This document shows positions 1-51,535 of a stretch of 51,535 nt of DNA, piece after piece. Made by a program: the position numbers and the translations under genes. How positions within the stretch are numbered: position 1 is the first letter of the stretch; each line of letters opens with the position of its first letter. The stretch spans positions 1-51,535 of the forward strand of contig JBFWJS010000009.1 in assembly GCA_050253075.1 (NCBI GenBank), in the 5' to 3' direction. The stretch comes from Deferribacterales bacterium. Lineage in GTDB: Bacteria; Chrysiogenota; Deferribacteres; Deferribacterales; Geovibrionaceae. The notes beneath the pieces are model-generated. The model was not told the DNA's origin, did no database searches, and was given only the letters and a program-made list of their open reading frames with translations.

Positions 1-54
1 GGACTCAAAATCCCTTTTCCTTTGGAAGTGCGGGTTCGATTCCCGCCTTCGGCA
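1..54 (+). tRNA. tRNA-Leu(CAA), 3' portion (5' end outside window)
   Basis: Anticodon arm GGA-CTCAAAA-TCC, long variable arm, T arm GCGGG-TTCGATT-CCCGC, acceptor 3' strand CTTCGGCA. Confidence 0.9.
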
Positions 55-136
55 CTCTTTCTCATTCTTTACTTGTCCGATATTTTTCAAAATATATTGA
101 ATTACAAGCATTTTTCAGGTTATAATTTTCCATACA

Positions 137-221
137 ATACCGTAAGATTCCTCGGACTACCAGAAAAACTGACGGTATCAGTGACGGTATAAACGAAATC
201 GCCCAAAAGGAGATACCGTCA
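137..221. repeat. Putative integrase arm-type sites (left end)
   Basis: TGACGGTAT at 170-178 and 182-190; inverted ATACCGTCA at 213-221 and ATACCGT at 137-143. Confidence 0.65.
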
Positions 222-1411
222 TGGCTTTAAACGATAAACAAATCTCTAGTGCGCAATATATTGATAAACAATATAAAATTCAAGACGAAAAAGGCATGTA
301 CCTTTTGGTGACTAAATCTGGTAAATATTTTAGACTAGATTACAGATTCGGCAACAAAAGAAAGACCTTAGCATTAGGAGTATATGACGAAACCACATTA
401 AAAGATGCTCGAACTAAAAGAGATGAAGCAAAGAAATTACTTGAGCAAGGCATTGACCCATCACTATTAAAACAACAGATAAAAAAACAAATAGTCAGTG
501 ACACTGAAAATACTTTTGAAGCGTTGGCACTTAAATGTTTTGAAAACTATGATCCACGTTTATCAAAAAAACATGTCGAGAGAAAATGGCGCAGGCTTGA
601 AAAACATGCACTGCCCTACCTAGGTAAAACACCGATCAAACACATAACTGCGCCAATGATTTTAAGCGTTATACAAAAGATTGAAAAACGGGGGAATTTT
701 GAAACTGCTCATAGGGTATTTGGTGTTTGCAGTGAAATTTTTGTATATGCAATCGCAGATGGTCTAATAGATAGGGACCCCACAAGAGATATACATAAAG
801 TTCTAAAGCCTAAAAAGACGAAACGTATGGCGACAATAACTGACCCTAAGAAAATAGGCCCTCTCCTTAAAGCTATTGACGACTACGACGGTTACTATGA
901 AACTCAGTGTGCATTAAAGCTTCTTCCACTTGTTTTTGTCCGTCCAGGAGAATTAAGACATATGGAGTGGGACGAAATTGACTTTGAAGAAAAACTTTGG
1001 ACAATACCTCCAGAGAAAATGAAAATGCAACGAGAACACATAGTCCCTCTTTCAGTACAAACATTAGAAATTATTAAAGACATACAACAGATTACTGGGC
1101 AATGGAAATATGTCTTTCCTTCAATACGCTCTAAAGATCGACCTATGAGCGATAACACAATAAATGCTGCAATTAGAAGGCTTGGCTATACTAAAGAAGA
1201 ACTTACAGGTCACGGATTCAGAAGTATGGCATCAACTCTTTTGAACGAGAAGAACTGGCCTTCAGATCACGTAGAAGTTCAACTAGCACATGTAGATGGT
1301 AGCGTCCGAGGGATATATAATAGTGCAATCTATCTTGAATCTCGAATTAAAATGATGCAGTGGTGGGCAGACTACCTTGATGAATTGAAAACAAATACAA
1401 AAAACAATTGA
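221..1411 (+). CDS. P4-like tyrosine integrase with arm-binding domain
   Basis: N-terminal arm domain (GMYLLVTKSG..FRLDYRFGNKRKTLALGVY); catalytic VRPGEL, HGFR, QLAH and Y motifs. Confidence 0.95.
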   Translation: MALNDKQISSAQYIDKQYKIQDEKGMYLLVTKSGKYFRLDYRFGNKRKTLALGVYDETTLKDARTKRDEAKKLLEQGIDPSLLKQQIKKQIVSDTENTFEALALKCFENYDPRLSKKHVERKWRRLEKHALPYLGKTPIKHITAPMILSVIQKIEKRGNFETAHRVFGVCSEIFVYAIADGLIDRDPTRDIHKVLKPKKTKRMATITDPKKIGPLLKAIDDYDGYYETQCALKLLPLVFVRPGELRHMEWDEIDFEEKLWTIPPEKMKMQREHIVPLSVQTLEIIKDIQQITGQWKYVFPSIRSKDRPMSDNTINAAIRRLGYTKEELTGHGFRSMASTLLNEKNWPSDHVEVQLAHVDGSVRGIYNSAIYLESRIKMMQWWADYLDELKTNTKNN

Positions 1412-1441
1412 CGTTTAATATACAGCTGTATACTATAAAGT

Positions 1442-2428
1442 ATGTTAAATCTTAAAACTGGTATAATGAATGCAGTCATTACAATAAGTATCGAAGAGGC
1501 ACTCAGTAATCCTGAAAAGTGCAAAGAAATGAATTGGCTGGAAATATACACATTATTATATGAAGTAAATATTTCTGAATATTGGCGAAAAACTGCAAAT
1601 TCATTTTCAGATTGGCTGACTAAAAATTCGTACATTTTTAATAAGCAAAAGGCAATACTATGGCGTGCATTTTCTGCCGGTAATCACCTTATAGAGATTG
1701 GTAACGATTTACAAGCTTCTGGCTGTTCTATGGTGGATATTCTGCCTCCTGAACAGCTAAGTCCTGCCAACATTGAAACTTTATACAAATTATGGCGTGT
1801 GATGGAACCAACAGAATATAGAACAATAGCGCTTAAGACACTTCAGGGCACAATCAGAGGCAATGAACTGCAAAGCTTATGGAAACTCTATAAACCAGCA
1901 TTAGAAGGTCAGAACGCGCGTGGCAGAGGCAGTAGCAACTTAAATATATCTAACCTTTCCACAGAGGGAATGATTGAAATAAAAAAGGCTAATGCGATAC
2001 AAAAAATAAAGCGTGACTTAAACGTTTGGATCACTACTAATAAGAAAGAGTTTGTACATTTTATCGATTACTTTGATTTTAAACATGATAAAACTAACTA
2101 CAGGTTTGACACTCTCGCATTAGTTAAAACTAGTGACCATAAAATAATATATTATGCATTTGTTTATGAAAGTGACTTCATCAAAAATGCAACTAACTAT
2201 AAACACAAACAATTCTGTGATTACTTCTGGATCATGTTAGATGCGGATGAGAGTATCGACTACGACAGCATTCTGGATGACTGTGATTCAAAATATGACA
2301 ACAGGGTTGGATATTTGAATGTTAAAAATGATGCCCTAGAGGTACTTTTCCCAAACTTCGGTAATGATAATCCTTCTAAAGAACAACTAACACAATACAT
2401 AATAGAGCGTTTAATAACAAAGAAATAA
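1442..2428 (+). CDS. Hypothetical protein with a possible C-terminal MmcB-like PD-(D/E)xK nuclease fold
   Basis: 328-aa ORF; RFDTLAL...ESDF...FCDYFWI resembles MmcB-type motifs; start may be the ATG at 1466. Confidence 0.55.
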   Translation: MLNLKTGIMNAVITISIEEALSNPEKCKEMNWLEIYTLLYEVNISEYWRKTANSFSDWLTKNSYIFNKQKAILWRAFSAGNHLIEIGNDLQASGCSMVDILPPEQLSPANIETLYKLWRVMEPTEYRTIALKTLQGTIRGNELQSLWKLYKPALEGQNARGRGSSNLNISNLSTEGMIEIKKANAIQKIKRDLNVWITTNKKEFVHFIDYFDFKHDKTNYRFDTLALVKTSDHKIIYYAFVYESDFIKNATNYKHKQFCDYFWIMLDADESIDYDSILDDCDSKYDNRVGYLNVKNDALEVLFPNFGNDNPSKEQLTQYIIERLITKK

Positions 2429-2480
2429 TACTTTTGACTTATTTAGTCTATAGCAATATACCAACATGGTGAGGTCCCAG

Positions 2481-2678
2481 ATGGAACAAAAATTTTTAAA
2501 AAGAATCGAAGTTGAAAAGATTACAGGACTCTCTAGATCTCTAATATATGAGTTAATGAACACAAACGAATTCCCTCACCCAGTTAAGCTGACCAAGAAA
2601 TCAGTGCGTTGGGTCAAAGCTGAAATTGATGAATGGTGCAACGAAAAAATCCAAGACCGTAACACAAGACAGCAATAA
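2481..2678 (+). CDS. alpA: AlpA family transcriptional regulator/excisionase
   Basis: FLKRIEVEKITGLSRSLIYELM...FPHPVKL...VRW..AEIDEW; RBS GAGG before ATG 2481. Confidence 0.9.
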   Translation: MEQKFLKRIEVEKITGLSRSLIYELMNTNEFPHPVKLTKKSVRWVKAEIDEWCNEKIQDRNTRQQ

Positions 2679-2859
2679 CTTCCACACATTCAAAAACTCA
2701 TTTGATTTACTAACCTATATATATATATATTTCCATGATATATATCAGAGGTTTTATAATCATATTGTCCAATTGGAAACGCAAAGAACAAATAGACACT
2801 ATGTTGCATAATAATTCATATGTGAATATAATAGCTGTAACTGTTAAAAGGATGGCAAC

Positions 2860-4722
2860 ATGTGGCATGATATTGAAACAAATGATGATTTACTAAATTT
2901 TCAGATAATCGCAAAAACTGCAGCCAGTTTAATTACTGAGTCTGAAAACGAGCCCCTTTCTATAGGCGTTTCAGGTAATTGGGGAACAGGAAAATCCTCT
3001 TTACTTAAAATGATTGAATCGCAATTGAATTCAATAAATAAAGACAATAATTATGTATTCTTAACTTTTAATGCTTGGCTTTACCAAGGATATGATGATG
3101 CAAAAATAGCTTTAGTGCAAAAAGTTGCTGACTTGCTTCTAAAAGAAGCTGAAAATCGTAAATCTGCTATAGAAATTGCAAAAGAATTTGTCGGAAGAGT
3201 AAATTGGTTAAAACTTGCTAAGTTTTCAGCTCCTGCTATTAGTGCAATGCTTACAGGCGGTGCCGATGGTGGGGCAATTGGTACTTTTATGGCGTCATTA
3301 ACTAATTTATTCAGCAAGGAATCAGCTGAATTAAAACATGACGAGTTGATTGCATTAAAAGATCAATTTAAAAGCATTTCCCCTGATCTAGCAAAAATAC
3401 TTCAAGCTAAACAAGATGTATCTGTACCTCAAGAAATAGAAGATATGAGAAGTTTATTTAGAGACCTCTTAGAAGAACTCAATATTAAACTAATCGTCTT
3501 TGTTGATGACTTAGACAGATGCCTACCTGAAACTGCAATCTCAACTCTGGAAGCTATGAGGTTATTACTGTTTATGCAAAGGACTGCATTTGTTATAGCA
3601 GCTGATGAACAGATGATAAGAAGTGCCGTTAAATCACACTTTAACAATGCAGACTTGGACGGAGATATAGTTACTAGTTACTTTGATAAACTTATCCAAG
3701 TACCCTTGAGAGTTCCTAGGCTCGGAGGTAATGAGGTTAAAGCGTATATCATATTATTACTAGCAGAAAGAGCATGCAAACAAGGAAAAATAAGTAAAGA
3801 GGAAAAGATTAAAGGTAAAAATGAAATTTTAACGATCATAAACAAGAGCTGGGAAGGTGGATTGAACCGACAAAAAATTGAAATTGCATTTGATGATTCT
3901 GCGAAAAGTATCTCAACTGAAATAGACATAGCTGATCAGCTAGCGAATATAATGACAACATCAAAATATATCCAAGGCAACCCCAGACTAATCAAACGCT
4001 TTCTAAATAATCTAATAATCAGAGAGACCATAGCAAAAGCTCAAGGTATGACAGTTGAATTCGGTGAGCTTGCAAAAATTCAATTATTAGAGAGATGTGT
4101 CTCAAACAGCGCCTTTGAAAAATTTGCTAGTGAAGTTGCAAAATCTGATAATGGTAAATTAAAAATCATTAAAGAAGCTGAGTTTAAGATTGCTAAGGGT
4201 GAAGAATATATAAGCCCAGTAGAGGAATTAAATTCTGATTTCTTTCATGAGTGGCTAACTCTATATCCGCCTTTAGGAAACACTGACTTGAGACCTTTAA
4301 TGTATTTAAGCAGGGATAAAGCAATCTCAATTGGCAATCTCGATGAATTATCAAAAGAAGCCCAAGATATATATGAGGCAATTTTAGTTGCCTCAAAACT
4401 TCACTTTGTTAAAAAAGAAATTGAAAAACTAGACAATATTGAAGCTGAAAAAATATTAAATCGATTAATACGTAATGCAAGATCAAAGCAATATGAATTA
4501 GATGCAATTTCTCAAGCCGGATTCATAGTCAAATGCTTTCCTAACCTTGCTCAACATTTTTGTGAGCTGTTAGATGAAATACCATATGATAAAGTTAGCC
4601 CGGCGTTACCATCAATTATTAAAAATGAACAATGGGCTAACAAGATTCTTGAGAAATGGTCGAAGGCAGAAGGGTACGATAAACTAAACAGAGCAGCTAA
4701 AACTGCCAAAGGAGTAAAATAA
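2860..4722 (+). CDS. qatA: Qat anti-phage system KAP-family P-loop ATPase QatA
   Basis: MWHDIET start, Walker A GNWGTGKS, FNAWLYQGYDDAK, Walker B VDDLDRC, NPRLIKRFLN; first gene of a four-gene overlapping operon. Confidence 0.9.
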   Translation: MWHDIETNDDLLNFQIIAKTAASLITESENEPLSIGVSGNWGTGKSSLLKMIESQLNSINKDNNYVFLTFNAWLYQGYDDAKIALVQKVADLLLKEAENRKSAIEIAKEFVGRVNWLKLAKFSAPAISAMLTGGADGGAIGTFMASLTNLFSKESAELKHDELIALKDQFKSISPDLAKILQAKQDVSVPQEIEDMRSLFRDLLEELNIKLIVFVDDLDRCLPETAISTLEAMRLLLFMQRTAFVIAADEQMIRSAVKSHFNNADLDGDIVTSYFDKLIQVPLRVPRLGGNEVKAYIILLLAERACKQGKISKEEKIKGKNEILTIINKSWEGGLNRQKIEIAFDDSAKSISTEIDIADQLANIMTTSKYIQGNPRLIKRFLNNLIIRETIAKAQGMTVEFGELAKIQLLERCVSNSAFEKFASEVAKSDNGKLKIIKEAEFKIAKGEEYISPVEELNSDFFHEWLTLYPPLGNTDLRPLMYLSRDKAISIGNLDELSKEAQDIYEAILVASKLHFVKKEIEKLDNIEAEKILNRLIRNARSKQYELDAISQAGFIVKCFPNLAQHFCELLDEIPYDKVSPALPSIIKNEQWANKILEKWSKAEGYDKLNRAAKTAKGVK

Positions 4723-5549
4723 TGGGGACTTCTTCATCAAGCTCAGGACCAGGGTCCAATGTTCCACTAGATCCTGCATGGCTTAATAACATACTTCCTG
4801 ACCTACTTTTTGGAGACTTGCCTAATATTTTACAAGGGACTCCAGCAGTCGAACCTCCAAACAGGGAAGAAATTGCAGCTCCACAACGTTTTAATGGGGC
4901 AAGAAGAAATTTAAACAAGTTTGCCAAAACTGGCAGTACAGAAAATCTAAGGCGAGCCTTGGGGAATTATTCCAAGAATGGAATGGGTGGGGCAAATAGA
5001 CTTGCATCAAGGATGAAAGTCCCTTCTGTTGTCGGAGTTGGGATGTATCGCCTTCTCCAAGAGATGGGTAACCCAACAGATCCTAACACAAAAAAATGGA
5101 TCGATAACATAGTCAATAATAATTTATCCGCGTATGAAATTGCTGATCAAATATGTCATAAAATAATTCAAAATGGCGGCACTGTTGATGAAGAATCTGC
5201 TCGTAATTCAATAAATACAGCAATCTCTGACTTAATACAAAAAGATCCTAATGTTGATCTACTAAAGCTATCCAACGAGGATATTTGGTATGTTATAGAA
5301 TGTTTCATAGGCGAAGAGGTTTCTAATAGAGTTATTTTAGACATCGGTCAATACCTTGAAACAAGCGATATCTCTCCAAAAGATAGGGTTGAGCGTTATA
5401 GTGAAATGAGTGATTATATTAAAGCTGAGGTCGCATCAAATATTGAAGATGTTAGAAATAAATATAGTAATCCAACCCCAAAACAAATATTTCAAATATT
5501 ACATGACTCTATTAAAAATACTTTCGAAGTTTTTGAAGGTGACTTATGA
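4722..5549 (+). CDS. qatB: Qat anti-phage system protein QatB
   Basis: MGTSSSSSGP..VPLDPAW N-terminus, RF.GARR motif, lies between the KAP ATPase and the QueC-like gene. Confidence 0.85.
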   Translation: MGTSSSSSGPGSNVPLDPAWLNNILPDLLFGDLPNILQGTPAVEPPNREEIAAPQRFNGARRNLNKFAKTGSTENLRRALGNYSKNGMGGANRLASRMKVPSVVGVGMYRLLQEMGNPTDPNTKKWIDNIVNNNLSAYEIADQICHKIIQNGGTVDEESARNSINTAISDLIQKDPNVDLLKLSNEDIWYVIECFIGEEVSNRVILDIGQYLETSDISPKDRVERYSEMSDYIKAEVASNIEDVRNKYSNPTPKQIFQILHDSIKNTFEVFEGDL

Positions 5550-6832
5550 GAAAAGTAGTTTGTTTACCAAAGAACCTACTCCCCAATAGGCTAAATTCAA
5601 ATACAAAATATTTTATTACATACGGTATGCCTCTTAATAAAAGCATAGTCGGGTATTTCGCTCATGATTTAAAAAACTATATGAAAAGGAATGGTATTGT
5701 TCCATCAGTTAGTGCGTGGGATTTTAACACAATAGCATTGTCAGTAGTTGCTGCAGATAAGTCTTTAAAAAGGTCTCTGAGTGCAGATGGTTGGACAAGA
5801 GAAATTCAGCTTGATATTCACTTGGTGGATCCTAAACCTTGGTATCTTATTAAAAGTGACTTAGCAAAAACTTTACAATTTCTAACTGGAGATTTATGGG
5901 AAATCAATTTTCTTGATGGAGGGACCCCTCCCCCAACTATTAATAAACCAAAAAATTATGATGCAGACTCTGTTTCTTTACTTTCTGGAGGTGTGGATAG
6001 CTTAGTAGGAGGGATTGATTTAGTTGCTAGTGGTAAAAAGCCAATTTTACTTTCACAAACAGTAAGGGGTAATGCTGTAGCACAACAGCTATTTGCGAGC
6101 CGACTTGTACCAGATACACACCATTTTCAAATAAGCCATAAGCTACATTGTCTTAGTGGTGAGTCTGAAGACTCTACCCGTGCAAGATCTATTACATTCT
6201 TTTCTTTTGCTGCTATGCTTGCATCATATTTATCGACAATAAAAGGTCATAATATTGATCTGGTCGTTCCTGAGAATGGCTTCATTAGCTTAAACCCACC
6301 TTTAAACACAGGTAGAATAGGAAGTTTTAGCACAAAGACTACGCATCCAGTATACATGGCAGGTTTGCAAAAGATTTGGAACGCAATTGGTTTAGATGTG
6401 CAGCTAATCTCCCCATATCAATTTCAAACAAAAGGCGAAATGCTTTCTAACTGTTTAAATACCCAACTTCTAAAGTCACTCATAGCAGACTCAACCAGTT
6501 GTGGCAAGTTTGGAAGAAATAAAATGCAGCACTGCGGTAGATGCGTCCCTTGTATGGTAAGGCGAGCAGCTTTTTTAAGTTCAGGATTTACCGACAACAC
6601 AATTAAAGGGTACACCTATCAAAATATTGCGACAGGTGGCCGCTCTAACGGTCCTAATGATATTGGTGCAATGGCTGCATTTTGTTTGAAATATAGAGCA
6701 AAGGGCATAGATAATCTCGTTCAAGGCAGTTTGTCCTTTGCTGACCCAAGTATGAGGAACAACTACTTAAGCGTTATTGAAAGAGGAATAATTGAACTAG
6801 AAGCGCTATTAAAACATCATAGAGTATTATGA
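5546..6832 (+). CDS. qatC: Qat anti-phage system QueC-like protein QatC
   Basis: PP-loop SGGVDS, DGWTR, VPENG.ISLN.PL, STKTTHP, Zn site SC...HCGRCVPC. Confidence 0.9.
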   Translation: MRKVVCLPKNLLPNRLNSNTKYFITYGMPLNKSIVGYFAHDLKNYMKRNGIVPSVSAWDFNTIALSVVAADKSLKRSLSADGWTREIQLDIHLVDPKPWYLIKSDLAKTLQFLTGDLWEINFLDGGTPPPTINKPKNYDADSVSLLSGGVDSLVGGIDLVASGKKPILLSQTVRGNAVAQQLFASRLVPDTHHFQISHKLHCLSGESEDSTRARSITFFSFAAMLASYLSTIKGHNIDLVVPENGFISLNPPLNTGRIGSFSTKTTHPVYMAGLQKIWNAIGLDVQLISPYQFQTKGEMLSNCLNTQLLKSLIADSTSCGKFGRNKMQHCGRCVPCMVRRAAFLSSGFTDNTIKGYTYQNIATGGRSNGPNDIGAMAAFCLKYRAKGIDNLVQGSLSFADPSMRNNYLSVIERGIIELEALLKHHRVL

Positions 6833-7554
6833 TAGATTTCCATACTCACTTAGATTTATATACTAATGCATTAGCAATTTTACCCAAGGTAAACAAATGC
6901 AACCTTTTTACCTTAGCAGTCACCACCAGTCCTCGTGCTTGGGTTATGGCAAATAAATATTTCCAGCCTTACAAAAACATACACGTAGCACTCGGGCTAC
7001 ATCCAGAAAATATTATTAATAAGCAAAATGAGATCGACTATTTTATTAAATCTATTGAATCGACCAAGTATATTGGAGAAATAGGAATTGATGGTTCTTC
7101 CAAAAATAAGCACTCATTGCCTAAACAAGAGTCTTTTTTTGAAAGAGTAATTGCACAAAGCCAAAAGTTTAAGGGAAAGATTTTCAGCATCCATTCAAGA
7201 GGAGCAGCTGCGAAGGTTCTAGATATACTAGAAAGTTACCCTAATTCGGGCAAATATGTACTACACTGGTTCACAGGGACAACAAAGCAACTTTCTAAAG
7301 CAATAGATATGGGATGTTATTTTAGTGCAGGACCAGTAATGACTCAAAGTAAAAATGGGCAACAGATTTTAAACATGATTCCCAAAGACAGAATTGTGCC
7401 CGAGTCTGATGGACCTTTTGTTAGGTTTAATAACGATCCTATTATGCCTTGGGATGCCATATTAATCAAAGATTACCTATGCAGACAATGGCAATATACT
7501 GAAAAACAAGTAATAAGCGTTTTTAGACAAAATTTAAAAAATATCCACTCATAA
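6829..7554 (+). CDS. qatD: Qat anti-phage system TatD-family nuclease QatD
   Basis: IDFHTHLD, GLHP, IGEIGID, IHSR, LHWF and ESDGP motifs. Confidence 0.92.
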   Translation: MIDFHTHLDLYTNALAILPKVNKCNLFTLAVTTSPRAWVMANKYFQPYKNIHVALGLHPENIINKQNEIDYFIKSIESTKYIGEIGIDGSSKNKHSLPKQESFFERVIAQSQKFKGKIFSIHSRGAAAKVLDILESYPNSGKYVLHWFTGTTKQLSKAIDMGCYFSAGPVMTQSKNGQQILNMIPKDRIVPESDGPFVRFNNDPIMPWDAILIKDYLCRQWQYTEKQVISVFRQNLKNIHS

Positions 7555-8567
7555 CAACTTAAAAAGACATTGAGACTCAATAATTTGTGAAGCTTGTTAT
7601 TTGCTCCTATAGAGCATTTCTTTACCAGTCCAGCCAATAGAACCTTTACATGAACCCATGCAATTTTCATATCATCCTGAAGCTCTTCTAACAGTCTAAC
7701 CAGACTTCCTTCTTCAACATCACACAAAAAAACCGGAGCTGTAATATTAGGTTCTTTTAAGAGTTTTGTATATTTTAAATATATCTTTGTATTATCTAAC
7801 GATGTTGGGGCTGTAATGCTCAGATTATTATTTATAGTCTTCTGGTTATAAAAGTTATTTGTATTATTAGTTGTCGAGGAATTATCTACTTTATTAGAAA
7901 TATTCAAATTAACAGAGTTGTTATTTCCATTAATTGTTGGTGACTGGTTATTTGAATTCATGTTCTCCGCAACACTGTAAGATGGCACAAAATACAACAA
8001 AAAACCAATAATAGAACAAATACTACCGACTACACCTAGTGTTTTCATTGGATTCTCCTTTAAATAATTAAGTACTAGTTTGAAACTCGGTTCAATATCT
8101 GCCTTATATATTTTAGATTTTTTAATCTTAGAAAGTACCCCATTAATTGCATCTATCATTTCTACTTGTTTATCAAAGAGTGCTACCATCATTTTTAAAG
8201 AATGTAATTCTATTTGTTGGTCTATTAGACAATTCTTAACTGCATTTGAAATTTGTTTCAAATCATTAATTTTTCCGCACCAGTCACTTTCGAAGGAATT
8301 TACATAGGAAAATATAGTAGGGTACTCATACGCAGAGTTAAACATTGGCAATTTAAATGAAAAATGATGTGCTACATCTCTTCCTACTATATATATTTTC
8401 TGTAGTTGATGACTTATGCTTTGTTCATAATTATATATGTCAAAGAAATCTTCGTCATTTTTAAGTCTAGGCCACAAATTGGAATCATTATCACGAAAAA
8501 CTTCGGCATACTCAAGTAAGCTATAAAGCATTTCTTCAATTGATTGAAAGTCTTTACGTATTTTCAA
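7473..8567 (-). CDS. Hypothetical single-TM protein with Asn-rich linker and SH3-like C-terminus, probably frameshifted near the 3' end
   Basis: TM segment LGVVGSICSIIGFLLYFV; an alternative frame near 7650 reads GSCKGSIGWTGKEMLYRSK-stop(7597), which would remove the overlap with qatD. Confidence 0.55.
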   Translation of the reverse strand: MKIRKDFQSIEEMLYSLLEYAEVFRDNDSNLWPRLKNDEDFFDIYNYEQSISHQLQKIYIVGRDVAHHFSFKLPMFNSAYEYPTIFSYVNSFESDWCGKINDLKQISNAVKNCLIDQQIELHSLKMMVALFDKQVEMIDAINGVLSKIKKSKIYKADIEPSFKLVLNYLKENPMKTLGVVGSICSIIGFLLYFVPSYSVAENMNSNNQSPTINGNNNSVNLNISNKVDNSSTTNNTNNFYNQKTINNNLSITAPTSLDNTKIYLKYTKLLKEPNITAPVFLCDVEEGSLVRLLEELQDDMKIAWVHVKVLLAGLVKKCSIGANNKLHKLLSLNVFLSCYEWIFFKFCLKTLITCFSVYCHCLHR

Positions 8568-8601
8568 GATTCCCGCCTGTATACTATATAATATAAGTAC
8601 T

Positions 8602-8946
8602 TTACATTATATTTTTCAAAGCTTCAAGCATGCTGAGAATTTTCACTCTCTGATCAGCTTCAGAGCTGTTTAAGGCATTTTGGATATCTAGAATCGTCCT
8701 ATCTATTGTGACTTTGTTTTTGTCTGTTACAAGGTCGCAGATGTGCACTTCAAGGGCATTTGCGATGTTGGTGAGGATGATTAAAGACGGATTGGCTTTA
8801 CCAGTTTCAAGGTGTGATATGTATGTAGGGTGCAGATCTGAAAGTTCAGCAAGCTTCTCCTGTGAGAATCCCTTTGCCTTACGGTTCTCCCTAATCCTTT
8901 CCCCCAAAGCTTTTAAAATATCTTCATTAATGCCTTTTTCATACAT
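8602..8946 (-). CDS. XRE-family HTH regulator
   Basis: LGERIRENRKAKGFSQEKLAE...TYISHLETGKANPSL. Confidence 0.9.
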   Translation of the reverse strand: MYEKGINEDILKALGERIRENRKAKGFSQEKLAELSDLHPTYISHLETGKANPSLIILTNIANALEVHICDLVTDKNKVTIDRTILDIQNALNSSEADQRVKILSMLEALKNIM

Positions 8947-9077
8947 TTAATGAATATATTATTTAAGCCGCCATACAAACATAGAGTATAATACATATTA
9001 TTTGATTTAGTATTAATTATACCTTATCATAAATGTCAAAAATTAGACTATTATCTATTTTCAATAGGAGTGTTAAA

Positions 9078-9965
9078 ATGAAACAAGTTGTTCTGATTCT
9101 TTTGACTGTGATGACACTGGCAACAGGTGGCGCACAAGCAAATAACGTGTATTGTCAAAACTTCGTAGATACTTTTAAAGACATCAAGTCTGGAAGTAGA
9201 GACGGAGCAATTGTCGCAAATGATAGAGATACATATTTTCCAGGCAAATACGGTAGCTTTGATGTAGTGGCTAATAAATTATATAGTACTGACAAAGATA
9301 AAGCTTACCAACTTAGTAAAAACGGTAGTTATGCCACAATGATTAATTCTGTAGCAGACTACATAGGCCGCAATAACAATCCTGCTCAACTTGCTGTATT
9401 ACAGGAGCTTGTAAACGGTATCTTAATTAAACTAAAAAATGGCACATATACTGTTGTGTCACCAGCTGTATGGCTACATACTTAACTGTCACATATTAAT
9501 TATGCTTGGGACATTGTAGAAATGTTGTTCATGGAAGATGGGTTAATAGACTATTATAAAAAGAATACTTCTCAAGAGAGCCTTAATTATGTTCAATAGA
9601 TGTACTTTTATTTTGGTGCAAAGCTGGAATTAATCTCTGCTCTAGCACAACATGATCTGGCAGCGGTAGATAAGGTGTTAAATACAGGTCGTCCAGCTCC
9701 AGCATGTTTGGATTATTTTGAATCATCTCCGAAAAGTATAAACAGCTTAATTATTAGGCTAGAAACAGAGTGTAACAACTATAATGCAGTTTCATGTTCC
9801 CAGTTAGGACTTTTTTATGAAAAAGGTATAGGAACTAAAAAGAATTTAGTTACCTCTAATGCCTATTATCTGAAAGCATGTAAATTCGGACATACTATAT
9901 CCTGCTATGCTGATAAAAGTCTTACTACTCCAAGAGGTAAAGAGTTTACACCTTACATCCACTAG
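9078..9965 (+). pseudogene. Secreted Sel1-like repeat protein interrupted by two in-frame stops
   Basis: AGGAG RBS and signal peptide MKQVVLILL...AQA; ORFs 9078-9485 and 9600-9965 share a frame, with stops only at 9483 (TAA) and 9597 (TAG); Sel1 motif CSQLGLFYEKGIGTKKN...YYLKAC. Confidence 0.7.
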
Positions 9966-10035
9966 ATCATATAATCTGAAGTAGACAAGGATGTTATTTA
10001 TAACTAATCGTTGAATGGTAGTGCTGCTTCTAGCA

Positions 10036-10263
10036 TTACCATTTTCTCTGATATTTGATAGACTTCATCTTAAGGCGCTTTTTTCTAAAGAGCGCCTTTT
10101 TCTTTCGAGCATCAATTATTTTTTGTTTTCCATCTAGGTCTCTTGCCTTTTTTTGAGCATCCTTTTGTTCTAATCGGTTAAGCCAAAATGTTCCTATTGC
10201 AAGAGGAATTATGGAAAGAGCTATAATTATAAGAATTCTCGTCATAACTATTTCATAAGTCAT
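10036..10263 (-). CDS. Small single-TM protein with basic tail
   Basis: ATG overlaps the upstream stop (TAATG); ILIIIALSIIPLAIGTFWL followed by a Lys/Arg-rich tail. Confidence 0.55.
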   Translation of the reverse strand: MTYEIVMTRILIIIALSIIPLAIGTFWLNRLEQKDAQKKARDLDGKQKIIDARKKKALFRKKRLKMKSIKYQRKW

Positions 10264-11048
10264 TATGCACCTACCTTTGCGCAGAGGGTGTCTATTGCGC
10301 ACACAAACTCTGCTTCGGGTGTCATAGGTTTCACACCACTATTAGAATGATGGCTGAGTACGATATTCATTAGCTTCACTCTAGCCTCTTCCTCAATAAA
10401 GATCACTTTTTTTGCAATTCTATCCACAATCTCACAAGACATGTGTATATGGCCGAAGTTTCTTCCTGTTTGATTAAGACAAAAACCCGACTCTAACTCA
10501 TCATAACAATATGCTTTGCCAATATCATGCAGGAAGAGTCCGGTAAGCAACATCGCTCTGCTTACTACACGTGGCAATGTCTCAGCCTCAAGGAGTTTAA
10601 GACCAAATTCCATAGAATTGACCGTATGGACCAGTAGACCACCCATGTATGCATGATGGCTTGTAATACTCGCAGGAGCAGTGCAGAACTTCTTCATAAA
10701 GTCAGCATCATGTATAAGCATCTCGAAGTAACAGATGCAGCTTGTTTCATCTACTAGCTTGTACAACTCTATAAGTTTATCTTTATATACCCTATACAAG
10801 TCATTGATGTTCATGCGCATACTACATACCTTGATAAACTTTCTGTCGTTTCTTGTCAGGCGAACCCCGTCAATACTGACCTCTTCATATTTAGTAAGCA
10901 GGTGCATGTGTTCATCCACACGCTCGTAGCAGTATGCAATCTCTGTTCCCTGGTTGCCACAGACAGCAATCTTTAGGTATGAGTGACCATTAGAATTATA
11001 CAGCTTCTCATAGTATGTTACTGTGAAATCACCTAAATACGCATTCAT
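10263..11048 (-). CDS. HD-domain hydrolase, YhaM/CBF1-like 3'-5' exonuclease family
   Basis: APAS..HHAYMGGLLVHT, LHDIGK, GHI, LSHH, P.TPEA motifs; RBS GAGGTG. Confidence 0.85.
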   Translation of the reverse strand: MNAYLGDFTVTYYEKLYNSNGHSYLKIAVCGNQGTEIAYCYERVDEHMHLLTKYEEVSIDGVRLTRNDRKFIKVCSMRMNINDLYRVYKDKLIELYKLVDETSCICYFEMLIHDADFMKKFCTAPASITSHHAYMGGLLVHTVNSMEFGLKLLEAETLPRVVSRAMLLTGLFLHDIGKAYCYDELESGFCLNQTGRNFGHIHMSCEIVDRIAKKVIFIEEEARVKLMNIVLSHHSNSGVKPMTPEAEFVCAIDTLCAKVGA

Positions 11049-11164
11049 TCACCACCTCTCGATATTGTTTATTTTAATTATGTTCTATTTAAACAATATC
11101 ATTTATTTTGAACATGTCAACAAAAGAAATTGATTTTTGAATAACGTAAAAGTATGCTTTAAGC

Positions 11165-11362
11165 ATGGAAGTCAAACTGAAACCCGAATACCTTGAAGAA
11201 ATTAAGAAAAAACACACTACATACACGCTTGGTCGCCTCCTAAGCAACAATCAAGCTGTGCGTCTCTTCAAAGGTGAAGCCAACATCACTCTCAAAACCT
11301 TATACAAACTATCCCAAGATATGGGATGGGAATTTCCAGAACAATTCTACATAGACAAATAA
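11165..11362 (+). CDS. Small Cro/HTH-like protein
   Basis: 65 aa, GEANITLKTLYKLSQDMG resembles the C-terminal helix of XRE proteins; divergent from the HD gene. Confidence 0.5.
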   Translation: MEVKLKPEYLEEIKKKHTTYTLGRLLSNNQAVRLFKGEANITLKTLYKLSQDMGWEFPEQFYIDK

Positions 11363-11382
11363 GTTTTAACACACAATATATA

Positions 11383-11490
11383 TAAGAATATATTCTTTTT
11401 ATCATAAGAACTATTTCTTATGTTTTGTAAGAAATAGGTATTATTTATATAAGAATTTATTCTTATAAACCGTAAGAATAATTATCACGT
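11383..11490. repeat. Iteron-like array of five TAAGAA(-N4-TTCTTA) units
   Basis: TAAGAA starts at 11383, 11405, 11428, 11450 and 11473; followed by a very AT-rich tract. Confidence 0.65.
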
Positions 11491-11636
11491 TATTATATAC
11501 TATGTATCTTTTTCTTTTTTATTACTTTTTCAATTTATAAAAAGTATAAATCTCAATTTTAATTTTTTGCTGAATTTTTATTGACTAGTATAAATATAAT
11601 ACTAAAATTAATTAATGAACATAACAGGAGTACTGC

Positions 11637-12152
11637 ATGCTTTTGAGAGATGCGATAAAGAAGGTAATTAAAGACGCGAAGCTTGATGAAGAGGAAAAGT
11701 TATATAAAATCATGCATCTTATCGACTACGATGAAGAAATGTATAAAGCCCATAAACCATATTTTGACGTACCTAAATCAATAATATATTTTTTACTTGA
11801 AAATAATAATATAAGTGTAGATCCTAAAGATACTTTTTCAATGGAGAAACTAAGAACTGTAGAGTTATTATTAAGCCATCCAAAAGTACTCGAACCAGTA
11901 TTCAAAAAAATCAAACCAGAAAAGCGTAAGATATTAACAAATCATAATAATAAACCAAAATGGGAACGTCACATATACACTAGGTTTGCTAACATCGCCC
12001 CTGAGGAAACACTATATTACAAACATATTGAAAAGGAAGTAGAAGACTTTTATAATTTCCATCATATCCCATCTATAAAGAAAGCATTCCATAATGCCAG
12101 AGACTTACACTACAAAAGGCGCAAAAAGTTCTTAGCCAAAAAAGAGCTTTGA
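11637..12152 (+). CDS. Hypothetical protein
   Basis: 171-aa ORF with AGGAG RBS and an upstream TTGACT..TATAAT promoter-like sequence. Confidence 0.65.
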   Translation: MLLRDAIKKVIKDAKLDEEEKLYKIMHLIDYDEEMYKAHKPYFDVPKSIIYFLLENNNISVDPKDTFSMEKLRTVELLLSHPKVLEPVFKKIKPEKRKILTNHNNKPKWERHIYTRFANIAPEETLYYKHIEKEVEDFYNFHHIPSIKKAFHNARDLHYKRRKKFLAKKEL

Positions 12153-13361
12153 TATTTTGGTAACCCTATCACTAATTAGCGAGCATATTTTGAATGATAT
12201 TTCATTTGAAGGATGCCTATATATATAAGCCCCTTTAATCATCTCTGAAAGCTGAGCAACGTATTTCTTCAGAGACGTATATCTTATATCAACATCACCA
12301 CATAGCTGTTTCCAGTTGTCTATTGTTACATTATCAGGGTTAAGCTCGCCGCCGACAGACATAGCCAGTTTTTTAGATATGCCGCTGTAAATCGAAGTGC
12401 AAACTAAATCATAAAATGGAGCTAACTGTGGACGCCCTTTCATCTCTGGCGGATAGAGCAGTGAAATATTCTTAGCGTGTGCGTCAGCATTGCCTATAAG
12501 AAAGTTGAAGATAAACCACCTGATAAGCAATATTTTATCCGCTGCCGGCCTACTTGACACATCAGCGATTAGTTTGACGCAATCTGAAAAGCTAGGACCG
12601 CTGTCTGACTCGTATTTTACGTGATAGGCATACCCAAGAGCCTGACAGAAGTCTTCTTGATGCAGACGGCAGATTTTGCCTTCATTTAAATATCTGTCAT
12701 ACCTCTCTATGAAAAGAGCTGACACCTGCCCTACTTTCCTGATCTCAGTATTGCAGACTGGAAGTCCGCAAGCTTCTGCCAGTTTATTACAGAAAAGCTC
12801 ATTTGCTGGCAAGCCTTCAAACTTAGGGCTGAATGGTTTGACTATATGAGTACTTGGCGAGTTACCGAGCGGTAGGTATAATTTTTTATTTTCAATCTTG
12901 ATTGAGGTCTTGGCCTGAGCACCTGCCAGAGAGAGACGATACATGTCATTGTCTTCCGCTGGAGATGTTTGATCAAGCTTTTCAATCAGCTTGAGAATAT
13001 CTTTTTCATTGAGGAGTTCATATTTATTATCAGTATCTTTAAGATCAGAATCAGAGGTAATTACGATTGCTCCGGCACATTCTCCGCCGAAACGCTTGAG
13101 GAGCCCGAACACATTTTCAGATGATATTTTGGTGACTCTGGAGATTATCTTTCTCTGCTCACCTTCAGGAAGAAGGTTTTCAAAGAATATACGAGCCTCA
13201 GTCCCTTCGAACAGTTTTTCATTTACAGGCAAAATGAGCGACAGACCATTAAGGCTGTAAGCTTCGTCATACTCAAATAGCATATCAACGCCAGTATTAA
13301 TAAGGTTTCCGGCTTTGATATATTCCCCTTTTACTTCAATGAAAACGTTAATAGATTCCAT
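12132..13361 (-). CDS. hipA: HipA-family toxin kinase with N-terminal coupled domain
   Basis: FFENLLPEG, LSLAGAQAK, THIVKP, ERYDR, HQEDFCQALG, GNADAHAKNISL, LAPFYDL. Confidence 0.95.
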   Translation of the reverse strand: MESINVFIEVKGEYIKAGNLINTGVDMLFEYDEAYSLNGLSLILPVNEKLFEGTEARIFFENLLPEGEQRKIISRVTKISSENVFGLLKRFGGECAGAIVITSDSDLKDTDNKYELLNEKDILKLIEKLDQTSPAEDNDMYRLSLAGAQAKTSIKIENKKLYLPLGNSPSTHIVKPFSPKFEGLPANELFCNKLAEACGLPVCNTEIRKVGQVSALFIERYDRYLNEGKICRLHQEDFCQALGYAYHVKYESDSGPSFSDCVKLIADVSSRPAADKILLIRWFIFNFLIGNADAHAKNISLLYPPEMKGRPQLAPFYDLVCTSIYSGISKKLAMSVGGELNPDNVTIDNWKQLCGDVDIRYTSLKKYVAQLSEMIKGAYIYRHPSNEISFKICSLISDRVTKISKLFFG

Positions 13362-13573
13362 TATTCATCACCAACGTAAATGGAGAGTCCTGCATATTTG
13401 AGCAGTTTGATCACTTTACCAATCTGTGCAGTAGGTTTGCCACGCTCCACCTCGGAGACTATGCGGTTCCCTACCCCTACTGCCTCAGCAAATTCTTTCT
13501 GGTTAAGCCCCTGCTCTTCCCTCTTTTGCCTGAGCAGTTGCCCTATTTCTTCAATATCTGATATTTTCTTCAT
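13361..13573 (-). CDS. hipB: HipB-like XRE antitoxin
   Basis: HTH protein (LNQKEFAEAVGVG...EVERGKPTAQIGKV) coupled to hipA through TAATG. Confidence 0.85.
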   Translation of the reverse strand: MKKISDIEEIGQLLRQKREEQGLNQKEFAEAVGVGNRIVSEVERGKPTAQIGKVIKLLKYAGLSIYVGDE

Positions 13574-13576
13574 ATG

Positions 13577-13643
13577 AGTTACCCTACAGTAACTATAATA
13601 TCAGAATTTTGAAAATCAAGCATTTAATTACCGAAAGGTAACT
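13577..13643. promoter_or_regulatory. Two palindromic operators upstream of hipBA
   Basis: AGTTAC-CCTACA-GTAACT (13577-13594) and TTAC-CGAAAG-GTAA (13628-13641). Confidence 0.6.
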
Positions 13644-13772
13644 ATTCTATTTCATAAATAAGTGACGCGCCCCAAATTCCATAGCTTGAAAACTATAGAA
13701 TATATTGCATTATCTGTGACATTTAAATTTTTTTAGTATAATGTATAATAAATTAATAATTTTGGATTCTTA

Positions 13773-14366
13773 ATGAGTAAAGTGCTTAAAATCTACTCTC
13801 CTTTATTGTTTTCTTTATTAGCATTAATTGTTTCAATTAAAAGTTGCGATACTGCTGATAAAAGTTACGAATTATCTAAACAACAGTATATAAACTCAAC
13901 AACAACCATATAGAGTGCCACTGTTGACAGCAACAACTCTTTAAATATTAGGCCATTAAACGATAAAATAGTTATACAAGACATTGCAGTTTTTTATCCT
14001 AATGAAGTCTCTGATAATAAATGGGAAATATATGCACCAGACTATAAACTACCATTGGTGATGCCATTGTTCCAGATAAAACATTTAATCGCTAACGAGC
14101 TAAAACCAAGTTCTGGTTTTATCAATTACGCTCCTGAGATCGAAATACCTATTATAATTGAATCATATTATTCATTTAATGGTTTAAACCAGTATGACAA
14201 GTCTTTGTACGTTCTCGATATGGATGCTGTAATATCAGATAACCGCACGAAACCAAAAGTAACGGTTAATGGAATAAAATTTATTGAAAAACTACCTTTA
14301 CAAACAAGTATTCAAACATACTTGGACGATCTTTGGACTAAAAGAAACATAGAATATTCAAACTGA
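13773..14366 (+). pseudogene. Membrane-anchored hypothetical protein with one in-frame TAG
   Basis: MSKVLKIYSPLLFSLLALIVSIKSC... is in frame with ORF 14055-14366; single stop at 13911-13913. Confidence 0.65.
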
Positions 14367-14422
14367 AATGAGGCTAACCTCATCTTGCCTAAATTTGACA
14401 CCTCAACTAAACATCTGATTAA

Positions 14423-14590
14423 TCAAATAATATTATAACTGTTCACTATTAACTACTTAACTTGTTCAAAATTATCATGGCTATTAATTATGATGTCAAT
14501 ATTACATGGGCCGAAATATCCTATGTTGCTTACATCTCTTACTAGATCTTCATGCAAATTGACTTCTTGTAGAACGCTTATATTCAATTA
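14423..14590 (-). pseudogene. Remnant of a DUF5655-like domain
   Basis: Reads EVNLHEDLVRDVSNIGYFGPCNIDIIINSHDNFEQVK*LIVNSY, resembling the RDV.NIGH.G.GD.E...I..SY motif of DUF5655. Confidence 0.5.
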
Positions 14591-14818
14591 TTACTGATTA
14601 GCCATTGTTGCGCACTCAGGACAAACCTCTGTATTTCTATTCGCCTTTTATCACCTCACGAACTCATAAAATTTATATAGGAACCCAGCCGCCAGTATCC
14701 TCAGCAGCCAGAACGTCATGCTCTTAAAACCTCTTTATGTCAAACCTTCACAAGAGGGTGGAAAAAAGAGGGAAATATTTATATTATGACTGTGAAACAA
14801 CTTTCTAAGAGGTGAAAC

Positions 14819-15202
14819 ATGTCTAACGAAATAGCTATGCTCCTGGCTGCGCTTATCGGTGGAGCAACAGGAATTGTTGGACAAGCTTGGATTTTATTTC
14901 TTAATAGAAAAAAAGAACTCAAACATCTGACATATGATAAAAAATACATTCTCTACAACGAGATAATAAATAAGCTTCTGGAATTTGCAGGAAAAGCAAA
15001 TGCAAAAAGAGATGCAGGAGAAGACCATGAAATAGTTGCGGATGAACTTCTGTTTTATCGTATTCAGAATCGTATTTTGATGTCTCCAAAGATAGATAAG
15101 CAAATATGAGATATGATTTACAAACTCAGAAACGGTGAAATAACCCTTTATGATATTGGCGAACTGACCAAAGCTCTTAAAAAGGATTTGCAAATAAAAT
15201 AA
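14819..15202 (+). pseudogene. Array gene 1: single-TM protein with an in-frame TGA at 15107
   Basis: After the TGA the frame continues DMIYKLRNGEITLYDIGELTKALKKDLQIK*, matching the C-termini of the paralogs. Confidence 0.75.
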
Positions 15203-15243
15203 CCCCACCCCCGCAACCACATATTAAAACAAGGAGACCTAAT

Positions 15244-15657
15244 ATGACAGAAGCACTTTTTGGAGGATTGGTAGGAGCTGTAATTGCCAGCTTTATAACA
15301 GCATGGCTGCAAAACCTTATCAACATTAAGAATGAAAAACGTCATGCTTTACGTGAATATTATGCAGTACTTAGCCAATGGCACACAGCACACCTCGAGA
15401 ATCAATACCAGAAATACAAAGAAATCAGCCAAAAAGAGAGCGATACTTTCGGCAGATCTGCATACTTGCTTAAAATGAACATAGTTGAAAACATCGTAAG
15501 ATATAAAGTTTTGTTGTATAGCTACCAACATATAAATGAAGGCAAAACAGTTGTTTACAAGAGAAGCAAAGAAGAGGTCCTTAGTGAAACATTTAATGAA
15601 ATAGAAGAAATATTCCATGAAATACACACCTATTTCGAAAGGTGTCTGAATAAATAA
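15244..15657 (+). CDS. Array gene 2: single-TM hypothetical protein
   Basis: AAGGAG RBS; N-terminal LFGGLVGAVIASFITAWL. Confidence 0.75.
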   Translation: MTEALFGGLVGAVIASFITAWLQNLINIKNEKRHALREYYAVLSQWHTAHLENQYQKYKEISQKESDTFGRSAYLLKMNIVENIVRYKVLLYSYQHINEGKTVVYKRSKEEVLSETFNEIEEIFHEIHTYFERCLNK

Positions 15658-15698
15658 CCTCATATAAGCACCACCCGATAAATGAAAGGAGATAAAAC

Positions 15699-16175
15699 AT
15701 GAGCGACCCACATACATTTACTATTAAACTGCTTCAAGACGGAATAAATCCTATCTGGCTGATTATAATAAGTGCAGCTATAGGTACTTTTGCTGGTATA
15801 ATCGGACAAATGCTTATGGCTCACTTGAATCACAAAAGAGACCTTGAAAAAATTTCATACGAAGCAAAATGCCAGCTTTACACAAAAATTATTGAAACAG
15901 TAAAAAAATATCAAAATGAAATAACTGAAGCTGAATACGAGTATGACCAAGGATATAGAGAGGACCTTATAATAGACCATGAGCATGGCACGTACATGCA
16001 TGAACAGAAATCTTATGAACTTAAACACTTTATAACGCTTAACAGAATACTTATATCAAAGAAAGTCATAATAGAACTCGAAAGCATGACAGAGAAGTTT
16101 TACTTCAATAAAGTCACTAATCAATCTATCGAAGAACTTGCAAAAGAACTTAAAGAAGACCTCGGTATTAATTAG
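15699..16175 (+). CDS. Array gene 3: single-TM hypothetical protein
   Basis: AAGGAG RBS; TM helix then LNHKRDLEK; ends LKEDLGIN. Confidence 0.8.
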   Translation: MSDPHTFTIKLLQDGINPIWLIIISAAIGTFAGIIGQMLMAHLNHKRDLEKISYEAKCQLYTKIIETVKKYQNEITEAEYEYDQGYREDLIIDHEHGTYMHEQKSYELKHFITLNRILISKKVIIELESMTEKFYFNKVTNQSIEELAKELKEDLGIN

Positions 16176-16215
16176 CCTCATCCCCGCACCACCTATAATT
16201 AAAAGGAGATACAGA

Positions 16216-16677
16216 ATGACTGATACAATCTGGGCGGCGATCATAGCCTCTGGAACAACCGTTCTCGGTCTTATAGCTGGCTATATAGGACAAGCAATTA
16301 ACGCTAGAATCAACCATAAGAGAGAGCTTGAAAAGCTGGCATTTGAAAAGAAATATACCGTATACAATGAACTCATAAAAATGGCTATTAAGTACTACAA
16401 TGAAATGATATATATAAATTCTGAAGAGGCTCGTGAATATGACGATACTCCTTTCATATACGATCATGACCCTGAAACTGGTGATACAACCTACGTTCAT
16501 GAGGTTCGATGTAAAACCCTTGAACAATTCCTTGATGCAAATTACATGATCATACCTAAAGAAATACATAATAAAATAAACGATATTATTAATAAGCTTA
16601 GTGATATCACGCTTAAAGAAGCTGACGTTCACTCGCTCATTCACGCATTAAAAACAGATATAGGTATAAAAATATAA
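16216..16677 (+). CDS. Array gene 4: single-TM hypothetical protein
   Basis: AAGGAG RBS before ATG 16216; TM helix then INHKRELEK; ends LKTDIGIKI. Confidence 0.8.
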   Translation: MTDTIWAAIIASGTTVLGLIAGYIGQAINARINHKRELEKLAFEKKYTVYNELIKMAIKYYNEMIYINSEEAREYDDTPFIYDHDPETGDTTYVHEVRCKTLEQFLDANYMIIPKEIHNKINDIINKLSDITLKEADVHSLIHALKTDIGIKI

Positions 16678-16718
16678 CCTCATTCCAGCACCACCTGATA
16701 ATTAAAAGGAGTAACACT

Positions 16719-17201
16719 ATGGCAGCAGAACAGATCGCACAAACAGCTTCTCAAACACCACTCTGGATGTTCTTTTTTAGCACTCTCGGCGGAACAATAG
16801 CAGGAGGTTTTATAACTATTTCCGGCAATCTGTTTATAGAAAAAAGGAAGACTAAAATCGATGAAAATAAAGCCCTCAAAGAGACTCTGATCAACTTCAA
16901 AAAAATCCTTGTAAACAAGACACGTGATGCATTGCGTCACGAGGCAAATTGCCCATGTTGCAACGTCATAGATAGAATTGATGAAACAATAAACGAATTC
17001 ATGTACATATCGCACGTTATATATAAATTTGAATGCAGTAAAACAGTCCATAACTACGTTAGCCTGCTCATACAATATGCAAAGGTGCTTGATAAGTCCC
17101 CTGAAGACTCCTCGAAGATAAATGAACTTAAACTCAGTATACAAAGTGATCTTAATGAAGTTACATATGCAATCGATAAAGATATATTCAAGATCAAATA
17201 A
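16719..17201 (+). CDS. Array gene 5: single-TM hypothetical protein
   Basis: AAGGAG RBS; LWMFFFSTLGGTIAGGFITISGNLFI. Confidence 0.75.
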   Translation: MAAEQIAQTASQTPLWMFFFSTLGGTIAGGFITISGNLFIEKRKTKIDENKALKETLINFKKILVNKTRDALRHEANCPCCNVIDRIDETINEFMYISHVIYKFECSKTVHNYVSLLIQYAKVLDKSPEDSSKINELKLSIQSDLNEVTYAIDKDIFKIK

Positions 17202-17408
17202 TCTCATGCGTGTGACACCAAACCATTAAGGCTGGAACCTATAGAGCCAAATACCACAGCGGAGTGTTCATCGATGATAGCCTGTTTAATCAGCGCAGCA
17301 TCTTCCAGCGCCCCATAAACCTCGTATGGTAGTTGAACACATACGACGTTTACACACTTTATATACAGGCTCAAATGGGACAGCAAATATCGGAGCAACT
17401 TTCTATTA

Positions 17409-17428
17409 GACGGTATTTTTGGCGGTAC
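17409..17428. repeat. Putative integrase arm-type sites (right end)
   Basis: GACGGTAT at 17409-17416 and GGCGGTAC at 17421-17428, with the same 12-bp spacing as the left pair. Confidence 0.6.
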
Positions 17429-17483
17429 TTTCTAAATTTACAATTTCACTAACTATTGTATATAAATAATTTATAATATCTTA

Positions 17484-17499
17484 TCGATTCCTGCCTTCG
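17484..17499 (+). repeat. att core direct repeat (distal copy of the tRNA-Leu 3' end)
   Basis: 15/16 identity to bases 36-51. Confidence 0.8.
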
Positions 17500-17570
17500 A
17501 ATCGTCCCTAGAATTATAGACGCTTCTGGGTTATAAACGACAATCACCTAAGGAGTATTAAGCAAAACGT

Positions 17571-18269
17571 ATGATAGTCAAATATGGTAATTCTGAAATT
17601 GAGTTTACCCACATCATAAACCCAAAGCTCAAAAGGATGTCCATCAGCATTGATGCCGAGAACAGGGTTGTTGTCAAAACACCAAAGGTATCATCAGCAG
17701 CGGTATTAGAGTTAGTATACCGAAAGGCAGACTGGATACTAAAAAAACAAGCCACAGCAAAAGAGAGTCTGAGCGACTTAAAACTTGAGACAGGTGCAAG
17801 CCTGCCATTCCTAGGCAACAGTTATTGCCTTAAACTTGAAGAAGATAAAACCATGGGCGTGGGGCTGGCTTCTCTATCTTTCAGTAATTCCTCATTCACA
17901 TTAAAGTATAATCCTTACTTGATGAAAAAAGAATATATGCACAAAGCTCTTGATGACTTTTATAAATCACAAGCTAAAGAACACATAACAACCGTGGCGG
18001 TTTACTGGGCAGATATAATGAAGGTCAGATACTCAAAAATAACCTTTAAAAAGACCTCCAGCAGATGGGGCAGCTGTTCATCTAAAGGTAATATAATGTT
18101 TAATTATGAACTGATAAAACTGCCGATAGAGTGTATTGAATATATCGTTGTCCACGAGCTCGCCCATTTAAGACACCTCAACCACAGCAAAGATTTCTGG
18201 AAACTTGTTGAAGAATACCTTCCAAACTATAAAGAACAAAGGGATAGAATGCGCAGTTTCAGACTGTAA
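17571..18269 (+). CDS. YgjP/DUF45-family zinc metallopeptidase-like protein
   Basis: SRWGSCS, EYIVVHELAHLRHLNHSKDFW. Confidence 0.9.
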   Translation: MIVKYGNSEIEFTHIINPKLKRMSISIDAENRVVVKTPKVSSAAVLELVYRKADWILKKQATAKESLSDLKLETGASLPFLGNSYCLKLEEDKTMGVGLASLSFSNSSFTLKYNPYLMKKEYMHKALDDFYKSQAKEHITTVAVYWADIMKVRYSKITFKKTSSRWGSCSSKGNIMFNYELIKLPIECIEYIVVHELAHLRHLNHSKDFWKLVEEYLPNYKEQRDRMRSFRL

Positions 18270-18340
18270 GCACTACTCATCCGCCATTGACCTCTGGGGT
18301 GAAATGCCATAGATTAAACTTATGTTATTAAGGAGATAAG

Positions 18341-18778
18341 ATGAAAACACTGAACATAGCACTAGTAGCCCACGACCACAGAAAGCCCGATCTGCTCTCC
18401 TGGCTGGAGTTTAACCACGGATCGCTGAAAAAGCACAAGCTATACACCACAGGCACAACGGGAAAGATGATAATGGAAAAGCTGGATGATCTGGATGTGA
18501 CGGCTCTGCTCTCCGGTCCGCTCGGGGGCGATCAGCAGATAGGTGCTATGATAGCGCAGGATAAGATAGACATGCTGATATTCTTTTGGGACCCGATGAC
18601 ACCCCAGCCCCACGAACCCGATGTAAGGGCTCTGCTCCGTCTGGCTGTGCTGAAAAACATAACAATAGCGGAAAACCGCAACACGGCAGACCACATAATC
18701 AGCAGTACGCTCTTCGCCGATAAAGAATACGAGCCGATAAAAAAGAACTACTCGAAATACCTGAACAGAGGGATATAA
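18341..18778 (+). CDS. mgsA: Methylglyoxal synthase
   Basis: IALVAHD..K, TGTTG, SGPLGGDQQIG, FFWDP...PHEPDV.ALLRLA. Confidence 0.95.
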   Translation: MKTLNIALVAHDHRKPDLLSWLEFNHGSLKKHKLYTTGTTGKMIMEKLDDLDVTALLSGPLGGDQQIGAMIAQDKIDMLIFFWDPMTPQPHEPDVRALLRLAVLKNITIAENRNTADHIISSTLFADKEYEPIKKNYSKYLNRGI

Positions 18779-18784
18779 AGCTCC

Positions 18785-20482
18785 CTATGCGCCCACACGG
18801 GGGATGGTGATGAGCACTTCCACGCCGTTATCCGTGTTTGCTATGCCTATGGAGCCGTTAAAGCCTTTCTCGATATTACGTTTAGCGAGGTAAAGCCCGA
18901 TGCCTGTCCCCTTCCCTTCATCTTTTGTGGTGAAGTAAGGTTCAAAGATGTGCTCAAGGGTTGTGCGGGAGATAGGCTTGCCTGTATTCGATACCTTAAG
19001 CTGAAAATCATCCGCCTCGACATCTACTTCAATGACGATAGCCTTTTCGGCTATTCCTGATTCGAGTATTGCGTCTTTTGCGTTTATGATAACGCTGTAA
19101 ATAACTTGGATATAGTCATCTCTATACCCGTGGATAATATCGTTACCTTTGTCGCAGTAATCCTGAATATTCTCCAGATCACTTATATGACAAGTCTTCG
19201 GACATCTGCACACAAGGCTGAGCTTTATACCGTGCGCCTCGAGCAGAGCTTTGATGTTTCTCACAACCTCTTTCAGCTCATAAACCAGCTTAAAATCGGT
19301 CTTTTCGGCACTTCTCTTATCTGTGAAAACGTCTATGGTGTCTGAAAGTGTATTTATCTTTACGAATACTTCACGAAATATCTTTTCATATTCTTCATTA
19401 TTAAGATCGCCCGATTTGTGCATCTCGCTGATGAGCTGAAATGCGAGTCCGATCTCGTTCAGAGGCTGTCTCCATCTGTGTGCGATGGAGCTGAGTATCT
19501 CTTTCTTTGAGTCTTCTCTGGACTGCTGTATGATGATGCCGTGCTGCACCTTCAGCTTTCCGAAAAGAGCTATAGGCATGCGGGACATAAGGTATGAAAA
19601 CAGCACAGAGAGCAGAATAGTCAGCGGTGCAAGAAGCAGGACATTACGCCCTACAGACGGGGAAAATATCGCAAAAGGCTTCAACTCTATCCCGACAGTA
19701 TTCCCGTCGCCCAGCAAAACACTGCAGAAAAGAGTATCAATAGGGAAAACCTTCTCCGGCTGAAAAACATTGTCCCAGTTCTCATATACGCCGTTATTGG
19801 TATAGATAAGATTATTATTATTATTAAGCAGATAGATAAAAAAAGAGCTTTCATTCTTTATCTCTTCCATGGCGCCCTGCATGAAATAGTTTATCACTAC
19901 TGCGCCTTGTATCTCTCCGTTGATATAAACAGGAGCCCCCATCCTCAACATAGGCTTGTGAGGAATCTCTATCTCGCCATGTTCGATATTCAGATCAAGC
20001 TGAGACATATATATGCCGCCTTGCGGAGCCGCAATCGTCTCTGTGAAGTAATACCTGTGGAGCTTATCCTGAAGCTCGCCGTCAGCAACAACGAAAGGCT
20101 CGCTGCCGATATTCTGCCTGTCCAGACGTACCAGTTCCTTACCGTGCAGGCTGAGCAGGCGTATCTGGGCTATTGTGCTGTTTTGCCCCGCCAGCGCAAC
20201 AAACATACTTTTAACACAGTCTTTTTCTATCTCTGAAGGATTCGTGAAGAAAGCGCGGATGATATCATTATCCCCAAGCGATCGCATCAGCCCCTTTCTG
20301 TCTGAGATGATGTTATTTATGCGCACTTCCAGAGTTTCAATGTATCTGTCAGCCTTTGCTTCCAAAGAAGACATCATAATGTCCCGCTCAGTGAAATAAA
20401 CGAGAGCTATCACTAAAGCCCCGTAAAGAAGACCAATTGCGATAAATGTGAATGTAAGATTTCTGAAATAATGCTGAATCAT
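18785..20482 (-). CDS. Sensor histidine kinase with periplasmic Cache-like domain
   Basis: Two TM segments, H-box IAHRWRQPLN, N-box, FEPYFTTK..GTGIGL; start uncertain (ORF extends to 20566). Confidence 0.9.
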   Translation of the reverse strand: MIQHYFRNLTFTFIAIGLLYGALVIALVYFTERDIMMSSLEAKADRYIETLEVRINNIISDRKGLMRSLGDNDIIRAFFTNPSEIEKDCVKSMFVALAGQNSTIAQIRLLSLHGKELVRLDRQNIGSEPFVVADGELQDKLHRYYFTETIAAPQGGIYMSQLDLNIEHGEIEIPHKPMLRMGAPVYINGEIQGAVVINYFMQGAMEEIKNESSFFIYLLNNNNNLIYTNNGVYENWDNVFQPEKVFPIDTLFCSVLLGDGNTVGIELKPFAIFSPSVGRNVLLLAPLTILLSVLFSYLMSRMPIALFGKLKVQHGIIIQQSREDSKKEILSSIAHRWRQPLNEIGLAFQLISEMHKSGDLNNEEYEKIFREVFVKINTLSDTIDVFTDKRSAEKTDFKLVYELKEVVRNIKALLEAHGIKLSLVCRCPKTCHISDLENIQDYCDKGNDIIHGYRDDYIQVIYSVIINAKDAILESGIAEKAIVIEVDVEADDFQLKVSNTGKPISRTTLEHIFEPYFTTKDEGKGTGIGLYLAKRNIEKGFNGSIGIANTDNGVEVLITIPRVGA

Positions 20483-20735
20483 CAGTCGAGCTTTTTCCAA
20501 AATCGACTCCGTACTTTTTATATATAATACATAATAGCATGAATTTAATCTTATCACATAGTACACTGGATAAATAAATAGTAAACAACCAGTTCTAGTC
20601 GTTACCGCAGTCTGAAAATAAAGCCGTTATTATTTATAAGTATTAACAATATATTTAATAAATATTACTTTCGTTTATCCGCTGTTGATGGTAGATTGGG
20701 CATTATACAATCAATTTATTATTCGGTACTACATT

Positions 20736-21224
20736 ATGAAATTAAAAATATGTGTATTATTAATTGCGGCTTACATGGCAGTGCTCCCTTTCACATCTGA
20801 TGCCAGAGAGAAAATGTCCCGTATCAGCCTCCACGGGGGCAACATCCCGAACGGGCAGACATACGTCACGGCGGAAACTCTCAGCGAACTGAAACAGACA
20901 GAATACCCCGCTGAGAATCCTTTTGATCACAAGACATATACATACACAGGCATACTGCTCAGAGACCTCGCAGAACATTACGCAGGTAAAGAGTGCAAAG
21001 CCATAACCTTCACAGCACAGGACAGCTACAGCGTCACCTTCGTAAAGGAAGAATGGACAAAGTGGGACATCATGCTGGCTCTGAAAACAAACGGGAACTA
21101 CATGACACTCATAGAGTCAGGCCCGGCAAAGATCGTCATGCCCTATTCCAAATCCAAGATGATGAACGAAACCATATACACCCCTAAGTGGATATGGCTT
21201 ATAAAGAAAATCGAGTTTAAGTGA
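20736..21224 (+). CDS. Periplasmic molybdopterin-oxidoreductase-like domain protein
   Basis: Signal peptide; YTGILLRDL, A.DSY, NG......GP..IV.P, W.....KIE motifs. Confidence 0.65.
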   Translation: MKLKICVLLIAAYMAVLPFTSDAREKMSRISLHGGNIPNGQTYVTAETLSELKQTEYPAENPFDHKTYTYTGILLRDLAEHYAGKECKAITFTAQDSYSVTFVKEEWTKWDIMLALKTNGNYMTLIESGPAKIVMPYSKSKMMNETIYTPKWIWLIKKIEFK

Positions 21225-22723
21225 CGGCTATGTTATCAAAGATCAAGCTATACTACATACCCATTTCTGCGTTTGTTATATTCTCCGCATTTCTGGTGTA
21301 TGCATATGTGACAATTGATAAATTCCTTTACGAAAACATACAGCACCAGCGAGGCAACAGACATATCATAAAGATCAACCTGCTGGTAAACAAAGGTATA
21401 TCCGAGGCATTCTATGCTATGGATTCAGGCAGCGCAGACGACTTCATAAACGCTGCAGAGATGGTCGAAAGCGCCATAGGCTATATGAGCACAATACCGG
21501 AGCAGAATGTCGGTATCCCGCCTGAGGTCAGTTCCAGCATGATGACACTCATAAAAATGCTGGATGACATCTACGATACATATATCGAAAACGGGAGCAC
21601 ACCGCCTGTCTCAGAGCGTCAGAGCCTTATGAAGCTCAGCAGTGGTATATTCACAGGGCTGGCTTCTGCCGATATGTACTTTTATGATGTTATCAGCGCA
21701 GACTCACTCGTGATGAAAAAGCACGTGATACTCTCACTGCTGACAATATTCTCCCTGACATTCATAATAATGCTGATGTCCATACGCCTGCGTACAAACC
21801 TTAATAAACGTATAATGCTGACCGAAGAGCTGCAGGATGCTAAGAAAAACCTCGAGGAAAGGGTCGAAAGGCGAACACAGGAACTCAGCAGGATGAACCT
21901 GACCCTGACGGAGAAAGTCGAGGAAGAGATCCGCACAAGGCGTTTCCACGAGCAGGTCATAAACGAGCAGAAAAAACTGGCAGACATGGGGCAGATGATA
22001 AACGCCATCGCACACCAGTGGAGACAGCCGCTGAACGTGCTAGGGCTTCTCGGGCAGGAGCTTGTAGACCTTGTAGAGGAAGGACACGTAGACGATAAAT
22101 TCATCGAAACATTCAAGAATACCCATTACAACATGGTGACGTTCCTCTCCACCACCATAGACGACTTCAGAGACTTTTATAAACCTGATAAGAACAAAGA
22201 GAACTTCAACATCTACTTCGAAATAAAGAACATTTTAAAGCTGATAGACATACAGTTCGCCAGCAGTAAGATACGCATAGAGACCGAATGCTCCTGTGCA
22301 AATAAACAGTGTAATATCAAAGACATGTCCATAAATAACGTCTGCCTGAACAAAAACACTATGGTAGACGGATACCCGGGCGAATTCAAGCAGGTGCTGA
22401 TAAACATCTTCTACAACGCCAAAGACGCCATATCCGACTCTCTGCAAAAGGGAGATATCTCATTCGGACAGATAAAAGTGCGTGTAACATTTGAAAAAGA
22501 GAAAGCAACAGTCACGATATCCAACAACGGCGAGCCTATCTCCGAGGATGTCAGACCGCATATATTCGAACCCTACTACACCACAAAGGGCGAAGGCAAA
22601 GGCACAGGGCTTGGTCTTTACATGTCTAAGACGGTTATCGAAACACATATGAACGGTAATCTGTATCTGGATGATAACGAAGGGAAGACAGCTTTCGTTA
22701 TAGAGCTGCCCGTCACTGCCTGA
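21221..22723 (+). CDS. Sensor histidine kinase
   Basis: Two TM segments, LEERVERRTQEL, IAHQWRQPLN, FEPYYTTKGEGKGTGLGL. Confidence 0.92.
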   Translation: MTAMLSKIKLYYIPISAFVIFSAFLVYAYVTIDKFLYENIQHQRGNRHIIKINLLVNKGISEAFYAMDSGSADDFINAAEMVESAIGYMSTIPEQNVGIPPEVSSSMMTLIKMLDDIYDTYIENGSTPPVSERQSLMKLSSGIFTGLASADMYFYDVISADSLVMKKHVILSLLTIFSLTFIIMLMSIRLRTNLNKRIMLTEELQDAKKNLEERVERRTQELSRMNLTLTEKVEEEIRTRRFHEQVINEQKKLADMGQMINAIAHQWRQPLNVLGLLGQELVDLVEEGHVDDKFIETFKNTHYNMVTFLSTTIDDFRDFYKPDKNKENFNIYFEIKNILKLIDIQFASSKIRIETECSCANKQCNIKDMSINNVCLNKNTMVDGYPGEFKQVLINIFYNAKDAISDSLQKGDISFGQIKVRVTFEKEKATVTISNNGEPISEDVRPHIFEPYYTTKGEGKGTGLGLYMSKTVIETHMNGNLYLDDNEGKTAFVIELPVTA

Positions 22724-23795
22724 GAGTAGCCGTACTCCTGCGGGAAAGAGCCATTGTTTTCAGTATGATGTATATCCCCATTCCGTTCACGATGGAAAGG
22801 TCGCTGACTGATTCTTTTGTGATGGTGGCGTATATCGTAACGCCTATATCGATCTTTATGCTGACCGCACCGTCTTCCGTCTCGGCCATTTTCTGAACCA
22901 CGCCTTTCATTATGTTTCTGGCACTGAGCCCTTCGGGTTTTCTAACGCTGAGGGTCACATCTTCTGAACGAACTGTCACACGCAGCTTTGTACCCGCTTT
23001 ATACTGAGATGTCGGTATCATCAGCTTCTGCCCGTCCAGCCTTATGATGCCCGATGCTTCGGATGTGTCCACTGCCACGGCTTTTAAAACGGAAACCCTG
23101 CCTGTCAGACCGAGGATAGACATGTTATCCGGTTTGGAAACCACATCTTCAACGCTCCCCGAGTCTACGCAGTTGCCGTCTTTCATCAGCACTACATTAT
23201 CTCCGAGAGCCAGAAGCTCGTCCAGACTGTGTGTCACATAGACCACCGGCATGCGGAACTTCTCCACCATGCGCCCGATGAAAGGTATCAGCTCATTCTT
23301 TCTGGCTGAATCAAGTGCCGAAAGAGGCTCGTCCATCAGCATGAAATCAGGAGATGAAAGGAGCGCCCTGCCTATGGCTACACGCTGTTTCTCACCGCCC
23401 GAGAGCTTATGCGGACGTCTGCTCAAAAGATCCTGAATACCTAGCAGTTCTGTTATCCGCTCAAACTGCTCATTGGATGATTCGCTCTTTTTGATACCAT
23501 AGCGCAGGTTAGACTCCACCGTCATATGGGGGAAGAGCCTGCCGTCCTGAAAGATGTATCCTGCGTTTCGCTTCGGTGTCTGTATATTTACATTCTGATA
23601 GCTGTCGAAAAGGAGCCTGTCGCCCACGGCAATTCGCCCGGCATCAGGGTTCTGCAGACCCGCTATCATATTTATTATACTAGTCTTTCCGGAGCCTGAT
23701 TTACCAAAAAGTGTGGTCACCATGCCGCTGTCGCACATGAACGAAGCGTCCAGAGTAAACCCTGGGTGCTTCTTTAGAGCTCTGAATTCAAGCAT
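22713..23795 (-). CDS. modC: Molybdate ABC transporter ATPase
   Basis: GKSGSGKT, LSGGEKQRVAIGRALL, TOBE domain; start at 23795 or 23801. Confidence 0.93.
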   Translation of the reverse strand: MLEFRALKKHPGFTLDASFMCDSGMVTTLFGKSGSGKTSIINMIAGLQNPDAGRIAVGDRLLFDSYQNVNIQTPKRNAGYIFQDGRLFPHMTVESNLRYGIKKSESSNEQFERITELLGIQDLLSRRPHKLSGGEKQRVAIGRALLSSPDFMLMDEPLSALDSARKNELIPFIGRMVEKFRMPVVYVTHSLDELLALGDNVVLMKDGNCVDSGSVEDVVSKPDNMSILGLTGRVSVLKAVAVDTSEASGIIRLDGQKLMIPTSQYKAGTKLRVTVRSEDVTLSVRKPEGLSARNIMKGVVQKMAETEDGAVSIKIDIGVTIYATITKESVSDLSIVNGMGIYIILKTMALSRRSTATLRQ

Positions 23796-24489
23796 GCTCA
23801 CCTCTCAGCCTTCTGGCGGCTCTTCTGCTGAAATACTCTGACGCTGCGATAGCGACAAGGGCCAGCAGTATGGATATTATACAAAGGCGCATGGCGGGAT
23901 ACTCTGTGCCGGGTGTCTGTGTGAGGTTAAACAGTGCAAGGGGGAGAGTGCTCGTCTCTCCGGGAATGTTTGATACAAATGTAATGGTAGCACCGAATTC
24001 ACCCAGACTGCGTGCAAATGCGAGCACAGTGCCTGTTATAACGCCCGGTATAGAAAGCGGAAGAGTAATAGTGAGGAAAACTCTGATGCGCCCTGCTCCT
24101 AGTGTTCTGGATGCTTCCTCCAGACCTCTGTCCACCAGCTCGATAGAAAGGCGGACACTGCGCACCAAAAGCGGAAAAGACATAACGGCGGATGCGAGCA
24201 CAGCGCCTCTCCAGGAGAATGCTATGCCCCCGCCGAATATACTTGTAAGGAGTTTCCCCCCGGGGCCGTTATCATTGAAAAATATCAGTAAGATATAGCC
24301 TGTGACAACCGGAGGGATAACGAGCGGAACATGTACCAGTCCGTCCAGAAGCAACTTCCCGGGGAAACTTTTCCTGGCAAGAAGATATGCGATCCCTATA
24401 CCCGGGATAAGCCCTGATAAAACAGCCCAGAGAGATATTTTAAGGCTTAGATAAATTGCTTCAAGTTCGTAACCGGTTAATCCAAACAT
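23788..24489 (-). CDS. modB: Molybdate ABC transporter permease
   Basis: PLVIPPVVTG, EEASRTLGA, FARSLGEFGAT. Confidence 0.95.
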   Translation of the reverse strand: MFGLTGYELEAIYLSLKISLWAVLSGLIPGIGIAYLLARKSFPGKLLLDGLVHVPLVIPPVVTGYILLIFFNDNGPGGKLLTSIFGGGIAFSWRGAVLASAVMSFPLLVRSVRLSIELVDRGLEEASRTLGAGRIRVFLTITLPLSIPGVITGTVLAFARSLGEFGATITFVSNIPGETSTLPLALFNLTQTPGTEYPAMRLCIISILLALVAIAASEYFSRRAARRLRGEHA

Positions 24490-25242
24490 TTATTTTACTG
24501 CTTTAAATCCATATTTTTCAAAGATTTTAGCAGATTTTTCTGTTTTAAGGTAGTCGTAAAACTTCATTACGCTTTCAGAGCCTTTGCCTTTTACAACAGC
24601 GATAGGGTATCTGATAGCACCGTGGAGCTCTTCGTCGAAGAGACCTATGACCTTCACAAGGCTTGATCTGGCAGCATCGCTGGAATAAACCATGCCGAGA
24701 GGCACGGCATTGCGCTCTACAGTAGCGAGGGCAACACGCACATTCTGCATTCTGGCGAGTTTTTTATCCATTTTATCCCAGATGCCGAGTGCCTCCATTG
24801 TTTTCTGTGCATACATACCCGCAGGTACGTGCGCAGGGTCGCCTATTGCTATTCGTCCAGTTTCCGTCAGGAGCATTTTAGCTGTTTCATTATCCAGTGA
24901 AGTAGGCTCAATAGGTGATTTAACAGGTGCGATGAGCGCCAGCCTGTTCGCAAGCAGAGGTGCTACAGTATCTGTTTCGACTTTCCCCTTCTCTTCCAGC
25001 CATTTCATCCATTTAGCGTTTGCAGAGATGAATATTTCAGCAGGTGCACTGTTGTCTATCTGTTTCGCCAGTGTACCTGAAGAGGCGTAAGATCCTGTAA
25101 CGTCTATGCCTGTCTCGGCCTTGAATCCGGCGATAATCTCATTCACAGCGTCTGTTGTGGAAGCGGCTGCGAATATAGTCAGCTTTTCTGCGTGGGCTGC
25201 GGCAAATGTGAGCATGCACACGAGTAATAATAATATTCTCAT
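24490..25242 (-). CDS. modA: Molybdate-binding periplasmic protein
   Basis: FAAAS, ASSGTLAKQI, ISAN, DPAHVPAGMYA, VYSSDA. Confidence 0.95.
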   Translation of the reverse strand: MRILLLLVCMLTFAAAHAEKLTIFAAASTTDAVNEIIAGFKAETGIDVTGSYASSGTLAKQIDNSAPAEIFISANAKWMKWLEEKGKVETDTVAPLLANRLALIAPVKSPIEPTSLDNETAKMLLTETGRIAIGDPAHVPAGMYAQKTMEALGIWDKMDKKLARMQNVRVALATVERNAVPLGMVYSSDAARSSLVKVIGLFDEELHGAIRYPIAVVKGKGSESVMKFYDYLKTEKSAKIFEKYGFKAVK

Positions 25243-25257
25243 AAGGTCCTCCGTATT

Positions 25258-25324
25258 CGTTATAAAAGAATATATATAACGTGTTCAGAGCCATGTCAAG
25301 CGTTATGTATTTAAAGTAATAACG
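25258..25324. promoter_or_regulatory. Two ModE-box palindromes
   Basis: CGTTAT-N12-ATAACG at 25258-25281 and 25301-25324, upstream of modA. Confidence 0.75.
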
Positions 25325-25335
25325 TAAGCCAAAAT

Positions 25336-25355
25336 AAAAGCCGTCCGAAGACGGC
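25336..25355 (-). terminator. Intrinsic terminator after the acyl-CoA ligase gene
   Basis: GCCGTC-CGAA-GACGGC hairpin with a T tract on the minus strand. Confidence 0.65.
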
Positions 25356-25362
25356 CTTATTA

Positions 25363-27003
25363 TTATAAATATTTTTGTCTTAATATCTTTTTATCTATCT
25401 TACCAACGCTGGTCTTGTCTATCGATTCGACAAATTTGACCTTAACCAGCATGCTTTCCCTGCTCATGATGCCTTTACGTATATATTCCTTCGCATGGGA
25501 GACCAGCTCTTTTTCGGTGGCTTCTTTCCCTTCCCTCAGCACTGTCAGGGCTATAGGTCTCTCGCCCCACCTGTCATCCGGAGCACCGATAACGGCGACT
25601 TCCGCCACGGCAGGATGCTGGGCGATGATATCCTCCAGCTCAAGTGACGATACCCACTCTCCGCCTATTTTGATAACGTCTTTCGCCCTGTCGGTTATCT
25701 TCAGATATCCGTCGGGTGTCATAACGGCGACGTCGCCTGTGTGCAGGTATCCGCCCTTCCAGAGCAGTTCGGAGCTCTTCGCATCTTTGAAATACCCCTG
25801 TGTCAGCCACGGCGAACGGACAACAACCTCGCCCGCAGTTTCTCCGTCGTGTGGGAGGAAGTTCATATTGTCGTCGACTATCTGTATATCCACCATAGGC
25901 AATGGTCTGCCCGTATATGTGCGTATCTCTGCCTGTTCCTCGTCGGACAGCTCCATCATCTCTTCTGTCATGTGTGCGAGGCTGAGTACTGGGCATGTCT
26001 CGCTGAGTCCGTATCCGCCGAAGATGTCTGCACCTCTTTTCATATAAGCGAGGCAAAGAGATTTCGGCAGTGCCGCTCCGCCTATGACGACCTTCCAGCC
26101 GCTGAGGTCTACGCTGTCTATCATAGACGAGCCGAGGAGCATATGCAGTATGGTAGGTACGCAGTGGGAGAATGTCACCTTCTCCTCGTCTATCAGCTTC
26201 AGCAGGACATCGGGGATGTATTTACCCGGGTAAACCTGCTTCACCCCTGTGTATGTGGCGATGTATGGGAAGCCCCACGCATGAACATGAAACATAGGCG
26301 TGATAGGCATGTATACGTCCGACTGGGAGAATCTGCCGTGGGTGCTGATAGTACCCAGAGCGATGGACACAGCCATTGTATGCATCACAAGCTGTCTGTG
26401 GCTGAAATATACACCCTTTGGCATGCCTGTGGTTCCTGTTGTATAGAATGTCGTCGCCCTTGTATCTTCGTCAAATTCGGGAAAGTCGTATGTGTCAGGC
26501 TGAACAGCGAGCATGGCTTCGTATTCGCCTGAGAAATGTATGGACGAGGCGGGCATATCACCGCTCTTTTCCATCAGCATGCAGAAATGCTTAACAGTGC
26601 CCATACGTCCTTTAATTGTCTCCACCAGCGGGAGGAAATCCTCATGGACAAAAAGTACATCGTCCTCTGCGTGGTCTATAGTATATACTATCTGCTCGGG
26701 CGAGAGCCTGATGTTAACCGTGTGGAGCACAGCGCCTATCATAGGCACCGCAAAGTAAAGCTCGAGGTATCTGGTGCTGTCATAGTCCATAACGGCGACA
26801 GTATCGCCCATTTTAACCCCTAGCTCTGTCAGAGCATTCGCCAGCTTACACACCCTTTTATAAAGGTCCTGATAGCCGTATCTCATCTCGCCTTTGTATG
26901 TTATTTCGTTTTTGCTGTTTCTTATGATAGGCGTTTCGATGATGCTCTTTATCAGCAGAGAGCCGTAATGAGCAGAAGGGGTTCTTTGAATAAGTTTGTC
27001 CAT
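25363..27003 (-). CDS. Fatty-acid/acyl-CoA ligase (AMP-binding family)
   Basis: YTTGTTGMPKGV, GYGLSET, LHTGD, DRAKDVIKIGGEW, TSVGKIDK. Confidence 0.93.
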   Translation of the reverse strand: MDKLIQRTPSAHYGSLLIKSIIETPIIRNSKNEITYKGEMRYGYQDLYKRVCKLANALTELGVKMGDTVAVMDYDSTRYLELYFAVPMIGAVLHTVNIRLSPEQIVYTIDHAEDDVLFVHEDFLPLVETIKGRMGTVKHFCMLMEKSGDMPASSIHFSGEYEAMLAVQPDTYDFPEFDEDTRATTFYTTGTTGMPKGVYFSHRQLVMHTMAVSIALGTISTHGRFSQSDVYMPITPMFHVHAWGFPYIATYTGVKQVYPGKYIPDVLLKLIDEEKVTFSHCVPTILHMLLGSSMIDSVDLSGWKVVIGGAALPKSLCLAYMKRGADIFGGYGLSETCPVLSLAHMTEEMMELSDEEQAEIRTYTGRPLPMVDIQIVDDNMNFLPHDGETAGEVVVRSPWLTQGYFKDAKSSELLWKGGYLHTGDVAVMTPDGYLKITDRAKDVIKIGGEWVSSLELEDIIAQHPAVAEVAVIGAPDDRWGERPIALTVLREGKEATEKELVSHAKEYIRKGIMSRESMLVKVKFVESIDKTSVGKIDKKILRQKYL

Positions 27004-27141
27004 CCATGTCTCCTGAATAAAATCATAGTAAGAATGTAAATGCTGTAAGCCGCATAATCAATCAAAACTTTCATCGGCAAAATATATCTATATTGTTACC
27101 TAAGCGTAAATATCATATAATATAATTTTACGGAGAATATA

Positions 27142-27597
27142 ATGAAAAAATATATATTATCGTTTCTGCTTATTGCCGTTCTGGCTGTCTCAGCCGGAGC
27201 AGAGGTTATAAAACACATGAGGCAGACGGTCTATGTGCCTGCATATTCACACATTTATGTCGGGCCGAAGACCTCTCCTTTCGAGCTCGCCGTCACTCTC
27301 AGCATCAGGAACACAAACGCAACTGAGCCGATAACAGTGACAGTGGCAGACTATTATGATTCCGACGGGCAGCTCATGAAGAAATACGTCGACACACCCG
27401 TCAAAATTAAGCCTTTCGGCACTATCAGCTATAAGGTAGGCGAATATGACAAAACAGGCGGTTCGGGTGCCAACTTCGTAGTCAAGTGGTACGCTGAAAA
27501 ACCTGTCCACGCACCTGTGGTCGAATCTGTGATGATAGGCACTCGTTCCTCTCAGGGGATATCCTTCACATCCAGAGGGGTAGTAATAGAGGATTAA
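27142..27597 (+). CDS. DUF3124 domain protein
   Basis: VYVPAYSHIY, TLSIRNT, DYYD..G, GGSGANFVV.W. Confidence 0.85.
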   Translation: MKKYILSFLLIAVLAVSAGAEVIKHMRQTVYVPAYSHIYVGPKTSPFELAVTLSIRNTNATEPITVTVADYYDSDGQLMKKYVDTPVKIKPFGTISYKVGEYDKTGGSGANFVVKWYAEKPVHAPVVESVMIGTRSSQGISFTSRGVVIED

Positions 27598-27720
27598 TAC
27601 TGTCTTATTGACTTTACATTAAACAGAAATTAATATGTTGGTGCAGTGTAAGTTCTTGGGGTGAAACTGCATTGTGAACCGTTATGATTTGTTCTTTTAC
27701 AGATTACTCGGAGGTGTACT

Positions 27721-29172
27721 GTGCCATACGGATGGTGTGAATACGATCCAGGCTGTTTCTATGACGAGCTCTTCTCTGCGAAGGGTACTCCAAGAAAACC
27801 TAGCCAGAAACTTTTTAACTACTTAAAAACTCTAGATTCTGAAGATATCTATAATCGAAAATGTACGGCGGAATCCGCTATCATCGAGCAGGGGATCACC
27901 TTCACCATCTATAGTGACGGCAAAAATATTGACCGTGCGTGGCCATTCGACATTATCCCCAGAATAATATCGGGAAAAGACTGGGCAGAAGCCGAAGAGG
28001 GGCTGAAACAGCGTCTTAAGGTTCTGAACATGTTCATAGACGACCTTTACAACGGTCAGAATATCCTGAATGACGGCATAGTGCCGAAAGATGTGATAAT
28101 GACATCCCGTAATTTCCGCAGGGAATGCATGAGCATATCACCCGCACACGGCGCATGGGCAAACATCTGCGGAAGCGACATAGTGCGAGATTCCGACGGA
28201 ACACTCTATGTGCTGGAGGACAACCTCCGTGTACCTTCAGGCGTTTCATACATGCTGGAAAACAGGAAGATCACCAAAAAGGTCTTCCCCGAGCTTTTCA
28301 AAGATATAAACATCATCCCCGTGGACAATTATCCCGCTATGCTCTTCGACATGCTGACATCCATAGCACCGAAGGAAGCGGGGGAAGAGCCTGAAATAGT
28401 GCTCCTCACACCGGGGATATTCAACTCCGCATACTTCGAACACTCCTACCTCGCCCAGCAGATGGGGATAGAGCTTGTCGAAGGGAGCGACCTCTACGTA
28501 GACAGTGAAAATTATGTATATATGAAGACCATCAAAGGTCTCACAAAAGTAGACGTGATATACCGCAGGATAGACGACGACTTCATCGACCCTGAAGTTT
28601 TCCGCAAAGACTCAATGCTCGGAGTGCCCGGGCTGATGCGTGCGTGGAAAGACGGCAAAGTAGCCATAGCCAACGCACCGGGGACAGGCGTCGCAGATGA
28701 CAAGGTCGTTTATGCATACGTGCCCGACATGATAAGATACTACCTGAACGAAGAGCCGAAGATACCGAACGTGCCAACATACCTCTGCCGTGAGGCGGAG
28801 CAGATGGAATACGTTCTGGAGCATCTGGCGGAGCTGGTTGTCAAACCTGCGAATGAGTCAGGCGGGTACGGCATGCTTGTCGGCCCACATGCAGAGCAGG
28901 AAGACATCGAGAAATTCGCCGAGCTGATAAAGGAAAATCCAAGAAACTATATTGCACAGCCCACCCTCTCCCTCTCTGTGACGCCTACGCTGACACAGAA
29001 CGGATTCAAAGGGAGACATGTTGACCTCCGCCCGTTCATACTTCAGGGGGAGGACACATTCGTCACCACAGGCGGACTTACAAGGGTCGCTCTCGTGGAG
29101 GGCTCTCTCGTGGTGAATTCATCACAGGGGGGCGGCAGTAAAGACACCTGGATAGTGGACGAGGAGGACTGA
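27721..29172 (+). CDS. Circularly permuted type 2 ATP-grasp protein
   Basis: VLEDNLRVPSGVSY, NSAYFEH, VDVIYRRIDD, GGLTRVAL, NSSQGGGSKDTW. Confidence 0.93.
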   Translation: MPYGWCEYDPGCFYDELFSAKGTPRKPSQKLFNYLKTLDSEDIYNRKCTAESAIIEQGITFTIYSDGKNIDRAWPFDIIPRIISGKDWAEAEEGLKQRLKVLNMFIDDLYNGQNILNDGIVPKDVIMTSRNFRRECMSISPAHGAWANICGSDIVRDSDGTLYVLEDNLRVPSGVSYMLENRKITKKVFPELFKDINIIPVDNYPAMLFDMLTSIAPKEAGEEPEIVLLTPGIFNSAYFEHSYLAQQMGIELVEGSDLYVDSENYVYMKTIKGLTKVDVIYRRIDDDFIDPEVFRKDSMLGVPGLMRAWKDGKVAIANAPGTGVADDKVVYAYVPDMIRYYLNEEPKIPNVPTYLCREAEQMEYVLEHLAELVVKPANESGGYGMLVGPHAEQEDIEKFAELIKENPRNYIAQPTLSLSVTPTLTQNGFKGRHVDLRPFILQGEDTFVTTGGLTRVALVEGSLVVNSSQGGGSKDTWIVDEED

Positions 29173-29173
29173 T

Positions 29174-30112
29174 ATGCTTTCAAGACTTGCAAACAGAGTA
29201 TACTGGCTCTCCCGATACACAGAGAGAGCACTCAACAGCGCAAAGATAGCCAACTCATACGGAAACCTTATCCTAGACCTGCCCATAGGCACAGAGGTCG
29301 GCTGGCACACGCTGATAGCCATTAACGATGCAGACGCACTCTTCGACGAGCTCTACGGAGAACGCACCGAGGAGAACATCATGCAGTTCCTTCTTTTCGA
29401 CGAGCGTTATGCAGGGTCGATATATTCATCCATCTGCTACGCAAGGGAAAATGCAAGAACCAGCAGAGATATCCTCCCCAGTGAAACATGGGAGATCATA
29501 AACGGTCTCTATCTGAATATGAAGAATGAAAAGTGCGAGAAGGTATCCCGAAGCAGAAGATACATCTTCCTCAACAGCGTGATGCACAACATTATGCGTA
29601 TGGAAGGTATGCTGAACGGAGGTCTCAGCCGAAACAACACATACAGATTCATCATCCTCGGACGAAACCTTGAAAGGGCAGACACCACAACAAGGGTTCT
29701 GGATGTCGGGTCTCAGCTTCTCAGCGACGGAACAAGCTCTCTGCTGAAAAGCCACGAAGGTGTCATATGGATGAACATCCTGCGCTCTATGAACGCATAT
29801 CAGATGTATCGTCAGGAAGTACGCAGAAAGGTCGTCGGGAAGGACGTCGTAAAATTTCTCCTGTTTAACGAGGAATTCCCCCGCTCCGTTACATTCTGCG
29901 TGGAACAGATAATGAAATATGCCTCAAAGCTGAACGAGCCTATGGACATCATAGCCATGGTGAACAGTCTGGAAAAAGAGATACACTCTGTCTCCACAGA
30001 GGATCTCACGGCCGAAGGCGTAAACAGGCACATGGATGAGCTTCAGAAGCTGCTTTCTGATCTGAACAACGTAATCGAAGAAAAATGGTTCTATAATAAC
30101 AACGAGATATGA
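29174..30112 (+). CDS. Alpha-E domain protein (DUF403)
   Basis: MLSRLA...YW..RY.ERA, ARENAR, GR.LERAD, FPRS. Confidence 0.92.
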   Translation: MLSRLANRVYWLSRYTERALNSAKIANSYGNLILDLPIGTEVGWHTLIAINDADALFDELYGERTEENIMQFLLFDERYAGSIYSSICYARENARTSRDILPSETWEIINGLYLNMKNEKCEKVSRSRRYIFLNSVMHNIMRMEGMLNGGLSRNNTYRFIILGRNLERADTTTRVLDVGSQLLSDGTSSLLKSHEGVIWMNILRSMNAYQMYRQEVRRKVVGKDVVKFLLFNEEFPRSVTFCVEQIMKYASKLNEPMDIIAMVNSLEKEIHSVSTEDLTAEGVNRHMDELQKLLSDLNNVIEEKWFYNNNEI

Positions 30113-31170
30113 AAAGATATAGATGCTCATGCGGAGCCGAACTCTTTTTTGAAAATGATTCCTGCGTTGAATGCGGGAGAGACATCGGCTTCGACCCCGG
30201 AAATCTTACTATATTCCCGCTGAGTTACCACCCTGATACCGGTATGTACACGCAGAAAGGCGAAAAAACGGGGATAAACTACAAACTGTGCGAACACAAC
30301 GGCAGAGACAAGCTCGGCTGTAACTGGCTGCTCAGAGCAGACGATCCGCACACCCAGTGTGCATCATGCAGACTGACACGAACCATACCCCTGCAGGATA
30401 ACTATAAAAATCTGCGCAGGTGGCGCATACTCGAATCGTCAAAACGCAGAATGATATATAACCTGATGAATCAGGGGCTGACATTCGACGGCAGGGACAC
30501 AGACCCAGAAAACGGGCTTGCGTTCGACTTTCTCGAAGATAAACGGTCTAACCCTAATGTTGAAGTGGAACACATACTCACAGGGCATAATCACGGCATA
30601 ATAACCATAAATGCTGCCGAAGCAGACCCTGAGTTCCGTGTTAGCGTCCGTGAAAGCATGAATGAGCGCTATCGCACCATCCTCGGACATATGCGTCATG
30701 AGATAGGGCATTATTACTTTAACAGGCTGGTCATGACATCTGACTGGATAGAATACTTTATATATACATTCGGCAACCCCGATCTGAACTATCAGGAAGC
30801 TCTGGACAGATATTATAATAACGGCCCCCGATGGGACTGGGAGCATTATCACATCAGCGCATACGCCAGCATGCACCCTATGGAAGACTGGGCAGAGACA
30901 TGGGCACACTATCTGCACATGTGCGATACGCTGGAGACAGCCGAGTCATTCGGCATATCAAAAGTAAATCTGCGCTCGGACGACTTTGACAGTATTATTA
31001 AGAAATGGATGGATCTGGCAGTTATAATGAACGCTCTGACACGCAGTGTCGGCAAGCCTGACGCATACCCCTTTGTGATCAGTAAGAATGTGGTCTATAA
31101 GCTGAATCTGGTGCACAGGGTCGTGAGGGGATCGTCTACAAAACCGTCTATACCTGAGCCTTTATCTTAG
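30109..31170 (+). CDS. Zinc-ribbon plus putative zinc-binding metallopeptidase (DUF2248)
   Basis: CSCG..LFFEN..C..C, HMRHEIGHYY, ISAYASMHP.EDWAETWAHYLH. Confidence 0.9.
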   Translation: MKRYRCSCGAELFFENDSCVECGRDIGFDPGNLTIFPLSYHPDTGMYTQKGEKTGINYKLCEHNGRDKLGCNWLLRADDPHTQCASCRLTRTIPLQDNYKNLRRWRILESSKRRMIYNLMNQGLTFDGRDTDPENGLAFDFLEDKRSNPNVEVEHILTGHNHGIITINAAEADPEFRVSVRESMNERYRTILGHMRHEIGHYYFNRLVMTSDWIEYFIYTFGNPDLNYQEALDRYYNNGPRWDWEHYHISAYASMHPMEDWAETWAHYLHMCDTLETAESFGISKVNLRSDDFDSIIKKWMDLAVIMNALTRSVGKPDAYPFVISKNVVYKLNLVHRVVRGSSTKPSIPEPLS

Positions 31171-32065
31171 GCTTTTTCATACTGTAACGTATAGAAGTAC
31201 CGACCTCGGCGACAAGTATCGCAGCCACGATAAGCGCAGCACCAAAATACTGTCTGAGTCCTAATACCTCTCCGCCTATGAAATAGCTGAAAAAAGCTGA
31301 TGAGAGCGGTTCGAATGTGAACATGATCGCAGCCTTTGTGGGTGTGGTATGTTTCTGCATTGCAGTCTGCACAAAAAAGCACACGACAGTGGCGAAAACC
31401 GACAGGTATATCAGCGGATAGAGTATATCTGCCTCAAAGATAGGCGCAGCGGGCTGTGTCTCAAAAAAGAGCGCATATAACCCCGCCAAAACCGTGGAAG
31501 TAGCTATCTGTATAGCTGTCAGCACCACGACGTTATGCTTCTTTGAATACACATCCACCTGAAGTATGTAGAGGGCGATAAAAAAGGCATTTATAACGCC
31601 GAATCCCTGACCAAGAGAAAGATGCATCCCCGAATGGAACGTTATCATCATCATACCTACGGCAGAGAGCACGACGCCTATGATAGAAAAAAGATGCGGA
31701 ACCTTCTTATAAAAAACTGCTGAAAGCACGGGCACGAAAAGAACATAAAGTCCTGTCAGTATCCCAACCTCTGTGGCTGTGGTCAGCTTAAGCGCCAAAA
31801 CCTGGAAAAAGAACGTGAGAAAGAGATAAACGCCGAGTATTATGCCGTCTTTCAGCATCTTTCTGCTAAAGTGCCTGAAATATGGCAGAGCGATAGCCCC
31901 CATAAGCACCGCAGCGAAAAAAAACCTGAAAAACAGGTATGTGATAGGCTGAATGTTCTCCACGCCCTGCTTCATCACTATGAATGTGCTACCCCATATG
32001 AGAGCGATGGTGATGATGGATGCGTCGGCTGTATATTCGAGTAATTTACCTTTTAACAATTTCAT
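31148..32065 (-). CDS. DMT/EamA family transporter
   Basis: About 10 TM segments, IWGSTF, FEP motifs. Confidence 0.9.
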   Translation of the reverse strand: MKLLKGKLLEYTADASIITIALIWGSTFIVMKQGVENIQPITYLFFRFFFAAVLMGAIALPYFRHFSRKMLKDGIILGVYLFLTFFFQVLALKLTTATEVGILTGLYVLFVPVLSAVFYKKVPHLFSIIGVVLSAVGMMMITFHSGMHLSLGQGFGVINAFFIALYILQVDVYSKKHNVVVLTAIQIATSTVLAGLYALFFETQPAAPIFEADILYPLIYLSVFATVVCFFVQTAMQKHTTPTKAAIMFTFEPLSSAFFSYFIGGEVLGLRQYFGAALIVAAILVAEVGTSIRYSMKKPKIKAQV

Positions 32066-32112
32066 TTCCTTGCTAATTTTTTAAAGCAGGAAATGACTGT
32101 ATCGTAAACGGT

Positions 32113-34095
32113 CTAACTCTTCAAGCGGAATTTTTCCACCGCAAGCTGAAGCCCCGAAGCGAGTTCCTTCAGCATTTCAGACTGCTGTCTGTTGCTGGCG
32201 GCTATCTCCGCATTGTTTTTTGAAAATCCTGCTATCTGTGACGAATCTTCGGATATCTTTCGGCTGGATTCATTCTGCTGTGTTATCGCTGCAGATACGG
32301 ACTCTATCTTTTCCGCCGCTTCCACCACACCGTGAATGATACCCTCAAGGCTCGCCTGAAGCTCCGATGCGAGGTCTTCACCCTCTTTCGCAAGCTGAGC
32401 GCCCGCCTGCATGTCCTGCACGGATCTGTTCACGTCTTTGCTGATGCCCGATGTCATCTCGTTTATCTCTGCGGTGGCTGTGACAGTTCTCTCTGCGAGC
32501 TTTCGCACCTCATCAGCCACAACGGCAAATCCACGCCCGTGTTCCCCTGCTCTGGCTGCTTCTATCGCTGCATTCAGTGCGAGCAGGTTTGTCTGGTCTG
32601 CGATGTCGGATATCACTTTCACTATCTCTATGATCTGCTTCGATGATTCGCCGAGATTATTGATGGTTCCGGATGTTCCGATCACGGTATCTGCAAGGTT
32701 CTTTATGCCGTTCACTGTGTTTTCGAGCACTTTATGACCTTCGGATGCAGAGGAACGTATCATGTTTATCTCACTGCTCAGTTCCTGAATATTCACGGAA
32801 ACATCGTCGAAGGATGTCAGTATTTCCTGAATGGAGCGTTCCACATTCCCCGTACGCTCCGACTGAGCCTTTATCGCTTCCGAAAGCTGCGTACCAGATG
32901 AATACAGGCTCTCGGAATGCTGTTTAACATTCACCGCTGAGGACTTCACATTTGCCAGCGTGCTGTTTATATGGTCTGTCATGGACGTAAGGTATGTGCC
33001 TATCGTGCCGACCTCGTCATTATTGGTAAGCCTGCATTCCGTCGTGAGGTCTCCCGTGGAAACCTTTTCTATATATGTACCGAGGCTCTTGATAGGTCCT
33101 ACGATCGTTCTGTTTATCAGCATGTTCACCAGCAGGGATGCGATGATTATCACCACCACACCCACCAGCACAGGGCGTAGGATGATATCCCTCTTCATAC
33201 TGCCGATGAATTCGTTTATGTCTGCACCGCCCACGAGGATGGTGTTCATGGAGTCTATATGCGCGAATCCGACCAGCTTCTTTATACCGTTCCAGCGGTA
33301 TTTCAGCGAGCCGTTCTTCTCGGTTATTATCGTATGGATAAAGTCTTCGTCTGCAAGGTTTTTACCTATCATGTCCTGCTGAGGGTGCATGATTATTGTC
33401 CCCTTTTCATCCACCAGATAGTAATATCCGGTCTTTGCTATCACTTTCGTCTTCACAAAGTTTTCGAAGGAGTCTTTGGCATATTTGTCGATGAAGTCAG
33501 AGCTGGCAGACACCTCTGTGTCGGGGATAGCAGCACATATGACGACCTTAAAGCGTTCGTTCGGCCTGCATGCCACAATGGCAGAGCCCTTGCGCTGAAA
33601 TGGGATATTGAGTGTTATATTCTTCTCTTTCGCTATCTTATCTATCAGAGGCTGTGCTTCCTTCGCAAACTTCCTGTCGGGCATGACAGACATCATGCCG
33701 TCCTCATCCAGCGCAAAGGCAAAGCCTGATTTGCCCACTGTCTTTTTATCTATGATGTCCAGCACACGGAACTGTATGGCGAACTCGCCCTCGCCCGATA
33801 TCATATAAGCAGATGCCACACGCTCGGACGTGTCGATGATGGACTCTATTTCATTATTCAGCAGCTTCTGAACATCGTTAGCGATATAAGTGTTCAGCTC
33901 CTTAGCCACCATATCAAAGCTCTTTAATTTGTCGTTCAGGGACTGCGCCTCAGAGGCGAGCATGTCTTCGACCTGTTTGGAAAAATGTGTCTCCGCCACC
34001 CGTATAGCAAAGAAAACCGTAACGCCCAGGCTGAGCACAATAAAGGAGATAAACAAAAGCAGAGCCTTTGTTTTGATAGTCATGTTTCCGATCAT
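32113..34095 (-). CDS. Methyl-accepting chemotaxis protein (Cache, HAMP)
   Basis: [40 protein letters not shown]. Confidence 0.95.
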
Positions 34096-34192
34096 TTTTC
34101 ACCACACTAATTCGTCTATTTACTACAATTTATGATAGTTTTACCCTGTCAGATAAATGTCAGGTTAATTATAAATAGTTATTATTAGTGAT

Positions 34193-34220
34193 AAAAAAAG
34201 GGCGGCCTTTATAGCCGCCC
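34193..34220 (-). terminator. Intrinsic terminator after pstB
   Basis: GGGCGGC-N7-GCCGCCC followed by a T tract on the minus strand. Confidence 0.75.
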
Positions 34221-34228
34221 TGTGTATC

Positions 34229-34993
34229 TTAACCGAAACGTCCGGTAATGTAATCTTCCGTCTTTTTCACCGTAGGATTAGTGAAAATTGTGCTGGTGTC
34301 GCCCACCTCTATCAGCTCTCCCATATAGAAGAAAGCCGTATAGTCCGAAACCCTCGCAGCCTGCTGCATGTTGTGGGTTACGATGATGACCGTGAGCCTC
34401 TCTTTCAGCTCGTATATCAGCTCTTCTATCTTTTGCGTTGCAATAGGGTCGAGAGCCGATGCGGGCTCATCCATGAGGAGAACTTCGGGCTCCATAGCGA
34501 GTGCACGTGCGATGCAGAGACGCTGCTGCTGACCGCCTGAGAGCGCTGTCGCCTGAGCTTTGAGCCTGTCCTTCACCTCTTCCCAGAGTCCTGCTTTCAC
34601 CAGAGAACCCTCCACGAGGTCGTCCATCTCGCTCCCTTTGGAGACGAGTCCGTGTATGCGTGGAGCGTATGCTATGTTTTCATATATAGTTTTAGGGAAT
34701 GGGTTCGGCTTTTGGAAAACCATCCCTACTCTTCTTCTCAGTTCAACGACGTCGAGCTTCGGATCGTGGATCTCCTGCTTATCAAGATATATTCCGCCTT
34801 CAACCCTGATGTCTTTTATAAGGTCGTTCATTCTGTTAAAACATCTCAGATAAGTAGACTTACCGCATCCTGACGGTCCGATGAGAGCAGTAACGTGCTT
34901 CTCCGGAAATGTCAGGTTGATGTCTTTGAGCGCATGAAAATTACCGTAGTAAAAGTTCAGCGATTCAGATTTCATTTTTAATGTCTTTTCCAT
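34229..34993 (-). CDS. pstB: Phosphate ABC transporter ATPase
   Basis: [41 protein letters not shown]. Confidence 0.97.
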
Positions 34994-35025
34994 TTATATC
35001 TCCACTCCGTCGCAGATGAGTAATC

Positions 35026-36189
35026 TTACCATTTTCTTTCAAATTTGTTTCTAATAAGCACTGCCGCTGCGTTCAACATAAGCAGAACCACAAGCAGACA
35101 CATGATACCGAGGGCTGTTCTTTCCACATAAGCCCTGAGAGATGTTCCCGCCCATGTGAATATCTGAGCAGGGAGCACTGTCGCAGCCTCTGTCACACCG
35201 CCAGGCGCTTCGGGAATGTATGCGAGCATACCGATGATCAGAAGCGGCGCTGTCTCGCCCATTGCTCTGGCTATACCGATGATAAAGCCTGTGAGGATAC
35301 CCGGGAGAGAAAGAGGAAGCACGTGGTGCCATACGACCTGCCATGCGGAAGCACCGACCCCCTGCGCACCCTGACGGATAAAGTCGGGGATACTGCTGAG
35401 AGCAACTCTGGTACTAATGATTATAACAGGCAACGTCATAAGCGAAAGTGTCAGACCGCCCGCTAGAGCCGATGATCTGGGCACTCCGAAAAAGTTTATA
35501 AATATCGCCAGACCAAGAAGACCGAAAAGGATCGACGGTATGGCTGCAAGGTTGTTAATGTTAACTTCGATAATACGTGTAAACCAGTTGTCGGGAGCGA
35601 ATTCCTCGAGGTATACGGCTGTCATGATGCCTATCGGCACTGAGAATACCATAGTAAGTATCAGTACATATACAGTACCGATAACGGCTGAGAATATACC
35701 AGCCATCTCAGGGAGCTTTGAGTCTCCGTTCTTGAAAAAGCCTTTGTTGAAGGCCATCTTTATCTTGCCTTCAGCTTTCAGCTTATCGACAAATTCCTTC
35801 TGTCCGCCGTTCAGCTTATTCGGCTGACCTTTAAGATACTGGTCTACCTCTGCGTTTGCGAGGATCCATTTATTCTGAACAGTGTTCATCAGCTCAGGGT
35901 TAGCCTCTATCTCACGAGGGACAAGGCGTGTGAAACCGCGGCTCACGAGCCTCTGATATTCTTTCGGCACAGAGAGGTGAGAATACTGCTGTGTCTGTTC
36001 ATTATATGTAACGTCGACCTGTATCTCTGCCTGCTCGAGTGCTGAGTAGCCCGTACGTGATATATCTACAAGGAAAAAGACAAGGAACGCTGTCGCGATT
36101 ATTATCGCAAACATAGACGCGAAGTAGAAAAACTTCTCTTGTCTGTATCTCTTTTTTATCAGTTTAAGTCTTCTGTTTTCTCTATCCAT
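35026..36189 (-). CDS. pstA: Phosphate ABC transporter permease
   Basis: NINNLAAIPSILFGLLGL, ARAMGETAPL. Confidence 0.95.
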   Translation of the reverse strand: MDRENRRLKLIKKRYRQEKFFYFASMFAIIIATAFLVFFLVDISRTGYSALEQAEIQVDVTYNEQTQQYSHLSVPKEYQRLVSRGFTRLVPREIEANPELMNTVQNKWILANAEVDQYLKGQPNKLNGGQKEFVDKLKAEGKIKMAFNKGFFKNGDSKLPEMAGIFSAVIGTVYVLILTMVFSVPIGIMTAVYLEEFAPDNWFTRIIEVNINNLAAIPSILFGLLGLAIFINFFGVPRSSALAGGLTLSLMTLPVIIISTRVALSSIPDFIRQGAQGVGASAWQVVWHHVLPLSLPGILTGFIIGIARAMGETAPLLIIGMLAYIPEAPGGVTEAATVLPAQIFTWAGTSLRAYVERTALGIMCLLVVLLMLNAAAVLIRNKFERKW

Positions 36190-36199
36190 CTTTACACCA

Positions 36200-37441
36200 T
36201 TAATCGTACTGTTTACGGAACTTTCTGATGATTATACTGGAAACAATGTTCAGCACCAGCGTCACCACCAAAAGCACAAGCCCCAGACCGAAAGCCGAAA
36301 GAGTCTCGAGACTGTCGAATGACTGGTCCCCCGTGAGAGCGTCGACTATGCGGACGGTAACTGTTGTCATACCCTCGAGAGGGTTCCATGTGAGGTTAGG
36401 ACGAAGTCCCGCAGCCATCACCACGATCATTGTCTCGCCTATCGCTCTGGAAAGAGCAAGGAGTATAGCTGAAACTATCCCCGGCAGAGCCGCAGGGAGT
36501 AGAACATGCTTCATTGTCTCGGAGCGTGTCGTACCGAGAGCGAGTGAACCTTCACGCATGTTCTGAGGGATAGCGTTTATCACGTCGTCTGAAAGCGAAG
36601 AAACAAACGGGATGATCATGATGCCCATAACCACTCCGGGCGCAAGTGCGTTTGTATAATCCGCCTGCACGCCTATTGCCTCTGCTGTTCTTACTATGAA
36701 AGGGCTGACAGTAATAGCCGCGAAGAAACCGTAAACAACTGTCGGGATACCTGCGAGTATCTCAAGGATAGGCTTTGCTGTCTTTCTGATATTTGGTGTT
36801 GCGTATTCGCTCATGTATATGGCAGAGAGCAGACCGACAGGAACCGCAACCGCCAGAGCGATGAATGTCACCATGAATGTACCGGCAAAGATAGGCACAG
36901 AGCCGAACTCTGGCTTTGCCACATCCTCGCCTGACCTGCCCGCACCCTCGAGGAATGCTGTGTCAGGGCTCCATTTGGTACCCGTGATAAAGTCGAAGAA
37001 GCTCACCTGTGAGAAGAACTTCATAGACTCAAAGAGGATAGATATAACGATACCTATCGTCGTAACTATTGAAACAAGCGATGCCGTTACAAGGAAAAGC
37101 TTGATTGTTTTCTCGATAAAATTTCTGGCTCTCAGGTCTGAATTGATATTCTTGAGAGCAAACCAAAGCCCGCCCGCAGCTATTAAAAGTATCGCCACGA
37201 GGTGCATTGTATAAGGAACCGCAAATACACGTGTGGAACCGAGAAGGCTGAAAAATAAAGATACCGCCATAGAAGGGAGTGCCATCCATATAACGGTATA
37301 CCAGCCGTAATGGCTTGGTCTGGAGTGGTATCTTTGACCGGTTTTTGTCTCGCCTTCGTTAGCTTTTTTCCTTCCTAGATAAAATGCCATGTAGCATAAA
37401 GGAAGTACGCCGATCACAAAATATAAAAGAACTTTCAGCAT
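36200..37441 (-). CDS. pstC: Phosphate ABC transporter permease
   Basis: LEILAGIPTVVYGFF, SRAIGETMIV. Confidence 0.95.
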   Translation of the reverse strand: MLKVLLYFVIGVLPLCYMAFYLGRKKANEGETKTGQRYHSRPSHYGWYTVIWMALPSMAVSLFFSLLGSTRVFAVPYTMHLVAILLIAAGGLWFALKNINSDLRARNFIEKTIKLFLVTASLVSIVTTIGIVISILFESMKFFSQVSFFDFITGTKWSPDTAFLEGAGRSGEDVAKPEFGSVPIFAGTFMVTFIALAVAVPVGLLSAIYMSEYATPNIRKTAKPILEILAGIPTVVYGFFAAITVSPFIVRTAEAIGVQADYTNALAPGVVMGIMIIPFVSSLSDDVINAIPQNMREGSLALGTTRSETMKHVLLPAALPGIVSAILLALSRAIGETMIVVMAAGLRPNLTWNPLEGMTTVTVRIVDALTGDQSFDSLETLSAFGLGLVLLVVTLVLNIVSSIIIRKFRKQYD

Positions 37442-37520
37442 TTATCACTCCAAATAATTATAGAGAAAAAGCCGACCCACCTCAAAGGAAGCAGGCCGGC
37501 ATTACGTATATTATTAATTC

Positions 37521-38537
37521 TTAGTGCTCAAGGTCAGCTTTTGTAAGTGCCTGACGCTTTGTCCAGCGAGCTCTTACAGCGTTTCTTTCAGCATCCGGCA
37601 GTGGGATAAGACCGATAGATTTAAGAAGTCCGTTTGTACCGATCATCTGCTCAGAGAGGAACATGTCTACGTATTCAGCCATACCGGGAACTTTGTCAAG
37701 GTGAGAAACTTTTACGTAGAAGTAAAGTGAACGGGAAACAGGGTATTTACCGCTTGAGATGTTAACCGGCTCAGGTGTAACACCGTCAACGGAAGCGCCT
37801 TTGATTCTGTCTGCGTTCTCTTCAAGGAAAGAGTAGCCGAAGATACCGAAAGCGTCTTTATCTTTAGCGAGTTTCTGTACGATAAGGTTGTCGTTTTCAC
37901 CGGCAGGTACGTAAATTCCGTCCTGACGGATTTTGCTGTAACCTTTTTTACCGTACTCATCCATTTTCTTTGTTACTTCATCCATTACAAGCTCTTCGAA
38001 AGCATCTCTTGTACCGGAAGATGTAGGAGGTCCGTATACGAGGATAGGCTTAGCAGGGAGAGCAGGGTTTACTTCGTTCCATTTTTTGTATGGGTTAGCA
38101 ACGAGTTTACCGTTTACAGGAACCTCAGCAGCTACAGCGAGTGTAAGGTCTTTTCTTGTAAGGTTGATGTCTGGGTTAGCTTTGTTGAAAGCGATTGCGA
38201 TACCGTCGAAACCGATAACAACTTCAACGATGTCTTTGTTGCCTACTGACATGTTCTTATCGAACTCAGATGTCTTCATTCTTCTTGAAGAGTTTGTGAT
38301 GTCAGGAGTGTTGAGGTCTGTACCGGAAGCGAAAAGTTTGTGACCGCCGCCTGAACCTGTAGACTCAATAACCGGTACCGGGTTTCCTGTTGTAGCGCCG
38401 AATTCTTCAGCTACATAGGATGCGAATGGGTAAACTGTACTAGAACCAACGATTCTGATCTGGTCTCTAGCGTGTGCTGCTACTGTTGACATTGTAACGA
38501 AAGCAGCAACAAGAGCGAGTGTAAGGAACTTTTTCAT
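37521..38537 (-). CDS. pstS: Phosphate-binding periplasmic protein
   Basis: VGSSTVYP, STGSGGG, SGTRDAF, YPVSRSLYFY. Confidence 0.95.
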   Translation of the reverse strand: MKKFLTLALVAAFVTMSTVAAHARDQIRIVGSSTVYPFASYVAEEFGATTGNPVPVIESTGSGGGHKLFASGTDLNTPDITNSSRRMKTSEFDKNMSVGNKDIVEVVIGFDGIAIAFNKANPDINLTRKDLTLAVAAEVPVNGKLVANPYKKWNEVNPALPAKPILVYGPPTSSGTRDAFEELVMDEVTKKMDEYGKKGYSKIRQDGIYVPAGENDNLIVQKLAKDKDAFGIFGYSFLEENADRIKGASVDGVTPEPVNISSGKYPVSRSLYFYVKVSHLDKVPGMAEYVDMFLSEQMIGTNGLLKSIGLIPLPDAERNAVRARWTKRQALTKADLEH

Positions 38538-38597
38538 TAAACATATCCTCCTAAAAAGGTTTTGATTTCTTGTCCGCTAGAAAAGGTTTACTCTAAA

Positions 38598-38628
38598 CTT
38601 GTAAAATACTTGTCAACTCAATGTCAGA
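38598..38628 (-). promoter_or_regulatory. Pho-box-like 11-bp-period repeats upstream of pstS
   Basis: Minus strand CTGACAT-N4-TTGACAA-N4-TTTACAA. Confidence 0.55.
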
Positions 38629-38730
38629 ATTTAATAAAAGATGGGTTCTGTATAAAAAGATGCCTATTCATAATAGGTTACAACAGCATAAAGTATTGAA
38701 GAAATATGCTGTCGTAAGGCTGCGTATCAT

Positions 38731-39129
38731 TTATTTGTTAAGGGATGCCGTCATATTCAGGTCTATTTTGTTTATGTGCTCTACTATCCAGTCCTTCATC
38801 GCTTCCATGATCTCTTTCATCGTGCGGTCGGTGCTGTTACCTTCCTTCAGGTCTTTCGCAGATGTTTCTATGAAGTGTATGAAATAGTTATGCTCTTCCT
38901 TATGAAAGTCGAATTCGCCGTATCCGTTTTCCATCATAAACTGCTCTTCATTCTGAAAATGTGTCTCGGTGTATCTGCGGAGATAGTCTAGCAGCTCTTT
39001 CAGCCTATCTACCCCGCCCTGTGAAGCCACACCGATCAGCTCCTCTGAAATGCCTATCAGCGCTGAATGCTCTTCGTCTATGAAAGTTATGTTGGTCTTC
39101 ATAGCCTCCGGCAGTATCTTCTTTGTCAT
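38731..39129 (-). CDS. Single-domain bacteriohemerythrin
   Basis: IDEEH, HFQNEE, HKEEH, W..EHI...D. Confidence 0.9.
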   Translation of the reverse strand: MTKKILPEAMKTNITFIDEEHSALIGISEELIGVASQGGVDRLKELLDYLRRYTETHFQNEEQFMMENGYGEFDFHKEEHNYFIHFIETSAKDLKEGNSTDRTMKEIMEAMKDWIVEHINKIDLNMTASLNK

Positions 39130-39356
39130 GTCATTACCTCTCTACTGACAGGTTAGTACATTTTACACACTAATAAAACACTAAACTTTTATGTTTTAAT
39201 TACCGTATAGCGGCCAGTTTAAAATCTAAATCCAAAAAAGATATTGGGGATGCACAGCCTTAGAATGTGATAATTACCGATTGAGTTGAAAATAGTTTTT
39301 GTTACCATATATTAATAATCACATCATTTATGTACTGATTAAAAAGGATGTGACTT

Positions 39357-39965
39357 ATGAAAAATATAATTATTACTGCCTTCGCTATGATGTTTCTGGC
39401 GGGATGCGCCACAACATATAACGTAAACGTGGCAGTCTTCGGCGGAAAATCAGACCTGAACAATAAAACATACGAAATGCGCCTCTCTAAAAAGACCAAA
39501 GGCGACCTCGAACACATGGGCTATGTGGAACAGCTGAGAAAGAGGCTGGCGTGTGAAGGATGGAGCGAGGTTTCATCCGGAGCTGCGTATATAATAGAGC
39601 CTGAATTCGGCACGACAGGCATAGAAGTCGAGGACGGCCCAAGCACAGGGTTTAACATCGGCTTAGGATTCTTCGGCGGCTCTGTAGGCTCTGGGCTGGG
39701 GCTCGGTGTCGGCAGCGCAAACCGTGTATCCACAAGGCCTGTACCATCGTTAGAGCTCAAACTGTTTGACAAGAGTGCTAATTCTGATACACCTGTATGG
39801 CAGGGTAAATTTGTAAACACCAACACGGGCAATAAACTTAATGAGGTTGCACCTGTCCTTGTTAAGTACGCTGTAGAAAATATAGGTAAAAGCACAGACG
39901 GCGACGAAGAATTCTCTTTCAGTGCCGACGAAAAAGAATTGAAAGCACTGTCTGAATGTAAATAG
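39357..39965 (+). CDS. Lipoprotein (DUF4136-like)
   Basis: Lipobox LAGC, Gly-rich segment, PVWQG. Confidence 0.7.
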   Translation: MKNIIITAFAMMFLAGCATTYNVNVAVFGGKSDLNNKTYEMRLSKKTKGDLEHMGYVEQLRKRLACEGWSEVSSGAAYIIEPEFGTTGIEVEDGPSTGFNIGLGFFGGSVGSGLGLGVGSANRVSTRPVPSLELKLFDKSANSDTPVWQGKFVNTNTGNKLNEVAPVLVKYAVENIGKSTDGDEEFSFSADEKELKALSECK

Positions 39966-39973
39966 GAAGGTAT

Positions 39974-40978
39974 ATGGAGAGCTCAGACCCATCACTTAGG
40001 CTGTGTTTGCTGATAGCACTCGTAATGATGCTGACGGCAAATGCAGCTTTTGCAAAGGATTTTGAAAAGGAAGGGACATTCAGCCTTGTGGTGGAAAACG
40101 ATATCTACCACAGCGACAAATACTACACCAACGGGGTGCAGGCAGCATGGCTGACCTCATCGGATAAGGTGCCCCTTTGGGCTATTAAGGCGGCTGACCT
40201 CTTCCCTCTTTTCCCCATCGGGTCTACTCTCAGAGGAAACTTTGCCGTAGGGCAAAACATGTATACCTCCAAAGATATACGGGATGAACACCCGCCTAAG
40301 GACGAACGCCCGTACGCAGGCTGGCTTTACGGCTCTGTGGGGCTGATAGCCGAGACAGGCAGACGCCTCGATCAGCTAGAGCTGACATTCGGCATGGTGG
40401 GCCCCGCATCTTTTGCGGAAGAAACTCAGAAGGCCGTCCACGAGGTTATCGGATCGCCCGAACCAAAGGGATGGGACTACCAGCTCAAGAATGAGCCGGG
40501 GCTTGTCCTCACCTATCAAAGGAGCTGGCGGAGCTATGTGGATACATCCTTCATAGGGCTGAACTTCGACGTAACGCCCAATGCAGGGTTCGCACTGGGT
40601 AACATATACACATATGCCAGCACGGGTGCAGTTATCAGGCTGGGCAAAAATCTGCCTATGGACTATGGTCCGCCCAGGATAGCACCGAGCCTCCCCGGGT
40701 CTAACTTCTTCATTCCGCAGGAAAAGCTGGGCTGGTATCTCTTCGCAGGTATGGAGGGGCGGTATGTGGTGAGGAACATCTTCCTCGACGGAAACACATT
40801 TGCCGAGAGCCGCAGTGTGGAAAAAGAGCCGATAGTAGGCGACTTTCAAATGGGCGTAGCCGTCACACAGGGACGCTGGCGACTCAGCTATATGAATATC
40901 GTCCGATCGAGAGAATATAAAGGACAGGACAACTTCAAACAGAGCTTCGGCGCTGTCAGTCTGTCCGTTCAGATGTAA
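39974..40978 (+). CDS. lpxR: LpxR family lipid A deacylase (DUF2219)
   Basis: END...D.YYTNG, GQNMYT, RPYAGWL, GW.YQLKNE, NIFLDGN. Confidence 0.85.
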   Translation: MESSDPSLRLCLLIALVMMLTANAAFAKDFEKEGTFSLVVENDIYHSDKYYTNGVQAAWLTSSDKVPLWAIKAADLFPLFPIGSTLRGNFAVGQNMYTSKDIRDEHPPKDERPYAGWLYGSVGLIAETGRRLDQLELTFGMVGPASFAEETQKAVHEVIGSPEPKGWDYQLKNEPGLVLTYQRSWRSYVDTSFIGLNFDVTPNAGFALGNIYTYASTGAVIRLGKNLPMDYGPPRIAPSLPGSNFFIPQEKLGWYLFAGMEGRYVVRNIFLDGNTFAESRSVEKEPIVGDFQMGVAVTQGRWRLSYMNIVRSREYKGQDNFKQSFGAVSLSVQM

Positions 40979-40988
40979 TAAAAAAAAC

Positions 40989-41541
40989 GGGCGAAAGCCC
41001 AAGCCGTTTAATAAACGTGTTGTTTCGCACAATTTAAATAAATGAATCCTCAATTTTGATAATAAGATTGGGGATTCTTTATTTTAAGAAGATGTTTCCT
41101 TGTCATTCTGAGCCTGTTTACAGGCGTAAGAATCTCAGACTACTGCTTATAAGCTCTCTTAGTCACAGTGACTATAAAGCCTTGATTATCATGTGCTATG
41201 AGACTCTCACGTCGCTTCACTCCTCAGAGTGACGGTTACTTTTTCTTATTTGAAATATTTTTCGTAGCAACACATCTTTTAAACGGCTTAGCGAAATCCC
41301 TAGCCCCTTAAAAGAGATGTTGCAGAATCTCTAAAATAAACACAGCTACGTCATTCTGAGCGGAGCGAAGAATCTGATACCATTAGAGAATCCACGTGTT
41401 CAGATCCTTCGGCTAAAGCCTCAGTATGACGAAAAAATTTCACTGAAATATAAAAACCCCAATCTTATTATTAAAATTGGGGTTTTTCTTATTTTACTTC
41501 AAAATTTCAACACGGTGCTGAAACGCCTTGGGCGAAAGCCC
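40989..41541. repeat. REP/MITE-like palindromic composite between convergent lpxR and potD
   Basis: GTCATTCTGAGC..AAGAATCT at 41102 and 41350 with inverted partners; inverted CCCCAAT..ATTGGGG units at about 41044 and 41452; terminal GGGCGAAAGCCC hairpins. Confidence 0.75.
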
Positions 41542-41550
41542 CCTTATCTG

Positions 41551-42582
41551 TTAATGACCTGTTTTCAGCATTTCCCAGTATTTTTCGTAAAGGTTGATTG
41601 TCTCGCCTACATCAAGCTGAAATTCACCCTTATCAACGACTTCCTGCGGAGGATAGATCGTAGGGTTATTTCTTGTTTCTTCATCCTGAAGAGCTTTGGC
41701 AGCTTTGTTCGGGCTTGCATATCCGAACTCGTCGCTGATAATCTTCGCCACTTCGGGCTTCATGATGTAGTTGATAAATTTATGTGCGTTATCAGGGTTT
41801 TCAGAACCTTTAAGAATGCAAAGGTTATCAACCCAGAAGATAGCGCCCTCTTTCGGATAAACATATTTTATTGCAGGGTTTTCCTCAGCAGCGGCGAAAG
41901 CCTCGCCGTTGAAAGTAAGCCCGAGAACTACCTCTTCGTTAAGGAAAGATATCTTCGGAGAGTCTGAGTTGAAAACACGTACGCTTGGTATCATTGATTT
42001 CAGGAGCTCATAGGCCGCTGTTATCTCTTTTTCGTTTGTAGAGTTGCCTGAGTAGCCGAGCCTTGTCAGAGCAACGTGAAAAACCTCTCTGAGGTCGTCG
42101 TTAAGGAGTATCTTGCCTTTGTAAGCGGAATCCCAGAAGATGTCCCAGCTCTTAGCCTTGTTTATATCCACATAGTTAGTGTTCACCACTATAGATGTAG
42201 AGCCCCAGAGGTATGGAAGGCTGTATTTGTTACCTTCGTCGTATGGTTTGTCGAGCAGACCTTTATCCATATATTTCAGGTTAGGCAGTTTTGTCTGATC
42301 CAGCGGAAGGAGCATCCCCTCACGCTTCATCTTATTCACATAGTAGCTGGAAGGAAATACGACATCATAGCCTTTCCCCTGAAGCACTTTCACCTTTGCA
42401 TACATAACTTCGTTGCTGTCATAGGTGGAGTAGATGACCTTTATGCCTGTCTCTTCCTCGAATCCCTGCAGAACACTGTCAGGAATATACTCAGACCAGT
42501 TATAGACATAGACAACCTGCTGTTTCGCCATTGCCGTAAAGGCAAGAAGCATCATAAGGGCAGTAAGCAGTAACTTTTTCAT
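41551..42582 (-). CDS. potD: Spermidine/putrescine-binding protein
   Basis: YNWSEYI, YDSNE, YSLPYLWG, PKEGAIFWVD. Confidence 0.93.
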   Translation of the reverse strand: MKKLLLTALMMLLAFTAMAKQQVVYVYNWSEYIPDSVLQGFEEETGIKVIYSTYDSNEVMYAKVKVLQGKGYDVVFPSSYYVNKMKREGMLLPLDQTKLPNLKYMDKGLLDKPYDEGNKYSLPYLWGSTSIVVNTNYVDINKAKSWDIFWDSAYKGKILLNDDLREVFHVALTRLGYSGNSTNEKEITAAYELLKSMIPSVRVFNSDSPKISFLNEEVVLGLTFNGEAFAAAEENPAIKYVYPKEGAIFWVDNLCILKGSENPDNAHKFINYIMKPEVAKIISDEFGYASPNKAAKALQDEETRNNPTIYPPQEVVDKGEFQLDVGETINLYEKYWEMLKTGH

Positions 42583-43343
42583 TTTCGCTCCTTAGCAATT
42601 ATTTGTGATATCAGAACTATTATAAGCGATACGGTGAACATAACGGCACAAAGGGCGTTCACCTCAGGCTTAACCCCCAGACGAACCATAGAGTATATCC
42701 TCAAGGGGAGTATTTCAAATGTCGGACCTGTCACAAAAAAGCTGATGATGACATCATCCATGGACAGAGTGAAGCCTAGCAGCCACCCCGCCAGCACAGC
42801 AGGCATCATCATAGGCACGAGCACATGACGCACAGCCTGAAACTCTGTTGCGCCGAGGTCGCTCGCAGCGTTAAGTATGTTTGAGTCAAAGCCCTTCAGC
42901 CTCGACAGTACTGTTATTATAACAAATGGAATGTTGAATGTGATATGTGCGAGCAGAAGCGTGAGAAAGCCTGTCTCGAAATGCAGAAACATAAAAAGCA
43001 CAAGCAGGCTTATGCCCATTACGATGTCGGGCGACATCATGACTATGTATATGAGAGACATAAGGGAACGCTTCCACTTAAAGTTATATCTGTATATGGC
43101 AAATGCCGCCATAGTGCCTATTATCGTCGCGAATGTGGCCGAGAGGGTCGCTACTATGAGTGTGTTCCCCGCCGCCGTCATTAGTGTGCTGTTCTCTATC
43201 AGCCCCTGATACCATTTAAAGGAAAAGCCCTTCCATGTCGTACCGTATTTAGACTCGTTGAAAGACCATACGATGAGCACCAGCAGAGGCGAATACAGAA
43301 AGAAATATACGAGTGACGAATATCCTGCCTTAAGGTATCTCAT
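42579..43343 (-). CDS. potC: Spermidine/putrescine ABC permease
   Basis: SPDIVMGISL, AASDLGA, FTLSMDD. Confidence 0.93.
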   Translation of the reverse strand: MRYLKAGYSSLVYFFLYSPLLVLIVWSFNESKYGTTWKGFSFKWYQGLIENSTLMTAAGNTLIVATLSATFATIIGTMAAFAIYRYNFKWKRSLMSLIYIVMMSPDIVMGISLLVLFMFLHFETGFLTLLLAHITFNIPFVIITVLSRLKGFDSNILNAASDLGATEFQAVRHVLVPMMMPAVLAGWLLGFTLSMDDVIISFFVTGPTFEILPLRIYSMVRLGVKPEVNALCAVMFTVSLIIVLISQIIAKERK

Positions 43344-44197
43344 GCCAGCTCCCCCGTTCCGCCCATCTTTTTAGAGCTGCGGTAGTACACATACATCAGC
43401 ATGAACATCAGCAGGGTGAGCATCATGCTCGCCGCCGCACCCAGAGGCCAGTTGCGTGTGTACAGGAACTGATTCTTTATGAAATTACCGATGAGCAGAG
43501 ATTTTGCCCCGCCCAGCAGGTCTGATATGTAAAACAGGCTGAGTGTCGGCAGGAAAACAAGCATACACCCCGCCACTATCCCCGGCAGAGAGAGGGGAAG
43601 AGTAACGTGAAAGAATGCCTGAAACCTGTTTGCACCAAGGTCATTAGCGGCATCCAGAAGGTTATAGTCTATCTTCTCCAGCACCGCATACAGCGGGAGT
43701 ATCATAAACGGCAGAAGCGAGTAAACCATGCCTATCATAACGGCTGTCTGGGTATACATAAGCTGTAAAGGAGCATCGATGATGCCCAGCCCTTTCAGCA
43801 CATAGTTCAGCATGCCGTTGGTCTTCAGTATCACGACAATGGCGTATGTGCGTATCAGAGAGCTCGTCCAGAAAGGGATGATGATCAGCATCAGAAGTAT
43901 ATTTTTAAACCTGCCCTTATATCTGGCAAGGTTATATGCGAATGGATAGCCCACAAGGAGCGTCAGGATGGTTGTGTATATAGCGACTTTGAAAGAATCA
44001 AATATCACTTTGAGGAATACCGAGTTGAAAAGCTCCTTATAATTCCCCAGATTCAGATCGAAACGGTAAAAGTTCTTCTCATCATAGCCCATAAGGCTGA
44101 TGCCTATGACCATAAGCGTAGGGATGAAAACGAGGAGTACAAGCCATGATGAGATAAGTGTTATTGAAAGGTTTTTAAACCAGTTGCGCTCATTCAT
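43340..44197 (-). CDS. potB: Spermidine/putrescine ABC permease
   Basis: [34 protein letters not shown]. Confidence 0.93.
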
Positions 44198-45287
44198 CAG
44201 GGAGTACGACCTCCCATCCTTCGATCCATGTCAGGGCAACTTTCTCGCCGTGTTTATATTCAAACTCCGGGTCGTCTTCGTCGAAGAACTCGCTGGCAAC
44301 TATCCTTGCGTCACCGTTCAGGGTGATTACGGAGTCTAGTGTTGCGCCTTTATATGTGGTCTCTTCCACCACACCGGTGAGAAAGTATTCATCGTCTGCG
44401 TCTTTTATGGTCTCTGTGCGGATGTCTTCGGGGCGAAGGAGTATTTTGACATGTGCACCTTCGGCAAATGTCTTCGGCGTGCTGATGGAGCATTCCTGCC
44501 CTTCTACCACGGCCTTATATCTCTGCCCTTCCAGCTTCTCTTTTATCACGCCGTGCAGGATGTTTATCTCACCCACAAACTTCGCTACAAAGAGATTCTT
44601 AGGCTCTTCATACACCTCTTTCGGTGTACCCACCTGCTGTATCACACCCTCATTCATCACTACCACCCTGTCAGACATAGAGAGAGCCTCTTCCTGATCA
44701 TGGGTGACAAAGATGAATGTGATGCCGAGCATACGCTGTATGCGTTTCAGCTCCAGCTGCATCTGCTTGCGCAGTTTATAGTCCAGCGCACTGAGCGGCT
44801 CGTCCAGCAGGAGTAGCTTCGGCTTCTGCACTATTGCTCTCGCTATGGCGACCCTCTGCTGCTGTCCGCCTGACAGCTTCGAAGGCATCCTGTCGGCAAA
44901 ATCTCTGAGCTTTACGGTTTCCAGAGCTTCTTCGACGAGGCTTTTTATTTCATTTTTTGGCATTTTCTTCATTTTTAAGCCAAAAGCGACATTATCATAC
45001 ACATTAAGGTGAGGAAAAAGTGCATAACTTTGAAAAACAGTGTTAACTTCGCGCTTATTCGGAGGCAGTTTCGAAACTTCCTTTCCGTCGAGATATACGC
45101 TTCCGCTGTCCTGATTTTCGAATCCGCCGATGATCTTGAGAAGTGTTGTTTTACCGCATCCAGAAGGGCCCAGCAGCGTAACGAACTCTCCGTCGAATAT
45201 GTCGAGACACAGGTTATCCACAACACCGAGGTTGTCGAAAAACTTAGATATATTTTCCAGTCTGACCAATATTCTGCTTTCTGGCAT
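44190..45287 (-). CDS. potA: Spermidine/putrescine ABC ATPase
   Basis: [42 protein letters not shown]. Confidence 0.95.
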
Positions 45288-45510
45288 TATTCACCTTAAA
45301 TTTAATAAATTTAGCATTGAGTAACACTTATTATGCTAATAAGTCAACAACATTATGCCTATATAAGGTGCTCTTAAGGAAATTTTACATTTTCATCCTA
45401 CTTTTTTCAGAGATATACGGATATATGAGACATAAAGAAAGAGATATATAAACTTCTTGATTTTACGAAACCACTTTGATATAAATTGATTCCCCATTAA
45501 ACATATCTTT

Positions 45511-45584
45511 CGGGGTGTAGCGCAGCTTGGTAGCGTGTTCGCTTGGGGTGCGAGAGGTCGCTGGTTCAAATCCAGTCATCCCGA
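45511..45584 (+). tRNA. tRNA-Pro(GGG)
   Basis: CGGGGTG/CATCCCG acceptor stem, anticodon loop TTGGGGT, GTTCAAATC T-loop; CCA not encoded. Confidence 0.93.
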
Positions 45585-45597
45585 TTTTAAATTCCTT

Positions 45598-45627
45598 TAA
45601 AGCCAGTAGTTTACCTGCTGGCTTTTT
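45598..45627 (+). terminator. Intrinsic (possibly bidirectional) terminator after tRNA-Pro
   Basis: AAAGCCAG..CTGGCTTTTT hairpin. Confidence 0.7.
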
Positions 45628-45673
45628 CATTTGTCACATATTTGTCACAGAATCTGACTATATTTTATGAATA

Positions 45674-47458
45674 TTAGCTCAACATAGTTGAATTGTTTTT
45701 CAAAAGATTATATATCGGAAAGCTCATGAATAACTCTTTTGCATCATGGTCTAGCTTACTAAGATATTTATTTGCTTCTTCAAATTCATCAAGCAGAATA
45801 CAGATACCAGCACTGATATCATTAGCAACTCCTTCAGAGTTGTATATGTTATAAAGGATGGCTTTCTCTTTAATTGAAAGTCTCTTTAAGCGTTTTAAAC
45901 ATTGAAAGTAATTTAGCAGGTAAATGTTTCCATTGATGTTATTATCATATAGATATTTACTAATTGATAATGCTGCATCTAATAGTTGATTGTTCTCTCC
46001 CATTGTTTCATCATAAGCTAGTAACATCTCCAAGACCATTTGATTTGTAGATTCAAAAAAAGCTTGAGAGTGTTTGATATCCTTTATATCTCGATCTATA
46101 TAACTATAATCAATGTTTGAGACCTCAATAAAATCATCCTTTTTCATAATGATAAATTGAGTCGTTTGAAATTTATCTCCTTGTGCATCATCAATAACAA
46201 CATGTACCTTACTATCAAAGAAATTATATAACATATAATCTCCATCAGTGTTTTTTGTTGTTAATAACATTAATGTGAGATTATTTATTTTAATTTTTAT
46301 TACAGGCGCTAACTTCAAAGTTGTATTTATAGGCTCTTTGAGAACTAGGGTTTGAACTAATGATTTTGCATTTTTAAATTCATTTTCTTGGAGATTACCT
46401 GGATTTAATAAGTCGTAATTACTCCCAGCCAAATGTATTGCTTCCTGAAACTGGTGAAGTTGTTTTAGTTGTAGTTTGATATTATCAATAAATTCCTTAC
46501 CAGAAGTTGTATTCTCCGTATTAAGCTCATATTCTTTCTCTTTACCAAAGCCTACAACCTTGGCTGTGGAGAAATCGACAATAAATTCTAGAGTTTTAAT
46601 AGCTTCTTTTAAGCTGCGACTACTGGTCCAAGAAATTTCAGCTCTAGAGCCATTATCCCCAATACTCATGGTTATATTTTCACCAAAGGTGATGGTTGTA
46701 TAATGGTCTTTTTGGGTAACATTAAATGAATTAAACCTTTTGATCCCATCTAAATAAATGGGCTCATTTTTTGTTAAACTTTCTAGTGTAATTTTTGCTT
46801 TCGCAATAGGTACGGTATATCCATCTGCGATATCCTTATACAAATAAATTGGATTATTTTTGATGTATTCAATCGGATTGCGGTTAGTTGCGAAAAAAGT
46901 TTGAATAGCTTCTAGTTTGCCATCTTCAGTTAATTTCCCAAAATTATGAATTATATTTGGATCAGTATATGCCATTTGTTTTTTCTTATGTTCCAAAAAA
47001 TTATTGAAAATTTCTATTATTTCACTTTCTTCATTTGGGAGTTTTATAAGTTTTATTGATTTATTTTTCTGAGATTTTTTTGTTTTGCTTAATAAAAGTT
47101 TAATGTCAAAAGGTAATAAAGCAGAATAGAAAATAACATGACCTTTGGTTTCTTTATCAATATGGACAACAAAAAAAATTGTCCCCGCTTTACTTAAGAA
47201 TGCTTTTAGATGTGATATTTTGACATTGTAGGATATTTCATCATCGCTGGTATGCTTGTCTACTGATTTACCTTTAACCTGTACATCTATACAGCCCTGG
47301 TAGTCATCCACTGAATTATATTCTGTATCAAGGGAATATACTATAATATATCCATCCCAAATGGGTTCTTTATCGTTTTCAGGAATGAAAGTTTTGATGC
47401 AGCTAATGTAACCTAATCTAGTTTTAAGATAATTGACTGCTAACGATTCAGTATTCAT
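45674..47458 (-). CDS. DUF4365-like restriction-endonuclease-fold protein
   Basis: N-terminal DKEPIWDGYI...IDVQVKG (PD-QxK type); helical C-terminus; very AT-rich. Confidence 0.7.
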   Translation of the reverse strand: MNTESLAVNYLKTRLGYISCIKTFIPENDKEPIWDGYIIVYSLDTEYNSVDDYQGCIDVQVKGKSVDKHTSDDEISYNVKISHLKAFLSKAGTIFFVVHIDKETKGHVIFYSALLPFDIKLLLSKTKKSQKNKSIKLIKLPNEESEIIEIFNNFLEHKKKQMAYTDPNIIHNFGKLTEDGKLEAIQTFFATNRNPIEYIKNNPIYLYKDIADGYTVPIAKAKITLESLTKNEPIYLDGIKRFNSFNVTQKDHYTTITFGENITMSIGDNGSRAEISWTSSRSLKEAIKTLEFIVDFSTAKVVGFGKEKEYELNTENTTSGKEFIDNIKLQLKQLHQFQEAIHLAGSNYDLLNPGNLQENEFKNAKSLVQTLVLKEPINTTLKLAPVIKIKINNLTLMLLTTKNTDGDYMLYNFFDSKVHVVIDDAQGDKFQTTQFIIMKKDDFIEVSNIDYSYIDRDIKDIKHSQAFFESTNQMVLEMLLAYDETMGENNQLLDAALSISKYLYDNNINGNIYLLNYFQCLKRLKRLSIKEKAILYNIYNSEGVANDISAGICILLDEFEEANKYLSKLDHDAKELFMSFPIYNLLKNNSTMLS

Positions 47459-47548
47459 GCGATATTAGCTCCGAGATATGAGATGTAAGCTTGTGTATAG
47501 GTTCTCTGTTGGTTAATATAACGGTTTTCTGTAGTAATTTAAAGAATA

Positions 47549-48697
47549 TTATTGAGCTGAAGTCTTATTAATACCAAGACGTTTCCTTTCACCAGATGCT
47601 TTTACAATCCTATTCCCGTATGTCTTCAGGATCATTTCAAGGGTGGCGTGCCCGAGCATATTCTTAAGCCAGTTGAGGTCTTCTTTAAGGTCGAGCATAA
47701 GGCAGGCGAATGAGTGTCTTGTCTGGTAGATGTTCCGGTACTTTATCTGAAGAGCCTTTAAACATGGTTCGTAATACGTTTTTGAAATATTCTGAATCTG
47801 GCAAAACGGTTCATTAAGATATGTCAGGAACATAAAATCTGACTTCATAAATGTATATTGTTTATGCCGTGCAAGATACGGGTCTAAGTCTTCGATAATA
47901 TCTATCGTCCTGCTGTCAGAGGTCTTGGTGGATTCCTTTAGGCGACCTTTCGACATTGTTCGCTGCACGGTTATGGTGTGTTTGTTGAAATCAATATCTG
48001 ACCACTTGAGAGCCATGATCTCGCCTGTCCGCATCCCGCTGAAAAAGGCTACAGCAAAGAAGCATGTCATCTCAGGATGGTGAGCGTCCATCCATCTCAA
48101 TATTTTAATCATCTCATCATAGTCAAATGGGTCTATCTGCTTAGACTGCACTTTTGGCTTGCTGATATAGTTTACAGGGTTCTTGGTTATAAGGTCATCA
48201 GCTACAGCTTGCTTAAATATACTGGATAACATGCCCATCATATTCGAGATGGACTTTGGCTTCAGATCGTTATCTCTAATGAACCCCTGCACAGTGCTGG
48301 CTTTGATATTCTTTATTGGGGTGTTTCCAAAGTATTCTGCAAATCTGTTTATGAATCCCCAGTACGTCCTTTGAGTGGCGTAAGCTAGCGATTTCTCTTT
48401 TAAGAAATACCACTGCTTGGCGTAGGTGGTGAACCCTATGTCTTCGGACAAATCTGCTAAGGTTAGTGATTTCATGGCAGAGGACTTTGGAAAATACTGC
48501 GAATAAATAAAAGTGCCTTCACTGATCTTTCGCTCGATTTCTTGAACAAGAGCAGATGCAGACTTACAACTGCGACATTTGCAATCCTGCTTTCCTTTCT
48601 CGCAATAATACTGTGATGGCTCGAAACGTCTGATGTTTCGATACATAAAGATTAGCTCAATTTTATTTTTCTTTCCGCGCTTACGAATACTTCCCAT
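47549..48697 (-). CDS. Phage-type tyrosine integrase
   Basis: MGSIRKRG, SGMRTGEIMALKW.DIDF, YQTRHSFA, MLGH, Y. Confidence 0.93.
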   Translation of the reverse strand: MGSIRKRGKKNKIELIFMYRNIRRFEPSQYYCEKGKQDCKCRSCKSASALVQEIERKISEGTFIYSQYFPKSSAMKSLTLADLSEDIGFTTYAKQWYFLKEKSLAYATQRTYWGFINRFAEYFGNTPIKNIKASTVQGFIRDNDLKPKSISNMMGMLSSIFKQAVADDLITKNPVNYISKPKVQSKQIDPFDYDEMIKILRWMDAHHPEMTCFFAVAFFSGMRTGEIMALKWSDIDFNKHTITVQRTMSKGRLKESTKTSDSRTIDIIEDLDPYLARHKQYTFMKSDFMFLTYLNEPFCQIQNISKTYYEPCLKALQIKYRNIYQTRHSFACLMLDLKEDLNWLKNMLGHATLEMILKTYGNRIVKASGERKRLGINKTSAQ

Positions 48698-48715
48698 TAT
48701 TTTCCTATAGGTAAA

Positions 48716-48946
48716 TTAATCTTTGAGTGCATTTGGTGCAAGGAGAATCTTGATACTTGGATAATAAAACCGCACAACACGGTCTTTAATAAAATAATGT
48801 TGGTCATAAATCAGGAATTTAGACTTTATCCACCGATCAATTGTGTCTTCAGAAACTTCTAACTCTTCGGAAAGTTTCTTTTTGCTCATGAAGTCCGGCT
48901 TTGACGGCAATATGAATTCATTAATTACAATTTTTCTTTCACTCAT
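48716..48946 (-). CDS. Excisionase-like HTH protein
   Basis: FMSKKKLSEELEVSEDTIDRW; directly upstream of the integrase; RBS GAGGTG. Confidence 0.7.
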   Translation of the reverse strand: MSERKIVINEFILPSKPDFMSKKKLSEELEVSEDTIDRWIKSKFLIYDQHYFIKDRVVRFYYPSIKILLAPNALKD

Positions 48947-49045
48947 TGCTTCACCTCTTGAGATGACGCTAGCTTAAAAAAATGTGATTAAGTGTTGTTT
49001 TTGCAATTTCTGGAAACTTTTTTGTATTACTACAAGAATGTTATG

Positions 49046-49324
49046 AGCCACTATTAGCCACTAGGTGGCTTGAAAATTATCTTGACCCTGTTTCTAAAAA
49101 CCAGTCGTTTGAAACCCTTATTCTGTGCAGACAGGGTGTCTATGTGAAGTATTTTTGCCCTTACCCTGTCTGACTATTTAATTTCATTTAAATGCGAACC
49201 CTGTCTGAGTATTTTTTTGTTCAGACAGGGTGGCAGTAGTTAACCTATCAAACTATTTGTTTAGAATATTTTTACACTTTCTACAGACTGCAATTATTAT
49301 GCTATATGTGCCTATAAGTGGCTA
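49046..49324. repeat. Cluster of ACCCTGTCTG(A) and AGCCAC(TA) repeats
   Basis: ACCCTGTCTGA at 49163 and 49198; inverted at 49128-49137 and 49221-49231; degenerate copy at 49085; AGCCACTA at 49046 and 49056, with inverted copies at 49065 and 49317. Confidence 0.7.
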
Positions 49325-49522
49325 ATATTGCTGAGCATTGCAATTTTTACCTGTGTGCGATTTTAGTTTTTCTGAACACGTTTACCTTCTTTGTGGTAGT
49401 ACTTTTGATTTTAAGTGTGTCTGAACCCTTCTGAAGGATATTGATACCTTACGTTATTGATCAACTTTATATTTTGCATTTTTTCCAACTGGGACTATAT
49501 TATTTACCATGAGGTGAACGAT

Positions 49523-49636
49523 ATGCCTATATTTGGTTTATACTTATTAATATTCTTGCTTTTAGCTATGTTGACAATCGGTACTTATGTTGAGCATAGA
49601 ATTGATCGAAAATATGATGAAAAAAACCGCCGCTAA
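49523..49636 (+). CDS. 37-aa single-TM peptide
   Basis: GAGGTG RBS; MPIFGLYLLIFLLLAMLTIGTYVEHRIDRKYDEKNRR; CCGCCGCT..AGCGGCGG hairpin at the 3' end. Confidence 0.6.
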   Translation: MPIFGLYLLIFLLLAMLTIGTYVEHRIDRKYDEKNRR

Positions 49637-49659
49637 ATCTCTCCAGCGGCGGCTATTGA

Positions 49660-51081
49660 TTATTTCTTTAGAAGATATATCAGCCTGTTATCTTTGATAA
49701 AGTATATGTACTTCATCCTGTAATTTTCATTTTTTCGACCGACAATCACCACACCGCTGTAAACGTCAGTAAGGTGTAGTGAGCCTGTCTGATCAACAGT
49801 TTTTAAAAAATTATCCACTCTGGAAGTCAACGTCCCAGGTAAATTAGCTGGGAGTGAGGAGTCGCCGAGTTTTTTGACGGAATCACCGCACCTGAAGTAA
49901 TTTTCAATTTTGTCAAAAGCATTTGTATCTGTATTCATTGTAACAGCAGCTATCTGGTCACACTGCCCTGCCCTATATATCCAGTGTACTTCTGTAACAT
50001 AATTCATGTCATTTATACTCATAACCGGATTATTTTCAGAAACTGCTAATACGTATTTTTGTTTATAAAGGTCCGCGGCTCCTATCTGTGCCTGAAGCTT
50101 ACTTGCTAGCATCTCATTAAGAGACATATTTGAATTATCAATTGCCTGTGGCACACTGTCTGAGAGCTGGGTTGTATTCAAAACACTCTCTTTTGCATAT
50201 ATTGCATATTTATTGCCGTCTAAATCCTGAAATCTAACAAAAAATGGCTGGGTCTTTGATTTACACTGAAATGTAGCGTCAGTCGGTATCAGTGAATAGA
50301 CTATATCAGACTTATTATATCCTTTTATCGGCGCGGCGAAACCACCGCTACCAGCGCACAGAGCATTCAGATCATACAGGATGCCTAAGTCAGTCTCTAT
50401 ATCAGTAACCTTACTGAATTTCTTAAAATACTCCTGATACATCGCACCGTCTGGCTGAATCCTTACATGTGTTGCTGCCTTGCCGCCTATCAATGCAAAC
50501 TTAGAATCAAGAAAATCCTTCAATGAAACATTTGTATGGTATTTCGCCATCATCTTGGCCTGATTTTCGGAGAGCACTGGTCTGCCAGAGTATGAGCTTT
50601 CAAGCATAATCATTATTTTCGGAGAACCGACTCCGCCCATGCTTGCTTGTGAAGTGCTGTTTGTGACGATGGAACTGATAGAAAAATCTATGCTGCCGCC
50701 TGAGCATTCCCAGTCTCTTGTTGTGTTGTCAACAGGAGCTTCTTTGACTGTCTGCTGACCAGTGAATGAATCTATCACCGTTTGCTTTGCTATCTGCTTA
50801 CCATCGCATATATCTCGTAAGGCCATATTGACTCTCGGAAACCAGTATTCGTCAGTCAGGATGGCCGTTTTAGACTCTGACAGATTGATATATTCCACTG
50901 GATGGCTGGCATATAGGAAATTGACTTTGCCTATACGGGCAATCTTCTCTCTTAGGGTGTTATTGCCTGTTTCTCGCTTTATCTCTGCCTTAGCCGGGAC
51001 ATTTAACTGAACCGCCGCGCCGCCGCAACCAGCGACCACGACCACCACGAGCATGCAAATGAATAATGATTTAATACGCAT
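49660..51081 (-). CDS. Hypothetical lipoprotein
   Basis: Lipobox VVAGC; GGAGG RBS; several Cys residues that could form disulfides. Confidence 0.75.
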   Translation of the reverse strand: MRIKSLFICMLVVVVVAGCGGAAVQLNVPAKAEIKRETGNNTLREKIARIGKVNFLYASHPVEYINLSESKTAILTDEYWFPRVNMALRDICDGKQIAKQTVIDSFTGQQTVKEAPVDNTTRDWECSGGSIDFSISSIVTNSTSQASMGGVGSPKIMIMLESSYSGRPVLSENQAKMMAKYHTNVSLKDFLDSKFALIGGKAATHVRIQPDGAMYQEYFKKFSKVTDIETDLGILYDLNALCAGSGGFAAPIKGYNKSDIVYSLIPTDATFQCKSKTQPFFVRFQDLDGNKYAIYAKESVLNTTQLSDSVPQAIDNSNMSLNEMLASKLQAQIGAADLYKQKYVLAVSENNPVMSINDMNYVTEVHWIYRAGQCDQIAAVTMNTDTNAFDKIENYFRCGDSVKKLGDSSLPANLPGTLTSRVDNFLKTVDQTGSLHLTDVYSGVVIVGRKNENYRMKYIYFIKDNRLIYLLKK

Positions 51082-51207
51082 ATAAACCTCCGAATAATAA
51101 TCTCTAAATTACCAGCAGTGTTTAATTACCTCAAGGAAAATATTTACCTATAGGAAAATGATGAAACAGAGCGACTATCGGATAATTAGAAAACGCGAGG
51201 TTGCAAA

Positions 51208-51438
51208 ATGGAAGATTATCAGGAGTTTCTCAAACGTGTTTCAGGTAATGTGAAGCGTATGCGCATGGAGCACGGCAAAACCACAGAAGAGATCGCAATA
51301 GAAGCTCTTGGCCACAGTTCCACAGCCTTCGTGAACCAGGCCGAAAATCTTAAAAACGGAAAACACTTCAACTTGAAGCACTTGTACCTGCTGGCTAAGT
51401 ATTATGGGTGCAGTGTTGAATCGTTTTTATCCAAGTAG
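51208..51438 (+). CDS. XRE-family HTH regulator
   Basis: NVKRMRMEHGKT.EEIA...NQAEN...HFNLKHLYLLA. Confidence 0.8.
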   Translation: MEDYQEFLKRVSGNVKRMRMEHGKTTEEIAIEALGHSSTAFVNQAENLKNGKHFNLKHLYLLAKYYGCSVESFLSK

Positions 51439-51535
51439 ATTACACACCTTCACGATATAGATATGTTTACAATTTTCGTTATCTAATTTAAAATAATAAA
51501 AAACTAACGATAACTAGGAATTATAAGTGATTATA

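Follow-up and report, generated by a model that had tools for sequence, protein, structure and literature searches.

A cargo gene array on a Deferribacterales genomic island whose opposite strand reads as a chain of nearly stop-free, stop/start-linked frames

The stretch of DNA analysed here, called the window below, covers 51,535 nt of contig JBFWJS010000009.1 from a Deferribacterales bacterium of the Geovibrionaceae (assembly GCA_050253075.1) and holds an island with its own P4-type tyrosine integrase (221..1411, plus strand; Arm-DNA-bind_3, Phage_int_M and Phage_integrase). At the end of the island (17483..17499, plus strand), 15 of 17 letters agree with the tRNA end of positions 35-51; this copy is 282 nt past the last of five tandem genes (g1 to g5). 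The preliminary description was right in placing this array close to the island end and in regarding its cargo as variable genes of a mobile element. The five genes are indeed all on the plus strand, but g1 (14819..15202) is not the 127-aa ORF that had been claimed, as this member of a family with a single N-terminal transmembrane (TM) helix is disrupted at codon 97 by a TGA in frame (15107-15109), with identical letters in contigs of runs X1 and X2, either of which may be where this DNA comes from. Two other members of the family are g3 (15699..16175, 158 aa) and g4 (16216..16677, 153 aa), the predicted TM helix of g4 continuing into a helical bundle, and the proposed kinship of g1, g3 and g4 is borne out by 30-35% amino acid identity. 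The two others, g2 (15244..15657, 137 aa) and g5 (16719..17201, 160 aa), are divergent single-TM proteins, as had also been noticed: their match to the family is limited to the TM segment (hmmsearch E about 5 against the family profile; hhalign probability 22% for g2 and 10% for g5) and a search of 67 further genomes from the phylum gave no relative of either. A large protein set returned only self-matches for g4 and g5, the array DNA gave matches of only 24-55 nt against 60 relatives, and no locus of the cargo family was found in metagenome or viral contigs. The array appears to have grown as units of a gene and its joint were duplicated in tandem and then diverged.

The preliminary description had suggested immunity, exclusion or anti-phage roles, and a function of the cargo proteins as membrane-anchored defence or exclusion factors is a tentative reading to which we give slightly less than an even chance. 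No cargo protein had a Pfam match over cut-off, no array gene scored below E 0.007 in PADLOC, and a PDB sequence search gave E 0.2 or worse. PHROGs matches were to families of unknown function (best E 3e-5, in one of seven members), atlas matches were unnamed, KilB appearing only at 0.90 (151 shared features), and viral fold matches were uncharacterised proteins (TM 0.66, E 0.15). The predicted fold of g4 could be aligned with Csx28 (PDB 8gi1) over 112 residues (Z 7.7, rmsd 4.7 A, rank 11), a protein of comparable size that likewise has an N-terminal TM helix and a helical bundle and is an anti-phage membrane pore (bioRxiv 10.1101/2021.11.02.466367). However, this Z lies under the level that helical bundles attain by common arrangement, the Foldseek E is 3.4, Csx28 and the cargo have no sequence match, and Cas13 was not seen in the island of the window, so that the resemblance of the predicted fold may serve as a lead only.

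In the window, the array is flanked only by a gene tail and a broken gene. The tail (17204..17311, minus strand) comprises the last 35 codons of an upstream gene on the operon strand, which repeated searches did not identify; it is cut by the end of an IS256-like element (17314..17372, minus strand), of which only the start codon of the transposase is included. The family name IS256 is presumed from the transposase sequence; the element has 11 copies in genome G002 and a loose end in run X3. On the other side, downstream on the operon strand, lies the 3' end of a broken gene (14432..14566, minus strand; 49% identity over 45 aa to a gene of G014, E 3e-10), whose product we take to be a NucS-like endonuclease. 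Partial spacer copies had been reported at 17199 and 14375, and both are present. The former is the overlap of the TGA of the upstream gene tail with the ATG of bridge frame 5, described below. The latter (ATG AGG TTA, 14375..14383, minus strand) is out of codon alignment with the gene that lies behind it, in which 19 antisense stops occur, and is a relic or due to chance. This copy of the array looks like a decaying relic, its operon cut by an IS.

The four spacers between the genes have the lengths and sequences originally quoted: s1 (15203..15243), s2 (15658..15698) and s4 (16678..16718) measure 41 nt and s3 (16176..16215) 40 nt. They are, as had been proposed, more constrained than the genes, the coding DNA identity of 48-54% being that of shuffled codons, whereas s2 to s4 are 73-83% identical to one another and s1 is 54-68% identical to these three. 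All four go back to a single copy, and they are not independent. On the plus strand, a spacer reads from the stop of one cargo gene through AAGGAG to the ATG of the following one, in agreement with the suggestion of a built-in ribosome binding site (RBS). On the minus strand, it reads GGTGGTG, 5 nt, ATG AGG and the complement of the cargo stop, so that the frame opened by this ATG is codon-aligned with the cargo gene. The conserved blocks of the spacer are CCTCAT and GCACCACC, 30-40 nt upstream of the start, and its four variable nucleotides sit precisely between the Shine-Dalgarno (SD) sequence and the start. Double RBS joints are found in s2 (minus-strand SD 15668-15675, ATG 15663; plus-strand AAGGAG), s3 (minus-strand SD 16186-16193, ATG 16181) and s4 (minus-strand SD 16688-16695, ATG 16683; plus-strand AAGGAG), and s1 is a degenerate joint that retains the plus-strand RBS and has, on the minus strand, a GTG start, TGG in place of the coupling TGA and a weaker SD (-5.4 kcal/mol). 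At four of the five minus-strand starts, the predicted pairing of the SD with the 16S tail reaches -8.2, -9.6, -9.5 and -9.6 kcal/mol, and -8 kcal/mol is attained by only 4.9% of the 324 minus-strand ATGs of the island. A length of 41 nt is that which places the TGA of the incoming frame onto the next ATG. The conserved letters and the fixed length of the spacers are, judging from their sequence, explained by translation signals on both strands. A TATAAT-like hexamer occurs at the same position in s3 and s4, and a promoter scan placed no site inside any spacer.

The minus-strand reading of the spacers and the open antisense frames, which the preliminary description had overlooked, are the principal feature of the locus. 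Each gene of the array is crossed on the minus strand by one such bridge frame. Bridge frame 5 (16680..17207), antisense to g5 and codon-aligned with it, is stop-free over 175 codons with an ATGA overlap at both ends; the four others are interrupted. Frame 4 (16168..16683), across g4, has one internal stop (16648) with an in-frame GTG two codons on; frame 3 (15660..16181), across g3, has two (16056 and 15855) and an ATGA overlap at its end; frame 2 (15148..15663), across g2, has one (15349) with an in-frame ATG two codons on, and passes s1; frame 1 (14735..15208), across g1 and its leader, begins with GTG and has one stop (14894). Stop and start overlap as ATGA at three of the five junctions (17204-17207, 16680-16683 and 15660-15663); since s3 is one base short, the incoming frame ends at 16168, giving a 14-nt overlap with the next start, and the fifth junction is degenerate. 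In-frame restarts lie nearer to the bridge stops than expected by chance, weakly so (P 0.016). In a greedy scan, stop-restart relay gaps did not exceed 27 nt, a value that carries no weight as random sequence would give the same. The bridge peptides are hydrophobic, a make-up that follows from the A-rich sense codons, and four bridge peptides had no Pfam family below E 0.027.

Together, g1 to g5 have only 1, 1, 2, 1 and 0 stops in the codon-aligned antisense frame, that is 5 in 735 codons, as the cargo genes avoid TTA, CTA and TCA, which are stops on the opposite strand. Such codons account for 5 of 102 Leu/Ser codons in the array versus 273 of 695 in thirteen other genes of the island (Fisher P 4e-14). 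Genes of the same genome matched for GC3 predict 38.8 stops, and none of 100,000 simulations on this basis gave 5 or fewer, the minimum being 12. The avoidance does not extend to other codons ending in A (Ile 0.56, Ala 0.52, Thr 0.50). With bulk host usage as control, the expectation for the array drops to 9.8 (P 0.06), typical host genes avoiding TTA and CTA too, and the depletion in the array is settled only by the controls from the island and from genes matched for GC3. Antisense stops are also absent from some highly expressed host genes with a GC3 of 0.34-0.39. As a single-gene control, a solitary gene of the cargo family at another locus (L019) has 8 antisense stops for 7.7 expected.

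A similar arrangement is found in integrative and conjugative elements (ICEs). Among 68 genomes, 15 traD-like loci were retrieved, of which 12, in close relatives, have a common gene order. The slot before traD is empty in nine of them, where the upstream gene abuts or overlaps traD, and in the three others it is filled with antisense cargo, so that one or more antisense genes stand between co-oriented operon genes. A stop-free bridge ending in an ATGA on the traD start runs across a family gene and an unrelated second gene in G000 C3 (289 codons), across one family gene in G013 (197 codons) and across HigB and HigA in G002 (219 codons). The five slot cargo genes have 0 stop-forming codons out of 89 Leu/Ser codons (P 3e-5 even at host usage), and HigBA alone has 0 of 33 in the slot versus 65 of 323 in relatives outside it (P 0.0015), a count that leaves out locus L131 and two loci devoid of a HigB-like gene. 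Cargo of the ICE slots occurs without the spacer of the array. The three filled slots belong to related elements, and traD of G013 is truncated. No AT-rich bridged cargo was found within 4 kb at four loci on plasmids that carry a traD of this family, viral contigs yielded no traD relatives, and a script search of 15 fetched loci for further coupled bridges returned the known ICE slots only. In the own genome, a bridge search gave the known slot and three matches at GC 0.41-0.43 coupled at one end only.

The leader of g1 (14759..14818, plus strand) contains a candidate sigma-70 promoter, TGGAAA-17-TATTAT (14759-14787; 9/12 consensus), in register with similar sites of the ICE slot. It resembles the leader in the ICE traD slot (0 of 2000 shuffles as good; 7 of 3000 without the SD), and such promoter-like sites are not in excess in the region (11 versus 12.7 in shuffles). 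The host genome encodes Rho; the minus strand is U-rich but not richer in C than in G (C 17%, G 18%) and is thus without the usual Rho-loading bias. An Rfam scan gave nothing at gathering level.

These features are probably best explained if the minus-strand frames, as their sequence suggests, are translated filler that carries ribosomes across backwards cargo in an operon. The minus strand carries, for each gene, a nearly stop-free frame that is joined to the next by stop/start overlap, and on this chain ribosomes would cross the cargo and prevent premature, likely Rho-dependent termination, keeping downstream operon genes coupled through translation of the bridges. Translation itself is likely to be what is selected, since the bridged cargo of the slots is unrelated and the solitary relative has a normal number of stops; for the same reasons the bridge peptides are likely irrelevant, and they would be immaterial to a mechanism of this kind. 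Rho polarity would be the selective pressure, with loss of coupling or mRNA decay equally possible. The cargo would have its own promoter and be silenced while the long opposite transcript is made. The shielding of RNA by translation against polarity is itself established (PMC12360218).

The antisense frames may instead encode working proteins, such as partners that inhibit each cargo protein or give immunity to it, comparable to ith beside tha, which we consider unlikely. Every bridge of the array has its own SD and start, is hydrophobic and stands one-to-one with a cargo gene, and the stop depletion that is a trait of functional antisense overlapping genes is present; long translated antisense genes with stop depletion have reportedly been found (PMC8850804), which counts in the same direction. 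PMC11087260 describes a defence gene whose inhibitor is encoded antisense to it. However, a single frame spans two unrelated genes in G000 C3, that of G002 crosses a complete HigBA pair already having its antitoxin, the solitary family gene (L019) has no open antisense frame, and the four peptides without a Pfam family below E 0.027 have a make-up set by the A-rich sense codons. Bridges over unrelated cargo are unrelated to each other by construction.

The reading first put forward, in which the spacer is the recombination site of a cassette system gaining, losing or shuffling genes, is more improbable still. It accords with the conservation of the spacers next to coding DNA at shuffle level, with the tyrosine integrase within the island and with the variable content of the related ICE slot; in addition, the spacers start with TAAC, which we take to resemble the inverse core of attC. 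The array shares with integron cassettes its tandem variable genes, conserved intergenic sites and adjoining tyrosine recombinase, but lacks an attC hairpin, a GTT core and an IntI over cut-off, and its cargo has its own candidate promoter. An attC site is a long single-strand hairpin with RYYYAAC...GTTRRRY ends, whereas the eight spacer strands have folding energies of -2.4 to 0 kcal/mol and share no structure or dyad, three of the four spacers have fold-back z values between -0.1 and 1.1, the weak hairpin of s1 is not common to the others, and the GTT core is absent from the spacer ends. The own genome gave 12 weak matches to IntI (TIGR02249), none over cut-off, leaving the proposed recombination site unsupported. 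The consensus search that had been recommended gave three exact matches in the own genome, all in the array, looser patterns being at background; in 67 further genomes from the phylum the motif had two matches, each within a housekeeping gene of pyrophosphatase type. Contig collections, from which the own genome and its nearest relatives may be missing, gave 44 matches (6 viral, 16 genome, 22 metagenome), all of them single and without the stop/RBS/start layout. For runs X1-X4, whose contigs drop rare variants, joints were not listed. The motif was found in no other array, the ICE slots hold cargo without it, and its four variable nucleotides fall exactly between SD and start. A CRISPR array has near-identical repeats with 25-50-nt spacers; here the repeats are only 54-83% alike with genes of 380-480 nt between them, and Rfam gave no CRISPR family. 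Marginally less probable again is a simple tandem duplication in which a gene was copied together with its 5' UTR, the antisense frames being open as a by-product of host-like codon usage and the spacer being kept as RBS or internal promoter. The paralogy of g1, g3 and g4, the P of 0.06 at bulk host usage and the hexamer shared by s3 and s4 fit this view, but GC3-matched controls expect 38.8 stops versus 5, the 0 of 89 codons in ICE slots holds under host usage (P 3e-5), the promoter scan found no site in the spacers, and duplication leaves unexplained the CCTCAT and GCACCACC blocks, the ATGA overlaps and the stop-free coupled frames of three ICE slots.

Translated filler may be compared with several known systems. 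In noncontiguous operons (the S. aureus men operon, phage 80alpha), an operon transcript runs across one or more backwards genes that have a promoter of their own, with phage genes and toxin-antitoxin genes among those inserted. The array resembles them in its backwards genes with a candidate promoter, but PMC11034616 treats the antisense stretch as untranslated, with read-through via uncoupled transcription in Gram-positive bacteria, whereas the stretch is here an open, start/stop-linked frame in a host with Rho. Tha/Ith of S. aureus prophages similarly represents antisense defence cargo of mobile elements switching with the element life cycle; Ith is however, in the account of PMC11087260, a functional antisense inhibitor, whereas the bridges cross unrelated cargo with no sign of a protein function. 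The ATGA/TAATG coupling and the shielding of Rut sites by uORFs (tnaC, speFL, cruR) involve the same type of junction and ribosomes that guard nascent RNA from Rho, but the known uORFs (PMC12360218) are short, conditional and located in leaders, unlike bridge frames of 150-290 codons that are wholly antisense to other genes and repeated as modules. No description of coupled filler frames across antisense cargo was found in a search of literature from largely outside the subscription journals.

If true, translated filler would answer a question raised in the Discussion section of PMC11034616 on the passage of RNA polymerase through the antisense part of a noncontiguous operon, taken there to be untranslated, and would explain such operons in organisms with coupled transcription and translation. 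What is selected would then be translation as such, and not a protein, by way of the synonymous codons used in the opposite gene. Whether mobile elements of Rho-bearing bacteria more generally select long "empty" frames purely as ribosome carriers across backwards cargo, with the 41-nt joint of back-to-back RBSs as their modular form, by which any gene could be stacked inside an operon free of polarity and kept silent while the operon is active, is a point on which we are evenly divided. The lack of TTA, CTA and TCA in an AT-rich gene combined with ATGA joints would provide a signature for cargo hotspots in transfer and phage operons, and hydrophobic "hypothetical proteins" of this type should be viewed with caution, as they may be fillers. 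The arrangement also suggests a design rule for inserting genes in operons without polarity.

The array comprises five co-oriented plus-strand cargo genes, g1 (14819-15202), g2 (15244-15657), g3 (15699-16175), g4 (16216-16677) and g5 (16719-17201), joined by spacers s1 to s4 of 41, 41, 40 and 41 nt. Genes and spacers thus lie where the preliminary description had placed them, except that g1 is not an uninterrupted frame: its codon 97 is an in-frame TGA, found with the same letters in the contigs of X1 and X2, two DNA runs either of which is possibly the source of this DNA. That spacers are better conserved than genes was also borne out, with 73-83% pairwise identity among s2-s4 (54-68% between s1 and these) against 48-54% for the coding DNA of g1-g5, the level of codon shuffles. 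One protein family unites g1, g3 and g4, and the resemblance of g2 and g5 to it is confined to the TM-type start. Considered as integron cassettes or as a CRISPR, the array failed the respective tests.

The reading of the spacer as a recombination site, also proposed earlier, is not supported. No shared fold-back was found among the eight spacer strands folded, none of 12 integron integrase matches in the genome passed the cut-off, and the motif, which occurs three times in its own genome, always within g1-g5, was found in no other array. A search of 67 further genomes from the phylum returned two matches to the motif, both within a housekeeping gene, and the stop/RBS/start layout was seen at none of 44 motif matches, all single, in viral, genome and metagenome collections. 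No joints were listed in four DNA runs (X1-X4), whose contigs lose rare variants.

The spacer instead reads as a joint with two ribosome-binding sites. Its plus strand ends in AAGGAG, ahead of the start of the next cargo gene, while the conserved minus-strand blocks (GGTGGTG and, after five bases, ATG AGG followed by the cargo stop's complement) constitute a predicted ribosome-binding site and start for a frame that runs antisense to the preceding gene in codon alignment with it. Between this minus-strand SD and its start fall the four variable spacer bases. We call the frames antisense to g1-g5 bridges 1 to 5, bridge 5 being read first on the operon strand. The predicted energy of SD pairing to the 16S tail is -9.6 kcal/mol at both s2 and s4, -9.5 at s3, -8.2 at the joint after g5 and -5.4 at s1; a value of -8 kcal/mol is attained by only 4.9% of the 324 ATGs on the island's minus strand. 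At s4 and s2, the antisense frame of the next gene crosses the 41-nt spacer and ends with its TGA overlapping the ATG (ATGA). In s3, which lacks one base, it ends 14 nt within the next frame, and at s1 both minus-strand signals are altered (GTG start, TGG for TGA). The supposed partial spacer copy at 17199 is a joint of this kind too: here the tail of a gene, 35 codons long, overlaps the start of bridge 5 in an ATGA.

Codon counts argue that these antisense frames are kept open. The codon-aligned frames of g1-g5 contain 1, 1, 2, 1 and 0 stops, and Leu/Ser codons read as antisense stops (TTA, CTA, TCA) account for 5 of 102 in the array versus 273 of 695 in thirteen other island genes (P 4e-14). 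One check counts against this reading: TTA and CTA are avoided by ordinary host genes too, and bulk host usage as the null predicts 9.8 antisense stops (P 0.06). Since the third positions of the array (GC3 0.19-0.30) are far AT-richer than those of the host, GC3-matched host genes were used as control; they predict 38.8 stops versus 5, a value reached in 0 of 100,000 simulations. Some highly expressed host genes (GC3 0.34-0.39) likewise lack TTA, CTA and TCA. However, ATA makes up 56% of cargo Ile codons, which does not suggest translational optimisation, and other A-ending codons are used freely in the array.

Three family relatives were found at E 1e-9 or better, in two of the 67 other genomes and the own genome; a fourth, weak match (G037, E 9e-4) was inspected in translation alone. 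Two of the three lie antisense in a conjugative element, in a slot between a traD-like coupling gene and a gene that we take to be NusA-like, for which Pfam gives a weak S1 match only. Among 68 genomes, 15 traD-like loci were found, three of them distant with different neighbours. The remaining 12 share this gene order. Nine of them have no cargo in the slot, traD directly adjoining the upstream gene or overlapping it; the other three carry backwards cargo: a pair of genes in the own genome (contig C3), a single family gene in G013, and the HigB and HigA genes in G002. Stop-free frames of 289, 197 and 219 codons, respectively, cross these filled slots and all terminate in ATGA on the traD start; they begin on the stop of the upstream gene in the own genome and G002, and after its apparent remnant (by eye) in G013. 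Among the 89 Leu/Ser codons of the five slot cargo genes, none forms an antisense stop (P 3e-5 under host usage). The filled-slot elements are mutually related and thus not fully independent cases. HigBA has 0 of 33 in the slot versus 65 of 323 in relatives elsewhere (P 0.0015; 10 HigA and 8 HigB genes, one mis-parsed locus left out). The solitary third relative, P0009 (locus L019 of G002, same genus as our genome), has 8 antisense stops versus 7.7 expected. Because slot cargos are open and relatives outside the slot have normal stops, openness follows position within an operon rather than cargo identity. The g1 leader resembles the slot leaders (shuffles as similar: 0/2000 for C3, 3.75% for G013; 7/3000 without the SD), with a promoter-like site in register.

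Several other features were seen at these slots. All three have a -35-like TTGA equally far from the start of traD, and a palindrome over the candidate promoter of HigBA (L067 2830-2849) is likely its operator. The 96-aa gene beside the family gene on C3 (56720-57010; L021 8721-9011) has no antisense stop, and no known family was found for it. In G013 (contig C6, L020), traD is truncated to 184 aa and adjoins a CRISPR-Cas locus, presumably type I-F from its genes and repeats; this element looks decayed, though its bridge stays stop-free.

A low-GC island of 17.5 kb with a P4-type integrase carries the array at its far end; the island begins in a tRNA gene and ends at 17483-17499 with a 15/17 copy of the tRNA end. 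The contig opens within this gene (1-59), a tRNA-Leu judging from its anticodon (CAA by eye), and these 59 nt are found again at the end of contig C10. The array copy looks like a relic, because its upstream gene is cut by the end of an IS256-like element, a NucS-like gene downstream is broken, four bridges contain stops and g1 is interrupted by a nonsense codon. Sense and antisense stops can be reached by equal numbers of single-step routes (300 and 298), so the 5 antisense stops versus 1 sense stop fit bridges relaxing first, albeit on small numbers. After the single stop of bridge 4, TAATG, ATGA and GTGA overlaps regain the frame within 16 nt (16629-16650, minus), a return that may be due to chance.

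The island also encodes a complete four-gene Qat anti-phage system (QatA-D, 2860-7554, plus; PADLOC E 1e-34 to 1e-126). An XRE regulator, an HD-domain gene and a small regulator (8602-11362) form a core common to islands of G003, G014, G001 and G006; in G003 and G014 the HD gene is flanked by an integrase-like and a small gene, neither seen there in the window. An AT-rich inverted repeat (11381-11467; 40-nt arms, 80% complementary, 7-nt loop) separates the small regulator from the next gene. On the minus strand at 12132-13573, a presumed HipA-like gene is preceded by an HTH gene; close relatives at the DNA level occur in at least five genomes of the family. A plus-strand gene of 197 codons (13773-14366) encodes a hydrophobic stretch at its N terminus and has an in-frame TAG at codon 47 and normal antisense stop content. 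A second low-GC island (45510-51535) follows tRNA-Pro and carries a 594-aa gene, a tyrosine integrase (47549-48697, minus) and a lipoprotein-like gene.

The cargo proteins matched no family or solved structure by sequence. The predicted g4 model (pLDDT 82) has a long N-terminal helix continuing into a helical bundle, and its fold matches are generic bundles; Csx28 among them (Z 7.7, rank 11) is a lead only. The earlier suggestion of variable membrane-anchored immunity or exclusion proteins is plausible, and defence or exclusion is our best guess, at slightly under even chances, because the slot also carries HigBA and the island Qat.

The sequence itself shows the double RBS motifs, the open frames in codon alignment, the overlapping joints and the contrast between empty and filled slots. 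The minus-strand frames are probably translated as filler, carrying ribosomes across backwards cargo genes. Ribosomes ending the upstream gene would reinitiate on bridge 5, then step from bridge to bridge as far as the downstream gene, which would protect the U-rich transcript against premature termination and keep coupling. The host encodes Rho. Polarity caused by exposed untranslated RNA is established, as is the silencing of AT-rich foreign DNA by Rho (PMC12360218). The minus strand across the array is not C>G, so coupling loss or mRNA decay are also possible targets of selection. At rest, the cargo genes would be expressed from a promoter of their own, and they would be damped once the long opposite transcript is made, a switch like that of phage noncontiguous operons (PMC11087260). 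Array growth likely proceeded by duplication of gene-plus-joint units and later divergence, and homologous recombination between spacers may have aided it.

The arrangement resembles a noncontiguous operon combined with translational coupling. Such operons must be transcribed over untranslated antisense regions, a read-through attributed to uncoupled transcription in Gram-positive bacteria (PMC11034616). Filler frames across antisense cargo were not described in the literature searched, and a key-term search of the text of PMC7457138 found none. This locus adds the repeated double-RBS joint and a slot holding unrelated cargos. It is about an even bet that mobile elements of Rho-bearing bacteria select empty frames purely to carry ribosomes across backwards cargo; if true, an open bridge would offer a way of crossing antisense regions where transcription and translation are coupled.
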